Source: a virus
Taxonomy: Duplodnaviria; Heunggongvirae; Uroviricota; Caudoviricetes
Virus record (IMG/VR): IMGVR_UViG_3300013004_000034
Strand: one strand, 5' to 3'
Length of the DNA stretch: 64,000 nt
In this document: piece by piece, positions 1 through 64,000 of the stretch
Numbering within the stretch: the stretch's first letter is position 1
How the letters are laid out: each line of letters starts with the position of its first letter
Made by a program: the position numbers and the translations under genes
The notes under the pieces: model-generated
What the model was told of the DNA's origin: nothing
Database searches by the model: none
The model's input: only the letters and a program-made list of their open reading frames with translations

Positions 1-69
1 AGGCGCAGGGTGGTAACGATCCACCACTAACCGGCTTATGAGACCAGTAGGAACACCTGTTCCTGCGCC
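1..69 (-). tRNA. partial tRNA-like element, possible tRNA-Met (CAU); the 3' end is cut by the window edge
   Basis: The reverse complement gives acceptor GGCGCAG/CTGCGCC, an anticodon arm with loop CUCAUAA, and T-arm GGTGG-ATCGTTA-CCACC. The D arm is short and atypical, and the CCA would lie beyond position 1. Confidence 0.3.
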
Positions 70-75
70 AAAGTA

Positions 76-151
76 TGGAGCGGGTGGCCGGTAACGCTCC
101 GGTCCTGTCTAGCTTGGAAGGCTAGCGCACATCTATCTATACCACACCCGC
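76..151 (-). tRNA. non-canonical tRNA-Gly(UCC)-like
   Basis: The reverse complement gives acceptor GCGGGTG/CACCCGC with encoded CCA, anticodon arm CTAGC-CTTCCAA-GCTAG, and a 5-bp T stem. The D loop lacks GG and the T loop is AGCGTTA, so the usual T-Psi-C is absent. Confidence 0.4.
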
Positions 152-320
152 AAAATGTACTGGTGTATTTTACTTAGCCCAACCAGTAGGCTCTCCCCTC
201 AATGCTGTTCGTATTAACATTTTCCGGTCTGTTAATACCTACTGGGCACGGGAACTAAATTAGCTGAGCCTCACGTCATTGGCTCGTATGTCGTCTGGAA
301 TTCTCAATAAACGACGTGCG

Positions 321-689
321 CTATGCGCTTCGTATCCAGATCAAACTCTGTGTATATGTAAACTTACCAATTAGAAATTTCTTGGTTGGGTTCTTAGAAT
401 GTAAAAGACCTACGATCTTATGTAGGTTCTTACGAGTCTTTGATTTTGGTAAAAATGCAAATTCCGAATCCCAGTCTCCATAGTATCGGTCGCGAATCTC
501 ATAATCCTCACCCATATAAACCGATCTTTGACCGCGAGGCCTAAGCATATAAATTGGGCCGGAGTATCTCACTGCATCATGATATCTCATCTTCTGCAGA
601 ATTTTCCTGACCTTGATTTGAGTCATACGATCAATTTGCAACATAACAATCTCCATAAAAGTATCAAAAACCAGGGCCCTGGAACCCAT
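321..689 (-). CDS. hypothetical protein
   Basis: 122-aa ORF with no recognisable motif. Confidence 0.3.
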   Translation of the reverse strand: MGSRALVFDTFMEIVMLQIDRMTQIKVRKILQKMRYHDAVRYSGPIYMLRPRGQRSVYMGEDYEIRDRYYGDWDSEFAFLPKSKTRKNLHKIVGLLHSKNPTKKFLIGKFTYTQSLIWIRSA

Positions 690-861
690 AGGTGGATTTA
701 TCGGTTTTACCAGCAGTCAGCTTGAGGTCGGGTTCCCTATTTACACCGACTAGTCTTTGAACTTGGTAGGCGACCCGAGTTTCGATCTCGGTCTAGAACA
801 GTCATCTACTGCTAAAGGGTTTATAAGTCCCTCTCGTGTCCCAACACCGTCGCCTAAAACT

Positions 862-936
862 TGGTGCCTCTTTCCGGAATCGAACCGAATTCTGAGCATT
901 ACAAGTGCCCTGCATCGCCATTTATGCTTAAGAGGC
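862..936 (-). tRNA. tRNA-Thr(UGU)
   Basis: Full cloverleaf on the reverse complement: acceptor GCCTCTT/AAGAGGC, anticodon loop CTTGTAA, T loop TTCGATT, CCA encoded. Confidence 0.7.
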
Positions 937-940
937 ATAG

Positions 941-1015
941 TGGTACTTCCGGTTGGTAACGATCCAACTACCTCTCGCTTATCAAGCAAGCGCTCTACCA
1001 TTGAGCTACGGAAGC
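941..1015 (-). tRNA. tRNA-Ile(GAU)
   Basis: Acceptor GCTTCCG/CGGAAGT (one GU pair), D arm GCTC-AATGGTA-GAGC, anticodon loop TTGATAA, T arm GTTGG-ATCGTTA-CCAAC, CCA encoded. Confidence 0.6.
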
Positions 1016-1022
1016 ATGAAAT

Positions 1023-1097
1023 TGGCTGGGCAGACAGGACTCGAACCTGTAACCGTCCGGTTAACAGCCGGATGCTCTACCATTGAGCTACTACCCA
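1023..1097 (-). tRNA. tRNA-Asn(GUU)
   Basis: Acceptor TGGGTAG/CTGCCCA, D arm GCTC-AATGGTA-GAGC, anticodon loop CTGTTAA, T arm ACAGG-TTCGAGT-CCTGT, discriminator G then CCA. Confidence 0.65.
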
Positions 1098-1103
1098 AGA
1101 AAT

Positions 1104-1178
1104 TGGAAGATCCACCCGGAATTGAACCGGGGTAACAGGATTTGCAGTCCCGTGCCTAAGCCATTCGACCATGGATCT
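1104..1178 (-). tRNA. tRNA-Cys(GCA)
   Basis: Acceptor AGATCCA/TGGATCT, anticodon arm CGGGA-CTGCAAA-TCCTG, T arm CCCGG-TTCAATT-CCGGG, CCA encoded. The D stem is weak, at 3 bp. Confidence 0.5.
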
Positions 1179-1183
1179 AAAAT

Positions 1184-1258
1184 TGGTGGGATGGGGGAAT
1201 TTCGAAATCCCGACCCGCTGGTTAAGAGCCAGCCGCTCTGCCTCTGAGCTACCATCCC
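1184..1258 (-). tRNA. tRNA-Lys(CUU)-like
   Basis: Acceptor GGGATGG/CCATCCC, a perfect anticodon arm GCTGG-CTCTTAA-CCAGC, and CCA encoded. The T stem has a U53-U61 mismatch, so it may be atypical or a pseudo-tRNA. Confidence 0.45.
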
Positions 1259-1290
1259 ATAAACTTATTTATCATCCGCTCTATGAGATC

Positions 1291-1319
1291 ATATTACCAT
1301 ATTTGAGGTTCTATGTCAA
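1291..1319 (-). promoter_or_regulatory. sigma70-type promoter internal to the tRNA array
   Basis: Minus strand reads TTGACA, a 17-nt spacer, then TAATAT. Confidence 0.45.
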
Positions 1320-1344
1320 CCAAAGAGTTAGTAACCTAGAAGAT

Positions 1345-1419
1345 TGGAGGACCCTCTGGGGATCGAACCCAGGACGTACCGATTAAAAGTCGGTTGTTCT
1401 ACCACTGAACTAAGGGTCC
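1345..1419 (-). tRNA. tRNA-Lys(UUU)
   Basis: Acceptor GGACCCT/AGGGTCC, D arm GTTC-AGTGGTA-GAAC, anticodon arm ACCGA-CTTTTAA-TCGGT, T arm CTGGG-TTCGATC-CCCAG, CCA encoded. Confidence 0.7.
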
Positions 1420-1423
1420 GCAA

Positions 1424-1499
1424 TGGTGACCCCATCGGGGATCGAACCCGATTCTCCGGTTTGAGAGACCGGGATTCTAACCAAATAAACTATGGGGTC
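1424..1499 (-). tRNA. tRNA-Glu(CUC)
   Basis: Acceptor GACCCCA/TGGGGTC, anticodon arm CCGGT-CTCTCAA-ACCGG, T arm TCGGG-TTCGATC-CCCGA, CCA encoded. The D stem has two GU pairs. Confidence 0.5.
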
Positions 1500-1525
1500 G
1501 TGATAATTTGTAATCTACTATGGCT

Positions 1526-1693
1526 TTAACCTTTCCAGTGAAAGCCGGTGATAGGGCTAAAGTAGCCAATCTCTCGGCCGTCAGGCTGGAGAAGTATTGC
1601 CTCAAAACAAGCACGCTTCATATGATTAGTAGCCGCATCCACAGATTGGAAAGACTTGGTATAAGCAAAGTTTGTAAAGCTTACCAGGTACAT
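1526..1693 (-). CDS. small early ORF (55 aa), not in the ORF track
   Basis: An ATG sits directly after the leader GGTCATATCAACAGAGGGA, which follows a consensus promoter. The RBS is GAGGGAA. Confidence 0.3.
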   Translation of the reverse strand: MYLVSFTNFAYTKSFQSVDAATNHMKRACFEAILLQPDGREIGYFSPITGFHWKG

Positions 1694-1720
1694 TGTCTGA
1701 TTCCCTCTGTTGATATGACC

Positions 1721-1749
1721 ATTATAACCGGTCTAGGTCACTTTGTCAA
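1721..1749 (-). promoter_or_regulatory. consensus sigma70-type early promoter
   Basis: Minus strand reads TTGACA-17-TATAAT. It is followed by the leader GGTCATATCAACAGAGGGA, which is shared with the promoter at 2034..2062. Confidence 0.6.
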
Positions 1750-1822
1750 CGGTAGATTTGTTAACTTTTTGTAACCTAGACCGTATACAAGATACCATAT
1801 TCAATTGTCAAAGAGCAAGAAC

Positions 1823-2005
1823 TCAGACTTCCTTAATTCCGTTACAGGAGGCTTTCAGACTCAGAAGAAAGGACGAGTCAGCCTTGAAGAGAGCATGGTC
1901 GATAGCATCATTCTCAGTGTATGCAGTAACCTCGACCAGGAAGAGACCGATAAACTTACCGGATTGACGGTCAGAGATAGCAATCTCAACTTCGAAGTTT
2001 CGCAT
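1823..2005 (-). CDS. small early ORF (60 aa, MRNFEVEIAISD...)
   Basis: Uses the same promoter-leader as 1526..1693. The likely start is the ATG after GAGGGATACGACGAG, and the track ORF extends upstream in the same frame. Confidence 0.35.
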   Translation of the reverse strand: MRNFEVEIAISDRQSGKFIGLFLVEVTAYTENDAIDHALFKADSSFLLSLKASCNGIKEV

Positions 2006-2033
2006 CTCGTCGTATCCCTCTGTTGATATGACC

Positions 2034-2062
2034 ATTATACCAGGATTGTAGGAGGCTGTCAA
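2034..2062 (-). promoter_or_regulatory. consensus sigma70-type early promoter with an upstream palindrome
   Basis: Minus strand reads TTGACA-17-TATAAT. The palindrome ATTACAAATTTGTAAT at 2073..2088 lies just upstream of the -35. Confidence 0.6.
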
Positions 2063-2111
2063 CGGTAGTTTTATTACAAATTTGTAATCTAAGATACTGT
2101 ATACAAAGCGG

Positions 2112-2184
2112 CGAAGGTGGTAGGAGTCGAACCTTCGCCTGCGGTTTTGGAGACCGCCGTGCTACCGTAACACTTCACCGACGC
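2112..2184 (-). tRNA. tRNA-like element, possible degenerate tRNA-Trp(CCA)
   Basis: Anticodon arm GCGGT-CTCCAAA-ACCGC, D arm GTGT-TACGGTA-GCAC and T loop TTCGACT are present. The acceptor pairing is poor, and an 8-bp helix GGCGAAGG/CCTTCGCC competes with it. Confidence 0.3.
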
Positions 2185-2198
2185 AAACTATGCCTTAT

Positions 2199-3635
2199 TT
2201 AGGCATAGCGCTCATGCATGATAGTCTTCATCATAACACCCGTTGGAGTCATATCTTCCATGTCTCCTGAGAGCACGGACTTCAAGATCGAAGGGCTAAA
2301 GCCGGAGACCAAAGCAACTCCACGCTCATTGAACTTCACCGGCACATTGCTAGCTGCCATGATGTTCCAGAACACAATATTCGGAACAGTATAGCCAGCA
2401 GTTTCGTACTTACGGCGAATCATCTGCATTGCAGTATCATCAAAGCGAGTGCACTGGTCAAACTGCATGTCAGACATGATCAGCAGAGTAGCAGGCATCT
2501 CGGACTGAGGTACATCACCCTTGATTGCAACGTCAAGAATCTTCTCAAACGCAGCATGAAGATTGGTATTCATCTCCCACTTCGAAGTTACCATCTGCTG
2601 CACCTTCTGCAGGATATCACCCTTCAGATGCAAAAGCTGAGGGGAAGAAGAGAAGGTCAGGAATGTATCCTTGAACTTGCCCTTGTTCTTATCAGCACAG
2701 TACAGACCAAGGCTGACAGCTACGTCCATTGCGGTAGTCTTACCACCTGCAACACCAGCACCCATTGAGCCAGAGACGTCAACAAGAGCCAACACGTTAG
2801 CATCACCAACGTAGTTAGGCAGAGCATCCCACTGAGCCTTAACGACATCAAGTTCAGTCTTGTTATAGTCTGAACGCCAAGCGTAGTTGCTGACACCCTT
2901 CAGGACGTCATACGGATAAACTGCACCAGCGTTAACCTTTACAGTCTTGTCGCCCTTGACCAGCTTATCAACCCACTCCTTATACTTCGGAGTGTGGCGG
3001 TTGAAGGCCTTCTTATAACGGCTAGCCGCTACAGACGGAACATGAGAGAAGTTGATCTCATCCCAGTTCTTGGCACACATCTGAGTCTCAACAACCTTAG
3101 ATGCAGTGACAAGGGTCTTGCGGTACTGCTTAGGGCTCATGCCGAGCTTATTGCGCAGCTTGACAGCCATAGCACCCTTACGCGGGGTCCACTTGGCACA
3201 CAGACCATCATTGGCCATCAGTGCACGGCCGATCTTGGATGCAACAACATTCTGAATGTCTTCATCTACATCGTCCTCAAGCAGAACCAGAAGGTCATCC
3301 CAACGGCCGAGCTCAGGAGTCTTGTCAATGAGTCGAGTCAGCTCATGACCCATCAGATTCTTTGCTGCATGACGAAGAACCTTACGGTAGATCTCACGCT
3401 CACCTGCACCATTGCGGGCATCACGAGCCCAGAGTGCAATACGAGTGGCAATCTCGGCATCCTCAACAAATGCCGCCGTAAACGCAGGAATAGGATCCTG
3501 TCCACGCAGAGCGCCAATCTTGAAGAAGAGGTCTACGCATGCAGACGCGGTAGAAGCACGAGCCTTCATACCATTCTGAGTTCTGGAATCTTGGTTGATA
3601 ACGGCATTTACGAACGTATTCATCATAATCTCCAT
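2199..3635 (-). CDS. Ro60/TROVE-family protein with a C-terminal vWA (MIDAS) domain, Rsr-like
   Basis: The C-terminal ~190 aa align motif-by-motif to the Ro60 vWA domain: VDVSGSM/DVSASM, TFLTFSSSP, IMSDMQF/FTDNETF, GVALVSGFSPSILKSV/GMLDMCGFDTGALDVI. The N-terminus is alpha-helical and TROVE-like. The real start may be the internal Met at 3623. Confidence 0.65.
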   Translation of the reverse strand: MEIMMNTFVNAVINQDSRTQNGMKARASTASACVDLFFKIGALRGQDPIPAFTAAFVEDAEIATRIALWARDARNGAGEREIYRKVLRHAAKNLMGHELTRLIDKTPELGRWDDLLVLLEDDVDEDIQNVVASKIGRALMANDGLCAKWTPRKGAMAVKLRNKLGMSPKQYRKTLVTASKVVETQMCAKNWDEINFSHVPSVAASRYKKAFNRHTPKYKEWVDKLVKGDKTVKVNAGAVYPYDVLKGVSNYAWRSDYNKTELDVVKAQWDALPNYVGDANVLALVDVSGSMGAGVAGGKTTAMDVAVSLGLYCADKNKGKFKDTFLTFSSSPQLLHLKGDILQKVQQMVTSKWEMNTNLHAAFEKILDVAIKGDVPQSEMPATLLIMSDMQFDQCTRFDDTAMQMIRRKYETAGYTVPNIVFWNIMAASNVPVKFNERGVALVSGFSPSILKSVLSGDMEDMTPTGVMMKTIMHERYA

Positions 3636-3743
3636 AATGTTTAACAGGTTGGACTTGGTTGCTATATCAAAGCTTTAGATGCTGAACCCAACCTAGGGTT
3701 ATAACAGGATCGTTTTTTGCCCCCTCGGGCAGCTGCCAGGTCT

Positions 3744-3775
3744 TGGTTGGCAATGTTGGAGTCGAACCAACTAAA
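3744..3775 (-). ncRNA. isolated T-arm plus acceptor 3' strand plus CCA element (tRNA-like fragment)
   Basis: The reverse complement reads GTTGG-TTCGACT-CCAAC ATTGCCA A CCA. No matching 5' acceptor or canonical anticodon arm lies upstream. Confidence 0.3.
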
Positions 3776-3945
3776 AGGTTTTGCTGAACCGATCCTAGAA
3801 CTAATAAAGTAACAGAGTGGCTCCTACTTCTTTTTTAGCCTTGAGAAATCGAAGAACAAGGTTGTTGGTTTTGCCGAAGCTCCCCAACTGTTCTGGATGC
3901 GCTTGTAGGCGCGACGGTGTTGCTGTAACCACTCTAATATTAGAC

Positions 3946-4037
3946 AGGAAGCCTATAGTGCGGATTTGAACCGCTCCTATCGCGTTGAAGGCGATTGCTC
4001 TACCATTGAGTTAGATATGGTTTGCTGCAAGCTTCCT
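3946..4037 (-). ncRNA. tRNA-like cloverleaf module inside an extended terminal stem; candidate Y-RNA-like or pseudo-tRNA with an opal-reading UCA loop
   Basis: Contains D arm ACTC-AATGGTA-GAGC, a perfect anticodon-type arm ATCGC-CTTCAAC-GCGAT (anticodon UCA) and T arm GCGG-TTCAAAT-CCGC. There is no canonical acceptor stem. Instead a 7-bp terminal stem AGGAAGC/GCTTCCT encloses the module. Confidence 0.35.
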
Positions 4038-4159
4038 AAAACTTGTCGGGATCGTTTTGGTCCGCTAAGACTTACAGGGTTTAGCGTTTTTTGTTTGCTG
4101 AACCGATCCTAATAGTCGGGAATGAGGCTTAGTGAGTGTCTCATTCAATTTATAGGTTG

Positions 4160-4188
4160 ACTATATATCAAATTCCTTGATTTGTCAA
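4160..4188 (-). promoter_or_regulatory. sigma70-type promoter inside the ncRNA region
   Basis: Minus strand reads TTGACA, a 17-nt spacer, then TATAGT. Confidence 0.5.
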
Positions 4189-4237
4189 CCCACTTTTTAC
4201 ATCTGGAGCAGCTTTTTATGGTATAAAGCGCAAAAAT

Positions 4238-4313
4238 TGGTACCCGCTACGGGACTCGAACCCGTCCTGTAAAGATTTTAAGTCTTTTGCCTCTGCCGGT
4301 GGGCTAAGCGGGC
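4238..4313 (-). tRNA. tRNA with anticodon UAA (Leu-reading) but type-I architecture (5-nt variable loop)
   Basis: Acceptor GCCCGCT/AGCGGGT, anticodon arm AAAGA-CTTAAAA-TCTTT, T arm ACGGG-TTCGAGT-CCCGT, discriminator A, CCA encoded. Confidence 0.5.
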
Positions 4314-4314
4314 T

Positions 4315-4391
4315 TGGTAGTCACGGTCGGATTCGAACCGACACTTAACAGATTTTGAATCTGCCGCCTCTGCCAGTTGGGCTACGCGACC
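4315..4391 (-). tRNA. tRNA with anticodon CAA (Leu-reading), type-I architecture; paralog of 4238..4313
   Basis: Acceptor GGTCGCG/CGTGACT with two GU pairs, anticodon arm GCAGA-TTCAAAA-TCTGT, T arm GTCGG-TTCGAAT-CCGAC, discriminator A, CCA encoded. It shares the D-arm sequence GCCC..GGCAGAGG with its neighbour. Confidence 0.45.
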
Positions 4392-4399
4392 ATATTTCC

Positions 4400-4873
4400 T
4401 TATAGAGTATTTATATCATATATGTAGTTGTCTGTCAACTCATTTTCGCAAAAAAGTTTGGCACCGTTAGTAAGATGGAACTTACGAGCCATGGCAGTCT
4501 TAGGGCTGAGAGTACAGGCTACTTTAGTATACGGTCTTGTTGCTTTGATGTGCCGCAGTGTCTTGTTTAAGACTTCGCGTCCAGCTCCTGAAACATTGCT
4601 CCAGACCGTGTAAAAGCATGCTACATTTTGACGCGAGACGTCTACAAAGAGATCATCTTCAATTGTAGGAATATCATCTAGATAAGCAACGCATGTAACT
4701 GCACGCACAAAATAATTTTCGCTGAGCAAAAAGTACTCACGATTATGAGCCACTCTTTGCCATGCTGGGATATGAGGTCTGACAGGATCACCTATCAAAC
4801 ACCCTTCCCAGCAAGATCTAAAGTCACGTACTACAGTCAGTTGATGCATTGGCGGTTTCCGTTCTAAACACAT
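4400..4873 (-). CDS. hypothetical protein (weak GNAT-like pattern)
   Basis: 157-aa ORF. The pattern VSGAGREV ... ARKFHLTNGAKL is loosely acetyltransferase-like. Confidence 0.3.
   Translation of the reverse strand: MCLERKPPMHQLTVVRDFRSCWEGCLIGDPVRPHIPAWQRVAHNREYFLLSENYFVRAVTCVAYLDDIPTIEDDLFVDVSRQNVACFYTVWSNVSGAGREVLNKTLRHIKATRPYTKVACTLSPKTAMARKFHLTNGAKLFCENELTDNYIYDINTL
4410..4438 (-). promoter_or_regulatory. sigma70-type promoter driving the tRNA/ncRNA/Ro60 transcription unit
   Basis: Minus strand reads TTGACA-17-TATAAA, about 20 nt upstream of the first tRNA. Confidence 0.5.
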
Positions 4874-5123
4874 TCTCTGATGTATCTATCGGTTCTCCAC
4901 CAAAGAACTTAATGACTATACGAAGTGCACTGGCATAATTCTCATAATGAGTAATAGTGTCGATGTGATGCTGTGCATCCTCACAGCTCTTATCCATTAC
5001 AGCAATGGACTCAAATTCTAGAACTGACGTACAGGCATCGAGTGCTGCCTGACAATGCTTGACTACAATTTCGTCAAGTTGCTCATCATCTACCTTTACG
5101 TAGAGGTTTCCATTAATTTCCAT
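4824..5123 (-). CDS. hypothetical protein
   Basis: 99-aa ORF in the operon context. Confidence 0.3.
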   Translation of the reverse strand: MEINGNLYVKVDDEQLDEIVVKHCQAALDACTSVLEFESIAVMDKSCEDAQHHIDTITHYENYASALRIVIKFFGGEPIDTSENVFRTETANASTDCST

Positions 5124-5332
5124 TATTCATTCTTTCCTAGAATGTCAATACGCTTACATTCAAGACATGCAGCATAGCCACACGACCTGAGGAAGTCTTC
5201 AAACTTACCAATCACATCATAAACAGATAGATCGGCGCCTTGCATTTGAATATTAACACGGTCTACAATAGGAATGCCGGACTCCGATATACTAGTCGGA
5301 GCATACATCTCAAAGGTAAAGTGCTGTTGCAT
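5123..5332 (-). CDS. hypothetical protein
   Basis: 69-aa ORF. Confidence 0.25.
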   Translation of the reverse strand: MQQHFTFEMYAPTSISESGIPIVDRVNIQMQGADLSVYDVIGKFEDFLRSCGYAACLECKRIDILGKNE

Positions 5333-5336
5333 TATA

Positions 5337-6368
5337 TCACTCCTCGTTCTTCAGTAGCCAGCGATTACTAATAATCTTGAAGCTAGTGTCATTAGCCATA
5401 TTCTTGTACACCATTCCTTCGCGAGGCGGCTTCTTACCAATTAGAGACTGGCCATCGGCCGATGCAATTAGTGCATTAACGTCAGAAGTGCCAGTCGTTC
5501 CGGTAGCAAGCACAGGAACATGATTGAAGGCAAAGGCCTTGCAAAACTTACGGCGCTCATCGGGAGTCAGGTAGCAAGACTTGTTGATATCCCAGACATC
5601 AAAGACAAAGAAGTCGGTGGCATCAAGACCATACTTATTGCCCTGAATACCAGGGCCAATCAGCTCGCCCTGCAGAGCAAAACCTGCAGGAAGGCGCTGG
5701 TCGATATCTTCACGACGAACAGCCTGCCAGAATGCATTGCCTTCGGTCTCTTCCAGATCATAGTTACGAGAGCAGACACCGGTCACATCATTGTGCCGAT
5801 AAACCGTCATCGAAGAGCCATCAAGCTTCTCGGTAACTTCCCACCGAGCGCCTTCCTCTTCCCAACGACGGATGTCCTTAGTAAGATTCTGAACGCGTTC
5901 CTGATCAGTCTTGCGCAGGAAGCTAGGGAAATTACCCTTGACTACACCGGCAAGAGAACCATGAATGGGCTTTTCGTACTTCTGAATCTGAAGATACTCG
6001 GTCAGATCATCACCCTCTACAAGATAGTCAATATCACAAATGTACGAGTTGGAATCCCGTTCATCAAATGTGGCTACAGCAGACACCGGGAGCAGAAGTC
6101 CCTGGCTGATCTGCTTACAAAGCTTAATTGTTCGCAGACGTTCACCCTCAACTCCGTTGTACGTACGGCCACGGTTCAGGAAAGGCGCAATAGCCTTTGG
6201 AATCCAAGAGTCAATCTCAAAGTACACAGCCAGATCACCGACCTGGAAGTCGCCCTTCTTGACTACAACCTTCCATCCGTCAACCGTAGCTACGTCAATA
6301 GCATCAGCATCAGGGATGGGCTGAATGTCCGCAACGCGACGGACGGTAGCAAGCTTACGATCAGACAT
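5337..6368 (-). CDS. ATP-dependent RNA ligase-like nucleotidyltransferase with an N-terminal OB / tRNA-binding-like domain
   Basis: Covalent nucleotidyltransferase motifs are present: I TEKLDGSS, IV EGMVYK, V FKIISNRWLLK. The N-terminus (ADIQPIPDADAIDVATVDGWKVVVKKGDFQVGDLAVYFE) resembles a Trbp111/EMAP-type tRNA-binding fold. A promoter lies at 6394..6422. Confidence 0.55.
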   Translation of the reverse strand: MSDRKLATVRRVADIQPIPDADAIDVATVDGWKVVVKKGDFQVGDLAVYFEIDSWIPKAIAPFLNRGRTYNGVEGERLRTIKLCKQISQGLLLPVSAVATFDERDSNSYICDIDYLVEGDDLTEYLQIQKYEKPIHGSLAGVVKGNFPSFLRKTDQERVQNLTKDIRRWEEEGARWEVTEKLDGSSMTVYRHNDVTGVCSRNYDLEETEGNAFWQAVRREDIDQRLPAGFALQGELIGPGIQGNKYGLDATDFFVFDVWDINKSCYLTPDERRKFCKAFAFNHVPVLATGTTGTSDVNALIASADGQSLIGKKPPREGMVYKNMANDTSFKIISNRWLLKNEE

Positions 6369-6393
6369 ATCAATTCCTTTCCTTATAGCCTCA

Positions 6394-6422
6394 TTATACC
6401 AGGCTGGTAGGCGGCTGTCAAC
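6394..6422 (-). promoter_or_regulatory. consensus sigma70-type early promoter with an upstream palindrome
   Basis: Minus strand reads TTGACA-17-TATAAT. The palindrome ATTACAAATTTGTAAT lies at 6432..6447. Confidence 0.6.
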
Positions 6423-6468
6423 GGTAGTTTTATTACAAATTTGTAATCCGTTAACAGCCTATACCAAC

Positions 6469-6903
6469 TTACCTGACAGCCCGCGGTTGCATCTGCTGCT
6501 GGATCTGCTGAGTCTGCTGCTGGATCCAAGTTTGAAGAAGATTAATGGACGGATCAACTACATCCTGTACACGCTGGTGAGTCATGACTCGTTCGCCAAT
6601 TTCAGAAGCGGCAATTAGCAGCACGGTCTGACGGTTTGGAATTAGTGAAGTGGTAATACCTACAATTGTCATAGCAGCAAAAAATGCACATGAAAGCTTA
6701 AATGCCGCTACCTTTCGCTTTCGCCGAAGTGTTAGAATCGGTTCACTGAGTGGCCTAAAATCAGGCTGTTCATCCATATGGACAAAAGCAACAATAACAG
6801 CACCAATTGTTGCAATAGCAAAGAGAATCGTTATAAAAACCAGAAAGCCTGAAAGACTTTCTGCAACATTAGCGGCATAAATCAGCCAAGAAAGCGAATT
6901 CAT
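6469..6903 (-). CDS. small membrane protein (possible NfeD-like partner of the SPFH protein)
   Basis: Hydrophobic N-terminal helices (LVFITILFAIATIGAVIVAFV), and it lies immediately downstream of the SPFH gene. Confidence 0.35.
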   Translation of the reverse strand: MNSLSWLIYAANVAESLSGFLVFITILFAIATIGAVIVAFVHMDEQPDFRPLSEPILTLRRKRKVAAFKLSCAFFAAMTIVGITTSLIPNRQTVLLIAASEIGERVMTHQRVQDVVDPSINLLQTWIQQQTQQIQQQMQPRAVR

Positions 6904-7728
6904 TTAGCGAGTCCCCGGAAGGTTAATGAATGGCACACCATTTGTAGCAGCGGGCAGCTGTCCGTTCCACTTCTGCGCAGCCATGTACTGAACAAGCTCA
7001 GGTGTAATGCTCAGCGCAATGATGCGGTTAGCTGCAGCCTGTCCATCAGCCTCAATCCGCTGGCGCTCGGCTTCCTGACGTGCAGTCTCTACCTGCTGTC
7101 GGCGCTGTTCAGTTTCCTGACTTGCAGTGATACGGCGATTGATAGCTGCTTCGGTTTCTGCTGCCAGTCGGAATCGGCCCACAGCATATACGTTGTCGAC
7201 AATAATGCCGTGTGGGGCCATACGCTCCTTAACCGTCTTGAGTACTTCATCCATAAATGCATTCTTACCTTCACCAATCAGATCCTCGATGCGGCGAGTA
7301 CTAGCGGCACTGGTAAGTGCATCACGGACTTCATTGCGAAGAGTCTGTCGAGTAATCTCGATTGCACCCATACGATATCGGGCAAAGATGTCCGGAATAC
7401 GATCTCGCTGAAAGCTATATTGAATGCCAAAGTCGCTGTTGATATTAGCACCCTCGCGGCTCTGAAAGTCAATGGCTTCGTCGGTAGGACTCTGCGGAGT
7501 GATTGCCTTTGTCCATACATAGTTTTGCACGAACGTGGGGAATGTGTAGAGCCGCTCAGTGAAACCAATCCAGTGACGACCAGGCTCAAGCAGAGCACGC
7601 TGCACACCTCGCTCACCACCAGCAGTAGTGACCTTAACACCTACGGTGCCAGGCTCAATATAGTCACATGCTGCAGTGGTCGACAGAACCAGAGCACTAA
7701 TAGCAAAGGTCTTAGCAATCTTATTCAT
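6904..7728 (-). CDS. SPFH/band-7 (prohibitin/HflC-like) domain lipoprotein
   Basis: Signal peptide with a Cys (LSTTAAC), then an SPFH-like core and an alanine/glutamate-rich coiled tail (ETEQRRQQVETARQEAERQRIEADGQAAANRI). Confidence 0.45.
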   Translation of the reverse strand: MNKIAKTFAISALVLSTTAACDYIEPGTVGVKVTTAGGERGVQRALLEPGRHWIGFTERLYTFPTFVQNYVWTKAITPQSPTDEAIDFQSREGANINSDFGIQYSFQRDRIPDIFARYRMGAIEITRQTLRNEVRDALTSAASTRRIEDLIGEGKNAFMDEVLKTVKERMAPHGIIVDNVYAVGRFRLAAETEAAINRRITASQETEQRRQQVETARQEAERQRIEADGQAAANRIIALSITPELVQYMAAQKWNGQLPAATNGVPFINLPGTR

Positions 7729-7729
7729 A

Positions 7730-7993
7730 TCAATTCTTCTCCATGATGCGGTTGATATACTTTATGAGGGAAGCAAGCTGCGCATAGAGCGTCAGGGTTA
7801 CAAAAAGGATAGCAAAAGGCAATGCTATAAAGACAAGTTCACTCTCAAGTGAAAATACCTTTGGAACATACACCATAACTAGGATGGCAGTCACACAGAT
7901 GCCTGTAATTCGCGTTACAAAATTGGCAACTGTACTAAACTTTGGAGTCATTCTTATTCCTCTTCTGCAATAAGTCGGATAATGTGACGGCAC
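7730..7993 (-). CDS. small membrane protein
   Basis: 87 aa with two hydrophobic helices. Confidence 0.3.
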   Translation of the reverse strand: MPSHYPTYCRRGIRMTPKFSTVANFVTRITGICVTAILVMVYVPKVFSLESELVFIALPFAILFVTLTLYAQLASLIKYINRIMEKN

Positions 7994-8021
7994 TTGTTAA
8001 ACTTTCGTAATCCGGTATACA

Positions 8022-8234
8022 CTATTCTTCGTTTTTGGAACTGAAATTTTCAAACATGTTTTCAATGGCTTCGTACGTATGCTCTTCAAGCACACCCGGA
8101 GCTACACCCTTGTTGATATAGTAGCTAATCAAAAGCTCGAGCTCGATAACAAAGGACTGTTCCAGAGTAGCTTCCATGTTCATACCTTTCCCTTTTGATG
8201 ATGTCATTATAACAAATTCAGGGGGGGCTGTCAA
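8022..8234 (-). CDS. hypothetical protein
   Basis: 70-aa ORF directly downstream of the promoter at 8206..8234. Confidence 0.3.
   Translation of the reverse strand: MTAPPEFVIMTSSKGKGMNMEATLEQSFVIELELLISYYINKGVAPGVLEEHTYEAIENMFENFSSKNEE
8206..8234 (-). promoter_or_regulatory. consensus sigma70-type early promoter with an upstream palindrome
   Basis: Minus strand reads TTGACA-17-TATAAT. The palindrome ATTACAAATTTGTAAT lies at 8245..8260. Confidence 0.6.
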
Positions 8235-8272
8235 CTGGAGTTTTATTACAAATTTGTAATCTTAGGCAAGGC

Positions 8273-8548
8273 TCAGAGCATGTCAAGCAGGCGGCCATGA
8301 CCGTCAACTGCCCGAATCCGGTGGTTCGGGAACTGCCGTTGGGCATTCTGCAGTGCCATGTTCATGCTGAAGCCATCGTTGGCAATGCCGGTATAAACGC
8401 CTGCAGGAAACCAGGTTCCACCATGTGGCGACTGAGCTTGGATGTTTACGATGCGGCTCTTATGGTCATTGTCTGCATTTGCATTGGCTGCATGATTGGC
8501 CGCCAAGCTATTAACAAAGGCGTTACCAAAGATCTTCAGAAAATCCAT
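8273..8548 (-). CDS. hypothetical protein (GC-rich island)
   Basis: 91-aa ORF with markedly higher GC than the flanking phage genes. Confidence 0.35.
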   Translation of the reverse strand: MDFLKIFGNAFVNSLAANHAANANADNDHKSRIVNIQAQSPHGGTWFPAGVYTGIANDGFSMNMALQNAQRQFPNHRIRAVDGHGRLLDML

Positions 8549-8571
8549 GTCATGGATCCTTTTTGGTTGAC

Positions 8572-8844
8572 TTAGTAGTAATGTCGACGGGTGTCGTCGG
8601 TGTCAATAAAATTGCACCGGTATTTGGCCAAATACCGGAAGCCACGGTAGTTCCCAGTGGAATGCAGGACATCACACAAAATGGCATTCATAGCTTCCCG
8701 ACCTTCCCGGCCGCAAGTGCTGGTGGCCAGTGCCTTGTTGACCGTGTCCCTCAGATAGTCCACCGAAACCGTCTTCCGAGCCATGGCTTTGGCATCCTCT
8801 GTTGATAGTTTCTTTATATCACAATCAGCTATTAAAGTCACCAA
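8572..8844 (-). CDS. hypothetical protein (GC-rich island)
   Basis: 90-aa ORF with an upstream degenerate copy of the palindrome (TTGTATCAGTTTGTAACA). Confidence 0.35.
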   Translation of the reverse strand: MVTLIADCDIKKLSTEDAKAMARKTVSVDYLRDTVNKALATSTCGREGREAMNAILCDVLHSTGNYRGFRYLAKYRCNFIDTDDTRRHYY

Positions 8845-8854
8845 GAGTTTTGTA

Positions 8855-9301
8855 TCAGTTTGTAACAGGGATCCGTTCGGCTTTCAGCTCACACCTAACC
8901 GTGTGCCGACACTTGCGGTGGAACTGCCACCCAGTACAAGTGCAAGACCAGACTCGAGTCTGACCATTGAGATGGACGGTATACACTTCACCGGTCTTAG
9001 ACGAAGTCACATTGTATACTCTATCCTTAGCCTTGACCTTAGACTTGAGTGGCGCATCATTGACTGACAGAATCCGATGCTCAGGAATGTAGTTGAGAAC
9101 TTTGGACTCTGAGTTAAGAAGACAGAAGTGAGGGCCCTTGAGCCAGGCAGGCGCCACGACCACAGTACCACGGAGTACATCAGACTTTCGGGCCCTATGC
9201 AGGGAGTCATAGGCAAAGTACTGCAGCGTATGGCTCATGTCAATAGTAACCTCTACCATGGATCCTACCGGATAATCCATCATAGTATCCTTATTTGTCA
9301 C
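8855..9301 (-). CDS. SWIM zinc-finger protein
   Basis: The C-terminus SCTCTGWQFHRKCRH fits the CxCx(n)CxH SWIM signature. Confidence 0.4.
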   Translation of the reverse strand: MTNKDTMMDYPVGSMVEVTIDMSHTLQYFAYDSLHRARKSDVLRGTVVVAPAWLKGPHFCLLNSESKVLNYIPEHRILSVNDAPLKSKVKAKDRVYNVTSSKTGEVYTVHLNGQTRVWSCTCTGWQFHRKCRHTVRCELKAERIPVTN

Positions 9302-9306
9302 TACCT

Positions 9307-9335
9307 ATTATATACGGCTCCGAGCCAAAAGTCAC
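9307..9335 (-). promoter_or_regulatory. sigma70-type promoter (GTGACT-17-TATAAT) for the 8855..9301 operon
   Basis: On the minus strand, with the palindrome-like TTGTAACAGATTGTAAC upstream. Confidence 0.4.
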
Positions 9336-9624
9336 CACTAGTTTTGTAACAGATTGTAACCGTCATTCCAGGTCCATAGGGCTAGAGAACGGTAAAGAAT
9401 AAAAACTTAATTAGATCAATGGTTTAGCCAAACTCATCGCTATAGTAAAACCTAATTAAATCAATGGTTTAGTCAAGAAGTTCAGCTACCAACGATCTAA
9501 GTTGCTCTAATGGTAAGTAAACCCACTAAGGTTGCTTAGATCGCTGGTAGCTGATTGCAAAAAAGTTCAAAAAGTTTGTCCAATAAGCTCAATGTGTTAG
9601 ATCTAAGTTGTTGATCTAATTGGG

Positions 9625-9653
9625 TTGACAAACATCCTAGGATCGGTTATAAT
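9625..9653 (+). promoter_or_regulatory. consensus promoter TTGACA-17-TATAAT plus the shared leader CCACTCATCAACCAAGGGA
   Basis: Plus strand. This is the first of three near-identical promoter-leader cassettes. Confidence 0.65.
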
Positions 9654-9680
9654 CCACTCATCAACCAAGGGATTGCCCAC

Positions 9681-9923
9681 ATGACCCGAGCCCGCCTGGA
9701 TCTTTCCCGGAACCTCACGGAAAAGCGGGTTCCCGCTGAACTCCAAGGTCATGCGGCTTACCGTCTGGTCATCTGGGTAGTCGATCAGGATACGGGCTCT
9801 AAGTCTGTATACGATATCTATGAAGGGGTCGGCAAGTTTGCCATCTACCTGTTCAACCGCCAGCGGACCTCTTGGGCCAATGACAGCCTCCTGGTTGATC
9901 TGGAGCCTGCCGTCTACGTCTAA
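9681..9923 (+). CDS. hypothetical protein (GC-rich cassette gene 1)
   Basis: 80-aa ORF about 12 nt after the leader AAGGGA, with GC near 60%. Confidence 0.45.
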   Translation: MTRARLDLSRNLTEKRVPAELQGHAAYRLVIWVVDQDTGSKSVYDIYEGVGKFAIYLFNRQRTSWANDSLLVDLEPAVYV

Positions 9924-9984
9924 CTTTGCTATTGACTTTCATTCCTAGTTTGGTTATAGTGTACCTTCCAAAAGGAGAGATAAA

Positions 9985-10143
9985 GTGACCCTTACGGCAT
10001 ACAAGAACGGAAAGCTGGCCTTCGTCTGGGGCCTGGACAACAAGGCCTCGGCCATGCGGGAGGCCCTTCGCTGGCTCCGCATGGGTCGTGGCCGGGCAGC
10101 CGAGATCAGCATCGGTGACGCGGTCATCTGGTACCGAGGCTGA
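9985..10143 (+). CDS. small ORF with a GTG start (52 aa)
   Basis: The RBS AAAGGAGAG sits 8 nt upstream of GTG, giving VTLTAYKNGKLAFVWGLDNKASAMREALRWLRMGRGRAAEISIGDAVIWYRG. Confidence 0.3.
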   Translation: MTLTAYKNGKLAFVWGLDNKASAMREALRWLRMGRGRAAEISIGDAVIWYRG

Positions 10144-10173
10144 TCGGATTACAAATTTGTAATAAAACTCCAG

Positions 10174-10202
10174 TTGACTTGACCTGGTGGATCGGTTATA
10201 AT
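10174..10202 (+). promoter_or_regulatory. promoter TTGACT-17-TATAAT with the shared leader
   Basis: Preceded by the palindrome ATTACAAATTTGTAAT at 10148..10163. Confidence 0.6.
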
Positions 10203-10230
10203 CCACTCATCAAAAGGAAAGGGTACAAAC

Positions 10231-10437
10231 ATGGAACTTTTTGTGGTTGACCACGGTGACTCCTACGAACGGTATACCATCGGTGTCGCTCGCTCGCTGG
10301 ATGAAGCTCGGGACATGGCTCGGGCCTACCTGGCTGCTCTGCGCCATCCCGCTTCGTCGATTGACTTTTTCGGTGTGACCCGCTTCGAAGCGGGTGTGGC
10401 GGGTGATTCTGATCATGAAGCACTCACCCTGGGTTAA
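10231..10437 (+). CDS. hypothetical protein (GC-rich cassette gene 2)
   Basis: 68-aa ORF after the leader CCACTCATCAAAAGGAAAGG. Confidence 0.45.
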   Translation: MELFVVDHGDSYERYTIGVARSLDEARDMARAYLAALRHPASSIDFFGVTRFEAGVAGDSDHEALTLG

Positions 10438-10458
10438 CGATTTGTAATAAATATCTGG

Positions 10459-10487
10459 TTGACAGCTCGCCCCAGATAGGTTATAAT
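10459..10487 (+). promoter_or_regulatory. consensus promoter TTGACA-17-TATAAT with the shared leader
   Basis: Third copy of the cassette. Upstream is TTTGTAATAAA, a half palindrome. Confidence 0.65.
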
Positions 10488-10505
10488 CCACTCATCAACC
10501 AAGGG

Positions 10506-10994
10506 ATGACCTACATGACTAACATCATCAAGCAGACCACCCGCGAAGGTCTCTATGTTTCGGATATCATCGGCGCCCGCTATCAGGTCCTTGAGTCCGA
10601 TGTTTTCCACGGGTCATACTTTGTATACGATCTGGTCAAGGACGATCTACTCCGCTCTCGGGATGGCAGCTGCAAGTACTTTGATGATGTGGCATCGGCC
10701 ATGGCGGTGGCCGATGGTGCGGCACCTGCCGAGGTTTCCAAGACTTCGAAGGCGCTGAAGGCTCCCAAGGGTTCGAAGGAACCGAAGGAACCGAAGGTGG
10801 CCGAGCCCAAGTCGACCGAACCGAAGGTCAAGAAGCCGTCGGCCAACTCGATGATCATCGACCTCATCAAGACCACCAAGCTCTCCGATGACGAGATCTC
10901 GGCGGAAATTGTGAAGCTCTTCCCCGACTGCAAGACCTGCAAGCCCTACGACGTGAAGTACCGCCGCCGTAAGGTTGACGCGGGTGAGATCTAA
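10506..10994 (+). CDS. basic protein with K/P/E-rich repeats (histone-H1-like tail); possible nucleoid-binding factor
   Basis: The repeat run KALKAPKGSKEPKEPKVAEPKSTEPKVKKP is flanked by globular N- and C-terminal parts. Confidence 0.4.
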   Translation: MTYMTNIIKQTTREGLYVSDIIGARYQVLESDVFHGSYFVYDLVKDDLLRSRDGSCKYFDDVASAMAVADGAAPAEVSKTSKALKAPKGSKEPKEPKVAEPKSTEPKVKKPSANSMIIDLIKTTKLSDDEISAEIVKLFPDCKTCKPYDVKYRRRKVDAGEI

Positions 10995-11028
10995 GACTAA
11001 GTCTTAACTCAACTAACGGGAGGTTGAT

Positions 11029-11301
11029 ATGCTTATTGTTTCTACCAGCATGTTCGATTACGACCGTAAGACCAAGACTTTTTATACGGATGCATCCACA
11101 CTTGAGGCCAACAACCGCCCGCGCCCCCTTGACTTGGAAGGCGGTCGGTGGTGCATGCGTCTCCGGTCGCATAAGACCGGAATTGTTGTGAAATTTGTTC
11201 ATACCAACGAAATTAGAGATAGTGAAGGTGAACTTATGGCAGTTGTTTTTAAGGGTACTGATAGCCACAGCGATCTAAGTCTAAGTATTTTGAATGACTA
11301 A
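11029..11301 (+). CDS. hypothetical protein
   Basis: 90-aa ORF in the plus-strand operon. Confidence 0.35.
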   Translation: MLIVSTSMFDYDRKTKTFYTDASTLEANNRPRPLDLEGGRWCMRLRSHKTGIVVKFVHTNEIRDSEGELMAVVFKGTDSHSDLSLSILND

Positions 11302-11855
11302 TGCTTATAACCTTAGTAGACGTTCCGAGTAAATTTGATACGTGTGAGCTATTCAACGCCATAGTTTTTTATGGCGAAAAGCTCATGAGCAAGCGTATGC
11401 TTGCTGGAATAGATTTAAACATTGTATTTGTACCCAGACTTGAAAAGGACTATATTATAGTTGCTGATTGCGAGTGGGCAGATGATAGTGTTCGCCCACG
11501 CGAATTCGCAGTACGTCTTGATGCCGACATGGGCAAGAGGAAAATGCTTATTGCACTTGCTCACGAAATGGTTCATATCAAGCAGTATGCTAAAGGTGAA
11601 ATGCGCGATATGATGAAGCAGAACCACACTAAATGGTTTCGCGAAACGATAGATACAGATAAAGCTGACTACTGGGATTTGCCGTGGGAAATAGAAGCAT
11701 ATGGCCGAGAAACAGGTCTCTATATAAGATTTAAACGTTATTGGTGGAAGGATGCAAAAAATGCAAAAGCAGCCTACAAAGCGCAACCCGATTGCGCGGG
11801 CTCTTCGCACACCTTTATTCTCAAAAAGGGTTGTGAAGAGCAAAAAGACTTATAA
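11301..11855 (+). CDS. putative zinc metallopeptidase (HExxH)
   Basis: The sequence ALAHEMVHIKQ contains an HExxH motif. This is SprT/ImmA-like by size. Confidence 0.35.
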   Translation: MLITLVDVPSKFDTCELFNAIVFYGEKLMSKRMLAGIDLNIVFVPRLEKDYIIVADCEWADDSVRPREFAVRLDADMGKRKMLIALAHEMVHIKQYAKGEMRDMMKQNHTKWFRETIDTDKADYWDLPWEIEAYGRETGLYIRFKRYWWKDAKNAKAAYKAQPDCAGSSHTFILKKGCEEQKDL

Positions 11856-11909
11856 CCGAAAACAAAAGAGGTCAGATCCACTAAGGACTGACCTCTTTCA
11901 GTATGTAGT

Positions 11910-12278
11910 CTAAGGCGCATCTACCATTAGGTATTGCGCTTTTTTGTTTATCTGGTGATTATTGGCCTCGAGTACAGCGCGAGCTTTTTCCAGCTGTAAG
12001 ACACACTTACGAATGGTATCCCTCACAACTGCATCATTAGTATCGTCTTCCAGGTCAAGTAAAGCCGCTTGTAAATTTGCATCAACTGATTTATCTATAA
12101 TCATAGTAAGCCCGTCCATTTCCTTTTCTTCCGGTTCCGGAAATAGAAGTTCTGTAACTTCTTGTAGAGCCGAATCTCTAAGTATTACAGGCTTTGGATA
12201 AAATTTATTCATAATATATTGTTTAATCACTGGTCTAGCTTCTTCTTTCCTATGGTGTACTTGGATTCTAGAATCCAT
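11910..12278 (-). CDS. hypothetical protein
   Basis: 122-aa ORF downstream of regA. Confidence 0.3.
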   Translation of the reverse strand: MDSRIQVHHRKEEARPVIKQYIMNKFYPKPVILRDSALQEVTELLFPEPEEKEMDGLTMIIDKSVDANLQAALLDLEDDTNDAVVRDTIRKCVLQLEKARAVLEANNHQINKKAQYLMVDAP

Positions 12279-12643
12279 TCCTTCTTTTCTTTAAAGGGAA
12301 TGATCTTAATGCTGGAAATTTTAGCCTTAGGCTCTTGATACTTATCAGCTGATACTATAAGCAGCAGTCCCCATTCCTCTAGAAGATGAGCAATGGCATT
12401 GCGCCTACTCATATCTTCCTCGGTAAAGTCGGACTGCTTGCCATCTAGCAAGAAAAGCTCTTTAAAGTGTACTAGGTAGTACTTTCCACGCTTGTGTAGA
12501 ATATGACAGGATTGGTATAGCTTCTTTTCTTTTCTAGAAGCTATACCAATCCGTGTCAAGGTTTCCTTCACCTTGAGGAAGTCCTCATTATTGGTTAGTT
12601 GTATCTCTAAGAAGGTGTCGGTCAAGCTCATGGTAGTACCCAT
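12227..12643 (-). CDS. regA: RegA translational repressor
   Basis: Strong similarity to T4 RegA as I recall it: EDFLKVKETLTR.GIA...K.LYQSCHIL.K.G.YY.VHFKE. Confidence 0.75.
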   Translation of the reverse strand: MGTTMSLTDTFLEIQLTNNEDFLKVKETLTRIGIASRKEKKLYQSCHILHKRGKYYLVHFKELFLLDGKQSDFTEEDMSRRNAIAHLLEEWGLLLIVSADKYQEPKAKISSIKIIPFKEKKEWILESKYTIGKKKLDQ

Positions 12644-12658
12644 ATTGTTTTTACTTAT

Positions 12659-13186
12659 TTATTTTTTAGCATTCTTTGTGTCGGGGTATACATAGCGCTC
12701 AAGAAAGTCTTTCTTTTGATCATCAGACAGGACAGACCAGAATTGCTTGGTCCTCTTTAGATTAAACTGTGTAACTCCTGCCACATCTTTAAGAGTCTTA
12801 AGTTCCTTCTTTTCAGATTCAGACCGCTTAAGCCATCCTCCCTGCTTCCATCGCTTACGTTTTTTCACGCTATAAAACAAATAGTCGTGCTGCATACGCT
12901 TATCTAGATGATAGTTCATATTCAAGAACTCACCCGCCACAAACGTATCAGTAAAAATTGTCATGGCACGATTGAGTGTGTAAGGATCATATTCGGAAGC
13001 AGTATCATCAGCATAGAGATACTGCTTACCAAAGTTAATATCATTTACATAGTCAAAGACATTAAACTTCTTTTCTACTTCGACATCAACTGTAACCGCC
13101 TTCACCCTACCAAAGAGGGTGGAGACAGCACCAGTATCAGCAACAACTTCCTTCTTTGGAATTACCTTCTTTTTCACTTTTCCCAC
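12659..13186 (-). CDS. 62: clamp-loader small subunit (gp62-like)
   Basis: Assigned by synteny between regA and gp44, and by size (175 aa). Confidence 0.45.
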   Translation of the reverse strand: MGKVKKKVIPKKEVVADTGAVSTLFGRVKAVTVDVEVEKKFNVFDYVNDINFGKQYLYADDTASEYDPYTLNRAMTIFTDTFVAGEFLNMNYHLDKRMQHDYLFYSVKKRKRWKQGGWLKRSESEKKELKTLKDVAGVTQFNLKRTKQFWSVLSDDQKKDFLERYVYPDTKNAKK

Positions 13187-14115
13187 TCACAGCGCATCAT
13201 CACCTCCACAAAGAAAGCAATGAGATTGATCTCATGATCAGCCACAAAGGCCGCCTTGTATTGATAGTCAGCAATGATTACCACAAGTTCCGGGATGGAC
13301 TTCTTGTCAACAAGTTCAAATGCCCCTTCGTAGATCGATCGGAATACGTTGACCTGCTCTTGATCCGAATTGTCATGCACCCACTTCCGGATGGCATCAA
13401 AGTCCTTCTTCTTACATGCCTCAAGCACCTGACGGACAGTAAGATCCTGGAAGTTGGTAAGAATACCAGAGTCGATTGCACCACTGGCGCTATAGCGCTG
13501 AAGCTCATTAAGAACTCGACGCCAGTCAGGGAAGTGCTTCTGGATAACAGTACCGACAACAGTACGGTCGTACTTGACCTGTTCCTTCTCTAGAATAGTC
13601 TCGGTGCGCTTGAAGAACTGAGAGGCAAGCTTGGGCTTGCAACCCTTAGGAACCACAAAGTCGATTACAGAGCACCGAGAGTGAAGCGGCTTGATGATAC
13701 GATTCTTGTAATTGCAAGTCAGAATGAAGCCGCAGTTCTTAGAAAACTCTTCCATAAAGTTACGAAGAGCCGGCTGGGTAGAATTCTGATTGAGGTAATC
13801 GGCCTCGTCAAGAATTACATACTTGCGGCCACCCTGAAGAGAGACCGACGATGCAAAGGTGAGAATCTCATTTCGAAGGGTATCGATGTTACCATTCATT
13901 GAGCCGTTGATCACAATGTAGTCACAGTCAAGCTCTTCAAGCATGGCACGTGCCACAGTTGTCTTGCCGACACCCGCACTACCAGACAGCAGCAAGTTAG
14001 GAATATTCTTTTGATCGACAAACGTCTGGAAAATTGTCTTAAGTTCAACAGGCAGAATAGTATCACTAATATTCTTAGGGCGATATTTTTCACACCACAA
14101 AAATTGCTCGAGCAT
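13174..14115 (-). CDS. 44: clamp-loader ATPase (gp44-like)
   Basis: Walker A GSAGVGKTT, an SRC-type motif, and overall similarity to T4 gp44. Confidence 0.8.
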   Translation of the reverse strand: MLEQFLWCEKYRPKNISDTILPVELKTIFQTFVDQKNIPNLLLSGSAGVGKTTVARAMLEELDCDYIVINGSMNGNIDTLRNEILTFASSVSLQGGRKYVILDEADYLNQNSTQPALRNFMEEFSKNCGFILTCNYKNRIIKPLHSRCSVIDFVVPKGCKPKLASQFFKRTETILEKEQVKYDRTVVGTVIQKHFPDWRRVLNELQRYSASGAIDSGILTNFQDLTVRQVLEACKKKDFDAIRKWVHDNSDQEQVNVFRSIYEGAFELVDKKSIPELVVIIADYQYKAAFVADHEINLIAFFVEVMMRCEWEK

Positions 14116-14117
14116 GT

Positions 14118-14513
14118 TCAGCCCTCAATCTTAATGATACGGTGGCACTGAAGAACGGTAGTACCATAAGGCTCTACTGGCAGAGTTACGGTTTCGTCAT
14201 ATTCATACGATGCCTCAACCGGCATATATTTCCTCGTTTCATAGTCATACTTCTGATGCATATAAGTGTAAGTCAGCTTATTGCCAGTAAGTTCGGTCTT
14301 AGTATCCTCCATAATGCCCTGAACTCGAGTTAGCACAACGTCACCCTTCTCATTCTTGTAAACACCATCAAACCAGCCCTTGCCCATATGGACACTCCAG
14401 CCGTGAGTGATGTATGCAACTCGGTCACCGGGATTGATGGTCTGACCGATCGAGTTGGTAAACGGCGCGGCCACAAACGTATTGATAGTCTTACCCATGT
14501 CACATATCTCCAT
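14118..14513 (-). CDS. hypothetical protein
   Basis: 131-aa ORF between genes 45 and 44. Confidence 0.3.
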   Translation of the reverse strand: MEICDMGKTINTFVAAPFTNSIGQTINPGDRVAYITHGWSVHMGKGWFDGVYKNEKGDVVLTRVQGIMEDTKTELTGNKLTYTYMHQKYDYETRKYMPVEASYEYDETVTLPVEPYGTTVLQCHRIIKIEG

Positions 14514-14536
14514 TATAAAGAAGGGGAAGTAGTATC

Positions 14537-14566
14537 ATTATACCACCTCCCCTCGATGTTTGTCAA
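14537..14566 (-). promoter_or_regulatory. sigma70-type promoter (TTGACA-18-TATAAT)
   Basis: Minus strand, upstream of 14118..14513. Confidence 0.4.
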
Positions 14567-14577
14567 CTAATAAAACT

Positions 14578-15231
14578 TTAAAAAGTAGAAGAGGCTTCAA
14601 CAGCCACAAAATAGGTAGCCTCAACACCAACAAATTGAGAGATACCCTTCGAAGAGATTCTGACCTGATAGTCGCCATCAATCAGCTTGATGTTCTCTGC
14701 TCGGAATACAGCACGGAAGGTCCGATCAGTATCACCAAGTCCGACGCTGAATGCATCCGCCGAAGGATTCTTCACATCAATAGCCTGAATGGTAAGTTCA
14801 GTGCCGTCACCAACAATAGCAAGTTCCGGAAGTCCCAGAACACTCATGGCCTTCAGCACATCCTGAAAAGCCTTGTTGGTAATCAAACATTCCACCTCAA
14901 CAGAAGGAAGCTTGATATCCTTCTCGGGAGGCGCCAAGATAATGGCAGGATCGCTGTAGTGATAGGTAATGGCAGACTTACCACCGCGGATTACAGCAGC
15001 ACCATCACCAAACTCAACGTCAGGATCCTGGAAGAGAGACAGAGCGCTAAGGAATCGGTTTAGCGCATAGATAGGCACCTGTCGATCAAATGTGTCGGGC
15101 ACTGTAGCCTTAGCAAGTACAGTCTTGTTTGCCGCAATCGAAGCCAGGACATTACCTGGCTTGATCACGATGGACGGATTGATAGTAGAAAAATTCTTCA
15201 GAATTTGAATAGTCTTAGGGGAAAGCTTCAA
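14578..15231 (-). CDS. 45: sliding clamp (gp45-like)
   Basis: The N-terminus MKLSPKTIQILKNFSTINPSIVIK matches T4 gp45 MKLSKDTTALLKNFATINSGIMLK, and the size is right. Confidence 0.75.
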   Translation of the reverse strand: MKLSPKTIQILKNFSTINPSIVIKPGNVLASIAANKTVLAKATVPDTFDRQVPIYALNRFLSALSLFQDPDVEFGDGAAVIRGGKSAITYHYSDPAIILAPPEKDIKLPSVEVECLITNKAFQDVLKAMSVLGLPELAIVGDGTELTIQAIDVKNPSADAFSVGLGDTDRTFRAVFRAENIKLIDGDYQVRISSKGISQFVGVEATYFVAVEASSTF

Positions 15232-15274
15232 GTCAAATCTCCATCATATAGGGTGCGTACAAGGCCATTATATA

Positions 15275-16123
15275 CTACTTCTTCGGCTTCCTCAACATAG
15301 AAGCGTCGGCCGTAGCAGGAGCTCCGATCTGAGCAAGATCAACAAGAGAGCCACCAAAGATATAAGCGCCAACGTGCTGCAGCTTCATCCAAGGGCAGTA
15401 ATAAATCTTTCTATCAATTTCCTGTAGCTTCTGGCAGAACCAGTAGTCTTCCGACAAATAGCGCTTCGACTTCGGATCAATCTCAGCCTGGAAGTATTGC
15501 ATAATCTCACGGCTACCGTCAAAGTGCTCAGTACGAACATGATCCGGCTTATAGCTATACTGAGGATATGCCTCATTGAACTTCTCAAATGCGGAACGTC
15601 TAGTCATCATGAAGCCCGTGCCGACTTCGGAGACTTCAACCGGCTGATCAATTCGAATTGATCCGGCGCCAGCCTTAGGATTGAAGACGTAGTCGCCAAC
15701 ATAGCGCTCAAGGACATTGGGATCTTCATCCGCCATACCCTTGTCAACTGCCATCTTGATCTTTTCCCACGAAATGCACTTCTTAGGATAAGGACCGGCA
15801 AGGACGTCATATTCAGACTCATCGGACTGTAGAGCCAACATTGCCAGCACGTCACGAGGATCAAAGCCAATGTCTGAGTCGATGAACATAAGATGATCGG
15901 CATCTGACCGCATAAACTCGTCAACAATATAGTTTCGAGCACGCGTGATCAAACTCTCGTTAAACAAAAAGTAAGAACGCATGTTGATGCCGTGGTTGGT
16001 ACACATGGCGGTCAAGTCAGCTACAGACTTAGTGAACATACCAGCACACTGCCCACCGTACATGGGCACGCCAAGAAATAGCTTACGCTTACGCAGTTCT
16101 TCAATTGAGATAGAAATTTCCAT
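15275..16123 (-). CDS. glycosyltransferase (GT-A-like, DxD)
   Basis: FIDSDIGF contains a DxD motif and the fold looks nucleotide-sugar binding. Confidence 0.4.
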   Translation of the reverse strand: MEISISIEELRKRKLFLGVPMYGGQCAGMFTKSVADLTAMCTNHGINMRSYFLFNESLITRARNYIVDEFMRSDADHLMFIDSDIGFDPRDVLAMLALQSDESEYDVLAGPYPKKCISWEKIKMAVDKGMADEDPNVLERYVGDYVFNPKAGAGSIRIDQPVEVSEVGTGFMMTRRSAFEKFNEAYPQYSYKPDHVRTEHFDGSREIMQYFQAEIDPKSKRYLSEDYWFCQKLQEIDRKIYYCPWMKLQHVGAYIFGGSLVDLAQIGAPATADASMLRKPKK

Positions 16124-16446
16124 TACTTATCCTTTTCATAATGTGTGTTGTGGTAGTTTAAAGCAAGTACAGTATAGTGAAGGACCTTCATTAGATCATC
16201 CTTACTATGACCATTCTTTTTACCATATCTTGATGCATACTTGATGATATTGCCCATGTAGAATCCTTCTCCATGCCCTGACGAGACTATAAGGTCTTGT
16301 GCTTGGACACGGTCACCGTAGTGACTACCATAGGACTTTTTGATATATGCATGAAGTTCGTCTAGGATATTACCCTCATTGTACTTGAATGGGGTGTCCT
16401 TCAACTGTGGATATTTATCACTCAAATCCATCGGTATCCTTTCCAA
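16123..16446 (-). CDS. DUF3310-like phage protein
   Basis: The motif SGHGEGFYMGNIIKYASRYGKK is present. Confidence 0.3.
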   Translation of the reverse strand: MERIPMDLSDKYPQLKDTPFKYNEGNILDELHAYIKKSYGSHYGDRVQAQDLIVSSGHGEGFYMGNIIKYASRYGKKNGHSKDDLMKVLHYTVLALNYHNTHYEKDK

Positions 16447-17287
16447 AGGTATTGCTAAATGTAACTTTTTGCTCTAATTCACGAGCATCCTTCTTGTAGA
16501 GCTTCCTATACTTGTTGTTGGAGCTAATGACTTCCTTCAACACAGTCATATCTACACCAAGACCATCTGCAAAGTGAGCCAAAGCAGATGTATCCTTAGG
16601 GAAACAAGCACCACCATAGCCTCGCCTACCATCAAAGCCAGGAACTGTTGTGTGAGAACGACCAACACGACTATCAGCCGTAATAGCACCTACGACTTTA
16701 CCGAAATTAGATCCATGCTTGTTGACCACATCATAAAACTGATTGAACCACAGGACCTTACTAGCAAGATAGCTGTTAATGCCATACTTAACAAAACTTG
16801 CTTCTACTGCGGTCATATGATATGTCGGGCAAGGCTTACAGATGCTATAGAACTTATATAGATGTTCTACTTTTTCCGTAGCTGTAGGATTGCCACCAAG
16901 AATATGCATGAAAGGATTGACAAAATCCTCATTTGCACTCTTTTCGGTAAGGAACTCTGGATTATACACCATCCGATCAGATGAGTCAACCATATTAAGT
17001 AGATTTTCGATGATATCCGGAGTCACAGTTGACTTGATAATGATTGTTACACTCGGATGAAGCTTGAGCTTCTCAATAACATTGTTGATGATTGATGCAT
17101 CAATCTTTCCGTCTGCTCCCATAGGAGTAGGAACACAGACAAAAGCATAAGAAATATCTAGAGTCAGAAGATCATCAACTGAATTTCCATACTTCGGATC
17201 AATGATGATCTTCTGACACATATTATCAGGGAAGCCATAATCTACAGCCTTCCCAACAAATCCATGCCCGATAATTGCAATTTGCAT
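16418..17287 (-). CDS. UDP-sugar 6-dehydrogenase family protein (short form)
   Basis: The N-terminal Rossmann sequence MQIAIIGHGFVGKAVDYGF is followed by the VPTP and GGACFPKD catalytic-Cys signatures. Confidence 0.55.
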   Translation of the reverse strand: MQIAIIGHGFVGKAVDYGFPDNMCQKIIIDPKYGNSVDDLLTLDISYAFVCVPTPMGADGKIDASIINNVIEKLKLHPSVTIIIKSTVTPDIIENLLNMVDSSDRMVYNPEFLTEKSANEDFVNPFMHILGGNPTATEKVEHLYKFYSICKPCPTYHMTAVEASFVKYGINSYLASKVLWFNQFYDVVNKHGSNFGKVVGAITADSRVGRSHTTVPGFDGRRGYGGACFPKDTSALAHFADGLGVDMTVLKEVISSNNKYRKLYKKDARELEQKVTFSNTFGKDTDGFE

Positions 17288-18249
17288 TAGTTCACTCCAT
17301 AATAATGCTTATACCACTCAGCAAATTTAGCCACACCTGCAGGAATAGAAGTTGTAGGCTTCCACCCGAGTGACTGAAGCTTACTGGTGTCAGACCAGGT
17401 CTCTAAAGTATCTGCCGGATGTTGGGGTATCAAGTTCTTCTTAATCTCACGACCAAAGTTCTTTTCAATCTCAGAGATAAAGTCCATGAGATTAACCTGA
17501 CGACCGCGGCCGATGTTGTAGATCTCATTCATAGGTACTTCGAGCGCTACAATCCGATTGACAACTAGATTTATGCCTGAGACAATATCATCCACATAAG
17601 TGAAGTCACGTTTCATGTTTCCGAAGTTGAAAACATCGATGGTCTTGTCATTCACAGCAGCATCTGCAAACTGAAAGAGCGCCATATCAGGTCGACCATA
17701 CGGACCATAAACTGTAAAGAATCGAAGTCCGATGGTGTTCTGAAGACCCGAAGTCATGAACTGGCATTCGTTCATGCGCTTAGTATAGCCATACGGATTG
17801 AGTTGATGACCGGTAGGCATATCTTCAACCCATGGCAAAGGATTGCCAGCCATAACACATGAAGTAGAAGCATAGATGACCTTCTTGATCTTCTTTGCCT
17901 TACAGAATTCAATAAGGTTCTGCGTGCCCACTACATTGTTGTCGATGTATTCCATTGCATTATCATACGAGTGTCGAACACCTACTGATGCCGCAAGATG
18001 AATCACCAAATCAAATTCCATGAGCTTGAAGTACTCTTCAAGCCTATTCTTGTCTCTAAGATCCTTCTTTACTACCGGAACACCATAGGACTCGTCAAGG
18101 ATTCCCGCTCGTGTCTTCTTGAGATCCACATCATAGTAGTCACTAAAGTTGTCCAACCCGAACACGGTGTGCTCAGGATTATCGGACAGGCGCTTGCAAA
18201 GATGAAAGCCAATGAAGCCAGCGGCTCCAGTAACAAGGATCCTAGTCAT
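17287..18249 (-). CDS. NAD-dependent nucleotide-sugar epimerase/dehydratase (SDR)
   Basis: TGAAGFIGFHL, YGYTKRMNE (YxxxK), and 320 aa. Confidence 0.7.
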   Translation of the reverse strand: MTRILVTGAAGFIGFHLCKRLSDNPEHTVFGLDNFSDYYDVDLKKTRAGILDESYGVPVVKKDLRDKNRLEEYFKLMEFDLVIHLAASVGVRHSYDNAMEYIDNNVVGTQNLIEFCKAKKIKKVIYASTSCVMAGNPLPWVEDMPTGHQLNPYGYTKRMNECQFMTSGLQNTIGLRFFTVYGPYGRPDMALFQFADAAVNDKTIDVFNFGNMKRDFTYVDDIVSGINLVVNRIVALEVPMNEIYNIGRGRQVNLMDFISEIEKNFGREIKKNLIPQHPADTLETWSDTSKLQSLGWKPTTSIPAGVAKFAEWYKHYYGVN

Positions 18250-19214
18250 CAGTAATTCTTTCGTCCCTGCGGATATACAAGTTCAGAGTAATCAACATCC
18301 TCATGTGCTTGATCGGTGTTCCACTCACGGATCAGCTTCATGCCATAGTTATCAGTCTTGTTCAAAATCTTCACGTCCTTCTTAAGGATCAACGGATTCA
18401 GTCGGGCTGGCTGACCGTTCTTATTCACGATGGCTTCAAGGTCAACGTGATGATGTATTCTACCATACCTTTCCTGCAAAGTCACCACATCAGGATGCAT
18501 TTCGACAAGCATTTGTGACTTACGAAGTGATGCATCAGCTTCATAGTTGTTATAGACTTCAGATGTGTTGCCGCCCTTAACAGTACCAGTCCTAGCCTTA
18601 CCACACAGGAAAGAATAGAAAAGCATCGTACAGAGGCCTTCCTTGAGCACTCGGATAGACAAGTCAACGTCTTCGTTGTAGCGACCACGCCACTTGTGTG
18701 GGCAATTATTATCAATCAAGAAGCATGACATGATACGCGTATTCAAGATGTAAGGAGGATACGGATAGTCGTCGACACAGAAGAACTTATACTGAAGACC
18801 TGCCAGTGCTACATTCTCGAAGCGATCTACAAAATCTTCAGTCGAGCGGAAGCAAGCAGAGCCTTGTTCAACACGATACCGCTTGTTTTGGTGAAAGCGC
18901 CAGAACTCAAAGATGTTATCATCCATAAGCCAATGTCGATCATAACCGTGAGCTTGAGAATGTTCCCAACACCAGTTACGAGCAGGACCAGAACCCTTTC
19001 CGTGATTACTGAATGGAAGAGTCAGGACCTTCTTGGGATCAATAACCGCTGCATAGTTATCGTACTCTTGTGGCTCGACTGCAATCATGTAGTCGACACC
19101 CATACGATCTAGAGCTTTACTAGTATACCTAGTATCCCAGCGGCCCTTCGAAATGATATAGATCGGATAGCGCTGAGTGGTAGGATGAAAGATCTTATCA
19201 GACATCTTCAACAA
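18249..19214 (-). CDS. hypothetical protein; possible glycosyltransferase (WLMDDN)
   Basis: 321 aa in the sugar cluster with a DxD-like motif. Confidence 0.3.
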   Translation of the reverse strand: MLKMSDKIFHPTTQRYPIYIISKGRWDTRYTSKALDRMGVDYMIAVEPQEYDNYAAVIDPKKVLTLPFSNHGKGSGPARNWCWEHSQAHGYDRHWLMDDNIFEFWRFHQNKRYRVEQGSACFRSTEDFVDRFENVALAGLQYKFFCVDDYPYPPYILNTRIMSCFLIDNNCPHKWRGRYNEDVDLSIRVLKEGLCTMLFYSFLCGKARTGTVKGGNTSEVYNNYEADASLRKSQMLVEMHPDVVTLQERYGRIHHHVDLEAIVNKNGQPARLNPLILKKDVKILNKTDNYGMKLIREWNTDQAHEDVDYSELVYPQGRKNY

Positions 19215-19554
19215 TCCTATTCATATTGTTCTTCTCACGGCCCTTGTCGGGAAACCAAATCACTGCGGTCTTTTCAGTCAGCTGCATGTTGACTAGTTCA
19301 GCAAATGCTTGCCGATCTTCCATAGTCTTAAACTTGAGCTTGATCTGTTTATATGGAGATAAGTCACCGGTGACAAACGAAGGCATACCTGCCGCATACC
19401 ACTGCATGTATGGATTGCGCCAGTTGTCTTGCAACTCTTGCGCCGATCTAGCAATAAGTTTCATTATATAGCCCTTAGAAAAAATTAAGGAGTCCGTTAT
19501 CTTTTTCCTTAGAAAAGATAACTGTATTGGTCTTGGGCCCAGGTACTTCATCAA
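19198..19554 (-). CDS. hypothetical protein
   Basis: 118-aa ORF. Confidence 0.3.
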   Translation of the reverse strand: MMKYLGPRPIQLSFLRKKITDSLIFSKGYIMKLIARSAQELQDNWRNPYMQWYAAGMPSFVTGDLSPYKQIKLKFKTMEDRQAFAELVNMQLTEKTAVIWFPDKGREKNNMNRIVEDV

Positions 19555-19774
19555 TGAGCTTCATAAACTCGATGAAGTCCTTCTCGGAGCGAAAGTTCAC
19601 ATAGAGATTTTGCCAGTCCTCAGGGAAGTCTGGATCAACGGGCTTCGGTTTAATGTGCAGCTTGTGTTCTGCTTGCTCACCAAGAAACAGAGACAGGTCC
19701 GTTGGGATCGTCTCCTTGGCTTTATAACCTACTAAGTCTTCATAGTCAATGGAAGTATCACGAACTTCTGTCAC
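19475..19774 (-). CDS. hypothetical protein
   Basis: 99-aa ORF. Confidence 0.3.
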   Translation of the reverse strand: MTEVRDTSIDYEDLVGYKAKETIPTDLSLFLGEQAEHKLHIKPKPVDPDFPEDWQNLYVNFRSEKDFIEFMKLIDEVPGPKTNTVIFSKEKDNGLLNFF

Positions 19775-19854
19775 AGATTGTCTCCAAGTAGAAATTGTAT
19801 CCTAGTTTATTTAGACGGTATGGATTAGGATACAATTTCTCGATGTTTATGTTG

Positions 19855-20229
19855 TCAACCGAAAACCGCGGCCTTGGTGTCAGGCGGTGTCCAACCATCG
19901 GGCTTCAAGATCTTACCATCGGCACGACGGATGACCTTGCCATCAACAAGCTTTGCCATATTAGACCGATGGACTTCATCAAATACCCGATTAAGCGGGA
20001 TGCCATAGGATACTGCAGTGCCACAAGCAATGTAAATGATATCTGCCAGAGCATCGGCAATCTCTACAATATCATCCTCACTTTCGGCTTGCATATACTC
20101 GTTATATTCCTCGGTGAGAAGTCGGCGCCGCAAGTCACGCTCATTCTCATCAGGGAGCTTTGGTTCAGTTCCGACATTCAGCTCGCAAGCAATCTGGAAC
20201 TTCTTAACATCGTTGTACATATCAGTCAT
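19855..20229 (-). CDS. MazG-like nucleotide pyrophosphohydrolase (gp56 dCTPase-like?)
   Basis: An all-alpha protein with clustered acidic residues (EEYNEYMQAESEDDIVE). Confidence 0.45.
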   Translation of the reverse strand: MTDMYNDVKKFQIACELNVGTEPKLPDENERDLRRRLLTEEYNEYMQAESEDDIVEIADALADIIYIACGTAVSYGIPLNRVFDEVHRSNMAKLVDGKVIRRADGKILKPDGWTPPDTKAAVFG

Positions 20230-20356
20230 GCAAAATAACTCCGTTCATTACACAAGCACCGGCATTGAGGCAAGATAAACAGAACTAAAAATCCTTTAAA
20301 AATTGAATGTTCTAACTGCTATAAAATGTATGACCCTGGTAACTTTAAAAGGCATC

Positions 20357-20899
20357 TTACGCGTTTAGCCATGGCGGAGGATCCCGCCTAGTATAAGCGT
20401 GAAGTTTCTTCTTACCAAGCTTGTAATAGTTTCTGTAGTTGGTAAGAGGATCAGTGCTAATAACATACTGATCATCCATAGCAGATGGAATCTTAGTCAT
20501 CTCATAAGCACGAAGATTGAGAGGCGGCGATGCCAGCATATATGCCATCTCACCATGAAAGCACTTATGGATTTTGTTATAGCGATGGGTATATTCTTGG
20601 CCAAGAGCATGAAAATGCTCATACAGCCAGTTATAATTCTTGACCGCAGTACGAGCCCAGACGGCCGAAGGATGGTTAACATGCGTTGCCACATAGATAA
20701 CACCGTTACGAGCATCTGGCAGTTCAAAGCGCTTAACATTGCGCCCAGTTGCCGTCTTACCGGTAAACATACGGCCGTCAAGGACACGATGTGCGGTAGA
20801 AAGCAACTGAGCGGATTCTAGAATCATCTTTACTACATGCTTGTCAACCATCCACTTAGCTGCTTGGTGTGGATCACGATCGATGTAGAAGATATTCAC
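20357..20899 (-). CDS. hypothetical protein
   Basis: 180-aa ORF. Confidence 0.3.
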   Translation of the reverse strand: MNIFYIDRDPHQAAKWMVDKHVVKMILESAQLLSTAHRVLDGRMFTGKTATGRNVKRFELPDARNGVIYVATHVNHPSAVWARTAVKNYNWLYEHFHALGQEYTHRYNKIHKCFHGEMAYMLASPPLNLRAYEMTKIPSAMDDQYVISTDPLTNYRNYYKLGKKKLHAYTRRDPPPWLNA

Positions 20900-20925
20900 G
20901 GTGGTCTCCGTTGGTTACAGATTGA

Positions 20926-21450
20926 CTATACCATAGAAGTCTTGAACTGTAAACCCTTAAATTTCTTCTTCCACTTCCTCAGTGCCTGCTCTCGGTGAAA
21001 AAAGTTAGCCTTCGTGTAGAAAGGCTCACCCGAGAGAATGTCCATACAATGCTGGAAAGTCCTAGCAGTAAGGCCTTCAAATACATCAGTCCTAGTCTCA
21101 CCATTAGGAGTCATAAAGCGAACCCTGATGGTCTTAGGACGCTTAATCTTTACAATGAGACCTGGATAAGAGAGTGAAGTCTCTTCAAGGACTATCTGTT
21201 CATCACTCTTAAAGACAATTCGTGGATTGAAACAGACAAAGTTCTCTGGGGCTCCACGCATAGCAAATGCCTGAACATCAACCCCAACTTGAGGTGCTGC
21301 TAGACAAATACCACCTGCATCGTACATGGTCTTTACCAGACTTTGAGCAAATTCAATAGGCTCAAACGGCGGATTTAGAAAATTGAATGGCGCTCCAGCG
21401 CCTAACTCTGCACCAAAATTCACAGCTCGCCTCATAATATCCATATTCAT
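20926..21450 (-). CDS. peptide deformylase-like protein with altered catalytic motifs
   Basis: Motif 1 GGICLAAPQVG is conserved. Motif 2 EGCLS is replaced by EETSLS, and motif 3 HExxH by QHCMD. Confidence 0.4.
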   Translation of the reverse strand: MNMDIMRRAVNFGAELGAGAPFNFLNPPFEPIEFAQSLVKTMYDAGGICLAAPQVGVDVQAFAMRGAPENFVCFNPRIVFKSDEQIVLEETSLSYPGLIVKIKRPKTIRVRFMTPNGETRTDVFEGLTARTFQHCMDILSGEPFYTKANFFHREQALRKWKKKFKGLQFKTSMV

Positions 21451-22571
21451 TATTCCTTTCTCCCACCTTCATACAAGAACACAGCAACCGGAAAGCGGGG
21501 AATGCCATCGGGCGTCAAACGAAAATAGCGAATGGTAGCTTCAGAGCTATTGCCAATGTACTTGTGCTTCTCTTCCAGAAGCTTACGGGAATAGTCATGT
21601 GAACCCTTAATGCCGGCACCAAAGATTCTACCATCCTCCTTCTTCAGAGTGACGCGACCAGCAATGCCACCACGATTGCCCTTGCCTTCAACAATGTCAA
21701 CGATCTCATACTCTTCGTCAATAAACTCCTTGCGCTTCAGCAGCGTATTGCAGCGCTTATTGTGATAGGTATCGTTGATGCGAACAATTTCACCTTCGTA
21801 GTTAGCTTCAAGATACTGCTCGTAGTTAGCATCAATCTCTTCAAGACTGGTAACTTCATCAGTACGAACATACTGAATGATGCCACATTCACTACTTACC
21901 CGAGCGGTGGCAATAAAGCGCTCAGCAAAGGTTTGTTCGGTATCACTGGTAATGTCGTAGATATGAAACTGAAGCATTTTGCGAGACTTGGCAAGATCTT
22001 CCTCAGTAGGCTTGGTACGACGAGCAATGCTCATGAGCTCATCAAAGTCTTCATGCAGCTCGTGATTATAAAGCTCTCCGTCATACACGCGAGAGTCATC
22101 AACATCCCAATAGCCATTGGCAAGCATATATTCATGGATATGAGGTGCAGACAGCACTCGCTTACCTGCCCGAGAAAACATGCCAGACAATGTCACTACA
22201 CACCGCATGCCATCCAGCTTGGGCTGGGACCAAGTCCTAGTCTTGAAGTTGATCTTCTTAACTCGGTCATTGTACTTAGCGGCAAGCATGGGCTTGAAGT
22301 AGATGTCATTGTCTACATCCTCAAGCCGCTCGAAGTAGTCAAGCTCGAGCTTCTTCTTGTACTTAGCCTTCACTTCAAGAACGGCCTGCTCTTCGGCAGT
22401 TGTTCCGTTCTTCTTGCCCGTATTCTTCGGCTGACACTTATGCCAACCAGAAGTTACCTTCAGTCCATCAATCTGGCCAGACACAGTACGCCAGGAATCA
22501 CCTTCAACTTCCTGGTGCCAGACTTGGATAGCACCGGTGGAAGTCCGCTTGTAAAGCGTAGGGAAAATCAT
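21450..22571 (-). CDS. ATP-dependent DNA ligase
   Basis: Motif I is PKLDGMRCV and the C-terminus GIPRFPVAVFLYEGGRKE resembles small viral ligases. Confidence 0.65.
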   Translation of the reverse strand: MIFPTLYKRTSTGAIQVWHQEVEGDSWRTVSGQIDGLKVTSGWHKCQPKNTGKKNGTTAEEQAVLEVKAKYKKKLELDYFERLEDVDNDIYFKPMLAAKYNDRVKKINFKTRTWSQPKLDGMRCVVTLSGMFSRAGKRVLSAPHIHEYMLANGYWDVDDSRVYDGELYNHELHEDFDELMSIARRTKPTEEDLAKSRKMLQFHIYDITSDTEQTFAERFIATARVSSECGIIQYVRTDEVTSLEEIDANYEQYLEANYEGEIVRINDTYHNKRCNTLLKRKEFIDEEYEIVDIVEGKGNRGGIAGRVTLKKEDGRIFGAGIKGSHDYSRKLLEEKHKYIGNSSEATIRYFRLTPDGIPRFPVAVFLYEGGRKE

Positions 22572-22627
22572 GATATATCCTCTTCGTGTGAGCTCATGGT
22601 ACTACATTACAGTGTGTTTGTCAACCG

Positions 22628-24337
22628 CTATTGATCACTTTTTGAGAAATTTTGATGCTTGACGAACTTGATGACATTTTCAAACTTGTCATGTAGGTTC
22701 TCTCGGTGAGAGATGATGAAAACGTTAGATTCACGACTGATGGCCTGAAGTATTTTTAGCAAGTCGTCGGCTGCGGTTTGATCCAAACTTGAGTCAAATA
22801 CTTCATCCAGAATCAATAGATTCGTGTTCAATGAATTTCTGAGTTTAGCAACTGCTCTCCAAGTAAACAACAGGGCCAGGTCGATCTTTTGCTTCTCACC
22901 CTCACTGAATGATGCATAGGAAAATTCGTCTCGGTGTCTAGACTTTATGACTTCGTTGAATTGTTCATCTAGATTAAATTGTACAAACAGATCAAATTCA
23001 CTCAAGTACTTGTTAATTAGCTTGTTGATGATCGGAATGTATTGATTGACTATCTTAGTCTTAATACCGCCATCCTTGAGCATCATAGTTGCGGCGGCAA
23101 GAACTTGTTTGTCTTCTTGCAACTCATTATACTTGATCGTAAGTTCATGCAGAGAAGATTCAAAGTCCGCTACCTTGGACTCACCGGTAAAGTTAGTCTC
23201 ACTCTCGGCCTCTTCAATCTCCTTATTAATAGATTGAATCTGATCCCTGTACATCTTGATTCGTAGAGTCTCGTGAGAGATATCAGTCATCAAGTTATTA
23301 TATTGTGTGTCAAGATCAATCAGTTCCGCTAGCTGTGCATGAACCGCAAGGTATCTCTCTCCTAATTGTCTTAATCCATCCTCAATCTGACTGATTTCGG
23401 TGGTTCTGTGGTCGATTATCTCACAGCTGAACTTTTTATCAATACCTTGTTTGCATGTAGGACAATTGGAGTTGGTCTTGAAAAATTCCATTTCTTTTTC
23501 AAGTGTGGTAGATTTAGATTCCATCTGAACCTTAATGGACTTCATCTTGTCTAGCTTGGACTGTAGTCCAGTTATACCTATAGTCTTCTCAATTAAAGAA
23601 TCGGCCTGAGTTTTAAGTGCCGATCTACTTTCAATAATTTCCTTGACTTTAGACTCTAGATCTTGAACAGTGGTCAACTTTTCTCTGATGAATTGCTCAC
23701 TTTTGGACTTTATTTCCGTCAGGTGAGCTCTCAGTAGCTTTATCTTTTCATTGATAAGCCTCTGTTCATTACTACATTCAACTATCTTATCTACATTTTC
23801 TTGAATCTGAGACTTGAGCAACGTATTCATCACTGTAAAGACTTGTAAGTCTAGAAGGTCTTCAATGATGGCTCGTCTTTGTCCGGCAGGCAACTGCATG
23901 AATGGAACAAATGATGCAGACCCAAGAACAACTACCTGACAGAATGACTTGTAGTTTGTCTTTAAGATCTTTCGTTCAAGTAACTCTTGATAGTCCTTCA
24001 TCTCAGCATCTTGGTTGAGAAGGACATCATTACAGTAGACTTCAAAGATATTAGGCTTCATGCCTCTGCTGATTACATATGAGTTCTTACCGATTCTGAA
24101 CTCTAGTTCAACAAGCATATCACGGTTAGTAATGCTATTGATGAGCTGAGGCTTGTTGATATTACGGAAAGGCTTACCGAATAGGGCAAATGTCAGAGCA
24201 TCAAGAACTGTAGACTTACCTGCGCCGTTTTCACCAACTATAAGAGTAGTCCCAGGAACACTCAGATCAAGTTCCGTGAACGAGTTACCAGTAGAAAGCA
24301 GATTTTTCCATCTGATCTTACCGAAGAATATTGCCAT
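22628..24337 (-). CDS. 46: recombination exonuclease subunit (gp46 / SbcC-Rad50-like)
   Basis: Walker A GENGAGKST at the N-terminus, a long coiled coil with CPTC zinc hook, and a C-terminal signature/D-loop region. Confidence 0.75.
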   Translation of the reverse strand: MAIFFGKIRWKNLLSTGNSFTELDLSVPGTTLIVGENGAGKSTVLDALTFALFGKPFRNINKPQLINSITNRDMLVELEFRIGKNSYVISRGMKPNIFEVYCNDVLLNQDAEMKDYQELLERKILKTNYKSFCQVVVLGSASFVPFMQLPAGQRRAIIEDLLDLQVFTVMNTLLKSQIQENVDKIVECSNEQRLINEKIKLLRAHLTEIKSKSEQFIREKLTTVQDLESKVKEIIESRSALKTQADSLIEKTIGITGLQSKLDKMKSIKVQMESKSTTLEKEMEFFKTNSNCPTCKQGIDKKFSCEIIDHRTTEISQIEDGLRQLGERYLAVHAQLAELIDLDTQYNNLMTDISHETLRIKMYRDQIQSINKEIEEAESETNFTGESKVADFESSLHELTIKYNELQEDKQVLAAATMMLKDGGIKTKIVNQYIPIINKLINKYLSEFDLFVQFNLDEQFNEVIKSRHRDEFSYASFSEGEKQKIDLALLFTWRAVAKLRNSLNTNLLILDEVFDSSLDQTAADDLLKILQAISRESNVFIISHRENLHDKFENVIKFVKHQNFSKSDQ

Positions 24338-25410
24338 TAGGTTTCTACTGTAATAGCTTGATTATACAAATCCGTGATCAAGAGTTCCAACTTACCTTTG
24401 ATCTGAGTAGGGACTTGAACTAGTCCGATATGCTTCCTAAACACATCTAGAGTACTTTCTGCTTCAATTGCCATTGTTTCATCATCCTCAAGATTCAAAT
24501 TCAAATGGTCCTCAACAATCTGCATACCGAGAGGGCCACTTTTATCTAGCCTATCACAAAACATATCAAACCAATATGGATTGGTTTTGTTCTGCACAAT
24601 TAGCTTGACATACTTACCGTGGACAGAAGCTTCATCAAGTTGCAGTACTTGATCTAATTCCTTGCCCTTATCATCATACCACACCTTTTTGAACATGGTA
24701 TATGGATTAGGGATGAACTCTAATTCTTGTGTCTTGAGATCAAGAATGTGAAACCCGCGGGGATCATCATAATCAGACCAAGTAAACTCGCCGTGAGAAC
24801 CAACGTAAGTAATACTACCATCACTAGAACGATGATGGAAGTGACCAGACAGTGTAGTATTAAACTTGTCAAATAAGTCCCGATTTTCACCATGAGATGA
24901 TATGCTGCCTCTATACATTTCAAAGCCTGAAATTTCAAGGTGACCCATGCAGACATTGGTTTTACTTTCCTTCAGTAGCTTCATACTCTTTTCACGGTTT
25001 TCGTCACATATCCATGGTAGAAAAAGAGTATTATAGCCACAAAGATTAACCTCTTCAGGATCAATGTAGCAGTTGATGTTAGGATAGTTTCCATCAACTA
25101 GTTCTGTAAGTGCATTGACTCTATTTGTGTTCTTATAATAGCAGTCATGGTTACCTGCTATTATATGTGTGTTGTACTTACCAAACTGTAGCTTGTCCAG
25201 GAAGTCTGCTCTGAGTCGATTAGCAGTAAGGTAACTTATATGCTTTCGGCGATCAACCAAATCGCCTAAGTGCACAACGTCATGGATGGATTTAGATTTA
25301 AGGGTATGAAAGAACACGTCCGCCATAAACTTCTGTGCCATGTCCATGAAGGGCACAGAATCGCCTCTAACACCCCAGTGAGTATCTGCTATAATTGCTA
25401 CTTTTGTCAA
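24337..25410 (-). CDS. 47: recombination nuclease subunit (gp47 / SbcD-Mre11-like)
   Basis: Calcineurin-like phosphoesterase motifs ADTHWG and GNHD. Confidence 0.75.
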   Translation of the reverse strand: MTKVAIIADTHWGVRGDSVPFMDMAQKFMADVFFHTLKSKSIHDVVHLGDLVDRRKHISYLTANRLRADFLDKLQFGKYNTHIIAGNHDCYYKNTNRVNALTELVDGNYPNINCYIDPEEVNLCGYNTLFLPWICDENREKSMKLLKESKTNVCMGHLEISGFEMYRGSISSHGENRDLFDKFNTTLSGHFHHRSSDGSITYVGSHGEFTWSDYDDPRGFHILDLKTQELEFIPNPYTMFKKVWYDDKGKELDQVLQLDEASVHGKYVKLIVQNKTNPYWFDMFCDRLDKSGPLGMQIVEDHLNLNLEDDETMAIEAESTLDVFRKHIGLVQVPTQIKGKLELLITDLYNQAITVET

Positions 25411-25413
25411 CTG

Positions 25414-25935
25414 TTAGACCTCGACAAATTTCTCTATACCTACTATCTTATCCTTCTTTTTTGACTTTGTCAACTTATTTTCGAAGTTTGCAATGATATC
25501 ATTGGACAAGTCGTTACTTTTGATTTGCATACCACCGCCTGTATCACCGTATGATGCTTCATCCATTTCACCTGACAAATACGAGTACTGTACATTTTTA
25601 TGCTTGATGTACTGCTCTCGCTTCTCATTACTAATTCTACGAATGAAGGCATTCCATGCAATCTGTGTAAAGTAAGCAAAAGGATTGTTTGTCCTATTGG
25701 GATCAAACAGAAGTACTGCCTTGATGCAATTTTCAATGCCATCAGAGATCATTTCATCCCTGAACGAGTAACCAACGAAGTTCGGCTTTGTGGAGAGCCG
25801 CTCGCAAATTTTGAAGATACACATACCGATGTACTCTGAAATCCTTGCGAGCGGTTCCTTCTCCACCTTGGCCCGATAGTCGACGATGGCCTGGTAGAAG
25901 TCCTTGTTGTTCACGTAGTGCCGCTTTGCTGCCAT
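25414..25935 (-). CDS. 55: late sigma factor gp55
   Basis: Matches T4 gp55 as I recall it: YVNNK...AI.D, NF.GYSF, SDGIE, NPFAYFTQIAWNAFIRRI. Confidence 0.8.
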   Translation of the reverse strand: MAAKRHYVNNKDFYQAIVDYRAKVEKEPLARISEYIGMCIFKICERLSTKPNFVGYSFRDEMISDGIENCIKAVLLFDPNRTNNPFAYFTQIAWNAFIRRISNEKREQYIKHKNVQYSYLSGEMDEASYGDTGGGMQIKSNDLSNDIIANFENKLTKSKKKDKIVGIEKFVEV

Positions 25936-25989
25936 TGTAGTTGACTTTCTATGATGTTTATGGTATAAGAGAGCTATGCATCAAATAAA

Positions 25990-27432
25990 CTATATGTCTA
26001 TGTTATAGACTTTATACCTGAATTTTTCACTATTGTAAATCTTTATCCTTGCCACAAAGTGGAGAAGTGTATGATTTTTGGATGACTTCCACGATAAGTC
26101 ATCAGCAATATCGTATAGAGTGGCAGTAGACTTTGTATCCGAAGTACGAAGCCCTCTACCGATAGACTGTAGATTCCGAATCCTGGACTTTGACGGACTG
26201 GCAAATACTACATTTGAGAGATTCTTGATGTTGATACCTGTCGAGCTAGTACCGTATGATGCCACAATGATAGCATCTGTTTCGGACTCGATGATGTGTC
26301 TAATCTCTTCTCTCTTGTTGCCATCCACTTCACCAGAGATGAAGAATACCCTGCGTTCGATAGCATCTTTAGCTATCATGTCGTGAAGTACTTTCCCGTG
26401 CTTTTCTACATACTGAAAGAGCAGTAGCGTATTGCCTTTGAGAGATAGAGCAAGGTTCTTGATGAACTTATTCCTAGCTTCAGATCTAACAAGAAAGTCC
26501 ATCTCAGCTTGGTATTCAGCCTTGCACATGGTTTTTCTTGTGACTTCTGGATACTTCAAGAGTAGCGCTTTGATTGTAAGTTCTGCTAAGTGCTTTTGTT
26601 CCATCAAGTCGGCGGTGGTAGTTACCTTCTTGACTGCACCGAATAGACCTTCTAGAACAAGCTTATGGGTTTGAGTACCATCAAGAGTTCCAGTAAATCC
26701 AAATCTATGCTTACAAGTATCCATTGCAGATAGGATGGAAGTAAGTGACTTTGCTTTGAATAAGTGGGCTTCGTCACCTATGACTAAGTTGAATTGTTGG
26801 AACCACTTCTTCGGAAGCTTATAGATGGATTGCCATGTTGACACGACAAACGGCTTGTCGGTATCTTTTTCTTCACCTGACATGATCTTATGAACCATAC
26901 CTTTTGGTAGTCCGTAATCTTCAAAGTCAGAAGCCATCTGATGTACAAGTGAAGTTGTAGGAACAATGACGAGAGTCTTTGTTCTGTAATAGCAAGCAAG
27001 CAGATAGATGATGAGTGACTTACCGGATCCTGTAGGTGAGAGTAGAAGTGACCTACGATTTCGGACCGCATGCACAAATGCATCTATCTGATAGTCTCTT
27101 GGATAGTGCTTTGGGGCCAATTTCTTTATAAAGGCTTCGGCCTCTATTCTGGAAAATTCTGTTGCACCAAAGTCTCCATCTAGTATCAGTTCATATTCTC
27201 TGCTAGCACAGAATTGTTCTAGATGGGGTAACAAACCGGTGTATAGTAGTCTAGTCAGCTGATTGGCTAGACGTATCTTTCCATCCCATACTCTATTCTT
27301 ATAAGCAGGAGAGAACTTTGCGCCTGGTACATCAAACGTAAAAAAAGTAGAAATTTCCATCATTAAACTTGGTTCACAGTCAAGTTTCATATAAACTTCA
27401 TTGTGTTTTCTTATAATTATTCTTTCCATCAC
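25990..27432 (-). CDS. uvsW: SF2 helicase (UvsW-like)
   Basis: Walker A SPTGSGKS and motif II GDEAH, in the T4 position next to uvsY. Confidence 0.6.
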   Translation of the reverse strand: MMERIIIRKHNEVYMKLDCEPSLMMEISTFFTFDVPGAKFSPAYKNRVWDGKIRLANQLTRLLYTGLLPHLEQFCASREYELILDGDFGATEFSRIEAEAFIKKLAPKHYPRDYQIDAFVHAVRNRRSLLLSPTGSGKSLIIYLLACYYRTKTLVIVPTTSLVHQMASDFEDYGLPKGMVHKIMSGEEKDTDKPFVVSTWQSIYKLPKKWFQQFNLVIGDEAHLFKAKSLTSILSAMDTCKHRFGFTGTLDGTQTHKLVLEGLFGAVKKVTTTADLMEQKHLAELTIKALLLKYPEVTRKTMCKAEYQAEMDFLVRSEARNKFIKNLALSLKGNTLLLFQYVEKHGKVLHDMIAKDAIERRVFFISGEVDGNKREEIRHIIESETDAIIVASYGTSSTGINIKNLSNVVFASPSKSRIRNLQSIGRGLRTSDTKSTATLYDIADDLSWKSSKNHTLLHFVARIKIYNSEKFRYKVYNIDI

Positions 27433-27863
27433 ACCCCTGACAAATACTTTATAAAGTCGATTGCGTTTTTAATCAAGAAGTTCCTATTGTGTAGAGACTT
27501 AATGATGGACTCTAGAAATTCTACCTTCTCTCCTTGCATCCCGATCTTGAGTGATAAGTCGATGATGTCATTATCACTCTCAATATACATGGGTATGTCT
27601 GCTTTAAGGATAATTCCTCGTGGTGGTAGTTCCCAGCCGAGTTTTTTGGTTTCCTCAGTATGACCTTGACTGTAAAATTCATACTTGGAAAGTCTAAGCT
27701 GCTTCATCTGAGCATCTAGCTTCTTGAGAGAAGCCTTTTCGGACACTAACATCATATAATACTTATGATGTAGCCTAGGGATCTTTAGACTTTCATTGCC
27801 GAGATCAGTCTTGTCAATCTCACTGTCGGTCTTCCATTCGTCAAAGATATCTTCAAACTTCAC
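27429..27863 (-). CDS. uvsY: recombination mediator UvsY
   Basis: 144 aa with segmental similarity to T4 UvsY, including the C-terminus IDFIKYLSG. Confidence 0.55.
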   Translation of the reverse strand: MKFEDIFDEWKTDSEIDKTDLGNESLKIPRLHHKYYMMLVSEKASLKKLDAQMKQLRLSKYEFYSQGHTEETKKLGWELPPRGIILKADIPMYIESDNDIIDLSLKIGMQGEKVEFLESIIKSLHNRNFLIKNAIDFIKYLSGV

Positions 27864-27925
27864 AACTAGTCCTTTACCACCAAAATATATGACATAATAT
27901 CATACATTCTGACAGTTGTAAATTG

Positions 27926-28435
27926 CTAAATGACTTTAGTTATATCATAAGTGACATACCTAAATGTAGCTGAAGCCTGGACATAGTCGACATCTGATGA
28001 TGTTACGTCAAAGTTTATGCCGGATAGCTTTATAGGAAAGGCATCTTTGAATGTAACTGAATAGTTTGCATTCCTATTGCTTGTCAGTACTGTAAGAGTC
28101 ATATCAGAGCGGATACCTTCACCAGTTGTACTGATTTTCTGTGTGAGAGTTTTATATTCGTCATATGACCTCTTACCTAAAGCTCGGAGCCATTCATGAA
28201 TCTCCATGTAATTCTTTAGGTCTTCATCGACTTTAAAAGACAAATCAAGCTCATCGTAGAGCAGATGATCACCCGGATATGGAACTCTGATTAGAGGATT
28301 GCTTACATCAATGTCAGGCAATGAAAGTCCAGGTAGATTTACTCCCTGAACAAAGAAATTCACGTGAGGTGCTCTCTTTATAGCAAACTTGAAGTTGATA
28401 GGTGAGAGAAAGTTCTTGTTAGTTATACCTGTCAT
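27926..28435 (-). CDS. tail-tube/baseplate-tube family protein (gp19/gp54/gp48-like paralog)
   Basis: The pattern FKFAIKRAPHVNFFVQGVNLPGLSL resembles the tail-tube fold family. Confidence 0.35.
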   Translation of the reverse strand: MTGITNKNFLSPINFKFAIKRAPHVNFFVQGVNLPGLSLPDIDVSNPLIRVPYPGDHLLYDELDLSFKVDEDLKNYMEIHEWLRALGKRSYDEYKTLTQKISTTGEGIRSDMTLTVLTSNRNANYSVTFKDAFPIKLSGINFDVTSSDVDYVQASATFRYVTYDITKVI

Positions 28436-28549
28436 GACAAACTCCTTTGATCAATATTTATTCTCAACAAAAAGGGAGCTAACTGCTCCCTTTAAAGTTG
28501 GATCCAGTTAGCCGGCACATAAGGCCTCTGGACTTCTTATTGATTGTAT

Positions 28550-29179
28550 TTATATAGCTTTTCTTTTGACCCATGCTGCTTTTCTGGATTCAGCTTGTCT
28601 AGCTCTAAACTCCGGGTCTGACCATATCTGTTTAAACCGCTCGGAGTTTTGTTGCTTCCATTCATCCGTATGAGGCTTCTTTTTAATACCAGTCAGTGCA
28701 GCTTTATGTTCATCACTCATGCCACCGCGTTCGGCAAACTTCTTTTTCTTTGCTTCAGAGATAGCTGCAGCCTTTTCAGGTGTGCAAGGGATAGACTTGC
28801 CTTTCTTAGCCGCTGAAATTTTTTCACCAACAGTTTTGCTAGAATCAATATCAGACCACCATTGATTTTGTGTTCCGAGCTTAATGTTATAATATCGTAC
28901 ATTTGTTCTAGATTCGGCAGTAGTATTTCTTGGTGTTGTCTTATTTGGATCAATCATAGACAACCAGCGCTCTTCTTCTATAAGAAGATCTTTTCTATTT
29001 GTATAGATCCTCTTGACTATTCTACGTTTAAAGTCATCAGATCTTCGATTATATGATTGTCTCATCATCCGAGATGAGCAAACATAACCATCATTTTCAT
29101 TACCCCAATGAGAACCTACGTAGTATCTTTTGTACTTTTTATCAAACCAAACATAGATAAAGCCATATTTTTCAGACAT
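28550..29179 (-). CDS. putative GIY-YIG-like homing endonuclease (freestanding)
   Basis: N-terminal GFIYVWFDKKYKRYYVGSH fits GIY-x10-YVGS. It is a paralog of 42842..43477 and sits where T4 segD lies, next to gene 23. Confidence 0.4.
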   Translation of the reverse strand: MSEKYGFIYVWFDKKYKRYYVGSHWGNENDGYVCSSRMMRQSYNRRSDDFKRRIVKRIYTNRKDLLIEEERWLSMIDPNKTTPRNTTAESRTNVRYYNIKLGTQNQWWSDIDSSKTVGEKISAAKKGKSIPCTPEKAAAISEAKKKKFAERGGMSDEHKAALTGIKKKPHTDEWKQQNSERFKQIWSDPEFRARQAESRKAAWVKRKAI

Positions 29180-29277
29180 AAAAAAACTCCTAAAGTTTCC
29201 CCTAGGAGTATTTTATACTAATTCTATGATAGGAGATATGACAAAATAGTATATCTCCTATCTAGAAAAGTGATACC

Positions 29278-30657
29278 TCACATAAGGTTATTAACGATTA
29301 CGCGGCGGTAGTACTTGTTGGTATTGATTGTCAGTGCGCCCGAACCGACGTCGATGCCCTGAGCAAATGGGTTAGCAACCATGCCGTACCTGGTCTTGAA
29401 ACCAATCTTAGGCTGGAATGTGCCCTGATCAACCGCACGTACCATCTGTAGAGGAACGTATGGGCAGTAGAAGATACCAGCGTCGAATGCGCTAGAACCC
29501 TTATAACCAACAGTCAGGTAGTTACCACCGATTGCATATGGATCGATGTAGACCTTCAGACGGCCATTCAGAACACCGGCAAAGGTATTACCTGTATCGT
29601 CAACCTGTAGGTTGTTGGAGTTTAGAGCAGGAGCGTAGTCAAGTACACCTGCCATCTGCAGAGCGGATGCTACGTCAGAAGAGCAGATAACAATGTTACC
29701 CTTACCACGACGAGTCTGCTTAGCAATCTGGTTAGCTTCACGCTCTAGCTGGAACATAAGGCCCTTGAACTTCTCAACTGACCAACGGCCGTTAGAGTCT
29801 GTATCAAGGTCGAATACACCTGCAGTTGTTACGTTGTCCTGTGCACCTGGGACAGCGGTGATGTTGATTGTACGAACAACTTCACGGTTGATTTCAGCAA
29901 GGATTTCAGCAGACAGAATGTTTGAAAGTTCTGTTTCTGCATCAAGGCCGTGGATTGCCTTCAGGTCCTGTGCCAGTTCCATGGTATATTCTGCCTTGAG
30001 CGCACGTGACTTTGCGGTCACTGTAACCTTCTCAATTGAGAATGCCATTGAAGCAAACATTGTATTGCTGTCAGCACCTAGAGCTTCTGCCTGAGCTGTG
30101 CTCATGCCTGTACCGGTGTTATAGGTATTAACCGCAGAGAGACCGCTGGTGTTGCTGTCGCCTGGGATTGATCCAACAAACTTCTGACCGAAAGTATTTG
30201 CGCCAGATACAACAGATGAGAATGAAGTATTAACTTCGTTGAAGAATGTCTCACCACCTGCCAGAGCATTAGCAGTTGTTGCATTAGCAGCATAACGTGA
30301 GCGCATAGCAAAGATAAGGCCTGTAGGACCAGTCATTGGCTGTGTGCCGCAAACATCATAAGCAATCAGATTAGGCATTGACCTACGAACCAGGCTGATC
30401 AGTACTGGATCAAACGTGTCGATAGCACCCGAACCAGCAGTTGAGCTTGAACCACCCATGTTGTTCAGAGGTACGTTGGATACAGTTTCCATAATAGTCT
30501 GGAACTGGCCGTGTGCAGCAGACTCACGGAGAGCCCTTTCTGTGTTCTCTAAGAGAACAGCGGTAACTGAACGCCTGTGAGCATCCTTGATTGGCGCCAA
30601 ATCAGCGTGCTCAAGAATAGGAGCCCACTTCTTTTGAATTTCTTCCTGTAGATACAT
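29278..30657 (-). CDS. 23: major capsid protein (gp23-like)
   Basis: Size and position after the scaffold/protease genes, with a T4-type late promoter 28 nt upstream. Confidence 0.75.
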   Translation of the reverse strand: MYLQEEIQKKWAPILEHADLAPIKDAHRRSVTAVLLENTERALRESAAHGQFQTIMETVSNVPLNNMGGSSSTAGSGAIDTFDPVLISLVRRSMPNLIAYDVCGTQPMTGPTGLIFAMRSRYAANATTANALAGGETFFNEVNTSFSSVVSGANTFGQKFVGSIPGDSNTSGLSAVNTYNTGTGMSTAQAEALGADSNTMFASMAFSIEKVTVTAKSRALKAEYTMELAQDLKAIHGLDAETELSNILSAEILAEINREVVRTINITAVPGAQDNVTTAGVFDLDTDSNGRWSVEKFKGLMFQLEREANQIAKQTRRGKGNIVICSSDVASALQMAGVLDYAPALNSNNLQVDDTGNTFAGVLNGRLKVYIDPYAIGGNYLTVGYKGSSAFDAGIFYCPYVPLQMVRAVDQGTFQPKIGFKTRYGMVANPFAQGIDVGSGALTINTNKYYRRVIVNNLM

Positions 30658-30684
30658 AATTTTTCCTTTCTGTAAGGTTTGTTT

Positions 30685-30692
30685 TATTTATA
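30685..30692 (-). promoter_or_regulatory. T4-type late promoter TATAAATA (gp55-dependent) upstream of the major capsid gene
   Basis: The reverse complement of TATTTATA lies 28 nt before the ATG. Confidence 0.45.
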
Positions 30693-30697
30693 AACTT

Positions 30698-31732
30698 TTA
30701 CTTCTTGACAGTTCTAGAGATGGCCTGTACATACCTGTTAACCGATGGGTCAGCAAATACGGTAGGAGCTGATGTGTCACCCTCAAAGGTCTCTTCTTCA
30801 AGGTTGGTCTTTGCTGTTGACTTCACAAAGTAATTCTCCTTTACCATTGAGAGCTTCTTTGTATAAGTTTCCAAGTCACCGTCAAATTCAAGACCTTCGG
30901 CTAGGGCAAAGAACTTTTCGGTCTGGTTCATTGTCAGACCTTCGGCAACATTTGAAATAGCATCCTGCTTCATTGACTCAGATACAAGGCCCTTAAGCTC
31001 TGCATTCTCTTCAATTGCTTCAGACAGACTTGTTTCAAGCTCTTCAACCTTGGTGGCCATAGCTTCAAGTACGTCTACCTTATCCTCAGGTACATCAATA
31101 TAGTGTTCTGCAAAGAGGCCCTTGAGTCCGTCAATGAACCCTTCCATGATCTCGTTGCGTAGAGCAGATTCAACGGCAACTTCATTTGAATCCATCCACT
31201 TTTCTACTACATAACTCAAATATGAGTCTAGTGCTGTCTCGATTGAATCAACTGCGGTTGCAATTTCTTCATTGAGCTTCTGTTCAAACTCTTCTTCAAG
31301 CTTGACAAGCTCTACTGTAACCTTGGCATTAACCGCGGCTTCAAATAGAGTTGTAGCCTTATCCTTGAACTCTTCTGAAAGTTCTTCACCTACAAACATT
31401 TCCTCAACATCTTCACGAACATTGAGCTTAGGCATTGCGTCGCGAGTCTTAGGACCCTTGCCGCCCCTCATATCTACAGTCGACTGATTAGCATCAGATG
31501 ATGCGCCAGCTGGTAGTGATGATGCTTCCTTACCAATCAAAGCCATTGCCTGCGTATACCACTTAGTAAGATCGTCCTTACGCATGGAGTGCATAGCACC
31601 AATAACTGAAGTCATTGCTTCAATCTTAGACTTTGGATTAGTATCTGGACGTGATCCAGCCTTTAGAGTATCGGAAGCAATTGATTCATCAATCTGCTCC
31701 AAATCTGAATTAATAGTATCTTCTGGATTCAT
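30698..31732 (-). CDS. 22: prohead scaffold protein (gp22-like)
   Basis: Acidic, alpha-helical and E/K-rich, between the protease and the MCP. Confidence 0.55.
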   Translation of the reverse strand: MNPEDTINSDLEQIDESIASDTLKAGSRPDTNPKSKIEAMTSVIGAMHSMRKDDLTKWYTQAMALIGKEASSLPAGASSDANQSTVDMRGGKGPKTRDAMPKLNVREDVEEMFVGEELSEEFKDKATTLFEAAVNAKVTVELVKLEEEFEQKLNEEIATAVDSIETALDSYLSYVVEKWMDSNEVAVESALRNEIMEGFIDGLKGLFAEHYIDVPEDKVDVLEAMATKVEELETSLSEAIEENAELKGLVSESMKQDAISNVAEGLTMNQTEKFFALAEGLEFDGDLETYTKKLSMVKENYFVKSTAKTNLEEETFEGDTSAPTVFADPSVNRYVQAISRTVKK

Positions 31733-31759
31733 TATAGATCTCCCTTCTTAGATTTTTAA

Positions 31760-31767
31760 TATTTATA
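31760..31767 (-). promoter_or_regulatory. late promoter TATAAATA upstream of the scaffold gene
   Basis: Same 28-nt spacing to the ATG as the MCP promoter. Confidence 0.45.
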
Positions 31768-32440
31768 CTATATTTTTCTTTGACGAGAGACCATTAATAA
31801 AGCTCTCGAAAATATCAAGCTTGCTTTTCTCAATTTCATTTGTGGTCATCTTGTGCATTTGCTTACGAGCTTCATGCAGTCTTTCTTGATACCAAGAATC
31901 ATTGGAAGCATCATAAACCCAGTCTACATTCTCCATAACACCCTTTACAAAAGCATTAGGAGCAGAAGGATCTGCTACAATATCGGCCGCAGTGGCAAGA
32001 TGAAAATCACCTTGAACTTCCATAATACCTTCTTTATTAGGCTTTAGTGTGCCCATACCACGAGAAGATACACCCAGATTAGCGCCAGACTTGAGTAGAC
32101 CTCTAGCAATATTACCCATTGGTGTATCGGTCAACTTAGCCTTACCAATGAAGTTATTACCATCTTTCTTAATCTCTGAAATAATATGTGAAACACGATC
32201 AAGATTGATTTGTGGGCCTGATGGATGCCCAAGCTCACCATATGCACGCTTATTCTTGATATGAGATTCAATATACTTATTTACCGCAGCTTCCATTACA
32301 GGGAGCTTGTAAATTCTACCATTCTTATTTGGTACTTCAGCTTGCATAAAGATGCCGCGGATATAATGGTCCTTGGTACCATCTTCCCTAGCTTCAGTAA
32401 TATACTCGATTTCTTCGGTAAGTTCTGTGATGAGCTTCAT
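31763..32440 (-). CDS. 21: prohead protease (gp21-like)
   Basis: Position, size, and a conserved HPSGP/GELGH region. Confidence 0.6.
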   Translation of the reverse strand: MKLITELTEEIEYITEAREDGTKDHYIRGIFMQAEVPNKNGRIYKLPVMEAAVNKYIESHIKNKRAYGELGHPSGPQINLDRVSHIISEIKKDGNNFIGKAKLTDTPMGNIARGLLKSGANLGVSSRGMGTLKPNKEGIMEVQGDFHLATAADIVADPSAPNAFVKGVMENVDWVYDASNDSWYQERLHEARKQMHKMTTNEIEKSKLDIFESFINGLSSKKNIV

Positions 32441-32441
32441 C

Positions 32442-32687
32442 TTATCCTCTATAACCAGCTGGTGTTACTAGAACAGCAACATTTGCAGTCATCAGATCAG
32501 TTGGCGCTTTGGATACAAAAATATACTGATTAGCTGGTATTACAAACGATGCATATTGGGTTGCAGCATTACTATATAGATTGACTTGTGCAGCTGTTGT
32601 AGCAGCAACATAGACTATAGCAGAACCATTTATTGTATTCTGTGTTGTAAGTGATATAGAATTGCCCGTAGGCTTAATGATGTTCAT
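32442..32687 (-). CDS. hypothetical head protein
   Basis: 81-aa ORF. Confidence 0.3.
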   Translation of the reverse strand: MNIIKPTGNSISLTTQNTINGSAIVYVAATTAAQVNLYSNAATQYASFVIPANQYIFVSKAPTDLMTANVAVLVTPAGYRG

Positions 32688-33664
32688 ACATTCCTACCTG
32701 TGTTAACATCTGCTGAGAAGTTAGGATACGTATTTCTTGGGGCACCCGACATATCAATGCCGCCAACATACGGTGCGGTTTGTTCTGCTTCTGGCTTTTT
32801 ACCATTGCCATAAACCATGTAATCATGGACTGCCGAAACATTATCCTTAGCAACAGCAATCTTTGCTTGCACCCATGGCTCTACAATTTGATCATCTGAC
32901 AACTGCATGACAAGATGAAGTGCTTTATTAGCAAGTGCACGTAGCTGAGTCTTTGCCATTTCAGCAGACTCATCGTCATCACCGCCAATCAATGGAACTG
33001 CTAGACTTTCATCTACGCTAGGTACCTTAGGTGCTTCAGTGCCGGCAACCTTGCCGCCCCACTTCTTCTTTAGTGCAAGTTCCCTACCAGACTTACGCTT
33101 ATCATCATCCTTGGTCTTGCTTAGGTATGTATTAACCATACCAGTTGAAATTTCATCAACCTGCTCAACTTCTTCATTGCGCTGCTTAGCATAATATGCT
33201 GCTAGAGCCATCTGCTTGCGCTTCTCAGGAGACTTACCTGCAAACTTTTCATTATCAGACTTCTGGAAGTCCTTAATCACTTTACCAGCAGAGGTCTGCT
33301 TTGTGATAACTTCCTTGAGTGACTTCTTATTGCTTGAGTCACATGAAGACATTTCATGGACGGGACAATGAGTTCCTTCTGCAGTCATATTGCACGAAGC
33401 TGCTTCATTGACTTTCTTATCGTCCGGATTCTTATATCCGTGCTTAGCATCTTTAATTTGAGCATGCTTAACATTGGTGGCCTGGTAAATGTCATCACCA
33501 TTACCTACACGATCTGCATGCTTCTCAGTCTTATGCTTCTTAACAAAATCCTGTTCTGCAGGCGCCTTAGGAGCATAATCTACACCAGGCTCATCGCCGG
33601 TTGAACCAGGAACTACCGTTGACTTCTTTACACCAGCTAGAATATCTTTAAGCGACCTTGCCAT
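32684..33664 (-). CDS. K/D/E-rich internal head / prohead core protein (gp68-like?)
   Basis: Highly charged low-complexity protein between the portal and the protease. Confidence 0.35.
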   Translation of the reverse strand: MARSLKDILAGVKKSTVVPGSTGDEPGVDYAPKAPAEQDFVKKHKTEKHADRVGNGDDIYQATNVKHAQIKDAKHGYKNPDDKKVNEAASCNMTAEGTHCPVHEMSSCDSSNKKSLKEVITKQTSAGKVIKDFQKSDNEKFAGKSPEKRKQMALAAYYAKQRNEEVEQVDEISTGMVNTYLSKTKDDDKRKSGRELALKKKWGGKVAGTEAPKVPSVDESLAVPLIGGDDDESAEMAKTQLRALANKALHLVMQLSDDQIVEPWVQAKIAVAKDNVSAVHDYMVYGNGKKPEAEQTAPYVGGIDMSGAPRNTYPNFSADVNTGRNV

Positions 33665-33665
33665 C

Positions 33666-33884
33666 TCATTCTTCCTCTGTTTCTATTTCTGTATCTTCAT
33701 TGTCGGAATCAAAAGACGGGTTAAACATTCGTTGGGCGACCTCAATCTTCTTTGTGTTGATAGCGGTATCAACCCTTGAAGTAATAATATCATTAAATGC
33801 GTCGACAAACTCTATAGGCTTTTGATCAGAACTGAACTTAATCAAGTCTGCAAGTGTGTGCTGTATTTCTGCCATGGTCATCAT
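33666..33884 (-). CDS. prohead core protein (gp67-like)
   Basis: 72 aa with an acidic C-terminus, in the T4 position. Confidence 0.35.
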   Translation of the reverse strand: MMTMAEIQHTLADLIKFSSDQKPIEFVDAFNDIITSRVDTAINTKKIEVAQRMFNPSFDSDNEDTEIETEEE

Positions 33885-33885
33885 C

Positions 33886-35634
33886 CTAAATGCTCAAATT
33901 ATCTGTAATCTGTTTATTTTTTGAAAGCAACATTATTGCCGATCTATATTTAGACTCATCTTGAATAGATCGGTTTTCTGAGCCCTTCTCTTCCATTTGC
34001 TTCTTCACTAGCATGGCTTGCTTAAGTGCTTTAATCTTATCGTTGTCATTGTCATCAGGGGTTATTTGATCGGTGGTTTGATCGTCTTGAACCGGTTGAT
34101 CACCATCACTCATACCACCAGCCCCTGGCAATTCCGGAGGTGCCCATTTAGGATCATTCTGTTCTTCTTCGATTGCTTTATCTTGTTCTTCAATGTCCTC
34201 ATCGGACTGCCTCAAGATCTGCCTTCTAGCCCACTGATGTGAATAATACTTTCCTATTAGGCCACCTTGCTCAATAGTCATCATCAACTGTGCTCTATTC
34301 TGCATGATTTCTGCATCCTTGAGCTCGGTAAAGTAGTTATCACGAGCAAAATCATACTTGACTTCATTAACTATCTGCTGCCATTCCTCAATAGACATGA
34401 TGCCCTTGAGGACCAACTGCTTCTCGAGAACTTGATTGAATAGAGCTGAAAACCTACCACGTATTCTAGTGATAAACTTGTAGAACTTTAGTTCATCTCT
34501 AGTGACTTCGGTAGCTCTACCGATTGAGAATAGCGCATCGGAATTCAATCTATTTACAGGAACATTCAACGTCTGATAAAGCTTTTTCTGAAAGTATAAG
34601 ACATCGTCCATTTCACCAAGAGTCTGACCACCCGGGAGAGTAGTTACTTCAGTTCCACGGCCGCCTTCTCTCCTTGGGAGCCAGTAATCTTCAAGCATGG
34701 TCATAAACTTTCTATCGTCTCTGACCTCACCGGTAGAGGCATCATAGATCAATCTATTCTTATGCTTGACCATAATGTCACGTACGTATTGCTCTGCCTT
34801 CATCTTAGGTAGATTACCAACATCGATATACCAGATGCGCCTTTCTGGTGCTCTAGCTAGTCGATAGATGATAAGTGAATCTTCAAGAGTTCTGAGCTGA
34901 TTAAGAGGCTTAATAGCCTTATGAAGATATGAAAGTACCATTGTGCCTTGTGTATCTGTTAGTCCAGATGTTACATGCACAATAGAATCTTTAGCAATCT
35001 TCATACCTGCAGTGGATGGACCAACTACTTTATTGCCGTAATTAAAACCCTTATCATTGTATACATAGTATTCATTTTGAGTCTTAGGAATTACTGCTTC
35101 GCTGCCATCGGCACCACCTGGGGCTCTTTTCTTGCCAATTTCACGGACCTTTCTGATCTTACGTGGATCAACATATCGTAGCTCTAATAGACCGTCTTGC
35201 GGTGAATCTTTGCTTATAATAGCATGATAGTAAAGTCTACCGTCAATGTACCAGCGTCTATAAATTTCGTACCCACGCATGTTGAAGTCAAGAAGTTTTA
35301 ATACAATATTAAATTCTTCTTGAATGGCTTTCTTTACTCTATTGGGAATATTTACATTATCAAGGTTAATATTTACTATATCTTCCTCGTCAATAGAGAT
35401 TGATTCATTAATAATCTCGTCTACAGCCATATCTATTTCAGGCTGTAGTGACATCTCTCTATACTTAGTCACCAGTTCGGCTTCGGTCCTTACGGTACCG
35501 TCCAAGTCGATGTAAGTGCCGTATGCGCCGCCGGCCGCGACGACTAAGGCTCCGTCATCGGCCTCTTTCGGGGCAAATGACGGAGCCGGATCAAGTTGAT
35601 CTTGTCTTTTAAACTCAAAACCAAACAATTTCAT
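33886..35634 (-). CDS. 20: portal protein (gp20-like)
   Basis: 582 aa, positioned between tail tube and prohead core genes. Confidence 0.75.
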   Translation of the reverse strand: MKLFGFEFKRQDQLDPAPSFAPKEADDGALVVAAGGAYGTYIDLDGTVRTEAELVTKYREMSLQPEIDMAVDEIINESISIDEEDIVNINLDNVNIPNRVKKAIQEEFNIVLKLLDFNMRGYEIYRRWYIDGRLYYHAIISKDSPQDGLLELRYVDPRKIRKVREIGKKRAPGGADGSEAVIPKTQNEYYVYNDKGFNYGNKVVGPSTAGMKIAKDSIVHVTSGLTDTQGTMVLSYLHKAIKPLNQLRTLEDSLIIYRLARAPERRIWYIDVGNLPKMKAEQYVRDIMVKHKNRLIYDASTGEVRDDRKFMTMLEDYWLPRREGGRGTEVTTLPGGQTLGEMDDVLYFQKKLYQTLNVPVNRLNSDALFSIGRATEVTRDELKFYKFITRIRGRFSALFNQVLEKQLVLKGIMSIEEWQQIVNEVKYDFARDNYFTELKDAEIMQNRAQLMMTIEQGGLIGKYYSHQWARRQILRQSDEDIEEQDKAIEEEQNDPKWAPPELPGAGGMSDGDQPVQDDQTTDQITPDDNDNDKIKALKQAMLVKKQMEEKGSENRSIQDESKYRSAIMLLSKNKQITDNLSI

Positions 35635-35662
35635 AATATTTACAGTCTATAATTCAATTGGA

Positions 35663-36262
35663 TTAAAGTTCTACTGGGATCTGTGGATTATTTACTAGCG
35701 AATTAGCCTCAGCAATAGGTTCCCACCAATCGTAAGCAAATGTTACACCAAACGTCTGGATAGTATTAGTAGCTTCCCAATCAAGACCCATTTCATCCAC
35801 ATTTACTGGAAAGATGTTAACAAATCTATACGCCTTAATTACAACACCATTCTTTCCAAATTGCTGGACAACTGCTTCACCTTTATAACCTCCAGCAGCA
35901 GCGCTTTCATCTTTAACATTATCTGCTCTTCTATTTGAGACAATGGAATTAATTCCATTGTGCCAAGCTTCAAAAGCATTTCGTACTGTATAATCTTCAT
36001 CATTCATAACGGTTACAGACCAATCTGAAAAAGTACGATCGCCTGCAACCTTTACTGTTCTACCAAAGTAAGGAACTGGTATTGAAGCTATGGATGATGC
36101 AGGAATTGAAGAAGCTCTGCAAACAAATCGGAATCGTCCAATTGCTTCGTCGGTCAGACCTGAAACATCAGGGAATGTCATACTAACATCAAAGAGGGTG
36201 GGGCGAGCCCCACCAAACTTTAAACCACTGGTTACAAAATCATTGATATTAAAAGCCATCAA
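35663..36262 (-). CDS. 19: tail tube protein (gp19)
   Basis: KVAGDRTFSDWSVTVMNDE matches T4 gp19 INVAGDRTFDDWTVTVMNDE. Confidence 0.8.
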   Translation of the reverse strand: MMAFNINDFVTSGLKFGGARPTLFDVSMTFPDVSGLTDEAIGRFRFVCRASSIPASSIASIPVPYFGRTVKVAGDRTFSDWSVTVMNDEDYTVRNAFEAWHNGINSIVSNRRADNVKDESAAAGGYKGEAVVQQFGKNGVVIKAYRFVNIFPVNVDEMGLDWEATNTIQTFGVTFAYDWWEPIAEANSLVNNPQIPVEL

Positions 36263-36293
36263 AGTGACTCCTTATTTCTCTATTTTCTATTTA

Positions 36294-38675
36294 TTAGAAT
36301 CTACCAATGACGGTAGAGAATTCCACACCTGTTCTGACAGCCACAAAGTTGAGCTGAATGAAGTTAATCGAGCGAGCCGGCTTGATATAAATATCGCCCC
36401 AGAATTCGTTACGGTCAACTCTCTCAGGTGTGTTGTTGGTCGAGTCACAAACAACCAAGAAGTCTGTAATTCCTCTTCTGCCCTTTACTTCTCTGAGGAA
36501 TGGAGTCACCAGATTCACAAACTGTGACCTTGTAAACTCGTCATTAAACTCAAAGAGTGAGAACTTAGCAGCTTGAGAGATGGACTTTTCTAGTGTGATG
36601 AAGAGTCTACGAACATTGATTCGATCAAATGCAGATGACTTCAATGTTGCTGTCTTATCCCCATAGAGAATAGTGCCCTGACCCGGAAATGAAACAACCG
36701 GGTTGATAGAATTCTTGTAGAGTAGATCTCTATCAGCCTGTGCTGGGTTAAACCTAAGCTTGATAATATTCTTGATCTGCCCGCGGTTGAAACCAGCAGG
36801 TGAGAACCATGAATCGTTTGTATTGTCAGTCCTTGCTGCAAGTCCTGCAATGTCTCCGTTCAATGGCACATAGCGGTACAAGTCATTGTACTTATCATAC
36901 ATGTACTTATAACCTGTATCAAGAACAGCATAACTAGAATCACGCACGCTAGATTTCCAAGTTACAAGAGCTGAAGCTTCATTGCCTGCATTACCCTGTA
37001 CAATACCATCATCAGGCGAGATGAAGACAACGCAGTCCTTTCTGACATCAGCAATATTGTCAATCAAGTAGTTACCGAGCTGTGTATTAGAAGTTCCACC
37101 ACGTGGCTTGCCAGCAAGTACCAATGAGATGTCAACCGCTTCTTTGGACTTAAACAAATCATAAGCGCTAGCAAGTGTTGCAACCGGTACTGCAGCTTCA
37201 CCTAGGCCGTTGTCACCACCAACCAAATCAAGTGTTAGAGGCTTGACATTTGAAGAGCTAGTAATATTAGCAGCAGTATTGGATGCTGCAGCTGCTCTAT
37301 CATTTGCCCACCAAACATACTTAGAGCCTTGATTGATTGCAGTCTTGTAATATAGTGTAGCACCTTCTGCGGTCTTGGCGTCAGTTCCTCTAGATAGACT
37401 CTGGAATATTTCCAGAGGGGAACCAGCAATGCCGCTGAACTTACCGTCTTGGTCAATAACTACAACGTGCAATGTATCTACAGCTGATGTATTGCCACCA
37501 TATGTAGCTTGCCATGCAGAAATTCCAGGGGCAGCTCCTACAACATCAGAGTATTCCCAACTTCTTGTAATATTAGCTACAGTGGTATTACCATTGGTTG
37601 TATTACTTACAATGTAGTTGCTTGAAAGCTTGTTGATATCCGTAAATACTACGTTTACAGAAGCAACAGAGTTTGCAGTAACAGCTGGTGTACCGATAGA
37701 ACTAATCTTAAGATTCTGAGTACCTATAGTCGAGTTACCAATGGTGATGATGTCACCTACTGATAGCTGAGCTACTACCGTATTTGCATACGTATTTGCC
37801 GCAGTATTACCTACCGCAGTTCCGTTATCCGAAGTAAATACAAATGATGCAGTATTGGATCCAATATTAACTGTCAAAGCGCCAATTACTGTATTTGAAT
37901 CTTGTGTACCGATGATATCAATTGTAGACTGATATGCAGTGACACTATCACAGATACTTACACGAAGTGAATTACCGATATCACCTGGGTACTTTGCAAT
38001 GTACAGAGATCCGGATGCAAATGATGCCTTTGAATCATAATCATCCCTATTCTTGACTACAAGAGTCTGTAAGTCAACTGCACTTGTATTTGCAACAGCA
38101 GAAAGAGTGCCTGTTGTAGAAACACCGGCTCTAGCAACAATGCTAGTGACAATATTATTACCCGATGAAGGAAAACCACCAGTTGAATTAGCTACAAAGA
38201 TATTATCAGTAGATACAGGCTGATTTGCCTTGAATCCAGTGCCGGCACTTGTAATGGTAAAGCTTACAAATCCACCTGAAGCATTGGTAACAAAAGATGC
38301 AGTTGCATTTGTTCCACCTGCAGGTGGAACAAATAAGAGGATATCGGTGTTATTATAACCAGTTGAAGTTGTACCTGTAACTGTTACGGAAGTTACCGTG
38401 CTCTGAGCATTTGTTGTATTAGCAGCTCTTGCTACCATCAGCGCATTACCATAACCAAAGAAATTAGCAGCGGTGAGGAAAGTCTCTGCATTGTAGTTTG
38501 TAGGGGTGCCGAATGTCTCTACCAACTTTGTTTCGGAGTCAACAAGAACTCTTTCACCTACAGGACCCCAACCGAACAAACCAGCAAAAGCACCAACAGA
38601 AGTTGATACCGCTGGAACCGTGGTTGTTAGATCTACCTCGGTAACATTTACACCTGGGCTTAATTGAAATGCCAT
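36294..38675 (-). CDS. 18: tail sheath protein (gp18)
   Basis: The N-terminus and the C-terminus FDRINVRRLF...ARSINFIQLNFVA match T4 gp18. Confidence 0.85.
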   Translation of the reverse strand: MAFQLSPGVNVTEVDLTTTVPAVSTSVGAFAGLFGWGPVGERVLVDSETKLVETFGTPTNYNAETFLTAANFFGYGNALMVARAANTTNAQSTVTSVTVTGTTSTGYNNTDILLFVPPAGGTNATASFVTNASGGFVSFTITSAGTGFKANQPVSTDNIFVANSTGGFPSSGNNIVTSIVARAGVSTTGTLSAVANTSAVDLQTLVVKNRDDYDSKASFASGSLYIAKYPGDIGNSLRVSICDSVTAYQSTIDIIGTQDSNTVIGALTVNIGSNTASFVFTSDNGTAVGNTAANTYANTVVAQLSVGDIITIGNSTIGTQNLKISSIGTPAVTANSVASVNVVFTDINKLSSNYIVSNTTNGNTTVANITRSWEYSDVVGAAPGISAWQATYGGNTSAVDTLHVVVIDQDGKFSGIAGSPLEIFQSLSRGTDAKTAEGATLYYKTAINQGSKYVWWANDRAAAASNTAANITSSSNVKPLTLDLVGGDNGLGEAAVPVATLASAYDLFKSKEAVDISLVLAGKPRGGTSNTQLGNYLIDNIADVRKDCVVFISPDDGIVQGNAGNEASALVTWKSSVRDSSYAVLDTGYKYMYDKYNDLYRYVPLNGDIAGLAARTDNTNDSWFSPAGFNRGQIKNIIKLRFNPAQADRDLLYKNSINPVVSFPGQGTILYGDKTATLKSSAFDRINVRRLFITLEKSISQAAKFSLFEFNDEFTRSQFVNLVTPFLREVKGRRGITDFLVVCDSTNNTPERVDRNEFWGDIYIKPARSINFIQLNFVAVRTGVEFSTVIGRF

Positions 38676-38720
38676 TTTTATCTCCTTTCAAAGAGGACTA
38701 TGTAAGTTCTCTTTATTTAT

Positions 38721-39848
38721 TTAGAAAGAGTCCTCAGCGCTCGCCATCCAATTGCTCCCTCTAGGAAGCTCAAGTACTTCATCTACAGGCATGCCATCGT
38801 CCATAAATCCAAACGGCAACATGTCTTGCGCGATCTCTTCATCAGTCTTTTCTCGTAGTTTTGCTAGAGTATTTATAGAAGTTAATTCTTTGAAGTACAT
38901 CTGATCTGAGAGCCATGCAAAGAGAACCAGACCCATGACTAAATCATCATGCTTCCCTGATTCTGCCTCGTACGATATACCTTTCCGCGAGAATGTAGAG
39001 AGTTCACTTATTGTTTCAAAGTCATAAAGAATCAGCTGATTCTGCTCTATCAATAGCTTTAGGATTGAACAACCAACTGACTTGACTGATTTGGTTGTTC
39101 TGATACCTTTATCAATATTTGTTCCAAAGCCAGATGTGATTCTCTTACCTGCTCTGCCGGCAGATTCAGTTGATAGAATGTTTTCATACTCAAAATCATA
39201 ATGCAGAGACGATGAAACTTGTTCACCTATGTCATTAATTTCTACAAGAACGGATGCATTATTATAGGACTTGCACACTCTATGCAGAATATCAGCATAG
39301 TCAACCGGTGTCACTAAGTTGTTTCGAAATGTGCATACTTGACGATAAGGCATTTCTGTAACATCTATTACACTGAATGCTGAATAGTCAAGCCCTTTAC
39401 CTCTTGATACGTCAGCTATACATGCATATGCTCGATCTCTTCTAGGCTCTTCATACTTTGACAAGCCTTCCTTGGAATAAAGCGGGACTTTATGAACCAG
39501 CTCTTTAAGCTTCCAACCGGAAATGAGTGTACCGGATGAACCTTGGAATTCTACACAATTATGATTTACTATTGATCCAGTTAGATACTCATGCTTTTCT
39601 CCAACATTAATAGGATCATATACATATACTTCTTCGTCAATTACTCTTTCAATAAATTTAGTTTGGTTGGCTTGAATAAAGGACCCCAAAATTTTTATTT
39701 TGTGATCTTCCGTGCATCTGATTATTTGGCCGTCTATGTTAAGAAGAACGGTTTTTGTTACCTTTTTTCTAGAGATGCCAGTAAATTGTTTAAATCCATC
39801 AGGTGTTAAAATTTTTATACCGGTGCGGTTTCGAGCAATTTCGACCAT
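38721..39848 (-). CDS. 17: large terminase C-terminal part: split-intein C fragment (aa 1-97) fused to the nuclease domain
   Basis: Block B TEDH, and the terminal ...GSIVNHN|CVEF (HN then Cys+1). The nuclease-domain similarity begins after the junction. Confidence 0.7.
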   Translation of the reverse strand: MVEIARNRTGIKILTPDGFKQFTGISRKKVTKTVLLNIDGQIIRCTEDHKIKILGSFIQANQTKFIERVIDEEVYVYDPINVGEKHEYLTGSIVNHNCVEFQGSSGTLISGWKLKELVHKVPLYSKEGLSKYEEPRRDRAYACIADVSRGKGLDYSAFSVIDVTEMPYRQVCTFRNNLVTPVDYADILHRVCKSYNNASVLVEINDIGEQVSSSLHYDFEYENILSTESAGRAGKRITSGFGTNIDKGIRTTKSVKSVGCSILKLLIEQNQLILYDFETISELSTFSRKGISYEAESGKHDDLVMGLVLFAWLSDQMYFKELTSINTLAKLREKTDEEIAQDMLPFGFMDDGMPVDEVLELPRGSNWMASAEDSF

Positions 39849-39879
39849 AACTTACTTTTTCCTGTAATAATATTTCGGA

Positions 39880-40785
39880 TCATTGTTGCATGAAAAAGAA
39901 AAGATCTTCAATTGCTATTTCTGAAATGGTACCGTCGTTGGTCTGAATAGTTACTTTTGTATCACCTGTAATACAAAACTCCTGGGCAAACTTTTCCAAG
40001 TCAAAGTTCAAACCAGATAGAGTATTTTGTCTCCACTGTTCATCTCTGCCCGGGACTCTATCCCACTTAACCATGATGTTCTTGTAGCTGTTACGTTTCT
40101 CTACGGCATTTTGCCATATGGCATAAAAGTGATTCAATCCATTTGGTGTAGATACCAAGACCACTTTGGTGCTCTTACCGGAAGAAACTGTAGGATAAAC
40201 TGATGTGAAGAATTCATCCCAGTTGTCAATGAAGGCAGCCTCGTCGATGAACAACAAGTTAATAGAGAAGCCTCGAATGTTGTCGGATGAAGTAGCGGTT
40301 GCCAGGACTCGGCTATTATTTTCTAGAACAAATGATCCCTTGTTCCACTCGTTGACACCGTGCTGCAACCACTTTGGCAAGTGCTGATATGCTAGCTGGA
40401 CCTTACCAAGAATTTCACGGGCAGTCTCAGCTTTATTTGCAAGAAGAGCAACGTTCTTGTCGCTATTAAAGAGGATATACCAAAGGATGAAAGCACAAGT
40501 AACGGTTGACTTTCCGGCCTGACGGCTTGTAGCAAAGATGCAGTATCGTTCCTCCTGCATCGAGTGAAGCATTTCAATCTGGTAGTCGTATGGTTCAAAC
40601 GCAATCAATCCGCGGTCTACGTTCACAATTTTCATGTAGCGCTTTACAAAGTAAACTACATCCTCCGAACACTTCACCCATTCTTGAACCATCTCTGGGG
40701 TCCAATTGACTTGTACTCCGGATCGCTTGAGGTTAGGATTGCCGTTGTAGAACTTTAAATTGTTGATGGGAGATTGTTCTGTCAT
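39880..40785 (-). CDS. 17: large terminase N-terminal part: ATPase domain plus a 31-aa split-intein N fragment
   Basis: Walker A ATSRQAGKST and Walker B LLFIDEAAF as in T4 gp17. It ends EF|CITGDTKVTIQTNDGTISEIAIEDLFFFMQQ*, which is intein block A. Confidence 0.75.
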   Translation of the reverse strand: MTEQSPINNLKFYNGNPNLKRSGVQVNWTPEMVQEWVKCSEDVVYFVKRYMKIVNVDRGLIAFEPYDYQIEMLHSMQEERYCIFATSRQAGKSTVTCAFILWYILFNSDKNVALLANKAETAREILGKVQLAYQHLPKWLQHGVNEWNKGSFVLENNSRVLATATSSDNIRGFSINLLFIDEAAFIDNWDEFFTSVYPTVSSGKSTKVVLVSTPNGLNHFYAIWQNAVEKRNSYKNIMVKWDRVPGRDEQWRQNTLSGLNFDLEKFAQEFCITGDTKVTIQTNDGTISEIAIEDLFFFMQQ

Positions 40786-40795
40786 GATATACCTA

Positions 40796-40824
40796 TTGAC
40801 TTTGTGGTTGAGTGGTGGTATAAT
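40796..40824 (+). promoter_or_regulatory. perfect sigma70 consensus promoter antisense to the terS/terL junction
   Basis: Plus strand reads TTGACT-17-TATAAT, followed by the hairpin ATGAGTCA..TGACTCAT. No plus-strand ORF follows. Confidence 0.45.
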
Positions 40825-40851
40825 GCTCTATGAGTCAATAAAGATGATACC

Positions 40852-41274
40852 TTATGACTCATTTCTAAGTTGAGCAATTACCTTAGCCAACTCTGTGGTA
40901 CTACCCACATAGAGGTTGTTTGTCACTTGTGACTTGCCTTCATCACTAGTTGGTGTGTTAGGCTTGTCTATTTGACGGATATCCTTCTGTATTTCCATCA
41001 GATGTTTACTTGCGCTTACAGCCGAATCCATCAACTTGGCAAGTACTTCAAATGCCCTAGGATTCTGTGACTGATCGGCTATAACCGAAAGCTTTGCAAT
41101 AGCATCATTGGCATTTTCAACCACTTCACGGATATTTGCTCGAGCAAAAGTGAAGTCTTCTTTTGCAGAGTCATCATGTACTTTAGCAAGTATGGTGGCC
41201 ACCGCCGTTGATTGATGCATAGAACTAAGTCCTAATGCTCTATCAATCGGGCTATTACTGTCATCATCTATCAT
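40852..41274 (-). CDS. 16: small terminase subunit (gp16-like)
   Basis: NPRAFEVLAKLMDS and YVGSTTELAKVIAQL match T4 gp16 SPRHMEVFATLMGQ and FMGSPTELMDEIGD. Confidence 0.6.
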   Translation of the reverse strand: MIDDDSNSPIDRALGLSSMHQSTAVATILAKVHDDSAKEDFTFARANIREVVENANDAIAKLSVIADQSQNPRAFEVLAKLMDSAVSASKHLMEIQKDIRQIDKPNTPTSDEGKSQVTNNLYVGSTTELAKVIAQLRNES

Positions 41275-42140
41275 TGTTGTGGATCCTTGGGATCGTCAAT
41301 TGTCACTACAAAGCCGAAGTCGTCTGTAGCAAGAATCTCGTCGACTGGTATTGATAGGCTAGAATTTGAAGTAGGAGAGCCATTAGCGAGTAGTCCAGGC
41401 TGTATAGTAATGCTAGCAACTGGGTCTGCTGTTCGATCGATTTGATCATACAGATTTGTTATAGAGTACTTAATGATCTTTGTTGACTTGACAGGGCCAT
41501 ACATGTAGCCTTTGAGCGTGAAGTCTAGTGTCCACACCATAGTTCTTCGTTGTGTGAAGTCACCTTCATACACATCGTCAAGATCAACTCTGTCAAGTAT
41601 TACTGGGATATCGTGCTTTACATCCATCTCTGGAATGAGTAGAGCTGTAACTGTCCAGTCAGGAGTGAAGTATGGTAGAATCTGCTCGACTATCCTAGTA
41701 CCATCTTCTGCATTCTTTGTTAGGATGCTTAGCTTGAATCCTATGTTGTATGGTACTGGAACATACTGATACTTTCTTTTGTTATCGTTAGTCGTGTCAT
41801 TATAAGAAAATTTGGTGACAGATGATAACTTCCTAGATCCATCGTAGTCAAACTTAGTCATTTCGAACGTCATCATAGGCAAAGGATATGTAGCAGTAGG
41901 TCTGTCAATATCCGGATCTTGGAATACCCTAGTAAGTGCCTTATCTTTAGGTCCGTATGTAATAGGAACGCGAAGTCTCAGCACTTCATTGCCGTCTTTG
42001 TCTTGCTTAGTGATGTAGATGTTATTGAATAGTGTTCCAAATGTAATAATATACTTTCGAATCAAATCAAAATAGAACGGATTAGTATTGAACATTCTAA
42101 TAATTGTCCTCTGCAAACGGATTCTTTTCAGTAAAGTCAA
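41271..42140 (-). CDS. 15: tail completion / sheath stabilizer (gp15)
   Basis: RVPITY and IVEQILPYFTP match T4 gp15. Confidence 0.65.
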   Translation of the reverse strand: MTLLKRIRLQRTIIRMFNTNPFYFDLIRKYIITFGTLFNNIYITKQDKDGNEVLRLRVPITYGPKDKALTRVFQDPDIDRPTATYPLPMMTFEMTKFDYDGSRKLSSVTKFSYNDTTNDNKRKYQYVPVPYNIGFKLSILTKNAEDGTRIVEQILPYFTPDWTVTALLIPEMDVKHDIPVILDRVDLDDVYEGDFTQRRTMVWTLDFTLKGYMYGPVKSTKIIKYSITNLYDQIDRTADPVASITIQPGLLANGSPTSNSSLSIPVDEILATDDFGFVVTIDDPKDPQQ

Positions 42141-42741
42141 TGAAGTCGTTTGACCCTAGAGGGAAGTTTTCCGAGCCGTCTTGGATTACATCATTGTCGG
42201 CTGCTGGATTAAGTTGAGATAGATTGTAATTTTCTGCAATTATTATGTTACCGCTCTCATCTGTGATGATCTGATCTGTTTCATCTCTGAGTGCATAGTC
42301 AAGTACATTGAGTGAGAAGTTAGTTTGTAATTTATCAATCTCGCCAACACCAGTACTAAATTTCTCATTGGCATATTCAAAGAGCTCTACTGTAATTTCC
42401 CATGTTGGCAAAGTACCTAATGGATAAAAGAATTCTTGCTTCTTGATATACATGATCTTGAAGCATTTGTCATTGAGTGGGAAGTAAATCAAGTCACCTT
42501 CATTAGGTCTAGTCTGGCCAGTCAAAGCTGCAATCTCTGCAGAGAATACTCTTTGTGATATGGAGAATACAGCCTGGTCTCTAATCTGTAGTCCAAACTT
42601 TGACATGAAGTTACCATCACCAGTGAAGCCGTCCACTGACTTGATGTAAAGTTCTACTAGTATAGCTCGATTGTATTCTGAGATAGCATCCTCACCATAG
42701 ATGCTATCATATCTCTTAAGCTCCCTGGGGACATAGTACAT
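42097..42741 (-). CDS. 14: neck protein (gp14-like)
   Basis: Assigned by synteny between genes 15 and 13. Confidence 0.4.
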   Translation of the reverse strand: MYYVPRELKRYDSIYGEDAISEYNRAILVELYIKSVDGFTGDGNFMSKFGLQIRDQAVFSISQRVFSAEIAALTGQTRPNEGDLIYFPLNDKCFKIMYIKKQEFFYPLGTLPTWEITVELFEYANEKFSTGVGEIDKLQTNFSLNVLDYALRDETDQIITDESGNIIIAENYNLSQLNPAADNDVIQDGSENFPLGSNDFIDFTEKNPFAEDNY

Positions 42742-42841
42742 GTTTTCACCATATATACGGATTGACTCTATGACTAAGTCATGTAATAAATCTTGCTCAC
42801 TAGTTGCTTGATAATTATTAAAATAGAAATTTGTAGTAATG

Positions 42842-43477
42842 TTAGCCTCCCGTCTTTTCTCTACGAGAAGCCCACCAGAGCTTCATTCTTTCTGAATGTA
42901 ATTCACTATAATTATCAGGTCTTTTAGCTAAACTTATCTTGCCTGCTATACTTGCATTTTCTTTACTCTTAGGATTTAGTAATTTTGCATTTGACATCTT
43001 TTGTCTAGTAATTTCTGTATGCTTAGTATTTTTTCTGACAGCAACTATTGCTGCAGTATGCTCTGGTGAGTTCCTTGATCTTCTTCTGCCTTCATGAAGT
43101 TTGTGAGCATGTTCAGGCGATATCTTTCTACCTTTACCTGCTTTTCCTATATTTTTCTTGTGCTCTTCCGTCATGGTATCACTAGACCATCCATCAAAGT
43201 AAAGACCGTCATTATTATGCTTATTATAGAACTGCTCATCATTTTTAGCGTTGACTGACTTGAGAATAGCACCTTCAAACTTTCTCATATCAGAGTGCAG
43301 ACCTTCAGCCACTATCTGTCTAGAAAAATCTGTAGGTCTTTCCTTGTATTCTTTTAACATATGCTTGCTGGAACAAATATAACCGTCATCCGTAGATCCC
43401 TTATGTGATCCTACGTATAGCTTGTTTGTTGCTCTATCCACCCAGCAGTAGACAAATGCTTCTGATATTGTTGCCAT
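42842..43477 (-). CDS. putative GIY-YIG-like homing endonuclease with NUMOD-like repeats
   Basis: N-terminal FVYCWVDRATNKLYVGSH, plus C-terminal repeats KISPEHAHKL and NSPEHTAAIVAVRKNTKHTEITRQKMS. It is inserted between neck genes 14 and 13. Confidence 0.4.
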   Translation of the reverse strand: MATISEAFVYCWVDRATNKLYVGSHKGSTDDGYICSSKHMLKEYKERPTDFSRQIVAEGLHSDMRKFEGAILKSVNAKNDEQFYNKHNNDGLYFDGWSSDTMTEEHKKNIGKAGKGRKISPEHAHKLHEGRRRSRNSPEHTAAIVAVRKNTKHTEITRQKMSNAKLLNPKSKENASIAGKISLAKRPDNYSELHSERMKLWWASRREKTGG

Positions 43478-53131: not shown

Positions 53132-54913
53132 TCAAATAGCTATTCCAGTTCGTGTGAACTTGACTATCACATTGTTTGATATCGGTGTGTATCTTAGATT
53201 GAGAACGCCAACGGATATAGCAGCATTGAATATGCCCATAGCAGCATTGGTTGTAATTGTGGCATACTCTGTGATGAATGCAGTTGTTGCATCTTGCACC
53301 AGTAAAAGCTTTGTAATCTGATGACTATTGGCAGGAGCAGTTGTATCCGAAGTCTGAATTAAGTATTCTACAGTTCTAAAACCGGTGGTAGAAAATGAAT
53401 CAATTGTTGCCATAGTATTACTATTGGTAAATGTATAAGATCCTGTACCTCTAGTGCTAAGTGAGCTAGTACCTTGTACTATTTGATTAGCAACTATGAG
53501 TGAACTGCTAGTAGTCAAATTGCCGGTAAAGATACCAGTATTACTGAATGTGGCATTGCCTGTGATAGTTATAGAATTAGAGAATGTGGCATTACCGGTA
53601 ACAGTCAGTGTTCTAGCAACTGTAGCTGTATTCAGAGTAGCTACATTATTTACAAATAGGTTAGCACTATAAGTTGTGAGCCAATAAAGTGTTGGGCTAC
53701 CTAGACTGTACGTAACATTTGCTGTAGGAAGTATATCACCAGTAGAACTTCCTGCATATACTAGACTTCCGGTTACTTGAAGATCCCCACCCACCTTAAG
53801 TGTACCTGCTACATTAGCACCACCTACAGTGTATAGACTGCCTACATTTGCTTCATTTGTTACTGATATTCTGTTACTAAATGTGGCATTACCGGCTACA
53901 CTTATATTTCCGCCTACCGTTACATTACCTGCTAAGTTAGCTAGTCCCGATGTAACATTTAACGTTGCCGTGTTAACCGCCCCGGATATAACTGCTGCAG
54001 CAGCATTGACTATTAAAGCTACATTAATTGAGTTACTAAATGTGGCATTACCTACAACTCCCAGAGTACTAGACAAATTAGCAGCACCGGTAACTCCAAT
54101 AGTTGATAGTAGATTTGCAGCACCAGATACACGTATTGTCGACAACAAATTAGCTGAACCAGTTAATACAGTAGAATTAGCAACACTTAGTGTATTGCTC
54201 AGTGTTACATTACCAGTTACCGATAAGGTATTGCTCAGTGTTACATTACCAGTTACCGATAAGGTATTGCTCAGTGTTACATTACCAGTTACCGATAAGG
54301 TATTGCTCAGTGTTACATTACCTGTAACTGTCAGATTGTTAGTAAGAGCAACGTTGCCAACAATAGTTGTATTAGCAGTATTAGCAATGATCACCGGACC
54401 AGATGCAGAATTGGTAATACTAATGGCATTGAATGATGAGTTTGATCTGAAAACAATATTAGCGCTAGTAGTGAGTACATCATTTGCAGTTAGAGCCACA
54501 GTATTTGATGCAACATTTACTGCAAGAGAATTTACAGTAAGAGCGGCACCGCCAATTTGCACATTTTCATTAGTCTGAATGCTTACGGTATTAGTCTGAA
54601 CCGAAAGAGCTGTAGCTGTTGAATTGGATTGGATGGTAACAAGATTGGAGGTGCTATATCTAAATGCAGTGTTGGAAAGTACGTACAGAGTGCCGTTAGT
54701 AGATACATTACCACCTACTAAGCCTTCAGATGCATAGAGATAGTTTACTCCAAAATAGCCGTTTACATATGCGTTACCTGTTGTTAACGACCCACCGGCA
54801 GTTGTATCAACTGTTACTGCATTGGCCGAGATTATTCTGGCCAGAATATTTGTTGTAGTTAACCAAGACAAAAATGTCTGATTACTTTGTACATTTGCTA
54901 CACTGATCGTCAT
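53132..54913 (-). CDS. tail fiber protein with exact tandem peptide repeats
   Basis: LSNTLSVTGNVT occurs four times, encoded by a 36-bp tandem DNA repeat. Confidence 0.45.
   Translation of the reverse strand: MTISVANVQSNQTFLSWLTTTNILARIISANAVTVDTTAGGSLTTGNAYVNGYFGVNYLYASEGLVGGNVSTNGTLYVLSNTAFRYSTSNLVTIQSNSTATALSVQTNTVSIQTNENVQIGGAALTVNSLAVNVASNTVALTANDVLTTSANIVFRSNSSFNAISITNSASGPVIIANTANTTIVGNVALTNNLTVTGNVTLSNTLSVTGNVTLSNTLSVTGNVTLSNTLSVTGNVTLSNTLSVANSTVLTGSANLLSTIRVSGAANLLSTIGVTGAANLSSTLGVVGNATFSNSINVALIVNAAAAVISGAVNTATLNVTSGLANLAGNVTVGGNISVAGNATFSNRISVTNEANVGSLYTVGGANVAGTLKVGGDLQVTGSLVYAGSSTGDILPTANVTYSLGSPTLYWLTTYSANLFVNNVATLNTATVARTLTVTGNATFSNSITITGNATFSNTGIFTGNLTTSSSLIVANQIVQGTSSLSTRGTGSYTFTNSNTMATIDSFSTTGFRTVEYLIQTSDTTAPANSHQITKLLLVQDATTAFITEYATITTNAAMGIFNAAISVGVLNLRYTPISNNVIVKFTRTGIAI
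54195..54345. repeat. 36-bp tandem repeat (about 4 copies) inside the fiber gene
   Basis: The unit GTATTGCTCAGTGTTACATTACCAGTTACCGATAAG is repeated head to tail. Confidence 0.7.
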
Positions 54914-55170
54914 GAGCCTAAGCGCTCCAATAGCTGTTTAAGTAGTGATTTGATCTCAAGCATATCAGACTCTATTGTCTCTTGCCTCTCTAACAAAGAG
55001 CGCATCCTGAACTTCTCGTCTCTAATTTGCTTGTATTTATTTAATTCAGTTTGGTTCGTGTTGAGCACAGCTTTACTGTTTCTTGCACGAACCAAATCCG
55101 GATTGTCTTTTACTTTTAAGAACTCTGGTTTCATATCAGATTTGTAGAGCCAGAGTTCGCATATCAGCAA
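54910..55170 (-). CDS. small coiled-coil protein (fiber assembly/chaperone?)
   Basis: 86 aa and helical. Confidence 0.3.
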   Translation of the reverse strand: MLICELWLYKSDMKPEFLKVKDNPDLVRARNSKAVLNTNQTELNKYKQIRDEKFRMRSLLERQETIESDMLEIKSLLKQLLERLGS

Positions 55171-57652
55171 CTCGAGGAATTATTTGAGTAGAGTCTGATG
55201 TTAGAACTATCTTTATTGCAAATGTCTTATAGCTATCAAATGTACTATCACTCGATCTACAAACATACCTAACAATACCATTGTTCAAGTTGTTCCGGAA
55301 TGCATTACACTGAGCCATCATTTCTGGCATATAACCAATTGCAGCATTTGCCGATACGAATGTCAAGTTAGAAGCCGCAATGAGTGCTGTAGTATTTGGC
55401 ACCTCAACAATCCTTCTTACAGCAAATGTCTTAGTTGTGGTATCGGACACGTATACAAACATACCTGGTGTGAATGATTCTGTGGTCTTGGAATTGGTAA
55501 AGTTTATGATAGCACTAGTAGTATTAATAGAGATATTTGAAGTATGGACTGCTACAGTCTGAGGTAATTCAAACTTTAGTTCCACGTAGTCGTCTTTGTT
55601 AACAAGACTACTGAATAGAGTCTCCGTTGTATTAATCATAGGAGTCCATGACTTATCATCGAATGGATCACTGTCCGCTGCATTCAACAACTTACCGTAA
55701 ACCTCAATATCAGTACCAGGCGGTCTGTACGCGGTCAAGAACGCCACCATATCTTCGGAGTCCTGACCTTCTGCTAGTATTACTGTCTTTGACACATATC
55801 TAGATGGCATTTTAGAACCATTACCAAGAGCTTCATTGAATACTTTGACTGCAGTTACATTTGCCGTAATACCGCCTTCTCCAGTTACTATACTAGTTGC
55901 ATTTGTATTGAACTGAGCTAGCAAACTACTATTACTTCCAGATATATTATATACAGTGATAAAGCTGCTATTGGAGAATAATACTTTACCAACTGTATTT
56001 GAAGTTGCATTTGCTTGCCATACCGTAGTATCTACATTAAATTTGCCATTGGCATTTTCTATATTCAAATAGTAACCAGTTAGATTATCAGTAGATAGTA
56101 TCTTATTTGATGTAACAATAGCATTTGTTCTGATCAAGTCAATATACGGTGAAAATTTTGAAGTAGAGGATGATAGATTTGTTTGCACCACTAGCGTATT
56201 GTTGCCATTGAAAGGAGACAATACTTCTGCACTCTTAGAATAAATGAATCTTTCATTGTCAATGAATTCATATGGTACTTCATTGATTATGTTACTATAG
56301 TTTGAATCAGATATACCGCTATTACTATAGCCTTTAAAGCTAAAAGCTATAGTTGAATCCTTTGAGTCTATAGCAGATATTTGAGATGTTATTGAATCAT
56401 AGTATATGCTGGCAAGACTGGTCATATTTGCTGTAGTACCAGAGTCTACACCTATCAGAATTTGATTTGCCGAACTTGCAAAGTTTTGAGTAGTATTAGC
56501 ATTTGAACCATGCAAACCTATAAATGCAAAATTCTTAGATCTTATATCAAATGATAGAAGACCAAAAAGATTACCATCGGACTTGATTCTTCCATGCACA
56601 GCATCAGATTCGGTATAGCTTATATTTCTGTCTAATGTAACTTCTCTATTAGTAGTATTAACACCTACTACTTTAGCCACTTGTACATTTGACCAAGTCG
56701 ACTTTCCAACATAGATAAAGTTACCTACAGTAAAATCAGAGTCAGGAGTAGTTGTCGCCGCAACTGTAATGATACTATTACCGGATGATGTAACTACATT
56801 TGTAAATGCTGCGGTTGGATTTGCAGTTGTAAATGCCGAAGTCAGTCCCTTGAGTCCGCTACCTGTAGTAGAGAACTTTTGTGTTCCGCCGACATCCTTT
56901 AAACGTACCGCTGTTGTATTTGCAAAGTACACAGTACCGTATGATGTTGCAGATACAATATTTGTAGCAGTATTAGGCTGTACAACAATTTCACCAACTG
57001 TAAATGGAGTACCCATTGCTGAAACCGACATTGAAGCAAGCCTCAAGTAGTTATTAGAGACCATTACTCTTTCGTTAGTAGCAAAACCACCGGTTGGTAT
57101 AGACGTATTAAAGAATTCTAGATCTGCAGATTGGAATACAGCTGTGCCACTTGAACTATTAAAGCTAGCAGTGACTAATGAAAACTTCAAGCACTCATTC
57201 TGAATAGGCGTATAGCTCAAATCATTTGAAGGAGCATATAAGTTACCTACATTATTTGGAAATACCACAAGTGAGCCTGCAGTTGAAGGTGTAACATCTA
57301 TCCCATCTCTCTTTGCAGTCCATAGCGAGTACTCAGGAGAGCCGCCGGCTGAAATCACGGCAATTGCCACAAGTTCATTAGTTCGAACCAATACAGGAGT
57401 ATCAAATGTAAATCTAGTAGCAGTTGATCCGTCCGAGCTTACACTGATTGCTGATGCTGGCAATCTCTTGGATGCATAAGGAAGTTGCTTGGATAGCGGA
57501 ACACCATTTAAAGTTTCTCTTATTTGAACTTCAACTCCCATAGTAGTTATCGAAGACTTTGCCCTAAAATACAGATCAATAGCGGTCACAAAAACCGCTT
57601 CTGATCCTGTATTTGGTTCATTTATCAAGAAAGTCTGTGCTAATGGTCTCAT
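55136..57652 (-). CDS. large virion structural protein (baseplate/fiber)
   Basis: 838 aa with S/T/N-rich beta composition, in the structural operon. Confidence 0.4.
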   Translation of the reverse strand: MRPLAQTFLINEPNTGSEAVFVTAIDLYFRAKSSITTMGVEVQIRETLNGVPLSKQLPYASKRLPASAISVSSDGSTATRFTFDTPVLVRTNELVAIAVISAGGSPEYSLWTAKRDGIDVTPSTAGSLVVFPNNVGNLYAPSNDLSYTPIQNECLKFSLVTASFNSSSGTAVFQSADLEFFNTSIPTGGFATNERVMVSNNYLRLASMSVSAMGTPFTVGEIVVQPNTATNIVSATSYGTVYFANTTAVRLKDVGGTQKFSTTGSGLKGLTSAFTTANPTAAFTNVVTSSGNSIITVAATTTPDSDFTVGNFIYVGKSTWSNVQVAKVVGVNTTNREVTLDRNISYTESDAVHGRIKSDGNLFGLLSFDIRSKNFAFIGLHGSNANTTQNFASSANQILIGVDSGTTANMTSLASIYYDSITSQISAIDSKDSTIAFSFKGYSNSGISDSNYSNIINEVPYEFIDNERFIYSKSAEVLSPFNGNNTLVVQTNLSSSTSKFSPYIDLIRTNAIVTSNKILSTDNLTGYYLNIENANGKFNVDTTVWQANATSNTVGKVLFSNSSFITVYNISGSNSSLLAQFNTNATSIVTGEGGITANVTAVKVFNEALGNGSKMPSRYVSKTVILAEGQDSEDMVAFLTAYRPPGTDIEVYGKLLNAADSDPFDDKSWTPMINTTETLFSSLVNKDDYVELKFELPQTVAVHTSNISINTTSAIINFTNSKTTESFTPGMFVYVSDTTTKTFAVRRIVEVPNTTALIAASNLTFVSANAAIGYMPEMMAQCNAFRNNLNNGIVRYVCRSSDSTFDSYKTFAIKIVLTSDSTQIIPRVADMRTLALQI

Positions 57653-57694
57653 ATAAATCTTCTACCTCTTAAAGTAAATTTACTATAGTATGTA

Positions 57695-60600
57695 TTATGC
57701 ATCACCCATGCCATTTCCGCTTCCGTCGTCTCCGCCATTATCAGATCCCGGATCTGAAGAAGTACCACCATCACCAATACCTTCACCTGCTGCGGCGCCG
57801 CCTGCAACACCGTCACTAGCACTAGCAGGATCCGCCCCAATGCCTTCACCTACTGCAGCGCCGCCGGACGGTGTGCCCGGGTCAAAACTATCAGGATTAA
57901 AGGATCCGTAGTCATTACTTGTATCAGTATATTCACCAGTGTTTGAATTTGAATCAGAGCCGCTTGGCGACCATGGTGGTTCCGAATTAATTGGTGGAAG
58001 TATAACTGATGGCTGTTGGACTACGTTCTGGTTATTAGTTATATTATTTACAATGGTCTGCTGTATATTTGTTATCTCTGTAATTTCTTGTGTAATATTG
58101 ACTACTGGTCTGATCTGCAGTTCAATCTTCTGCTTCTGAACAGATAGTGCGGTACCGTAAAATATTGCGGATGCTTGAGTAGATGCACCAGTCAATGTCA
58201 AAGTTGGAGTATCAATTAGCTTAAATTCTAGTTCCGCCGCCTTAAAGATTCTTGGTGGAATTCGAATGACTCCATAAGCATCACCATTTGTATCTGCAGT
58301 TATTGCTGAGCCCCAAGTTGTACCGTCATAATCATATTCATATACGTTTCCATATGGATCTCTTGTAAGAGGATTGCCGCTTGCATCGGAGATATGAGTA
58401 CCATTAATTAGTGTCCATGGGGCGGGACCACCACCTGTCGCGACAAATATCTTAAGAGGCATACAGATTGCGCTTACATCAGAGTCAGCAAAGAATGGAT
58501 ATAATCTAGCAAAAGGCTTCATGCCACTTGCTCTAAAGTATATGAACTGTGACTTCAGATAAGGAGCAATTGATACGTTAGTAACATATTCACCTACATT
58601 TATATTTGTATCAGTAGGTTGTGTAGTCAACTGAGAACTAATTAATTGGGTCTGATTGTCTATAGTTGTAGTAGTTTGTGAGTTAAGAGCTTCGGTTGTT
58701 AGTGAGCTAGGACCTGTTCCTAAATCGACTGCAGTCCATGCGCCCCACTGAGAATTCCAAGCCCTATCAAGATTTACCCAATTTGAATATAGATCCACAT
58801 TATTCAATACGTCCGGATTAATGCCGTAGTCAGGAGCTGTAGCACCAGCAGGACTTAGTACAACACGGCCTCTATATCCGTATACGTTACCAACTGTTAG
58901 ACTTTGAGTTGATGATGCATATTTCTGAACTTGTGTAACGTTATTGTTATAAGTTAGTGTAAGCAAAGATCCGGTTACAGCAATATTTGAACTTGAATCG
59001 GCGTTAAATACCATCGGTATCTTTGAGACCGCAAATGCAGGTCTTAGTTCATTCTTGTTTGCGTCTACTGCTATATTATATTCTTTATCAAGTGTATTTC
59101 CGATGGTGTGATCTCTGAATGGATCAACAAGGAATCCATTCTTAAATCTATTTTCACCAGTAGAACCACTTCTTACAAGAAGGTTTGTAGCTGCTTGTTC
59201 AAGTAATGATAGTGAAGTATAATATTCTAGATTATCAATTCTCTTTGCTAGAGTACCAATATCAGACATCGTATAACGCTTGGTCTGCTGAGAATTTACC
59301 TGTACAGCATAATCATATCGGTTGCTTCTTCTAGCGGTTCTGATATCAAGAGATGGATATGGTGACATATCAACTGTTCCAATGGTCATGGTACCAGCTG
59401 GTTCACCTGGCAGAACAGGACTTGTTGATGATCCACCCTCGGTTATCAGAATATCACCACTAGTGGATAGAGAAATTCTATCTTTTCTTGGTAGATAGTA
59501 CTGAATTGACGATGCTTCATATGATGAATCTGGTGTAGGGATAAACGACCCTGCAGACCCATAAGAAAATAAAGTCAACGTGGTTGTCGGATTTATAGTT
59601 GCAGATCCAACAGTGGTAGTCGAGACCGCAGTATTTTCAGCCAATGACCTAAAATCGACTGCATCTCTTAAATCAATATATTGCTTTGATGATCTAGAGA
59701 TATATGTCGGTATTTGATAAGTCTGTATAGCATTTGTATTTGCAGTATTTGCATCATCAATAGGGTACGACTTAGCAGTAAAGAAGCCAACACCTGCCGA
59801 GGTATTAAATGTAAAGTGGTCAAGATCAACAAGGAACGAAGTACTAGTACTGAATAGCCTATTTGATGTAAGATATGCTAGATCATAGTAAGCATCCTTC
59901 TGACCATTGTCAAGTGTAAAGAATGAAACAAGATCTGGATTTGTATTACTGTATGACCCTGTAGCACCAACGTATACGTGGTTAATTCTAAAGACGTCAG
60001 GTAGGCCTAAACACCATGGACCTGTTGCCCCTGCAGCATTATTTGCTAGATTAATCTTTATAAGAGCATTTCGAATTATAGTCTTACCAATAGGCGCTGT
60101 AGTATCTCTATTGACATTAAAGTAGAATGTAGAAGAAAAAGCTGGGCTAACTGACTGCCCCAACGATACAGCAGCAATGGTAGAATTTGCTACAATTGTT
60201 CTAGTTGAAGGTGCCAAATTAATAGGCACACCTGCAGGGAAAGTCTTTTTGTGTACTATCTGTGCGGCTGTATTGTTGTTGAACGCGGCATCCACATTCA
60301 TATTTGTGTTATTAACTATACTAACAATTCTACGGGTTTCGTTGTTAGCAAAGATATAATCACCTACAACATAATCGGTTGTAAAGGTGGCAGTAGCATT
60401 TCCTACTACAAGTGTATTGGAGCTGTACGCGGTAATACCCCCATTCAGCGCGGTAGAGAAACCGTTGACATTTGGTACTACTATAAAGTCTCTTTTTGAT
60501 GTAGCAGAATATGTACCGGTTGGAATTATTGAATCTGTACCACTTCCTGCAGAAGTACCTAGTCCTACTGATGCATTACCTGATGTAGTAAAGTCTGTAG

Positions 60601-62161
60601 TAAACTTATTTCTATAAGTAAATTGCTGTTCCGTAATTCCGTCAGCCTTAATAGCTTTCTGACCGAATGGAAATACCATTAGTTCACTTGTTGATTCTTG
60701 AATTCTTGCAACGTCAGCACCTACAGCGGCATCATATGTGAGTACAATGTCGGCCACAGCCTTAACAGTTGAATTGTAAAGTATTAGGCTTCTGGCATTA
60801 GATATGCTGAAACCTGGATCCATTCTTAAATTAAAGATGTAAATTAGATATGTAGCATCAGCACCTGGGATTCCAGAGTCATATGATACTCCTCGTACGT
60901 ACGCAGTTCCTATCTTTGTAGAAGTAGAGTACGAGGAATCAAGAAATGTTCTTGCAGTTATAGCGGTCTTTGCAACACTGTGAATTTCTATCTGTGCAAT
61001 CTGATCGTTATTGAAGTCGCCGCAGTATTCTTTTACCTCAAAGTAGTATCCGAAGTTAGTTGATACTACTTGATTTAATACAGTATTGTAATCAAGCCCC
61101 TTGCGAAGAGGTACAGTATTATTGTTGATAAACTCTATTCTATTACCCTTGATATAACCTACACCAGGTGAAACTACTAAGTTTAGATGAGTGGTATTTG
61201 CTTCTTTATCGGAAGCCGACATAAAGAAAGGACTGACCACATAATCACCACTGGTTTCATAAGTCCTTCTTGCTTGCTCTCTACCCAATGCTGCATATTG
61301 AGGGTCGTTCTTTATTGAGACAGGGAGACCATTTTGAAAGTCACAGACCGAAAAAAATGATGCCGTATTTGTAGAGCTAGTAACTCGAGTAATTAATGAA
61401 GGGATTAGCTTAAGTCTATGTGCACCAGGTGCTTCATAGTTTGGAGAACCGGCCGCATTATCCAGAAGTGATGTATCTATCTCCGGAGTGATGATCTCTT
61501 CTAGAGCATCAAAACCAACTGATACATTGTTCGGTTGATTATTGTACTTGGTAACAATGAGTGTCTGAGGCTCTACTCTGATGAAAAAGCCTTTCTTAAA
61601 GATCACACCTTCCGTAGTGGTAAAAGCATAACCCTTACCTGTGGAATTTGCAACTGTTGCCACCACCGCGTTTGATACAGCAACGTTTGCAGTTGTGAAT
61701 ACTTGTAGTATTTCACCATTAGCAAATACAGATTGAATTGATCCATTAGGATATGTAGCAGATTTCAGATACTTGATATACAGCGTATTGAGATCTGGAT
61801 TCTGAGATTGGAAACCCTCTACTGTATTGATGACCAGAGCTTCAAGACCATTTGCATTTCGCACAAGCTTATCATTAAGATCTACAACATTACTAATGGC
61901 AAAGTTGTTGGCGTAGTTGTCTTCTATCTTTACATAGTCATAATTGATATCAAAAGTAAATGCACATCCTTCAACTACAGATCCATCTTTGAATATATGT
62001 CTACCGAACTTGTTGATCTGATCTTGTAGAATCGACTGCGTCTGATTGAGTTCGCGAGCCTGCACCGCGGCCGCAGGTCGGAATAGGACCTCATGAAAAT
62101 TCTTATCTTCACTGAAGTCGTCAAAGTACGGCTTACGTGAAAGGTCTGTCTCTAATGTCAT
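57695..62161 (-). CDS. giant virion structural protein with an acidic G/D/S-rich C-terminal tail
   Basis: 1488 aa. The C-terminus carries a duplicated GEGIG and a DGSGNGMGDA tail. Confidence 0.4.
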   Translation of the reverse strand: MTLETDLSRKPYFDDFSEDKNFHEVLFRPAAAVQARELNQTQSILQDQINKFGRHIFKDGSVVEGCAFTFDINYDYVKIEDNYANNFAISNVVDLNDKLVRNANGLEALVINTVEGFQSQNPDLNTLYIKYLKSATYPNGSIQSVFANGEILQVFTTANVAVSNAVVATVANSTGKGYAFTTTEGVIFKKGFFIRVEPQTLIVTKYNNQPNNVSVGFDALEEIITPEIDTSLLDNAAGSPNYEAPGAHRLKLIPSLITRVTSSTNTASFFSVCDFQNGLPVSIKNDPQYAALGREQARRTYETSGDYVVSPFFMSASDKEANTTHLNLVVSPGVGYIKGNRIEFINNNTVPLRKGLDYNTVLNQVVSTNFGYYFEVKEYCGDFNNDQIAQIEIHSVAKTAITARTFLDSSYSTSTKIGTAYVRGVSYDSGIPGADATYLIYIFNLRMDPGFSISNARSLILYNSTVKAVADIVLTYDAAVGADVARIQESTSELMVFPFGQKAIKADGITEQQFTYRNKFTTDFTTSGNASVGLGTSAGSGTDSIIPTGTYSATSKRDFIVVPNVNGFSTALNGGITAYSSNTLVVGNATATFTTDYVVGDYIFANNETRRIVSIVNNTNMNVDAAFNNNTAAQIVHKKTFPAGVPINLAPSTRTIVANSTIAAVSLGQSVSPAFSSTFYFNVNRDTTAPIGKTIIRNALIKINLANNAAGATGPWCLGLPDVFRINHVYVGATGSYSNTNPDLVSFFTLDNGQKDAYYDLAYLTSNRLFSTSTSFLVDLDHFTFNTSAGVGFFTAKSYPIDDANTANTNAIQTYQIPTYISRSSKQYIDLRDAVDFRSLAENTAVSTTTVGSATINPTTTLTLFSYGSAGSFIPTPDSSYEASSIQYYLPRKDRISLSTSGDILITEGGSSTSPVLPGEPAGTMTIGTVDMSPYPSLDIRTARRSNRYDYAVQVNSQQTKRYTMSDIGTLAKRIDNLEYYTSLSLLEQAATNLLVRSGSTGENRFKNGFLVDPFRDHTIGNTLDKEYNIAVDANKNELRPAFAVSKIPMVFNADSSSNIAVTGSLLTLTYNNNVTQVQKYASSTQSLTVGNVYGYRGRVVLSPAGATAPDYGINPDVLNNVDLYSNWVNLDRAWNSQWGAWTAVDLGTGPSSLTTEALNSQTTTTIDNQTQLISSQLTTQPTDTNINVGEYVTNVSIAPYLKSQFIYFRASGMKPFARLYPFFADSDVSAICMPLKIFVATGGGPAPWTLINGTHISDASGNPLTRDPYGNVYEYDYDGTTWGSAITADTNGDAYGVIRIPPRIFKAAELEFKLIDTPTLTLTGASTQASAIFYGTALSVQKQKIELQIRPVVNITQEITEITNIQQTIVNNITNNQNVVQQPSVILPPINSEPPWSPSGSDSNSNTGEYTDTSNDYGSFNPDSFDPGTPSGGAAVGEGIGADPASASDGVAGGAAAGEGIGDGGTSSDPGSDNGGDDGSGNGMGDA

Positions 62162-62177
62162 TTAGCTGCCGGGCCCC

Positions 62178-63959
62178 TTAAAACTTTATAACCAATCTAA
62201 CTTCTTCTTTACTAGTCTCAGATCTGGTAACTGGCTGTACGTTGTCTATGTAAATTACTTTACCAGTATCTCTAATCAGTTCAGGATACTGTATCAGTGC
62301 ATAAGCATTGCAAGTACCAGTGGCGCCAGATGTTTGACCCACTATAGAATCAGAACCAGCCTGAAATCTATTTGGACCATCCACATGATTCAGCAATAGA
62401 ACAGGTACTACACTGCCAATTGTAGCGGTAGATCCTAACCCATTATTTATGGTATGTCCAGCAACAAAACTAGCGCTTTGTGTAACTCCAGTCAATTTCA
62501 AGTATGTATTATTTGCAAATGTTGTAAAGCCATATGCACCTGTAGTTGTGTCTGTAATCTTTTGCCCAGTTGAAAATGAACCGGTAGTTATAGTCATCTG
62601 AAGATCAAGTTCGTCGACACCAGATACGACAACAGCTGTTGCATTGCTGATATCTTGGACCACAGCCTCACCGTTAGTATATGCACCGGTATTTGCAGTG
62701 ATAGTAAGTCTCATTGTCTGGTTAAACTTATTACCAAACGAAGATGTTACATCTCTTGATCCATTTGCAGTTGATATTGAATTGACTACTGCATATGCAT
62801 TTACAGATGAATCATATATGGTATCGCCAGTTACAAACTTACCAACCACATTGCTCAATACAATAGATGTATTGGTTAGAAGTTGTGTAACTTCACCACT
62901 AGCACCAGAACCAACCTGTGATAAGATCTCTGCAAGACTATCAGAAGTTACTTGGAATCTGATTATCTCTTGTGAACTTACATTGGCAGTAGTATTGCTA
63001 TAGTAACTGATTATTTGAGCATTGCTTGCACCAAATTCGCCAAGCACACTCTTTACTTGCAATGTCGTATTATTACCGCTTACTACAACACCTGCGGCTT
63101 TTGTAGACGGTTGTACAACTACTTCACCTGGATACCAGGTTGTTACACCTGCTGGTGGGCTAGTTGTTGCTTTATTATTGATAACTAAATTTACTCTATC
63201 AAATGACTGCAATGTTACCCTTACATCGGCAAATTCTGGATTCTCTATGATTCCTATCTTTCGGAAGCTTCCATATGTAGGATAGAAGAAACCTTCATTG
63301 ATACCGGTATCAAAGGTAGAAGTAACACCAACATATCTACTACCTAACTCAGATACAGCATCTTTACCGTGACCACCTACAGGAGCTATTACAGCATTTG
63401 CACTAGCCCCAAGTCCAAAGCTTGTATTAGAGTAGATCGTTACATTGGCATGTGTATATCCCTGGCCAGGAGCAATTACTTCCACTCCGACAATATCATT
63501 AACTGAACCAAATGCATTATTGACAATTGCAATTGCTTTAGCATCAGTTCCATCTCCGGAAATTTCAACTGTAGGCGCTATCTGATATTCGGTTTGATCA
63601 TTAGGTAGAGTTGTAACAGCAATAATAATAGCATTTCCAGTATAGCCGGCAGCTGCTGCATTGAGCTTAAAGTTCATTGGGAAGCCAAGAACAAACTCAC
63701 CAGTAGGATCACTTATTGTTAGATTAGGATTGCTGTCAATTGATACTATTTCACTCTTCTGTAGGGTTGAAGATCCAAGAGCAAATAAGCCTGCAATCCA
63801 TGGTCCGCCTACAGCCGACAAGTAAACAGTTGAACTATTGGCAAATGCCACAATTGCGTTGGCGCCGGCGGCGGTATTTGCTGAAGTTACTTGAGTTACC
63901 TGTTCACCGATTTTAAACGATACCCCTGCAAGGGTTGAATTACTTATGGTCAACTTCAA
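62178..63959 (-). CDS. large structural protein (N-terminus possibly beyond the window)
   Basis: 593+ aa, beta-rich. The frame may extend past position 64000. Confidence 0.35.
   Translation of the reverse strand: MKLTISNSTLAGVSFKIGEQVTQVTSANTAAGANAIVAFANSSTVYLSAVGGPWIAGLFALGSSTLQKSEIVSIDSNPNLTISDPTGEFVLGFPMNFKLNAAAAGYTGNAIIIAVTTLPNDQTEYQIAPTVEISGDGTDAKAIAIVNNAFGSVNDIVGVEVIAPGQGYTHANVTIYSNTSFGLGASANAVIAPVGGHGKDAVSELGSRYVGVTSTFDTGINEGFFYPTYGSFRKIGIIENPEFADVRVTLQSFDRVNLVINNKATTSPPAGVTTWYPGEVVVQPSTKAAGVVVSGNNTTLQVKSVLGEFGASNAQIISYYSNTTANVSSQEIIRFQVTSDSLAEILSQVGSGASGEVTQLLTNTSIVLSNVVGKFVTGDTIYDSSVNAYAVVNSISTANGSRDVTSSFGNKFNQTMRLTITANTGAYTNGEAVVQDISNATAVVVSGVDELDLQMTITTGSFSTGQKITDTTTGAYGFTTFANNTYLKLTGVTQSASFVAGHTINNGLGSTATIGSVVPVLLLNHVDGPNRFQAGSDSIVGQTSGATGTCNAYALIQYPELIRDTGKVIYIDNVQPVTRSETSKEEVRLVIKF

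Positions 63960-64000: not shown

What the first reader, a model, noticed from the sequence alone, without database searches (positions are those of the whole stretch)
1..6450. Ro60 (Rsr)-like gene embedded in a tRNA / tRNA-like array next to an Rnl-type RNA ligase: candidate phage RNA quality-control / Y-RNA module
The 478-aa protein at 2199..3635 has a C-terminal vWA domain. It aligns block-by-block with the Ro60 vWA/MIDAS domain: VDVSGSM, TFLTFSSSP, IMSDMQF, GVALVSGFSPSILKSV. It sits on the same strand, between a canonical tRNA array (862..1499) and a block of tRNA-like ncRNAs (3744..4391). All are driven by consensus promoters at 4410..4438 and 4160..4188. Two genes further on, at 5337..6368, is a covalent nucleotidyltransferase with ligase motifs KLDGS, EGMVYK and KIISNRWLLK, plus an OB/tRNA-binding-like N-terminal domain. 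In bacteria, Rsr is co-encoded with Y RNAs, whose signature is a tRNA-like module, and with the RtcB ligase. This locus is an analogous arrangement, using an Rnl-type ligase, inside a T4-like virus. That suggests a phage RNA repair, decay or decoy system, possibly countering host anticodon nucleases.
Basis: partly seen in the sequence, partly recalled or inferred. Interest (0 to 1): 0.85.

Follow-up and report, generated by a model that had tools for sequence, protein, structure and literature searches.

The report
Phage Ro60-like protein with handle RNAs
A T4-like phage encodes a distant structural relative of the Ro60 RNA-binding ring protein, and just upstream lie five small structured RNAs that share a conserved "handle", an RNA family found next to this gene in many unrelated phages and likely to be the phage counterpart of Y RNAs.

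Summary

The new result is in the 3641..4113(-) stretch. It is not a loose set of tRNA-like RNAs but five tandem units. Each is closed by a covarying 6-7 bp helix followed by a loop NNNCAGCAA, with a 3' UGUU tail, around a variable insert (a hairpin, a tRNA-like body, or a T-arm). The same handle lies on the same strand next to homologous genes in 71/76 metagenomic loci and in ten further phage lineages. It is absent from the T4 and T5 tRNA regions and from 596 Gb of bacterial genomes. Some inserts are YrlA-like permuted tRNA mimics, below the Rfam cut-off.

The most likely explanation is a divergent Ro60/Y-RNA-type ribonucleoprotein. Binding is inferred, not shown. Linkage to the ligase is not conserved (0/80 loci).

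Two earlier papers speculated about Y RNAs for homologues (Bas63 gp130, Listeria CKA15_055). Neither defined the RNA.

The parts
2199..3635 (-). Ro60-like protein gene of the DUF2828 + DUF7788 family, PHROG 850. The likely true start is 3623, giving 474 aa.
3641..3697 (-). Handle RNA unit U5, the one nearest the gene, with a short hairpin insert. Closing helix AGGUUGG/CCAACCU, loop GUUCAGCAU, tail GUU. It ends 18 nt before the likely start codon.
   Evidence: Model R1 scores 42.3 bits, E 1e-7 over the whole window. Fold. Orthologues in L275, L209 and L276.
3701..3799 (-). Handle RNA unit U4. Closing helix GGAUCG/CGAUCC, loop GUUCAGCAA. The insert has a T-arm (GUUGG UUCGACU CCAAC) plus two hairpins, which looks like a degenerate YrlA-type module.
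   Evidence: R1 scores 30.4 bits, E 9e-5. Fold z-score -2.9. The L275 orthologue shows compensatory changes in the closing helix and in one inner helix. The unit at the same position in L209 is a full T-arm, closed-acceptor, D-arm module.
3809..3938 (-). Handle RNA unit U3. Closing helix AGAGUGG/CCACUCU, loop UUACAGCAA. The insert ends in the conserved hairpin CCUUG-UUCUUCGAUUUCU-CAAGG followed by AAAAAAGAAGUAGGAG.
   Evidence: Found by the stem+motif scanner and missed by R1. Fold. Orthologues in L209 and L276 have compensatory inner helices. The same insert class recurs in many loci.
3944..4040 (-). Handle RNA unit U2. Closing helix AGGAAGC/GCUUCCU, loop UUGCAGCAA. The insert is a tRNA-like body (D arm, anticodon arm with UCA, T arm) with no acceptor stem.
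   Evidence: R1 scores 18.0 bits, E 0.01 with filters off. ARAGORN calls it 'tRNA-SeC(tca)' at 3951..4020. Rfam tRNA scores 35.6 bits over model positions 8-63. Fold z-score -2.7. The L275 orthologue keeps the UCA anticodon and has a compensatory change in the anticodon stem.
4043..4113 (-). Handle RNA unit U1. Closing helix GGAUCG/CGAUCC, loop GUUCAGCAA. The insert is the conserved hairpin CGCUAA...UUAGCGGAC. The tail is CGA rather than UGU.
   Evidence: R1 scores 19.7 bits. Seven to nine orthologues share the UUAGCGGAC hairpin.
4160..4188 (-). Sigma-70-type promoter, TTGACA-17-TATAGT, directly upstream of U1.
   Evidence: 11 of 12 matches. Sequence.
4238..4391 (-). Two tRNAs with Leu anticodons, UAA and CAA. 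Both are 76-77 nt with short variable arms.
   Evidence: ARAGORN. Rfam tRNA scores 52.1 and 57.4 bits.
4410..4438 (-). Promoter-like site, TTGACA-17-TATAAA, upstream of the two tRNAs.
   Evidence: Read from the sequence. Not listed by the scanner because its last base is A.
2110..2182 (-). tRNA-Trp, starting 17 nt downstream of the Ro-like gene.
862..1499 (-). Array of seven canonical tRNAs (Glu, Lys, Lys, Cys, Asn, Ile, Thr). It contains no handle units.
5337..6368 (-). Rnl5-family (NgrRnl/DraRnl-type) RNA ligase with its own perfect promoter at 6421..6393. It is a neighbour, and its linkage to the Ro-like gene is not conserved.
   Evidence: Pfam PHA02142 OB domain E 6e-32 and RNA_ligase E 4e-33. 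PDB 5cot_A E 3e-80, residues 2-342 against 3-338, with KLDGS aligned. Promoter. No Rnl5 homologue in 0/80 related loci.
6469..7728 (-). Membrane protein (6469..6903) and SPFH/Band-7 lipoprotein (6904..7728) upstream of the ligase. This fits the theme of RNA-repair neighbourhoods, but the linkage is not conserved.
   Evidence: Pfam Band_7 E 1e-24. PHROG 200 and PHROG 3878. No Band-7 homologue in 0/80 related loci.

Best explanation
The gene at 2199..3623(-) encodes a highly diverged Ro60-type protein: a helical TROVE-like ring domain plus a vWA/MIDAS domain. The five tandem RNAs at 3641..4113(-) are its cognate non-coding partners, playing the role that Y RNAs play for Ro60.

Each RNA has a constant 'handle' and a variable insert:
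- The handle is formed by the RNA's own 5' and 3' ends. It consists of UUUUA, a 6-7 bp helix starting GG/GA, an asymmetric internal loop (N-U-W-C-A-G-C-A-A opposite an A-rich strand), and a 3' UGUU tail.
- The handle is the presumed protein-binding site.
- The insert varies: a simple hairpin, a tRNA body, a T-arm module and, in relatives, a YrlA-like permuted tRNA mimic or larger domains. By analogy with Y RNAs, it would tether the particle to other factors such as tRNA-processing, decay or repair enzymes.

The array is transcribed early from strong sigma-70-type promoters together with tRNAs, and is presumably cut into units at the U/A-rich junctions (UGUUGA|UUUAGG).

What is shown:
- the fold of the protein;
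- the RNA architecture and its covariation;
- the tight, strand-specific co-location of handle and gene across phages of at least six host phyla;
- the virus specificity of the handle.

What is inferred:
- physical binding;
- processing into discrete RNAs;
- the cellular role. RNA quality control or counter-defence is suggested by Bas63 gp130, a Felixounavirus family member reported to counter the Ppl defence system.
For: Protein:
- The MIDAS motif is invariant.
- Homologues are annotated 'Ro-like' or given an HHpred match to Rsr by others.

RNA in the window:
- Model R1 hits the 64-kb window only at the units upstream of the gene.

RNA in related metagenomic loci:
- There are 189 units in the 1 kb upstream of the gene in 80 loci. 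That is 2.6 per kb, against 0.12 per kb elsewhere on the same strand and 0.05 per kb on the opposite strand. 71 of 76 loci have at least one unit.
- Of 150 motif-only hits, 137 are closed by a perfect complementary 6-mer, against 29-39 for control 6-mers.
- Six of seven helix pairs covary.

Virus specificity and strand:
- A pattern that does not require pairing gives 133/138 paired matches in viral contigs and 0/56 in 596 Gb of bacterial genomes.
- 41 of 120 handle-selected loci hold the gene, always on the same strand.

Other phage lineages:
- Handles lie next to homologues of 29-48% identity in phages of Synechococcus, Escherichia (Felixounavirus), Cronobacter, Listeria, Mycobacterium, Campylobacter, Staphylococcus, Enterococcus, Bacillus and Fusobacterium.
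- There are none in the T4 or T5 tRNA regions.

Link to Y RNAs and tRNA mimicry:
- Inserts with a T arm, closed acceptor and D arm match Rfam YrlA end to end at 34-42 bits.
- In Cronobacter phage S13 the handle appears as a capped hairpin in place of the anticodon loop of otherwise complete tRNAs. This fits a binding module better than a cleavage site.

Expression:
- In Listeria phage CKA15 the three most transcribed regions lie within 2 kb upstream of the homologue (PMC12282133). By synteny, one of them is the handle array.
Against: - There is no binding or expression data for this phage.
- TROVE and vWA_Ro60 HMMs are not matched, and a family profile finds no Ro60 in PDB sequences.
- The AF2 model has only moderate confidence (pLDDT 70, pTM 0.51).
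- YrlA matches are below Rfam's cut-off of 69 bits, and the handle sequence differs from the Ro-binding site of known Y RNAs.
- Many short handles sit far from the gene, directly 5' of tRNA genes. A processing or leader role independent of the protein is therefore possible.
- Two lineages with the gene show no adjacent handle: Acinetobacter ME3 and Vibrio nt-1.
- Bas63 gp130 counters Ppl when expressed alone from a plasmid or from T7, which lacks these RNAs. At least that activity does not need phage-encoded handle RNAs.
- Genome-wide co-occurrence of handle and gene was not measured.
Confidence: 0.6

Rival explanations
1. The handles are cis-acting punctuation elements of long tRNA/ncRNA transcripts: processing, stability or folding signals for host RNase E, RNase III or RNase P. 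They would have no direct relation to the Ro-like protein, and they accumulate near it only because the gene lies in the tRNA region.
For: Most handle-pattern hits that are not next to the gene sit 6-10 nt upstream of a tRNA gene. The junctions UGUUGA|UUUAGG are U/A-rich and single-stranded, resembling RNase E sites (the RNase E preference is from my own knowledge).
Against: The tRNA clusters of T4 and T5 have no handles. In the window, the seven-tRNA array at 862..1499 has none, while all five units abut the gene. In Staphylococcus, Fusobacterium and Mycobacterium phages the handles flank the gene with few or no tRNAs nearby. The Cronobacter S13 version is a capped hairpin inside a tRNA, where no ends are produced.
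Confidence: 0.2
2. The unit nearest the gene is a translational operator in the 5' UTR of the Ro-like mRNA, used for autoregulation. The other copies would be decoys or duplications.
For: In most loci a short unit ends 7-25 nt before the start codon, immediately 5' of the Shine-Dalgarno sequence.
Against: In Felixounavirus, Staphylococcus and Mycobacterium phages the units lie downstream of the gene. Units carry elaborate, conserved inserts, including tRNA mimics. This rival still requires the protein to bind the handle, so it is compatible with the main explanation rather than opposed to it.
Confidence: 0.1
3. This is the first reader's composite: the Ro-like protein, the RNAs and the Rnl5 ligase (with the Band-7 protein) form one RNA-repair system that reseals tRNAs cut by host anticodon nucleases.
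For: The ligase is a genuine Rnl5 nick-sealing type about 1.7 kb from the gene on the same strand, with a Band-7 gene beside it. Other lineages place the homologue near RNA-repair genes: RtcB and an RNA ligase in Listeria LP-048, and Band-7 plus a tRNA in mycobacteriophage Snenia. Published comparative genomics links Ro/Y RNA and Band-7/tRNA-like RNAs to RNA ligases.
Against: None of 80 loci at 60-65% identity has an Rnl5 or Band-7 homologue within 6 kb, and none of the close relatives fetched with 8-kb flanks does. The ligase has its own promoter, and three unrelated small ORFs intervene. No end-healing enzyme was found among the neighbours tested.
Confidence: 0.15
4. The handle is a small self-cleaving ribozyme or other autonomous RNA device that processes the tandem array.
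For: The units are arranged in tandem with invariant nucleotides (C, G, C, A in the loop; UGU at the 3' end) and conserved junctions.
Against: No Rfam ribozyme family matches, even at permissive thresholds. The handle also occurs as a closed hairpin with no junction. The conserved core is very small.
Confidence: 0.03

Closest known systems
Bacterial Ro60 (Rsr) with the Y RNA YrlA (Chen et al. 2014, PMC4201824; Rfam RF02553)
   Same: Both have a ring-type helical domain plus a vWA/MIDAS domain. In both, the partner RNAs are encoded within a few hundred nt on the same strand. In both, the RNA ends pair into a stem with an internal loop, and the variable part can be a permuted tRNA mimic (T arm, closed acceptor, D arm). 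Those inserts match the YrlA model end to end.
   Different: The protein belongs to DUF2828/DUF7788 rather than Pfam TROVE. The RNAs score 34-42 bits against a cut-off of 69. The conserved handle (helix + NNNCAGCAA + UGUU) is not the Ro-binding sequence of known Y RNAs. The units come in tandem arrays of 1-7 with many kinds of insert, and they also occur scattered through tRNA arrays.
Thermus phage phiLo phiRo60 with Yrl1/Yrl2 (PMC12135203; PDB 9KOP, 9L5Y)
   Different: phiRo60 is a recognisable TROVE protein. Its Yrl RNAs were picked by a CGAA motif rather than the CAGCAA handle. Binding to the RNAs and to host PNPase has been shown for phiLo and for nothing here.
Bas63 gp130 (Felixounavirus; PhageMaP preprint 10.1101/2024.10.10.617714)
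   Different: I did not retrieve the Bas63 sequence itself, so family membership is inferred from genus and gene position. The paper defines no RNA. Here the handles are located between the tRNAs (L081 6716-7516). gp130 has a measured phenotype: it counters Ppl, and does so even on its own in T7.
Listeria phage CKA15_055 and the three highly transcribed unannotated regions (PMC12282133)
   Same: It is a homologue in the same genus as LP-048 and cka16, which are 33-34% identical to the window protein. HHpred's best match is Rsr. The most abundant phage transcripts come from within 2 kb upstream, on the same strand, and the authors proposed Y RNAs.
   Different: The RNAs were not analysed in that paper. 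By synteny with cka16, the top region is a ROOL RNA, another is the three-unit handle array, and the third is an unknown RNA. The protein was detected in purified virions there. That is unknown here.
Band-7/b7a-tRNA and Rot/TROVE RNA-repair neighbourhoods (Burroughs & Aravind 2016, as cited in 10.1101/312249 and PMC7824862)
   Same: The theme is the same: a scaffold protein, a tRNA-like RNA and an RNA ligase. The window has a Band-7 gene, an RNA ligase and tRNA-like RNAs within 5.5 kb.
   Different: The ligase is Rnl5 rather than RtcB. The linkage is not conserved among relatives. I could not read the 2016 paper itself.
Naegleria gruberi RNA ligase NgrRnl / Deinococcus DraRnl (Rnl5 family; PDB 5COT)
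   Same: The alignment is full-length (E 3e-80), with an N-terminal OB domain, a nucleotidyltransferase domain and the KLDGS motif.
   Different: Activity was not tested. The gene is phage-encoded. It is an ordinary member of PHROG 968.
Stable RNAs of unknown function in the T4 (rnaC, rnaD) and T5 (RNAI, RNAIII, RNA1, RNA2 and others) tRNA clusters
   Same: These are small stable RNAs, some tRNA-like, co-encoded with phage tRNAs.
   Different: None carries the handle.

Membership tests
Ro60 / TROVE (Pfam PF05731 TROVE + PF25045 vWA_Ro60) | A sequence match to the TROVE domain model | tested here: not met
   hmmscan against Pfam at E<=0.1 lists no TROVE hit. A profile of 40 homologues finds no Ro60 among PDB sequences.
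Ro60 / TROVE (Pfam PF05731 TROVE + PF25045 vWA_Ro60) | A sequence match to the Ro60-type vWA domain model | tested here: not met
   vWA_Ro60 scores 13.2 bits, E 0.089, against a cut-off of 27.7. VWA_2 scores 18.9 bits against a cut-off of 27.
Ro60 / TROVE (Pfam PF05731 TROVE + PF25045 vWA_Ro60) | The overall fold: a helical-repeat domain followed by a vWA domain, as in solved Ro60 structures | tested here: met
Ro60 / TROVE (Pfam PF05731 TROVE + PF25045 vWA_Ro60) | The MIDAS motif DxSxS...T...D in the vWA domain | tested here: met
   D286, S288, S290, T357 and D389 are invariant in alignment A1.
Ro60 / TROVE (Pfam PF05731 TROVE + PF25045 vWA_Ro60) | Binds Y RNA on the outer surface and RNA 3' ends in the central cavity | not testable with these tools
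   Needs biochemistry or a structure of the complex.
DUF2828/DUF7788 phage 'RNA-binding protein' (PF11443 + PF25043; PHROG 850) | Matches to both domain models and to the PHROG profile over its full length | tested here: met
   DUF7788 scores 173.6 bits and DUF2828 scores 86.6 bits. PHROG 850 scores 455.9 bits, residues 5-478 against 1-475 of 476. 705 GenBank phage records carry a homologue.
Y RNA / YrlA (Rfam RF00019, RF02553) | Reaches the Rfam gathering score | tested here: not met
   There is no Y_RNA hit. YrlA scores at most 27.8 bits in the window, and that hit lies over genuine tRNAs. tRNA-mimic units in related loci score 34-42 bits against a cut-off of 69.
Y RNA / YrlA (Rfam RF00019, RF02553) | The 5' and 3' ends pair into a stem with an internal loop, enclosing a variable module | tested here: met
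   Closing-helix covariation and closure statistics. Folds of U1-U5.
Y RNA / YrlA (Rfam RF00019, RF02553) | A tRNA-like domain (T arm, closed acceptor, D arm) | tested here: inconclusive
   It is complete in relatives: L005, L011, L075, L207 and L209. In the window, U2 has D, anticodon and T arms without an acceptor stem, and U4 has a T arm only.
Y RNA / YrlA (Rfam RF00019, RF02553) | Encoded within about 4 kb of the Ro gene on the same strand | tested here: met
   In the window, 6-490 nt upstream of the annotated ORF. 71/76 loci. Same strand in 41/41 cases.
Rnl5 RNA ligase (NgrRnl/DraRnl) | An N-terminal OB domain plus a C-terminal nucleotidyltransferase domain with the KxDG lysine | tested here: met
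   PF21189 and PF09414. 5cot_A E 3e-80, with KLDGS aligned.
Rnl5 RNA ligase (NgrRnl/DraRnl) | Seals 3'-OH/5'-phosphate nicks in duplex RNA | not testable with these tools
   Needs an enzymatic assay.
Band-7 / b7a-tRNA / RtcB repair neighbourhood | A Band-7 protein next to RtcB and a dedicated tRNA-like RNA | tested here: not met
   The Band_7 domain is present, but the adjacent ligase is Rnl5 rather than RtcB. No tRNA-like RNA was found between them. The linkage is absent in 80 related loci.

The most novel reading that the evidence does not exclude
The CAGCAA-handle RNAs are a previously undefined, widespread class of modular phage non-coding RNAs. They would be the obligate partners of the DUF2828 Ro-like proteins, which occur in at least 705 GenBank phages and thousands of metagenomic clusters. 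Together they would form a viral Ro/Y-type particle. Its interchangeable modules (tRNA mimics, a tRNA whose anticodon loop is replaced by the handle, and 160-280 nt domains with no known family) would direct it to different host or phage RNA machineries. That would be the mechanism behind the counter-defence activity seen for Bas63 gp130.
Probability: 0.45. Interest if true: 0.85.

Novelty: new variant of a known kind. Interest (0 to 1): 0.72.

Why it matters
Ro60 and Y RNAs are a conserved but poorly understood RNA-surveillance system. In phages, only true TROVE proteins have had candidate RNAs assigned.

This work gives the much larger DUF2828 'Ro-like' phage family a concrete RNA partner that can be searched for. 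The defining motif is simple, its specificity is very high (133/138 hits paired in viral contigs, 0/56 in bacterial genomes), and its architecture is modular.

Two published speculations become experiments that can be run in tractable systems (E. coli Felixounavirus, Listeria P100-like phages):
- that some of the Bas63 'tRNAs' are Y RNAs;
- that the hyper-abundant CKA15 transcripts are Y RNAs.

It also has practical consequences for annotation:
- It flags mis-annotated features, such as over-long 'tRNAs' and tiny ORFs laid over handle units.
- It points to several large structured RNA modules that belong to no known family.

Tried and rejected
- Sequence routes to Ro60 failed. Pfam TROVE and vWA_Ro60 gave no usable hit. 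phmmer and a family profile against PDB sequences found nothing. One search repeated by mistake.
- Rfam gave nothing for the handle region, at gathering or at permissive thresholds.
- My first motif regular expression was out of register and returned only noise. It was corrected.
- RNAalifold on MAFFT-aligned U1 orthologues mis-registered the closing helix and was uninformative.
- Model R1 misses units with long inserts, such as U3. Counts for those rest on a stem+motif scanner whose helix requirement is circular for covariation. I therefore used two tests that do not require pairing.
- I looked for handles in the 610-nt tRNA-free stretch at 1500..2110 and in the 86-nt gap at 1259..1344. Both hold promoters, and the longer stretch also holds small ORFs, but there are no handles.
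- Conserved linkage of the Ro-like gene with the Rnl5 ligase or the Band-7 gene was tested and rejected.
- Degenerate tRNA pseudogenes or chance repeats were rejected as an explanation, because the helices covary and the motif is conserved across phyla.
- Two literature searches failed on term syntax. I could not find or read Burroughs & Aravind 2016 directly.

Full report
**What is in the window.** All genes in 1..8000 are on the minus strand. In the direction of transcription the order is:
- an SPFH/Band-7 lipoprotein (7728..6904) and a small membrane protein (6903..6469);
- a perfect sigma-70 promoter (6421..6393);
- an RNA ligase (6368..5337) and three small ORFs with no family;
- a promoter-like site (4438..4410) and two tRNAs (4391..4238);
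- a near-consensus promoter (4188..4160);
- about 470 nt of non-coding sequence;
- the 478-aa ORF (3635..2199) and tRNA-Trp (2182..2110);
- two small ORFs, each with its own perfect promoter;
- seven tRNAs (1499..862).

The rest of the window encodes the T4-type clamp loader, sliding clamp, gp46-like nuclease, portal, major head protein and tail sheath, so 'T4-like virus' is correct. No close nucleotide relative exists among GenBank phages.

**The protein.**
- By sequence it is DUF2828 + DUF7788 and PHROG 850 'RNA-binding protein'. The TROVE model is not hit, and the Ro60-type vWA model is far below its cut-off.
- Homologues start at MNTF, so the start codon is probably 3623.
- The family is large. 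tBLASTn finds it in 705 GenBank phage records, from Escherichia, Salmonella, Mycobacterium, Vibrio, Listeria, Staphylococcus, Campylobacter, Enterococcus, Bacillus and others. The protein search saturated at 8000 clusters.
- An AlphaFold2 model built from 40 homologues has moderate confidence (pLDDT 70). It shows an all-helical N-terminal part and an alpha/beta C-terminal part.
- Foldseek agrees independently. The only seven hits with E<=1e-3 are Ro60/TROVE structures aligned over about 500 columns.
- The MIDAS residues are invariant.
- I therefore accept 'Ro60-like fold' but not 'member of Pfam TROVE'.

**The RNAs.**
- Reading 4160..3636 on the minus strand shows five tandem units, not a vague tRNA-like block.
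- Each unit begins (U)UUAGG, forms a 6-7 bp helix with a segment 40-110 nt downstream, has NNNCAGCAA immediately 3' of the 5' strand, and ends in YCUGUU.
- The inserts differ:
  - U1: a conserved CGCUAA...UUAGCGGAC hairpin.
  - U2: a tRNA body with D, anticodon (UCA) and T arms but no acceptor stem.
  - U3: a multi-hairpin module ending in a UUCGAUUUCU-loop hairpin.
  - U4: a T arm plus two hairpins.
  - U5: a short hairpin ending 18 nt before the likely start codon.

**Is it real?**
- I fetched 80 viral metagenome loci that encode 60-65% identical proteins.
- The motif alone is concentrated just upstream of the gene on the same strand.
- A stem+motif scanner finds 189 units in the 1 kb upstream. 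That is 2.6 per kb, against 0.12 per kb elsewhere on the same strand and 0.05 per kb on the opposite strand. 71 of 76 loci with enough upstream sequence have at least one.
- That scanner demands pairing, so I ran two tests that do not:
  - Of 150 motif-only hits, 137 are closed by a perfect complement of the preceding 6-mer within 260 nt. The figure is 29 for the reversed 6-mer and 39 for a shuffled one.
  - An exact pattern that leaves the four variable helix bases free was scanned against two collections. In viral contigs 133 of 138 matches have the perfect 4-nt complement. In 596 Gb of bacterial and archaeal genomes 0 of 56 do, and that count is no more than my rough chance estimate for a pattern of this size, about 130.
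- The helix sequence varies freely. Six of seven pairs show double changes, including a seventh pair that the scanner did not require.
- A covariance model built from 48 short units hits the whole 64-kb window only at U5 (42 bits), U4 (30) and U1 (20), and at U2 (18) with filters off.
- Orthologous units in relatives of 69-84% protein identity keep their structures through compensatory changes. Examples are the U2 anticodon stem, the U4 closing helix and the inner helices of U3.

**Breadth and specificity.**
- The handle lies next to homologues of only 29-48% identity, on the same strand, in ten further lineages:

| Phage | Number and position of handles |
|---|---|
| Synechococcus phage BUCT-ZZ01 | two, upstream (one at 51 bits) |
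| Felixounavirus AYO145A | four, between the tRNAs just downstream |
| Cronobacter phage S13 | downstream |
| Listeria LP-048 | three, upstream (41 and 38 bits) |
| Mycobacteriophage Snenia | three, downstream |
| Campylobacter CPX | two, upstream |
| Staphylococcus BE22 | three, downstream |
| Enterococcus EF5 | one, upstream |
| Bacillus Izhevsk | three, upstream |
| Fusobacterium Fnu1 | one, upstream |

- Two lineages showed none nearby: Acinetobacter ME3 and Vibrio nt-1.
- The tRNA clusters of T4 and T5 have none. The T5 stretch is 28 kb with 25 tRNAs and eight annotated stable RNAs.
- Among 120 loci selected only by the handle pattern, 41 contain the gene within the stored stretch, always on the same strand.
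- Most of the remaining loci place a short handle 6-10 nt upstream of a tRNA gene. So handles also occur scattered through the large tRNA arrays of these phages.

**Relation to Y RNAs.**
- Units of about 110-130 nt contain a T arm, an acceptor-like stem closed by a loop, and a D arm. This is the permuted tRNA mimic that defines YrlA.
- These units match Rfam YrlA over the whole model at 34-42 bits. That gives E of 1e-7 to 1e-3 in the searches run, but it is below the cut-off of 69.
- Other units carry unpermuted tRNA bodies, like U2.
- In Cronobacter phage S13, two features annotated as over-long tRNAs are complete cloverleaves. Their anticodon loop is replaced by the handle as a capped hairpin (GCAAAC-UGACAA-GUUUGU-AUUCAGCAC), a circular permutation of the usual unit.
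- The handle is therefore a self-contained module that does not need free ends. This favours a protein-binding site over a cleavage signal.
- Larger inserts of about 165 nt and 230-280 nt are conserved and match nothing in Rfam.

**The ligase and Band-7.**
- The ligase is a full-length homologue of Naegleria NgrRnl (E 3e-80), with the N-terminal OB domain and KLDGS.
- None of the 80 related loci has an Rnl5 or Band-7 homologue within 6 kb. None of the close relatives examined with 8-kb flanks does either.
- Thematic parallels exist elsewhere. Listeria LP-048 has RtcB and an RNA ligase 1.3-4 kb downstream. Mycobacteriophage Snenia has a Band-7 gene and a tRNA 1.3 kb upstream.
- This matches the published 'syntax' of RNA-repair neighbourhoods.
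- I treat the ligase as a neighbour, not as a proven component.

**Prior knowledge.**
- Chen et al. 2014 found YrlA only beside TROVE-annotated proteins.
- The phiLo study showed that a TROVE-type phage Ro60 binds two upstream Yrl RNAs and host PNPase.
- The CKA15 study reported that the three most transcribed regions of a P100-like Listeria phage are unannotated. They lie within 2 kb upstream of the Rsr-like gene on the same strand, and the authors suggested they might be Y RNAs. It also found the protein in purified virions.
- By synteny with phage cka16, the CKA15 top region (26,236-26,727) coincides with a ROOL RNA (26,195-26,746). ROOL scores 90 bits in LP-048, just under its cut-off. The handle array (25,216-25,611) and an unknown 340-nt RNA are the other two promoter-driven, gene-free stretches within 2 kb. 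This mapping is an inference.
- No paper or Rfam family that I could find defines the handle.

**Verdict.**
- The ligase coupling is not supported.
- The best explanation is a divergent Ro/Y-type ribonucleoprotein whose RNAs share a newly defined handle (confidence 0.6). The main rival is a protein-independent processing or leader element of tRNA transcripts.
- This is a new variant of a known kind. The idea had been voiced for homologues, but the RNA family, its architecture and its distribution are new. They are directly testable in E. coli and Listeria phages.

Noticed in passing
L206 (Listeria phage LP-048) 3475-4026; equals cka16 record 26,195-26,746: A full-length ROOL RNA (Rfam RF03087, 90 bits against a cut-off of 99.1, E 5e-17) lies about 1 kb upstream of the Ro-like gene. 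If CKA15 and cka16 are collinear, it coincides with the most highly transcribed region reported for phage CKA15 (26,236-26,727), which that paper left unidentified.
   Followed up: partly
L206 3006-3346: A promoter-driven stretch of about 340 nt with no gene lies just before a tRNA. It matches no Rfam family and has no handle. It may be the third highly transcribed RNA of P100-like phages.
   Followed up: no
window 4238-4391 (-): Both tRNAs with Leu anticodons (UAA, CAA) are 76-77 nt with short variable arms, unlike the long-arm bacterial and T4 tRNA-Leu. Similar short 'tRNA-Leu' genes are annotated near the homologous gene in Campylobacter CPX and Felixounavirus AYO145A.
   Followed up: no
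L083 (Cronobacter phage S13) 7895-8015 and 8025-8137: Features annotated as tRNA-Ser (121 nt) and tRNA-OTHER (113 nt) are cloverleaves whose anticodon loop is replaced by a capped handle hairpin. They are probably not decoding tRNAs.
   Followed up: partly
related loci, e.g. L047 5521-5682 and 5692-5927; L028, L031, L056: Two conserved large insert classes sit inside handles. One is about 165 nt, with CUGGAG...UUGAAGG...GAGUGAUGGCC. The other is about 230-280 nt, with repeated UAGAA/AUAGA and GAACCGAUAUACUGGGGAUGGGG. Neither matches any Rfam family.
   Followed up: no
window 16418-19214 (-): A UDP-glucose dehydrogenase-like protein, an NAD-dependent epimerase and a TET-associated glycosyltransferase lie side by side. 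This suggests a DNA base hypermodification module.
   Followed up: no
window 1291-2062 and 6393-6421 (-): There are several perfect 12/12 TTGACA-17-TATAAT promoters (6421..6393, 2062..2034, 1749..1721). Two of them each drive one small ORF (about 55-60 aa) that sits between tRNAs.
   Followed up: no
window 4400-4873 (-): The 157-aa ORF between the ligase and the tRNAs has no Pfam or PHROG family. Homologues of 38-45% identity recur within 6 kb of the Ro-like gene in 7 of 80 related loci.
   Followed up: partly
L269 (Staphylococcus phage BE22) 4528-4617: An annotated 29-aa 'hypothetical protein' overlaps the first handle unit and is probably a spurious call. Similar tiny ORFs cover handle or RNA regions in other records.
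   Followed up: no
window 79-151 (-): A weak extra tRNA-like match (Rfam tRNA 30.7 bits, just above the cut-off) that ARAGORN does not call.
   Followed up: no
literature (PMC12282133): The Listeria homologue CKA15_055 was detected in purified virions (20 peptides, 57% coverage). This raises the possibility that the Ro-like protein is packaged.
   Followed up: no

What the first reader, a model, noticed from the sequence alone, without database searches (positions are those of the whole stretch)
3640..4440. Cluster of non-canonical tRNA-like RNAs and repeated GGATCGGTTCAGCAAA elements between the Ro60 gene and its promoter
Four distinct elements lie here. Two are paralogous tRNAs, with CAA and UAA anticodons. 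One is a cloverleaf module at 3946..4037 with good D, anticodon-type and T arms. It has no acceptor stem, and is instead closed by a 7-bp terminal stem AGGAAGC/GCTTCCT. That is the architecture described for bacterial Y RNAs, namely a tRNA-like module plus a terminal stem. The fourth is an isolated T-arm/acceptor/CCA fragment at 3744..3775. The motif TAGGATCGGTTCAGCAAA (reverse complement of the plus strand) recurs at about 3779..3806 and 4091..4115. A related GATCCTGTTATAACCCTAGG lies at 3681..3716. Part of the motif, CTAGGATCGGTT, also appears in the early promoter-leader cassette at 9624. An internal promoter at 4160..4188 would give the 3946..4037 element its own transcript.
Basis: seen in the sequence. 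Interest (0 to 1): 0.8.

Follow-up and report, generated by a model that had tools for sequence, protein, structure and literature searches.

The report
Y-RNA-like array beside phage Ro60-like gene
Between a promoter and its Ro60-like gene, a T4-like phage carries two leucine tRNAs and five tandem small structured RNAs that share one conserved "clamp" (a 7-bp stem plus a CAGCAA loop) around tRNA-like inserts. The same clamp sits beside this protein family in phages of very different bacteria, so it is probably the undescribed RNA partner of these phage Ro60-like proteins.

Summary
The sequence features are real. The minus strand reads: a promoter-like site, tRNA-Leu(CAA), tRNA-Leu(UAA) (both lack the long variable arm), a second promoter (4188-4160), five tandem modules, then the gene. 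The modules are M1 4113-4044, M2 4040-3942, M3 3938-3810, M4 3799-3702 and M5 3697-3642.

Every module has the same clamp: UAG, 7-bp stem, NNN, CAGCAA ... A-rich, stem', GU. A covariance model built only from other phages finds exactly these five hits in the 64 kb.

M2 is a D/anticodon/T cloverleaf with the clamp in place of the acceptor stem. M4 is a permuted mimic (T arm, acceptor-like hairpin, D-like hairpin), which is the YrlA order.

Clamp modules flank DUF2828-type genes in T4-like, Felix-like, cyanophage, Listeria, Staphylococcus, Bacillus, Campylobacter and mycobacteriophage genomes. They also sit inside phage tRNA arrays. One TROVE-type phage locus has none. No Rfam family matches.

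Best reading: a new class of Y-RNA-like partners for a divergent phage Ro60 family. Binding, processing and function are untested.

The parts
4407..4438 (-). Promoter-like site P1 (TTGACA-N17-TATAAA, preceded by TGA) upstream of the two tRNA-Leu genes
   Evidence: Read from the sequence. The consensus scan did not list it because the last base of the -10 hexamer is A. Weak evidence.
4315..4391 (-). tRNA-Leu(CAA): 77 nt, short variable loop, A73, encoded CCA
   Evidence: ARAGORN. Rfam tRNA 57.4 bits, model 1-71. Orthologs in relatives.
4238..4313 (-). tRNA-Leu(UAA): 76 nt, paralog of the previous tRNA, short variable loop, A73, encoded CCA
   Evidence: ARAGORN. Rfam tRNA 52.1 bits. Alignment A6.
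4160..4188 (-). Promoter-like site P2 (TTGACA-N17-TATAGT) upstream of the module array and the Ro60-like gene
   Evidence: Consensus scan, 11 of 12. No terminator-like site lies between it and the gene.
4120..4146 (-). Leader hairpin GAAUGAG...CUCAUUC between P2 and M1
   Evidence: RNAfold of the whole leader. Coordinates. Role unknown.
4044..4113 (-). Module M1. Clamp (A)GGAUCG-GUU-CAGCAA ... CAAAA-CGAUCC(C). Inner hairpin CGCUAA...UUAGCG (4086-4063).
   Evidence: R1 covariance model, 35.6 bits, E=1.3e-6. In L031 and L033 the stem is a full 7 bp, GGGAUCG/CGAUCCC.
3942..4040 (-). Module M2. Clamp AGGAAGC-UUG-CAGCAA ... GCUUCCU-GU around a tRNA-like core in the natural order: D arm 4011-3997, anticodon-like arm 3995-3979, T arm 3974-3960. 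No acceptor stem.
   Evidence: R1 26.4 bits, E=3e-4. Rfam tRNA model 8-63 only. Six orthologs show 2 compensatory changes in the anticodon-like stem, and the 'anticodon' varies UCA/UUA/UAA.
3810..3938 (-). Module M3. Clamp AGAGUGG-UUA-CAGCAA ... AAGAAGUAGGAG-CCACUCU-GU. Three inner hairpins, including a T-loop-like hairpin CCUUG-UUCUUCGAUUUCU-CAAGG (3861-3839).
   Evidence: R1 21.2 bits, E=6e-3. It is the ortholog of the main module upstream of the gene in most relatives. The UUUCGAUUUCU loop and the AAAAAGUAGRA stretch are conserved.
3702..3799 (-). Module M4. Clamp AGGAUCG-GUU-CAGCAA ... AAAAAA-CGAUCCU-GU around a permuted tRNA mimic: T arm 3771-3755; 7-bp acceptor-like hairpin abutting it at 3754-3733, with ACCA in its loop; D-like hairpin with GG in its loop at 3731-3718.
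   Evidence: R1 31 bits, E=2e-5. RNAalifold on 6 orthologs predicts all four helices on its own, and 7 pairs show compensatory changes, 5 of them in the acceptor-like hairpin.
3642..3697 (-). Module M5, the smallest. Clamp AGGUUGG-GUU-CAGCAU ... CCAAGU-CCAACCU-GUU. It ends 12 nt before the Shine-Dalgarno GGAG.
   Evidence: R1 35.8 bits, E=1.2e-6. Orthologs in L031, L033, L034, L036, L164-L166.
2199..3635 (-). Ro60-like protein gene (Pfam DUF2828 + DUF7788; helical N-terminal domain followed by a vWA domain with the MIDAS motif DxSxS). The likely true start is the ATG at 3623 (MNTF..., 474 aa), with GGAG at 3633-3630.
2110..2182 (-). tRNA-Trp, 17 nt after the stop codon of the Ro60-like gene
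   Evidence: ARAGORN. Conserved in relatives.
5337..6368 (-). RNA ligase gene (PHA02142 OB-fold + RNA_ligase), about 0.9 kb upstream on the same strand
   Evidence: Pfam. PHROG 968. Same neighbour in L031 and L033.

Best explanation
The 470 nt between promoter P2 and the gene encode five tandem Y-RNA-like small RNAs (M1-M5) of a class that is not in Rfam.

Each RNA has a protein-binding 'clamp'. Its 5' and 3' ends pair in a 7-bp stem. On the 5' strand the stem is followed by 3 nt and the invariant CAGCAA. On the 3' strand it is preceded by an A-rich stretch and followed by GU. The interior is variable:
- simple hairpins in M1 and M5;
- a T-loop hairpin in M3;
- a D/anticodon/T cloverleaf in M2;
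- a permuted T-arm, acceptor-hairpin, D-arm mimic in M4.

I infer that the clamp is the binding site of the adjacent DUF2828-type Ro60 homolog. This is the same arrangement as the terminal stem of Y RNAs, which binds Ro60, and the tRNA-like interiors would be effector modules.

The array is probably transcribed from P2 together with the gene. It would then be cut into separate RNAs, as happens in phages where the same modules occupy slots in tRNA arrays. M5, which ends next to the Shine-Dalgarno sequence, may also let the protein repress its own translation.

The neighbours are an RNA ligase and tRNA genes here, and RtcB or Pnk in relatives. From this I infer that the ribonucleoprotein acts in tRNA or RNA surveillance, repair or counter-defence during infection.

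Shown: the RNA family, its structure and its genomic linkage to the gene. Inferred: binding, processing and function.
For: Family and structure:
- The R1 model was built from 23 modules of other phages. In the 64-kb window it gives exactly five hits at E<=10, on both strands searched, and they tile 3642-4113 on the gene's strand.
- In the seed alignment, 6 of the 7 stem pairs show changes on both sides, with up to 5 pair types per position.
- A less circular test used sequence-only anchors in 30 loci. 37 of 117 anchors have a perfect 7-bp partner followed by GT. A shifted 7-mer control gives 2.
- All 60 R1 hits in 30 loci are on the gene's strand.

Linkage to the protein:
- GGTTCAGCAA lies 130-210 nt upstream of the gene in most of the IMG/VR loci with enough upstream sequence, although the proteins are only 51-63% identical.
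- A motif-first scan of IMG/VR gave 85 sites. 31 of them have the gene starting within 3 kb downstream on the same strand. All 34 sites in gene-bearing loci have the paired partner.
- Modules flank DUF2828-type genes in Synechococcus BUCT-ZZ01, Stenotrophomonas DLP_6, Cronobacter S13, Felixounavirus AYO145A, Listeria LP-064 and cka16, mycobacteriophages Snenia and DirkDirk, Staphylococcus BE22, Bacillus FADO, Campylobacter CPX and Enterococcus EF5.
- The TROVE-type phage Bxz1 has a YrlA-like core near its gene but no R1 hit in 46 kb.

Link to Y RNAs:
- In Snenia and DirkDirk the Rfam YrlA-like tRNA mimic (39 bits, E about 2e-5) sits inside a CAGCAA clamp whose stem covaries: UGGACCC/GGGUCCA against UGGACUC/GAGUCCA.
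- M4 has the YrlA order, T arm then acceptor-like hairpin then D arm.

Clamp as an autonomous unit:
- BUCT-ZZ01 and S13 carry complete tRNA-shaped RNAs with a loop-capped, circularly permuted clamp inserted after the D arm.

Protein:

Expression and function in relatives, from the literature:
- In Listeria phage CKA15, three very highly transcribed non-coding regions lie within 2 kb upstream of the homolog (PMC12282133).
Against: - No binding, processing or expression data exist for this phage.
- The conserved CAGCAA differs from the known Ro60-binding motifs GGUCCGA and GNCGAAN0-1G. The window region has no Rfam YrlA or Y_RNA hit even at E<=10.
- At least 28 well-formed modules lie in tRNA arrays with no DUF2828 gene in the stored stretch. 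Linkage to the gene is therefore not obligatory at short range.
- Two DUF2828 phages, Vibrio nt-1 and Acinetobacter ME3, have no module within 3 kb of the gene.
- The TROVE-type negative control is a single locus.
- No terminator separates the array from the gene, so in this phage it could be only a 5' leader.
- The seed modules for R1 were chosen by perfect pairing, so the counts overstate pairing.
Confidence: 0.62

Rival explanations
1. The array is purely a cis-acting 5' leader of the Ro60-like mRNA. The modules are operators or stability elements that control translation or decay of the downstream gene, and are not separate trans-acting RNAs.
For: - There is no terminator-like site between P2 and the gene.
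- M5 ends 12 nt before the GGAG.
- In Stenotrophomonas DLP_6 the single module runs straight into the GGAG.
- In most IMG/VR loci the last element lies within 40 nt of the start codon.
Against: - The same modules lie downstream of the gene in Felixounavirus, Staphylococcus BE22, Cronobacter S13 and the mycobacteriophages. In the mycobacteriophages they are followed by their own terminator.
- They also sit inside tRNA arrays, 5-12 nt from neighbouring tRNAs, with no gene in the stored stretch.
- Five paralogs with tRNA-like interiors are more than a translational operator needs.
- This rival can be partly true, for M5, alongside the main explanation.
Confidence: 0.12
2. The modules are real small RNAs of phage tRNA arrays, but their partner is not the Ro60-like protein. 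They could be decoys, guides or substrates for tRNA-processing or tRNA-targeting enzymes. Their position next to the gene would reflect only that the gene also lives in the tRNA region.
For: - Many modules sit in tRNA arrays away from the gene.
- Several small modules carry anticodon-stem-loop-like hairpins: 5 bp plus a 7-nt CU-NNN-AA loop.
- The DUF2828 gene itself is usually embedded among tRNAs.
Against: - The spacing is tight and directional, 140-500 nt upstream on the same strand, across phages of five bacterial phyla whose tRNA regions are otherwise unrelated.
- Snenia and DirkDirk have modules beside the gene but no tRNA array there.
- The TROVE-type Bxz1 stretch contains tRNAs but has no module.
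Confidence: 0.14
3. The elements are decaying tRNA genes and spacer remnants, or DNA-level repeats such as recombination or homing sites, with no RNA function of their own.
For: - M2 and M4 contain tRNA-derived arms.
- The region lies in a tRNA cluster where duplication and decay are common.
- The whole leader folds only modestly better than shuffles, z = -1.77.
Against: - Compensatory changes keep the pairing in the clamp and in the inner helices.
- Hits are entirely strand-specific, 60 of 60.
- A non-tRNA motif (CAGCAA...GU) is conserved from Listeria phages to T4-like phages.
- The clamp is also found circularly permuted inside intact tRNA-shaped RNAs.
Confidence: 0.04

Closest known systems
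YrlA bacterial Y RNAs (Rfam RF02553; Chen et al. 2014, PMC4201824)
   Same: - Encoded next to a Ro60-type gene on the same strand.
- The 5' and 3' ends form a stem with a short conserved motif on the 5' strand.
- The interior mimics tRNA in the order T arm, acceptor-like stem-loop, D arm. M4 has this order, and so do the mycobacteriophage Snenia and DirkDirk modules.
   Different: - The conserved motif is CAGCAA, not GNCGAAN0-1G.
- No RF02553 hit in the window at E<=10.
- The partner protein is DUF2828/DUF7788, not TROVE.
- The modules come in tandem arrays of 3-7, and most have no tRNA-like core at all.
- They also occur as slots in tRNA arrays.
Deinococcus radiodurans Yrn1
   Same: As described in PMC4201824, Yrn1 has a tRNA-like part in the natural order (D-like, anticodon-like arm, T arm), with the Ro-binding stem where the acceptor stem would be. 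M2 has the same topology.
   Different: - There is no sequence relationship.
- Yrn1 keeps both strands of the metazoan-type Ro60-binding helix. M2 has the CAGCAA clamp instead.
- M2 has a canonical 7-nt anticodon-like loop and a full D arm.
Yrl1/Yrl2 of Thermus phage phiLo with phiRo60 (PMC12135203)
   Different: phiRo60 is annotated as a TROVE-domain protein, and its RNAs were identified by a CGAA motif. Here the protein family and the RNA motif are both different.
Salmonella rsr-yrlBA-rtcBA RNA repair operon (PMC7790460)
   Same: A Ro60-type protein, tRNA-like Y RNAs and an RNA ligase are encoded together. In the window the ligase is at 5337-6368. In Listeria LP-064 an RtcB gene lies 1.3 kb downstream.
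   Different: - This is a phage locus under sigma-70-type promoters, with no RtcR regulator.
- The ligase family differs (Rnl-type in the window).
- The locus is embedded in a tRNA gene cluster.
T4 stable RNAs rnaC and rnaD (species 1 and 2), and ROOL RNA
   Same: They are non-tRNA structured RNAs encoded in or beside phage tRNA clusters.
   Different: - T4 rnaC and rnaD give no R1 hit.
- ROOL (RF03087) is a roughly 570-nt RNA. It lies 1 kb upstream of the Listeria phage modules but is a separate element.

Membership tests
Y RNA (functional class: ncRNA bound by Ro60) | Physically bound by the Ro60 protein | not testable with these tools
   Needs RIP, CLIP or EMSA.
Y RNA (functional class) | Encoded adjacent to, and on the same strand as, a Ro60 gene | tested here: met
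   M1-M5 lie 20-490 nt upstream of the gene. The same holds in 26 of 30 related loci by R1, and all 60 hits are on the gene's strand. Caveat: the gene is a remote Ro60 homolog.
Y RNA (functional class) | The 5' and 3' ends pair in a terminal stem next to an internal loop, with variable modules beyond it | tested here: met
   A 7-bp stem with covariation, found by the R1 model in the window, which was held out of the model.
Y RNA (functional class) | Conserved Ro60-binding sequence GGUCCGA (metazoa) or GNCGAAN0-1G (bacteria) on the 5' strand | tested here: not met
   The invariant motif is CAGCAA (CAGCAU in M5). The known motifs are as given in PMC4201824.
YrlA (Rfam RF02553) | Covariance-model score at or above the gathering score of 69 bits | tested here: not met
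   No hit in window 3500-4600 at E<=10. As a check that the model can detect phage examples, it gives sub-threshold full-length hits in Snenia and DirkDirk (39 bits) and a hit to the tRNA-like core in Bxz1 (32.5 bits).
YrlA (Rfam RF02553) | tRNA-like domain in the order T arm, acceptor-like stem-loop, D arm | tested here: met
   Met for M4 only. RNAalifold predicts a T arm, an abutting 7-bp hairpin and a D-like hairpin, with 7 compensatory pairs. M2 has the other order, D, anticodon, T. M1, M3 and M5 have no such domain.
YrlA (Rfam RF02553) | Neighbouring protein has a TROVE domain | tested here: not met
   Pfam finds DUF2828 + DUF7788 and no TROVE hit. Bxz1 gp220 scores TROVE + vWA_Ro60 in the same kind of search.
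Ro60 protein family | Helical repeat domain followed by a vWA domain with a MIDAS motif | tested here: met
Ro60 protein family | Detectable sequence homology to Ro60 (Pfam TROVE, or phmmer against solved Ro60 chains) | tested here: not met
   no Ro60 chain at E<=10.
tRNA | Seven-bp acceptor stem with a 3' discriminator and CCA end | tested here: not met
   Not met for M2. Rfam tRNA aligns only positions 8-63, and the sequences flanking the core show no conserved pairing in 6 orthologs. Met for the two tRNA-Leu genes.
tRNA | Anticodon conserved among orthologs (decoding constraint) | tested here: not met
   The M2 'anticodon' is UCA, UUA or UAA in close relatives, while the stem is kept by compensatory changes.
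Bacterial tRNA-Leu (class II) | Long variable arm | tested here: not met
   Both Leu tRNAs are 76-77 nt with a 4-5-nt variable loop. A73 is present.
T4 rnaC/rnaD stable RNAs | Similarity to the clamp model | tested here: not met
   No R1 hit at E<=10 in the T4 tRNA region.

The most novel reading that the evidence does not exclude
The clamp is a portable handle that lets one phage Ro60-like protein display a library of tRNA parts. These would be anticodon stem-loops in small modules, an acceptor/T minihelix with a D arm in M4, a D/anticodon/T body in M2, and whole tRNA-shaped RNAs carrying a capped clamp in cyanophage BUCT-ZZ01 and Cronobacter phage S13. The resulting particles would act as decoys or sensors for host tRNA-targeting immune nucleases, or would hand damaged tRNAs to the phage RNA ligase. 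That would make this a dedicated RNA-based counter-defence system of large phages. The Listeria homolog was detected in purified virions, so the system could even be delivered with the virion.
Probability: 0.15. Interest if true: 0.9.

Novelty: new variant of a known kind. Interest (0 to 1): 0.72.

Why it matters
Ro60 and Y RNAs are a conserved but poorly understood RNA-surveillance system. The DUF2828-type 'Ro-like' protein occurs in at least 705 deposited phage genomes, including Felix O1-like, P100/A511-like, Staphylococcus, Campylobacter and mycobacterial phages.

Three recent papers could only guess that it has Y RNA partners:
- Bas63 gp130 counters the ppl defence.
- The Listeria phage CKA15 homolog is found in virions.
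- LeBron gp53 is toxic when overexpressed.

A defined, searchable RNA motif next to the gene makes the question directly testable in tractable phages. It would also correct annotations: module DNA is currently called as tiny ORFs or as odd 113-121-nt 'tRNAs'. The use of tRNA-like cores in three different connectivities around one clamp is a clear natural example of modular RNA design.

Tried and rejected
- Near-identical phage genomes: megablast of 2100-4900 found only a 50-nt tRNA match.
- Rfam at gathering and at E<=10: tRNA was the only real hit. There was no YrlA, Y_RNA, ROOL or GOLLD hit in the window.
- Sequence homology of the protein to solved Ro60 chains: none. A fold comparison was needed.
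- T4 stable RNAs rnaC and rnaD as members of the family: no R1 hit.
- A pseudoknot between CAGC and the 3' GUUG: rejected by reasoning. The 3-nt linker cannot span the coaxial helix, and the 3' GUN does not covary with CAGC.
- A short acceptor-like helix in M2 between CCAUAUC and CUAUAG: not conserved in 6 orthologs.
- The plus-strand match near 9624: it is a promoter spacer.
- My first hand-written structure for M4 was one column off and scored badly. RNAalifold then found the helices on its own.
- Literature search for DUF2828 returned nothing relevant. The supplementary phage list of Chen 2014 and two Wolin-lab reviews are not held. I therefore cannot exclude that the cluster L mycobacteriophage YrlA-like RNAs were already listed there.
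- The amber-suppressor-type tRNAs (CUA) of relatives are not derived from the tRNA-Leu pair.
Full report
WHAT IS THERE

Everything of interest is on the minus strand. Reading 5' to 3':
- A weak promoter-like site at 4438-4407.
- tRNA-Leu(CAA) at 4391-4315 and tRNA-Leu(UAA) at 4313-4238. ARAGORN calls both, and Rfam tRNA scores them 57.4 and 52.1 bits.
- A good sigma-70-type site at 4188-4160: TTGACA-N17-TATAGT, 11 of 12.
- A small leader hairpin.
- About 470 nt of non-coding sequence.
- A 474-478-aa ORF, 3635/3623-2199.
- tRNA-Trp, 17 nt after the stop codon.

No terminator-like site lies between 4160 and the ORF. An RNA ligase gene (5337-6368) lies upstream on the same strand. The window belongs to a T4-like myovirus: it has a gp23-type major head protein, a portal protein and a tail sheath. 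No close relative exists among deposited phages. Metagenomic relatives with 69-98% protein identity do exist.

THE NON-CODING STRETCH IS A TANDEM ARRAY OF FIVE PARALOGOUS MODULES

The common plan is:

UAG - [7 nt] - NNN - CAGCAA ... interior ... A-rich - [7 nt complementary] - GU(U)

To test this without using the window, I collected loci that encode homologs of the ORF. I aligned 23 small modules from them (A2) and built the covariance model R1. On the whole window, both strands, at E<=10, R1 gives exactly five hits. All are on the minus strand and they tile the region:

| Module | Coordinates | Bits | E-value |
|---|---|---|---|
| M1 | 4113-4044 | 35.6 | 1.3e-6 |
| M2 | 4040-3942 | 26.4 | 3e-4 |
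| M3 | 3938-3810 | 21.2 | 6e-3 |
| M4 | 3799-3702 | 31 | 2e-5 |
| M5 | 3697-3642 | 35.8 | 1.2e-6 |

- The exact 18-mer repeat is the 5' clamp half of M1 and of M4.
- The 'related' stretch at 3681-3716 is the M4/M5 junction.
- The match near 9624 sits in a plus-strand promoter spacer, has no CAGCAA, and is unrelated.

THE CLAMP STEM IS SUPPORTED BY COVARIATION

In A2, six of the seven stem pairs change on both sides, with up to five pair types per position. Those instances were picked for perfect pairing, so I rely more on a sequence-anchored test. Of 117 occurrences of the loose anchor [GT]T.C[ACT]GCA in 30 loci, 37 have a perfect 7-bp partner followed by GT within 330 nt. A shifted 7-mer control gives 2. 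At least 16 different stem sequences occur. All 60 R1 hits in 30 loci are on the gene's strand.

THE INTERIORS

It has a D arm (4011-3997, with the GG of a D loop), a 5-bp anticodon-like stem with a 7-nt loop (3995-3979), and a 4-bp T stem with a UUCAAAU loop (3974-3960). Rfam tRNA aligns only model positions 8-63. In six orthologs the anticodon-like stem keeps pairing through two compensatory changes. The 'anticodon' drifts between UCA, UUA and UAA. No acceptor helix is conserved. M2 is therefore a tRNA body with the clamp in the acceptor position. That is the topology described for D. radiodurans Yrn1 (PMC4201824).
RNAalifold on six orthologs predicts four helices on its own: the clamp; a T arm (GUUGG UUCGACU CCAAC); a 7-bp hairpin that abuts the T arm with no spacer; and a D-like hairpin with GG in its loop. 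Seven pairs show compensatory changes, five of them in the 7-bp hairpin (AUUGCCA, AUUGUUC, AUCAUCC, AUCGCCA). T arm, then acceptor-like stem-loop, then D arm, with the protein-binding stem at the anticodon position, is the YrlA arrangement. In four of the six orthologs the loop of the acceptor-like hairpin starts with ACCA.
- M3 is the ortholog of the main module in most relatives. It carries a hairpin with a conserved UUUCGAUUUCU (T-loop-like) loop and a conserved AAAAAGUAGRA stretch before the 3' stem.
- M1 (inner hairpin CGCUAA...UUAGCG) and M5 are small.

THE NEIGHBOURING PROTEIN

LINKAGE BETWEEN CLAMP RNA AND PROTEIN FAMILY

- Gene first: 26 of 30 loci have an R1 hit beside the gene at E<=0.01. 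A simpler pairing search finds a module in the other four.
- Motif first: the pattern TAGGNNNGGTTCAGCAA in IMG/VR gave 85 sites. 31 have the gene starting within 3 kb downstream on the same strand, typically 140-500 nt away. All 34 sites in gene-bearing loci have the paired partner. 23 sites have neither and look like chance matches.
- Breadth: modules flank DUF2828-type genes in phages of Cyanobacteria, Gammaproteobacteria, Campylobacterota, Firmicutes and Actinobacteria. Two DUF2828 phages, Vibrio nt-1 and Acinetobacter ME3, show none within 3 kb.
- Control: Bxz1 gp220 is a true TROVE + vWA_Ro60 protein. Its 46-kb stretch has a YrlA-like core near the gene but no R1 hit.
- Bridge to YrlA: in mycobacteriophages Snenia and DirkDirk three modules follow the gene and end at a terminator. 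The middle one is hit by Rfam YrlA (39 bits, below the gathering score of 69, E about 2e-5). Its terminal stem is a CAGCAA clamp that covaries between the two phages.

So DUF2828-type genes go with CAGCAA clamps, while the TROVE-type phage locus has no clamp. The TROVE-type motif GNCGAA is taken from the literature. I did not re-derive it.

MODULES OUTSIDE THE GENE'S NEIGHBOURHOOD

Twenty-eight further well-formed modules lie in stretches without the gene. The 20 examined sit inside tRNA arrays of 5-36 genes, on the same strand. Most lie 5-12 nt from a neighbouring tRNA, as if occupying a tRNA slot. The geometry implies release by the tRNA-processing machinery. This is my main reason to think the modules are separate RNAs rather than only a leader.

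In BUCT-ZZ01 and Cronobacter S13, complete tRNA-shaped RNAs have an acceptor stem, a D arm and a T arm. After the D arm they carry a loop-capped, circularly permuted clamp, for example ...AAAACG CAAACU GACA AGUUUG UAU UCAGCA.... S13's annotation calls these 113-121-nt 'tRNAs'. The clamp is thus an autonomous unit that is kept in three different connectivities. That fits a protein-recognition element.

HOW IT MOST LIKELY WORKS

Shown:
- A conserved, structured, strand-specific RNA family.
- Its tandem organisation here.
- tRNA-like cores in two topologies.
- Tight genomic linkage to a Ro60-fold protein.

Inferred:
1. P2 drives one precursor: leader, M1-M5, ORF, tRNA-Trp.
2. AU-rich 3-17-nt linkers and flanking tRNA processing release the modules.
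3. The protein binds the clamp. This is by analogy with Ro60, which mainly contacts a conserved 5'-strand motif at the terminal stem of Y RNAs.
4. The variable interiors recruit tRNA-recognising factors.
5. M5, next to the Shine-Dalgarno sequence, may give autoregulation.
6. The particle acts in RNA or tRNA surveillance, repair or counter-defence.

The neighbours support point 6: an RNA ligase here, RtcB and an HD phosphohydrolase in Listeria phages, Pnk and a ligase in LeBron, and the analogy with the Salmonella rsr-yrlBA-rtcBA operon. So does the report that Bas63 gp130 counters the ppl defence.

Expression evidence is indirect. CKA15 has three very highly transcribed non-coding regions within 2 kb upstream of the homolog. 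In the collinear phages cka16 and LP-064 I find three promoter-led non-coding stretches there. One is a ROOL RNA. The stretch nearest the gene is the three-module array, with its own TTGACA-N17-TATCAT promoter. I could not map CKA15 coordinates directly.

COMPARISON AND NOVELTY

Functionally and architecturally these are Y-RNA-like. They fail the membership tests for YrlA (Rfam score, binding motif, TROVE neighbour) and for tRNA (M2 has no acceptor stem and no anticodon constraint). I did not find the clamp motif in Rfam 15 or in the searchable literature. The supplementary phage list of Chen 2014 was not available. I rate this a new variant of a known kind: a distinct Y-RNA class for a divergent phage Ro60 family.

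Confidence:

| Claim | Confidence |
|---|---|
| The RNA family and its structure are real | about 0.95 |
| It is the cognate partner of the protein | about 0.6-0.7 |
| It works in repair or counter-defence | about 0.35 |

Noticed in passing
window 4238-4391 (-); also L001, L003, L006, L031, L034, L039, L164: The phage tRNA-Leu genes (CAA, UAA; UAG in relatives) are 76-78 nt with a 4-5-nt variable loop instead of the long arm of bacterial tRNA-Leu. They keep A73, an encoded CCA and a shared unusual D arm (UAGCCCAACUGGCAGAGGC). Whether they are charged with leucine is unknown.
   Followed up: partly
L167 (Listeria phage LP-064) 1977-2528: Full-length match to ROOL RNA (RF03087): 87.4 bits, gathering score 99.1, E=2e-16. 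It lies about 1 kb upstream of the Ro60-like gene. By collinearity with cka16 it corresponds to positions 26,236-26,727 of phage CKA15. The CKA15 paper reports that stretch as its most transcribed 'non-coding' region but does not identify it.
   Followed up: partly
L040 (Synechococcus phage BUCT-ZZ01) 4092-4205 and 4221-4340; L042 (Cronobacter phage S13) 4396-4516 and 4526-4638: These are tRNA-shaped RNAs with an acceptor stem, D arm and T arm. After the D arm they carry a 35-60-nt insert holding a loop-capped, circularly permuted clamp: stem', G, loop, AG-stem, NNN, (U)CAGCA. ARAGORN does not call them. S13's record annotates them as 121-nt tRNA-Ser and 113-nt tRNA-OTHER.
   Followed up: partly
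L001 604-661, L002 1045-1106, L006 1744-1803, L008 2931-2984, L039 2201-2267, L040 2349-2409, L169 4683-4744: Many small clamp modules enclose a hairpin that looks like an anticodon stem-loop: a 5-6-bp stem with a 7-nt loop CU-NNN-AA (for example CUUGUAA, CUGAUAA, CUGAAAA, CUUUCAA, CUGCUAA). I did not test this against chance.
   Followed up: no
L025 130-204, L033 1329-1403, L037 1650-1721, L038 1548-1619, L165 32-107, L166 20-95: Relatives of this phage encode tRNAs with a CUA (amber-reading) anticodon near the locus. ARAGORN labels them 'tRNA-Pyl'. They are a separate lineage, not derived from the tRNA-Leu pair. They may be suppressor tRNAs.
   Followed up: partly
window 3612-3635 (-): The longest ORF starts at the ATG at 3635 (MEIMMNTF). 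However, GGAG at 3633-3630 and the 474-aa relatives point to the ATG at 3623 (MNTF...) as the real start.
   Followed up: partly
L173 (Staphylococcus phage vB_SepS_BE22) 4528-4617: An annotated 29-aa 'hypothetical protein' CDS coincides with a clamp module (R1 hit 4538-4606, E=3e-5). It is probably a misannotated RNA gene.
   Followed up: no
window 9626-9654 (+): A perfect TTGACA-N17-TATAAT promoter on the plus strand. Its spacer happens to contain CTAGGATCGGTT. I did not check the downstream gene.
   Followed up: no
window 79-151 (-): A borderline Rfam tRNA hit (30.7 bits, gathering score 29) that ARAGORN does not call. It may be another degenerate or unusual tRNA-like gene at the edge of the tRNA cluster.
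   Followed up: no
PMC12282133 (Listeria phage CKA15), read: The DUF2828-type homolog CKA15_055 was detected by mass spectrometry in purified virions (20 peptides, 57% coverage), although its gene lies outside the structural module. The Ro60-like protein may therefore be packaged in the virion.
   Followed up: no

Follow-up and report, generated by a model that had tools for sequence, protein, structure and literature searches.

Two leucine tRNA genes lie side by side on the minus strand of the 64,000-nt stretch of viral DNA analyzed here (hereafter the window), tRNA-Leu(CAA) at 4315–4391 and tRNA-Leu(UAA) at 4238–4313. On that strand, the CAA gene comes first and the UAA gene second, with a spacer of 1 nt between them. 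Both were identified as type I tRNAs by ARAGORN, by the Rfam tRNA family (RF00005), and by alignment to E. coli tRNALeu. The first-pass annotation had read two adjacent tRNAs with leucine anticodons (UAA and CAA) and a type I architecture with 5-nt variable loops from the letters alone, and this reading is borne out by ARAGORN, Rfam, and the cloverleaves. ARAGORN, which had been named as a check, calls Leu(taa) and Leu(caa) at these positions, and Rfam places both genes in the same register, with a complete cloverleaf, a 7-nt anticodon loop, and a leucine anticodon. The RF00005 model is covered over its full length by both genes, at 57.4 bits (E = 9e-10) for Leu(CAA) and 52.1 bits (E = 2.6e-8) for Leu(UAA) in the 64-kb window, where the gathering score is 29. 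These scores and E values indicate matches far above chance.

The cloverleaves contain all of the parts that had been listed for them, namely acceptor stems with G-U pairs, T arms, A73, an encoded CCA, and the anticodon loops CUUAAAA and UUCAAAA. The acceptor stems are 7 bp long and include G1-U72 in both genes (GGUCGCG/CGUGACU in Leu(CAA) and GCCCGCU/AGCGGGU in Leu(UAA)). The anticodon loop is UUCAAAA in Leu(CAA) and CUUAAAA in Leu(UAA), and the variable loops of 5 nt each are UAAGU and ACAGG, respectively. The T arms are canonical, with T loops UUCGAAU in Leu(CAA) and UUCGAGU in Leu(UAA), and A73 is followed by the encoded CCA in both. The two genes have a common D arm, UAGCCC(A)AC(U/C)GGCAGAGGC. 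In Leu(CAA), the D stem is GCC/GGC plus a C13-A22 mismatch and the D loop reads A14 A15 C U G18 G19 C A20a G; the D arm of Leu(UAA) is the same minus one base. The Levitt pair is A15:U48 in Leu(CAA) and C15:G48 in Leu(UAA), the latter in the register assigned here, in which the D loop is one base shorter. All stems in both genes consist of Watson-Crick or G-U pairs, save for the 13:22 mismatch that occurs family-wide. Aligned with each other over 76 positions, they show 68% identity. Each has nearer relatives in other phages (82–88% identity in blastn), which argues for long-term maintenance of both genes.

The window is part of the genome of a T4-like myovirus, with genes for a gp23-type major head protein, a portal, a sheath, an SbcCD-like nuclease, and a helicase. 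For the capsid protein, identity is 71% with Stenotrophomonas phage DLP6 and 63–65% with T4-like phages of Sinorhizobium, Methylophilales, Pelagibacter, and cyanobacteria. The phages with related capsids infect various Gram-negative bacteria, and the host of this metagenome-derived phage (a JGI contig) is probably Gram-negative. Among GenBank phages, no DNA-level relatives were found for the flanks of the tRNA genes, and the RNA ligase gene nearby gave only short matches to other RNA ligase genes. The GC content ranges from 0.39 to 0.48 along the window, and 67 non-overlapping open reading frames (ORFs) occupy 89% of it under code 11, with TAA, TGA, and TAG all in use as stops.

ARAGORN finds 11 tRNA genes in the window, every one on the minus strand. 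The leucine pair is flanked by another tRNA cluster (862–2182) and by an RNA ligase gene (5337–6368, minus strand), the product of which matches PF09414 and an N-terminal PHA02142 OB domain. A gene for a 478-aa protein with DUF2828 and DUF7788 domains (2199–3635, minus strand) lies between the two tRNA clusters. No polynucleotide kinase-phosphatase was recognized among the small ORFs near the ligase gene (4400–4873, 4824–5123, and 6469–6903). The position of the RNA ligase gene beside the leucine tRNA genes may reflect a tRNA-repair context; in Streptomyces phage Comrade, polynucleotide kinase and RNA ligase genes adjoin the tRNA genes. A sigma-70-like promoter candidate (TTGACA-17 nt-TATAAA; 4438–4410, minus strand) was read from the sequence and ends about 18 nt upstream of Leu(CAA). 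It is missing from the consensus scan because the scan demands T as the last base of the second hexamer, which here is A. A terminator scan of 3600–4900 found no terminator-like site, including between the tRNA genes and their neighbors.

Two further tRNA-like features are found on the minus strand. The sequence at 3951–4020 has a UCA anticodon in the loop CUUCAAC, which would read UGA, and is labeled “SeC” by ARAGORN. Only four of its seven acceptor pairs form, its T stem has 4 bp, and Rfam matches only model positions 8–63, at 35.6 bits. Its body is similar to those of phage tRNA-Thr genes, and a promoter-like TTGACA-17-TATAGT lies upstream of it at 4188–4160. Despite the presence of this sequence, UGA is the stop codon of 16 of the 67 ORFs in the window. 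Decay of a tRNA gene could account for it, as could a role as a weak opal suppressor. At 79–151, Rfam alone reads a tRNA-Gly(UCC) at 30.7 bits, which ARAGORN misses. The acceptor stem of this sequence is GCGGGUG/CACCCGC, followed by U73 and CCA; its T loop (AGCGUUA, without UUC) is non-canonical and its D arm is odd.

For the isotype of the two leucine tRNA genes, we aligned both with E. coli leuZ (UAA) and leuV (CAG) from MG1655. Every column is matched except for one clean gap of 10 nt at the variable arm, where the 87-nt type II E. coli tRNAs have a stem-loop of 15 nt and the window tRNAs have 5 nt instead. Neither gene has the long variable arm (a stem-loop of more than 10 nt) of a canonical type II tRNALeu. 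The D arm has the same length and pattern in all four tRNAs, including a 3-bp D stem and the 13:22 mismatch, and the same holds for A14, G18G19, A20a, A22, A73, and the layout of the T arm and anticodon stem-loop. The alignment also lists A15 as common to all four, although Leu(UAA) itself reads C15:G48. G1-U72 occurs in leuZ as well, and acceptor pairs 1–5 are identical in leuZ and the window Leu(UAA). The first-pass annotation was therefore right that the two genes have one D arm in common, and wrong to call this arm unusual, as its architecture and length are those of E. coli tRNALeu. The type I tRNALeu body is a bacterial-style tRNALeu with a loop of 5 nt in place of the long variable arm. 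In mitochondrial tRNAs, the D and T loops are reduced and AT-rich, and the LeuRS is a dedicated one; the window tRNAs have full canonical D and T loops, unlike animal mitochondrial tRNALeu. The latter is also of type I, its variable loop being short, with A73 and A14 as identity elements (PMC9976931), and these features recur in the window tRNAs.

The identity elements of E. coli LeuRS are A73, the A15-U48 Levitt pair, G18G19, and A20a; activity with this enzyme persists in variants of tRNALeu without the long arm (PMC9976931). All of these elements are present in Leu(CAA), and all but A15:U48 in Leu(UAA). Whole-sequence identity was considered as an isotype test and rejected, since the window leucine tRNAs are 57–73% identical to almost any tRNA and the measure does not discriminate. 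Because overall identity fails to separate isotypes, the isotype argument rests on the D-arm architecture and on the association between the D-arm motif and the anticodon.

This association was examined by scanning IMG/VR for the motif TAGCCCA-N2-4-GGYAGAGGC, which is present in both window genes, blind to the anticodon, and then running ARAGORN on the matches. The viral set comprises 121 tRNAs, i.e., the IMG/VR matches listed, the two window tRNAs, and three from GenBank phage records. A cellular set was obtained from the matches listed in the same motif scan of one genome per GTDB species. Among the matches listed, 118 of the 121 viral tRNAs have leucine anticodons (UAA 58, UAG 31, CAA 22, GAG 4, AAG 2, and CAG 1) and the other three have unreadable loops; all are 72–78 nt long. 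The cellular matches listed have leucine anticodons without exception (106/106), with lengths of 74–78 nt. Combined, 224 of the 227 motif-bearing tRNAs among the matches listed have leucine anticodons, all six of which are represented, and no readable non-leucine anticodon occurs. A body that goes with both leucine codon boxes and with no other readable anticodon is a leucine body.

Other parts of the body are also conserved in the viral set. Among the matches listed, A73 is found in 120 of the 121 tRNAs, A15:U48 in 104 (86%), and a variable loop of 5 nt, the mode, in 107, and CCA is encoded in 54. The window Leu(UAA) is the sole case of C15:G48 among these 121, and its anticodon loop CUUAAAA is the commonest one (46/121 among the matches listed). 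RNAalifold applied to 60 diverse members returned the type I cloverleaf; of its 21 pairs, 16 show compensatory changes.

G1-U72 was considered as a hallmark of phage tRNALeu, given that it occurs in all short tRNALeu of the first five phages, and was rejected. It is found in only 50% of the motif family among the matches listed, and it is not special to leucine: in the same contigs, again among the matches listed, it is equally common in tRNAs of other isotypes, namely Glu (65%), Val (44%), Ile (39%), Lys (31%), and Arg (28%), and it is also present in E. coli leuZ. In the ARAGORN table of viral contigs, its frequency in phage tRNALeu overall is 44%, and it is absent from phage tRNAs for Thr, Ser, Pro, Phe, Ala, Asn, and Asp, both among the matches listed. 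This distribution could be due to AT mutation pressure that is tolerated in some isotypes only.

The motif–anticodon association bears directly on the possibility that the two tRNAs have a non-leucine identity, such that another synthetase charges the body and UUA/UUG are read as another amino acid, or that they act as suppressors. The type I shape is unusual for a bacterial tRNALeu, A73 is common to several isotypes, overall identity to tRNAs of other isotypes is of a similar level, and one type I tRNALeu was not charged by E. coli LeuRS in vitro (PMC6614811). Against this, the motif family holds no readable anticodon other than those for leucine, and G3:U70 is absent from both window tRNAs, which excludes an alanine identity. 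Moreover, relatives are leucylated in vitro (PMC6614811) and reportedly insert leucine in vivo (PMC13596443). Suppression or recoding, which the first-pass annotation had listed among the possible roles, is contradicted: CAA and UAA are sense anticodons (for UUG and UUA) on a leucine-specific body, neither of them pairs with a stop codon, and standard-code ORFs that make use of all three stops cover 89% of the window. We consider a non-leucine or recoding function highly improbable.

The two genes have many relatives. The blastn search retrieved 328 GenBank phage records for Leu(CAA) and 17 for Leu(UAA), and the relatives are nearly all annotated as tRNA-Leu and align without a variable-arm gap. 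They include Felix O1-like coliphages, phages of Salmonella, Streptomyces, Gordonia, Mycobacterium, Enterococcus, Lactobacillus, Xanthomonas, and Pseudomonas, and T4-like cyanophages. The tandem layout also recurs. In Bacillus phage P59, Leu(UAG) and Leu(UAA) are separated by 1 nt, as are the genes in the window, and short leucine tRNAs are paired in tandem at 12 other viral loci among the matches listed, two of which have CAA ahead of UAA. The statement in the first-pass annotation that leucine tRNAs normally carry a long variable arm is correct for most bacterial tRNALeu; the rarity that it implied is not, in light of these phage records and of the native type I genes in Actinobacteria. In a blastn search of 5,426 E. 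coli genomes, Leu(CAA) had no match at E ≤ 10, a result that excludes only a close copy, as weak hits are invisible at that database size.

The phage tRNALeu genes from OSYSP, Si3, P59, cyanophage P-RSM6, and Comrade resemble those in the window in having 74–79 nt, a short variable loop, and A73, and also in the frequent G1-U72, the Leu-type D loop, the often encoded CCA, and the tandem arrangement of two leucine tRNAs. These named phage tRNAs are 75–88% identical to the window genes, and none of the phages is a close relative of the window phage. Some of them differ in the D arm. The T5-like copies have D stems AUC/GGU or AUG/CAU in place of the GCC/GGC of the window genes, and the UAA copy of the Felix O1-like phage Si3 has UCCC...GAGA where the window has GCCC...GAGG. 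The whole genome of the T5-like phage OSYSP (MF402939.1) contains just two tRNALeu genes, both of type I and 77 nt long. Reportedly, an OSYSP-derived tRNALeu carrying CGA, a serine anticodon, reads TCG as leucine in E. coli (PMC13596443). Such decoding indicates that the OSYSP subtype is leucylated by E. coli LeuRS in vivo, independently of the anticodon.

In the Salmonella phage Si3 genome (KY626162.1), a 78-nt Leu(UAG) gene at 3081–3158, with a short variable loop, G1-U72, and A73, is labeled “tRNA-pseudo/tRNA-OTHER” in GenBank. Annotation pipelines apparently mistake some type I tRNALeu genes for pseudogenes. Such labels might also be taken at face value, in which case the window genes could be decaying or non-functional remnants of tRNALeu genes left after deletion of the variable arm, and the degenerate tRNA-like sequences at 3951–4020 and 79–151 of the same window would fit that picture. 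However, every stem of the two leucine tRNAs is intact, the T loops are canonical, and CCA is encoded. The architecture persists in very distant phages and shows abundant compensatory changes, and the two genes, at 68% identity to each other, each have closer relatives elsewhere. Decay is therefore a very unlikely explanation, and the two genes are better regarded as functional leucine tRNAs.

Class II tRNAs with other specificities in the same phage contigs have kept their long arms. Among the matches listed, tRNASer genes are 83–95 nt and tRNATyr genes 80–93 nt long, with one short exception each, and the leucine tRNAs that lack the motif divide into 33 short and 30 long ones. The seryl- and tyrosyl-tRNA synthetases need the long arm. 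The long arm thus seems to have been lost specifically in leucine tRNAs, only where it is dispensable; tRNALeu is the one class II tRNA whose bacterial synthetase needs no long arm.

In cellular genomes, the motif-bearing tRNAs found in the GTDB scan are mostly lone genes in Actinomycetota chromosomes among the matches listed, with examples in CP015604.1, Mycobacterium sp., and Nocardia mikamii; one lies in a streamlined genome of 1.46 Mb. Over all phyla sampled, 60 of the 106 motif-bearing cellular genes among the matches listed have the UAA anticodon. Type I tRNALeu therefore seems to be far wider in Actinobacteria than the published case of Streptomyces tRNALeu(CAA).

That case provides the biochemistry of the type. 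Almost all bacterial tRNALeu are of type II, and S. coelicolor has one type I tRNALeu(CAA) among its five isoacceptors (Fan et al. 2019, NAR 47:6369; PMC6614811). This tRNA is leucylated in vitro by S. coelicolor LeuRS (ScoLeuRS) and by human mitochondrial LeuRS, and its knockout was not obtained; the variable loop's 5-nt length and U8:A14 matter, and A73 is needed by E. coli LeuRS (EcLeuRS) but not by ScoLeuRS (PMC6614811). In vitro, EcLeuRS at 1 nM failed to charge the Streptomyces type I tRNALeu(CAA), as did one other Streptomyces LeuRS, and ScoLeuRS did not charge human mt-tRNALeu(UUR) (PMC6614811). In view of the failure of EcLeuRS, charging of the window D-arm subtype by a Gram-negative LeuRS is not guaranteed; the OSYSP-derived tRNALeu is a counter-example from a related tRNA. 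The Streptomyces tRNA has G15:C48, and its C48A mutant is fully active (PMC6614811), which suggests that A15:U48 may not be strictly required.

The S. coelicolor tRNALeu(CAA) and the window genes are alike in their leucine anticodons and in variable loops of 5 nt with the pattern xCAGx or xAAGx. The variable loop of the former, xCAGC (C45 A46 G47 C48), is also that of the Streptomyces loci in the motif scan. The Streptomyces chromosomal tRNALeu(CAA) and the window genes further have the D-arm motif UAGCCCA..GGYAGAGGC, U8:A14, G18G19, and A73 in common. They differ in the Levitt pair, which is G15:C48 in S. coelicolor and A15:U48 in the window Leu(CAA), and in the first acceptor pair, which is G1-C72 at the Streptomyces loci in the motif scan and G1-U72 in the window. 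The S. coelicolor gene, which coexists with ordinary tRNAs, is chromosomal and belongs to a high-GC Gram-positive host whose LeuRS has been shown to accept type I, whereas the window copies are carried by a T4-like phage. Type I tRNALeu is thus an already known kind of tRNA, biochemically characterized in Streptomyces and widespread in phage genomes, the annotations of which pass over it without remark. A search of the accessible literature turned up only this Streptomyces paper (PMC6614811) and no description of type I tRNALeu as a phage feature.

Type I tRNALeu is common in phages that infect hosts with type II tRNALeu only, such as the T5-like and Felix O1-like coliphages, which raises the question of whether the short loop serves in defense evasion. 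It could hide phage tRNALeu from toxins and nucleases, of the host or of a competitor, by which class II tRNALeu is recognized or cleaved, or soak such enzymes up as a decoy, so that translation continues while host tRNALeu is destroyed. Cleavage of tRNALeu has been reported for the Gifsy-1 terminase (PMC11610961), and a Retron-Kva2 HEPN nuclease is reported to cut tRNALeu after U33. Phage tRNAs have also been proposed to evolve nuclease resistance (PMC13596443). The adjacency of the RNA ligase gene (5337–6368), like that of the kinase and ligase genes of Comrade, would be in keeping with this reading. However, we know of no defense system that recognizes tRNALeu through its long arm. In addition, the Leu(UAA) loop is the commonest form in the family among the matches listed, so it bears no signature of loop escape. 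Streptomyces has this architecture natively, where it is apparently essential (PMC6614811), and it is widespread in Actinobacteria; being native there, it is not a phage counter-defense in those hosts. Simple loss of a dispensable arm, with retention of the arms in the Ser and Tyr tRNAs, explains the pattern. Whereas the suppressor reading is contradicted, the first-pass suggestion of a decoy for an anticodon nuclease is unsupported. Evasion or decoy activity is unlikely on this evidence, and it is similarly doubtful that a type I tRNALeu lineage circulates among phages of unrelated hosts with arm loss being adaptive rather than neutral. If it were so, phage tRNALeu could escape effectors of the host or of rival phages that recognize class II tRNAs, and a phage could tell its own tRNALeu from that of the host during destruction of the host pool. 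For hosts with a LeuRS that is reported to reject type I, as with E. coli LeuRS and the Streptomyces tRNA, it would further imply that phage tRNAs have evolved subtype-specific compatibility or have an unknown helper.

The reading that we favor is that the products of the two genes are probably functional leucine isoacceptors belonging to the type I tRNALeu family, which would be charged by the host LeuRS and decode UUA/UUG during infection. For charging in the host of this phage, it draws on the biochemistry of relatives, the leucylation of which was demonstrated by others; from the present analysis, it draws on the genes and their fold, the leucine-type body, the large covarying family, and the tandem layout. 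A dicistronic Leu(CAA)-Leu(UAA) precursor would be transcribed from the sigma-70-like promoter candidate at 4438–4410, cleaved by RNase P, and trimmed until it ends in the encoded CCA. Both tRNAs would then receive leucine from the host LeuRS via A73 and the D/T-loop core (U8:A14, A15:U48, G18G19, and A20a); neither the anticodon nor the long arm is read by bacterial LeuRS. During infection, Leu(CAA) would decode UUG and Leu(UAA) would decode UUA and UUG, which would add decoding capacity for about a quarter of the leucine codons of the phage.

Besides the failure of EcLeuRS on the Streptomyces tRNA, two observations qualify this reading. First, UUA and UUG are not the preferred leucine codons of the phage. 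In the window ORFs, UUA accounts for 11% and UUG for 16% of leucine codons, together 27%, and CUU is the commonest at 29%. Second, C15:G48 in Leu(UAA) departs from the A15:U48 of the family. The first-pass annotation had proposed that the tRNAs supplement UUA/UUG decoding in an AT-rich phage. The premise holds only in part, as the phage is moderately AT-rich and UUA/UUG do not dominate, but supplementation still appears to be the most plausible role.

Taken together, these findings indicate that the two genes in the window can be annotated as ordinary functional tRNA-Leu(CAA) and tRNA-Leu(UAA); they are not to be labeled as pseudogenes or suppressors, nor do they form a new class. Phages of Gram-negative, Gram-positive, cyanobacterial, and actinobacterial hosts commonly carry short-armed leucine tRNAs, which also occur as single chromosomal genes in many Actinomycetota; in the tRNASer and tRNATyr of the phages concerned, the long arm is retained. 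Such tRNAs are a large exception to the textbook assignment of bacterial tRNALeu to class II, and we did not find this exception described in the searchable literature. The prevalence of arm-less tRNALeu in phages is the part that apparently had not been described and is worth a note. It is relevant to tRNA annotation, in which some pipelines call such genes pseudogenes, to substrate recognition by LeuRS, and to the use of phage tRNALeu scaffolds in genetic-code engineering.

Follow-up and report, generated by a model that had tools for sequence, protein, structure and literature searches.

Small early genes and promoter-leader cassettes beside regA in an uncultured freshwater T4-like phage: probable shuffling by recombination between promoter copies

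Genes and relatives of the regA-proximal region

The analysed stretch of DNA (64,000 nt; hereafter the window) derives from an uncultured freshwater T4-like phage. Seven small ORFs at 8273-10994, here called the island genes, are listed in Table 1 with their promoters and neighbouring features. The six ORFs proposed in an earlier note on this DNA were confirmed to the nucleotide (8273..8548, 8572..8844, 8855..9301, 9681..9923, 9985..10143 and 10231..10437). The likely true starts of three of the genes are 8784 (70 aa), 9280 (141 aa) and 10515 (159 aa), and the JGI gene call at o8572m also comprises 70 aa. The dN/dS values of 0.05-0.5, calculated against the relative L020, mark the ORFs as genuine genes. 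Each small ORF, or operon of 2-3 ORFs, has one cassette of a common promoter family in front of it.

Table 1. Features of the variable early-gene region in window coordinates
Feature	Coordinates	Strand	Description
Further promoter family members	1291..6460	-	-35 boxes at 1319, 1749, 2062, 4188 and 6421; palindrome at 2073 and 6432
P8234	8160..8262	-	ATTACAAATTTGTAAT, TTGACA, 17-nt spacer, TATAAT, leader, Shine-Dalgarno; perfect 12/12
o8273m, 91 aa	8273..8548	-	second gene of a two-gene operon with o8572m; dN/dS 0.14 (against L020); GC3 0.565
o8572m, 70 aa	8572..8784	-	start ATG 8784, not TTG 8844; GC3 0.648
Probable weaker early promoter	8787..8870	-	GTGACT, 17-nt spacer, TATAAA; upstream GTTACAAACTGATACAAAACT block; leader CTATCAACAGAGGA
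Putative SWIM-zinc-finger protein, 141 aa	8855..9280	-	beta-barrel domains, then C-terminal CxCx8CxH motif; dN/dS 0.05
P9335	9281..9365	-	GTGACT, 17-nt spacer, TATAAT, leader AGGTAGTGACAAATAAGGA; predicted to serve the SWIM gene
Conserved non-coding block, ~260 bp	9366..9624	.	between divergent early promoters
P9625	9585..9680	+	perfect consensus; spacer, -10, leader and first codons read as a converted copy of the P10459-type cassette
o9681p, 80 aa	9681..9923	+	dN/dS 0.49; GC3 0.654
P9932, weaker promoter	9924..9984	+	TTGACT, 17-nt spacer, TATAGT, Shine-Dalgarno AAGGAGAG; 93% identity to L020
o9985p, 52 aa	9985..10143	+	GC-richest ORF (64.8% GC, GC3 0.81); dN/dS 0.17
P10174	10144..10230	+	palindrome, TTGACT, 17-nt spacer, TATAAT, leader CCACTCATCAA; 98.9% identity to L020
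o10231p, 68 aa	10231..10437	+	small MELFVVxFGDSYER family; dN/dS 0.30; mobile cassette-bounded unit
P10459	10438..10514	+	perfect consensus; ancestral copy of the CCAC...ATCAAC leader
o10506p, 159 aa	10515..10994	+	from ATG 10515; early protein conserved in the clade
o11029p (90 aa), o11301p (184 aa)	11029..11855	+	distal genes of the P10459 operon; GC3 0.46 and 0.40, backbone-like
Predicted bidirectional intrinsic terminator	11866..11900	.	between the converging plus-strand operon and regA-o11910m transcript

The putative SWIM-zinc-finger protein resembles the Pfam SWIM family (PF04434) with an E value of 0.0037 and 17.2 bits, under the gathering cut-off of 19.6, and apart from this sub-threshold match no island protein could be assigned to a Pfam or PHROG family. 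Residues C113, C115, C124 and H126 of its motif (C113-x-C115-x8-C124-x-H126) are invariant across 19 homologues. Its AF2 model has a pLDDT of 84.6, and a structure search gave no PDB match at E<0.05. Of the other minus-strand proteins, o8572m is 44-48% identical to homologues in L102, L104, L116 and L117, while o8273m has a homologue of 47% identity in L117, short matches elsewhere, and weak homologues downstream of regA in ~14 distant IMG/VR loci.

Among the plus-strand genes, o9681p has orthologues of 55-59% identity in L100, L102 and L104, which lie on the other side and strand of the non-coding block. Eleven homologue clusters of at least 73% identity were found for o9985p, and both long contigs examined (L122 and L123) belong to the sub-lineage of the window. 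The o10231p family comprises 13 representatives. L123 and L122 lack the gene at this site; L122 has a homologue on the opposite strand, and L124 has one at another place within the variable region. In o10506p, an N-terminal beta/alpha domain, weakly AP2-like, is joined by a disordered, basic linker rich in Lys and Pro to a three-helix domain at the C-terminus. Further downstream, o11301p carries an HExxH motif and matches phrog_10499 (E 4e-29), and the predicted terminator folds with -24.6 kcal/mol on the plus and -30.4 kcal/mol on the minus strand (z -4.4 for both), flanked by T runs.

Orthologues of the SWIM gene, o9681p, o10506p and o8572m are found just downstream of regA in the sister phages L100, L102, L104, L116 and L117, which share 60-84% identity with the window in their core proteins. 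Their order and strand vary, o10506p retaining its divergent layout. The earlier note had held that the same genes at the same GC content and in syntenic position in related phages would speak against its interpretation, and for these four genes that is largely what was observed.

The window encodes no DNA polymerase, as had been noted, and its contig extends only ~340 nt beyond coordinate 1. The suggestion that the small genes occupy the expected site of gene 43 was not borne out, as adjacency of regA and gene 43 is specific to T4 and was seen in no relative examined. The two genes are separated by 13 genes and 5.7 kb in Stenotrophomonas phage DLP6, and by ~19 kb of small ORFs in sister contigs; cyanophage S-H38 has no gene 43 within ~7.5 kb downstream of regA, and in L124 gene 43 is situated at the regA-distal end of this stretch of small ORFs.

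Promoter-leader cassettes and recombination at their copies

The 20-mer GGTTATAATCCACTCATCAA occurs in exactly three plus-strand copies (9645, 10194 and 10479), as compared to 0 expected from shuffles, and each copy is preceded, as previously proposed, by a TTGAC(A/T) -35 box (9625, 10174 and 10459) at a spacing of 17 nt. The identical 33-mer leader reported for all three is present at 9640 only; the copy at 10474 has 2 mismatches, and the one at 10189 diverges past CATCAA. The cassette is indeed reused, as claimed, but it is not specific to the island, more copies being present at 1.3-8.2 kb. The family amounts to ~12 consensus sigma-70 early promoters spread across 1.3-10.5 kb. Positions 1-13000 hold 6 perfect (12/12) TTGACA-N17-TATAAT sites against 0.01 expected in Markov controls, and the remaining 51 kb hold 1, so that six of the seven in the window fall in this part; at a match of at least 11/12, there are 9 sites in 1-13000 against 0.29 expected. 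The same architecture is seen on the minus strand at 1749, 2062, 6421 and 8234, together with weaker copies at 9932 (+), 9335 (-), 4188 (-) and 1319 (-) and a probable one at ~8843 (-). Since members are distributed over 1291..6460, the cassette is in use over the entire variable region. It appears to be a general early promoter of the phage rather than one special to the island, and, judging from the promoter sequence, host RNA polymerase would transcribe these genes immediately after infection.

A cassette is composed of an AT-rich, UP-element-like block (~-38 to -60), TTGACA, a 17-bp spacer, TATAAT, a leader of ~25 nt and a Shine-Dalgarno sequence; in the cassette alignments, the latter reads AAGGGA, AGAGGGA or AAGGAG, 6-9 nt ahead of ATG or GTG. 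In several copies the UP-like block is the 16-nt palindrome ATTACAAATTTGTAAT, which is complete at 4 cassettes and present as a half-copy at 2 more, the stem-loop being absent or non-palindromic in about half of the cassettes. No upstream hairpin was found at P9932. P8234 precedes, and is predicted to drive, o8022m (8022-8207), and its cassette forms with that of P10174 a 90-nt inverted repeat of 80% complementarity. The promoter at 8787..8870 belongs to repeat family D4 together with 9328-9360 and is 97.6% identical to L020. The P9335 promoter and leader have conserved orthologues in L100, L102 and L104, and the same leader type precedes another gene, the o10231p homologue, in L124. The motif 'gatcggtTATAATCCAC..ATCAAC.GGAG' stands ahead of the o10506p orthologue in L100, L102, L104 and L116, the 10459 copy being orthologous across the clade.

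Relatives differ by entire cassette-plus-ORF units with junctions inside the cassettes, which agrees with the plastic hotspot suggested earlier, and three comparisons with close relatives place the breakpoints there. L123 lacks the 285-nt o10231p unit and has a single hybrid cassette, the left part of which corresponds to P10174 and the right part to P10459, with the junction in the shared GGTTATAATCCACTCATCAA core. The window and L020 are 96-97% identical up to P9625 and become unalignable exactly past its TTGAC; the orthologue of P9625 in L020 and all sisters has a different, ancestral spacer and leader. The P9625 copy is thus best read from this comparison as a conversion specific to the lineage of the window. 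Beyond the -10 box of P8234, which is shared, a 61-aa ORF follows in the window, and in L020 its place is taken by ~1.56 kb that holds 4-5 other ORFs and one additional cassette. Comparison with relatives also reveals a strand relocation of o9681p across the divergent promoter region.

With 25-60 nt of identity to one another, the cassettes provide portable homology for recombination. Cassette-plus-ORF units would thereby be lost, gained, exchanged or converted, or be carried to the other side of the divergent promoters, and from the comparison alone a given event reads as either deletion or insertion. The apparent triplication would represent the ancestral promoter-leader of the conserved o10506p gene, copied to two neighbouring ORFs. 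Taken together, positions 8270-11000 are probably the regA-proximal stretch of a hyperplastic early-gene region that lies between regA and gene 43 in a clade of uncultured freshwater T4-like myoviruses, and in which recombination between promoter copies shuffles small genes.

Plasticity of this sort has been described as modular shuffling by promoter-early stem-loop (PeSL) cassettes in the hyperplastic regions of RB49/phi1, T4/PST and KVP40/nt-1 (Arbiol et al. 2010, PMC2839356; Comeau et al. 2014, PMC4122927). The cassettes of the window resemble PeSLs in their layout, which runs from an upstream AT-rich block through a near-perfect sigma-70 promoter (17-nt spacer) and a Shine-Dalgarno sequence to the start codon of a small ORFan. 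As in PeSLs, they cluster next to ORFans in a variable region between core modules, and the insertion, deletion and replacement junctions of close relatives fall inside them. A tandem pair around one ORF, with a single recombinant cassette in a relative, is the topology of minicircle excision and integration, seen here at the level of sequence. However, the upstream stem-loop is no credible terminator: the palindrome folds into a weak 6-bp A/U hairpin (-3.1 kcal/mol, z +0.56) without a U tract, so that the cassettes lack the terminator half of a canonical PeSL. The phages that carry the cassettes also differ, the present ones being uncultured freshwater relatives that stand far from the T-even, pseudo-T-even and schizo-T-even groups, with a gp44 at most 60% identical to that of any cultured phage.

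Early promoters of T4 are sigma-70 dependent and have an extended conserved consensus, A-rich UP-like elements and a -35 region of the GTTTAC type. The cassettes are similar to them in that many copies of a long conserved consensus precede small non-essential early genes, whereas their hexamers are the canonical TTGACA/TATAAT and their conservation reaches into the transcribed leader. Lambdoid morons are autonomous promoter-gene-terminator units, often of deviant GC content. The island shares with them single small genes with their own promoter and a GC content off the backbone, but it has no flanking terminators, its genes are syntenic and conserved in the clade rather than scattered insertions among essential genes, and no bacterial homologues were found for o10506p, the protein searched.

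Base composition and origin of the island genes

The GC content of 55-60% claimed for ~8.27-10.44 kb could not be reproduced; the measured value is 49.1% for 8270-10500, with 300-nt windows of 0.37-0.54. The ORF 10506..10994, described as lower in GC, is in fact among the richest (55.8% GC, GC3 0.755), and the compositional block therefore ends near 10994 and not at 10437. The GC content amounts to 56-65% in individual plus-strand genes, to 50-53% in minus-strand ones and to 41% in the remainder of the window. All seven island ORFs are outliers in GC3 (0.55-0.81 as compared to 0.36, sd 0.09, for the core, that is 2-5 sd above). The high GC content is a third-codon-position bias of these early genes in a genome whose backbone is shifted towards AT as compared to the sisters (50-54% GC). 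The GC3 of the o10506p orthologue is 0.81 in L115 and 0.74 in L117, as compared to 0.28-0.50 for their other genes, and in the GC-rich sisters, too, it exceeds that of all other genes; across these genomes, the bias of o10506p appears to be old and gene-specific.

Codon usage follows a gradient from the island through the replication genes to the late genes, with A-ending codons avoided in the island. The codons that are read by the phage tRNAs Thr-TGT, Leu-TAA and Lys-TTT are enriched in late genes, among which gp23 has the top GC3. The bias may result from synonymous-site selection in strongly and very early expressed genes, the least certain step of the proposed mechanism; early genes would favour G/C-ending codons, presumably preferred by the host, before the phage tRNAs for A-ending codons are available. 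Early expression alone is insufficient for the bias, because o1526m, o1823m, the RNA ligase gene and o8022m have an ordinary GC3 of 0.46-0.52 despite the same promoter type. Exchange of alleles with GC-rich sisters has likely contributed to the bias of some genes.

The ORFs and the three promoter-leader copies of the earlier note are thus retained, and its GC figure, the foreignness of the genes and the polymerase-site reading are not. That note had described a compositionally foreign, GC-rich island in the place of gene 43, with an expression cassette typical of horizontally acquired morons, host-takeover or anti-defence genes. Recent acquisition of such an island from a GC-rich donor would account for the outlying GC3, for the individual promoters, for the scarcity of Pfam and PHROG matches, and for the fact that o9985p and o10231p are seen only in the sub-lineage of the window or at other positions in the variable region. 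It is nevertheless improbable, as sisters with core identity down to ~60% carry orthologues of four of the seven genes in their post-regA region, and no tblastn-confirmed relative of o10506p was detected in 185,579 bacterial and archaeal genomes. The homologues are all metagenomic, every contig examined for context being a phage of this clade, and pairs in the o10506p and SWIM trees agree with the core tree. The equally high GC3 of o10506p in other low-GC lineages, and the absence of gene 43 next to regA in every relative examined, also argue against it. A foreign island in place of the DNA polymerase gene is accordingly not upheld. Still less credible is convergent selection for an optimal promoter-leader, with differences in gene content caused by unrelated illegitimate events. 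Consensus promoters are strongly constrained, and their -35 and -10 hexamers would be identical regardless; but the identity also covers non-consensus positions (the spacer GGATCGG and the leader CCACTCATCAA), the junctions of the L123 hybrid and the P9625 conversion tract lie exactly at the edges of shared sequence, and the same leader types precede different genes in different phages.

An appreciable, though lesser, chance is left to recent import of the GC-rich alleles from GC-rich sisters, by homologous recombination in conserved flanks and cassettes, followed by partial amelioration towards 41% GC. The same genes do exist in sisters of 50-54% GC, and the GC3 of island genes falls below that of the sisters by 0.12-0.15, as compared to 0.19-0.39 for core and flanking genes. 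The dS between the window and L020 is a mosaic (0.13 for the SWIM gene and core against 0.23-0.73 for the plus-strand block), which fits allele import too, and the GC3 of the SWIM gene is 0.37 in the low-GC L117 as compared to 0.55 in the window. However, the o10506p alleles of three low-GC lineages group together and not with those of GC-rich lineages, and they hold a GC3 of 0.74-0.82 across 64-74% amino-acid identity, which indicates long maintenance of the bias of this gene. Moreover, no donor allele of more than 86% identity was found among 45 homologues. Shuffling of early genes at promoter copies is the preferred reading.

The non-coding block between the divergent promoters

The block at 9366-9624 contains two direct half-sites ATCAATGGTTTAG (9415 and 9460), an A/T tract, a long imperfect inverted repeat (9482-9554) with an invariant centre AAACCCA, and a palindrome at ~9588-9615 that abuts the -35 box of P9625. 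Its repeats (D6, I4, I5 and I6) include two direct 30-nt repeats 45 nt apart and an inverted pair. It is 96% identical to L020 and alignable in 10 distinct phage contigs, including L117 with its core proteins of ~60% identity, a conservation exceeding that of many proteins of these phages. A hairpin of -37.5 kcal/mol (z -6.0) is predicted; covariation was detected at 1 base pair only, and no Rfam family matched.

Tentatively, and at rather long odds, the block may be a control element peculiar to the clade. It could function as an early origin of replication of the oriE type or else as a master operator governing the divergent immediate-early promoters, and the adjacent o10506p, which is as well conserved, would bind to the ATCAATGGTTTAG half-sites. 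The block resembles T4 oriE, as reviewed in PMC3016281, in its position at a strand switch, its evenly spaced direct repeats and its flanking early-mode promoters. It differs from oriE in having two direct copies plus inverted copies and in showing no sequence similarity to T4; the role of the oriE iterons is itself unproven (PMC3016281). Most of the block has been lost in L122, whose o10506p, at 34% identity, is the only highly divergent one among the relatives, and this is consistent with a link between block and protein.

Phage affiliation and composition of the early region

The window belongs to a T4-like phage, in which uvsW, gp23, gp20 and gp18 are present beyond the gp46-regA module. 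Its source is a JGI freshwater metagenome contig of 64.7 kb; the phage recurs across many samples. Its nearest cultured relatives are distant, with gp44 identities of 60% to Stenotrophomonas phage DLP6, 58% to Methylophilales phage Melnitz and 53-56% to cyanophages, and a megablast search of INPHARED phages with 8000-11300 gave no match. The related IMG/VR locus L020 is collinear with the window across 8188-14568 at ~90% nucleotide identity, and the sister phages L100, L102, L104, L115, L116 and L117 are long contigs with homologues of the genes considered here (gp44 84-91% identical).

Coordinates of genes, promoter cassettes and non-coding elements in the window
Feature	Position	Strand	Remark
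Additional tRNA	79-151	-	30.7 bits by Rfam; not called by ARAGORN
Cluster of 11 tRNA genes	862-4391	-	ARAGORN
YrlA (Y RNA-like) match	991-1055		Sub-threshold; overlaps tRNAs
DUF2828/DUF7788 protein	2199-3635	-	
tRNA, anticodon TCA	3951-4020		Labelled SeC by ARAGORN; opal-suppressor-like
RNA ligase	5337-6368	-	PF09414
Band-7/SPFH gene	6904-7728	-	
Further cassettes	1749, 2062, 6421, 8234	-	
Weaker cassettes	9335, 4188, 1319	-	
Weaker cassette	9932	+	
Probable weaker cassette	~8843	-	
Two direct ATCAATGGTTTAG half-sites	within 9366-9624		45 nt apart
Long imperfect inverted repeat	9482-9554		Invariant centre AAACCCA; -37.5 kcal/mol, z -6
A/T tract	within 9366-9624		
Inverted half-site pair	within 9366-9624		Abuts -35 box of P9625
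Bidirectional terminator	11866-11900		
regA	12227-12643	-	
gp62	12659-13186	-	
gp44	13174-14115	-	
gp45	14578-15231	-	
Putative sugar-pathway genes	16418-19103	-	Directly upstream of gp45
gp46	22628-24337	-	
gp23 (major capsid)	29278-30657	-	
593-aa protein	53132-54913	-	Tail-fibre/baseplate region

The six ORFs listed by the earlier note were all found in the window. Its description of a GC-rich island holds at the level of genes, chiefly at third codon positions, and not for the region 8270-10500 as a whole, whose GC is lowered to 49.1% by the AT-rich intergenic stretch 9300-9620. The seven ORFs of 8273-10994 (the island; ORFs are named by first coordinate and strand, p or m) display GC of 0.50-0.65 and GC3 of 0.55-0.81, as compared to 0.415 and 0.36 (sd 0.09) for the genes at or past 12227. 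ORF 10506..10994 (o10506p), taken earlier as lower in GC, is in fact among the richest (GC3 0.755). Comparison with L020 gave dN/dS of 0.05-0.5 for the island ORFs, the value of o8572m being left out; the island ORFs are real genes, conserved in the clade. When ten ORFs were scanned against Pfam and PHROG, the only matches were a sub-threshold one for the SWIM protein (ORF 8855..9280, minus strand) and one of o11301p to a PHROG without assigned function. The CxCx8CxH motif of the SWIM protein is invariant; its confident model predicts beta-barrels and a zinc finger, and a structural search gave no significant match. The product of o10231p is one of a small protein family that shares MELFVVxFGDSYER as its motif.

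Early promoter cassettes and their recombination

The three copies of a cassette noted earlier were recovered, the 20-mer GGTTATAATCCACTCATCAA being found at exactly 9645, 10194 and 10479 with 0 expected in shuffled sequence, and each copy is preceded by TTGAC(A/T) at 17-nt spacing (P9625, P10174 and P10459, named by -35 position). In the cassette, an AT-rich block is followed by TTGACA and TATAAT at 17-nt spacing; then come a leader with ATCAA, the Shine-Dalgarno site and the start codon ATG. In 1-13000 there are six sites that match the consensus at 12/12, as against 0.01 in Markov controls, and the remaining 51 kb has only one; the cassette is the general early promoter of the phage. A 16-nt palindrome, ATTACAAATTTGTAAT, lies upstream of four promoters, with half-copies at two others. 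Its action as a terminator was rejected on folding energy (-3 kcal/mol, z about 0), and it is read as an UP-element-like block because it folds just into a 6-bp A/U hairpin without a U tract. A good bidirectional terminator closes the plus-strand block.

The early leaders of the GC-rich sisters L100, L102, L104 and L116 have a common ..CAACGGAGACAGAC-ATG (e.g. L100 9948-10000), so that their Shine-Dalgarno site is GGAG, instead of which the window leaders mostly carry AAGGGA or AGAGGGA. GGAG is the motif in early mRNAs cut by T4 RegB.

Natural population variants of one locus show two-cassette (parental) and one-cassette (recombinant) states. The related locus L123 (regA 95% identical) has o9681p, o9985p and o10506p without o10231p, and carries a single cassette between o9985p and o10506p, of which the left half is that of P10174 (palindrome, TTGACTTG, GGATCGGTTATAATCCACTCATCAA) and the right half that of P10459 (CCAAGGGATGACC..ATGACCAAC). 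Recombination between two direct copies spaced by 285 nt would be expected to yield such a hybrid, which could also be the substrate of the reverse insertion. The window and L020 share 96-97% identity across the SWIM gene, the minus-strand P9335 and the intergenic block, and this identity is lost exactly after TTGAC of P9625. A different P9625 spacer and leader (..GGTATAAAGAG.CTAT.AACA..) are retained in L020 and in all sisters, and window P9625 has a P10459-type tract extending through the first codons; the cassette cores therefore number three in the window and two in L020. The P10459 promoter-leader is orthologous throughout the clade and is therefore the ancestral copy. Judging from these alignments, the 'triplication' is a recent conversion.

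The window and L020 have the -10 box of the minus-strand P8234 in common; past it, a 61-aa ORF in the window contrasts with ~1.56 kb with 4-5 other ORFs and an extra cassette in L020, and the two rejoin at o7730m. The strand of o9681p is that of the SWIM side in L100, L102 and L104, and that of the o10506p side in the window, L020 and L123. A homologue of o10231p is found on the opposite strand in locus L122; locus L124 has one at another place in the variable region, driven by the SWIM-type leader TATAATCGGTAGTGACAAA. The variation in o9681p and o10231p is a further mark of shuffling, in line with the earlier proposal of a plastic region. The 66-73-aa gene preceding o10506p in the sisters was rejected as an orthologue of o10231p, the families being unrelated.

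Modular shuffling mediated by promoter cassettes is known from a handful of T4-type coliphages and vibriophages in culture (PMC2839356, PMC4122927). The cassette recombination of the window agrees with the promoter-early stem-loop (PeSL) model of Arbiol et al. and Comeau et al. (PMC2839356, PMC4122927), from which the window cassettes differ in having no terminator-grade stem-loop. The region is an ordinary T4-like feature, a hyperplastic early region with recombination-prone promoter cassettes, well documented by natural variants; the shuffling is thus also at work in an abundant uncultured freshwater clade.

The Band-7/SPFH gene displays a dS of 1.5 to L020, as compared to 0.27-0.43 for its neighbours, which suggests replacement of the allele within an otherwise collinear stretch. 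L020 (reverse complement) also has at ~630-1370 an extra ~740 nt of 36-38% GC between the homologues of o5123m and the RNA ligase, absent from the window at the corresponding ~5356-5360.

The non-coding block 9366-9624

Between the divergent promoters, 260 bp show 96% identity to L020 and can be aligned across ten distinct phage contigs, L117 included. In the consensus fold of the hairpin 9482-9554 most pairs are invariant and just one covaries, and with such minimal covariation a structured RNA is unsupported; lying between divergent promoters, the hairpin is probably not transcribed. An Rfam search of 1-13000 at a permissive E-value returned tRNAs only, with no match in the block. Its strand-switch position, repeats and early promoters are similar to those of T4 oriE as described (PMC3016281). 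An oriE-like element and an array of operators for a regulator specific to the clade are equally possible, and the block, as a concrete candidate for a role in regulation or in replication control, deserves follow-up.

Origin of the third-position bias and the place of gene 43

Foreign acquisition of the island, as proposed in the earlier note, is not supported, given the orthologues of the SWIM gene, o9681p, o10506p, o11301p, o8572m and o4400m in the same post-regA region of the sisters, where the divergent strand layout of o10506p is unchanged, and the lack of any o10506p relative among 185,579 bacterial and archaeal genomes. A host-derived origin was rejected because no bacterial homologue was found in that search. 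Database homologues of o10506p (n=45), the SWIM protein (n=21) and o9985p (n=11) are all metagenomic, and none has a Pfam domain. Nor does the island occupy the expected site of the DNA polymerase gene, as T4 order is not expected in this clade. The distance from regA to gene 43 is 13 genes (5.7 kb) in DLP6; an outer-membrane beta-barrel gene lies ~9.3 kb from regA in L116, and in L124 ~9.6 kb separate it from a family-B DNA polymerase of 840 aa, which gives ~19 kb of small ORFs in the sisters. The contig of the window stops ~340 nt past coordinate 1, so that gene 43 simply falls outside it.

Overall GC is 50-54% and core GC3 0.60-0.88 in L100, L102, L104 and L116, and the low-GC lineages are the window (42%), L115 (43%) and L117 (42%). 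The backbone is the compositional outlier within the clade; a GC-rich patch in a phage need not be foreign, a caution for genome scans. The o10506p orthologue has a GC3 of 0.81 in L115 and 0.74 in L117, as compared to 0.28-0.50 for their other genes, and the top GC3 in the GC-rich genomes too. In the o10506p tree the pairs match the core tree, and the alleles of low-GC lineages cluster together, apart from those of GC-rich lineages. This grouping and the outlying GC3 in L115 and L117 indicate that the bias of o10506p is old and maintained and no mark of recent foreign origin; on these grounds a single recent import from the GC-rich sisters was rejected as its only cause. Import of sister alleles is allowed for some genes, and the mosaic dS is compatible with it.

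The GC3 bias may be due to selection at synonymous sites, acting on genes that are expressed strongly and very early, this being the weakest step of the explanation. Codon use, as fraction within each amino acid, follows a monotonic gradient from island through replication to late genes (ACA 0.03, 0.16, 0.39; AGA 0.02, 0.13, 0.51; ATA 0, 0.08, 0.27; TTA 0, 0.04, 0.13), and the codons favoured in late genes are read by the phage tRNAs Thr-TGT, Leu-TAA and Lys-TTT. The GC3 of gp23 (0.45), the top among late genes (0.22-0.38), fits a codon bias tied to expression level; the ordinary GC3 of other genes with a promoter of this cassette type counts against expression-based selection. One early gene, o10506p, has kept G/C-ending codons through deep divergence, and this maintained bias deserves follow-up.

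The genome GC gap between the window and the GC-rich sisters is 8-12 points despite 77-84% identical gp44, gp62 and regA, and in the core tree the low-GC lineages do not form a single clade. The DUF2828/DUF7788 protein and the RNA ligase adjoin the tRNA cluster, and with the YrlA-like match could form an RNA-repair module. The UDP-glucose dehydrogenase, NAD-dependent epimerase and TAGT-family glycosyltransferase, kept in all sister contigs, may provide a sugar pathway for DNA hypermodification. The gp45-gp44 module of the sisters has extra genes, namely a Tad2-like gene (PF11195; L102 3821-4084) and a GIY-YIG endonuclease (L100 13367-13924), and the 593-aa protein of the window has a weak bactofilin-like repeat match (PF04519, E 2.4e-7).
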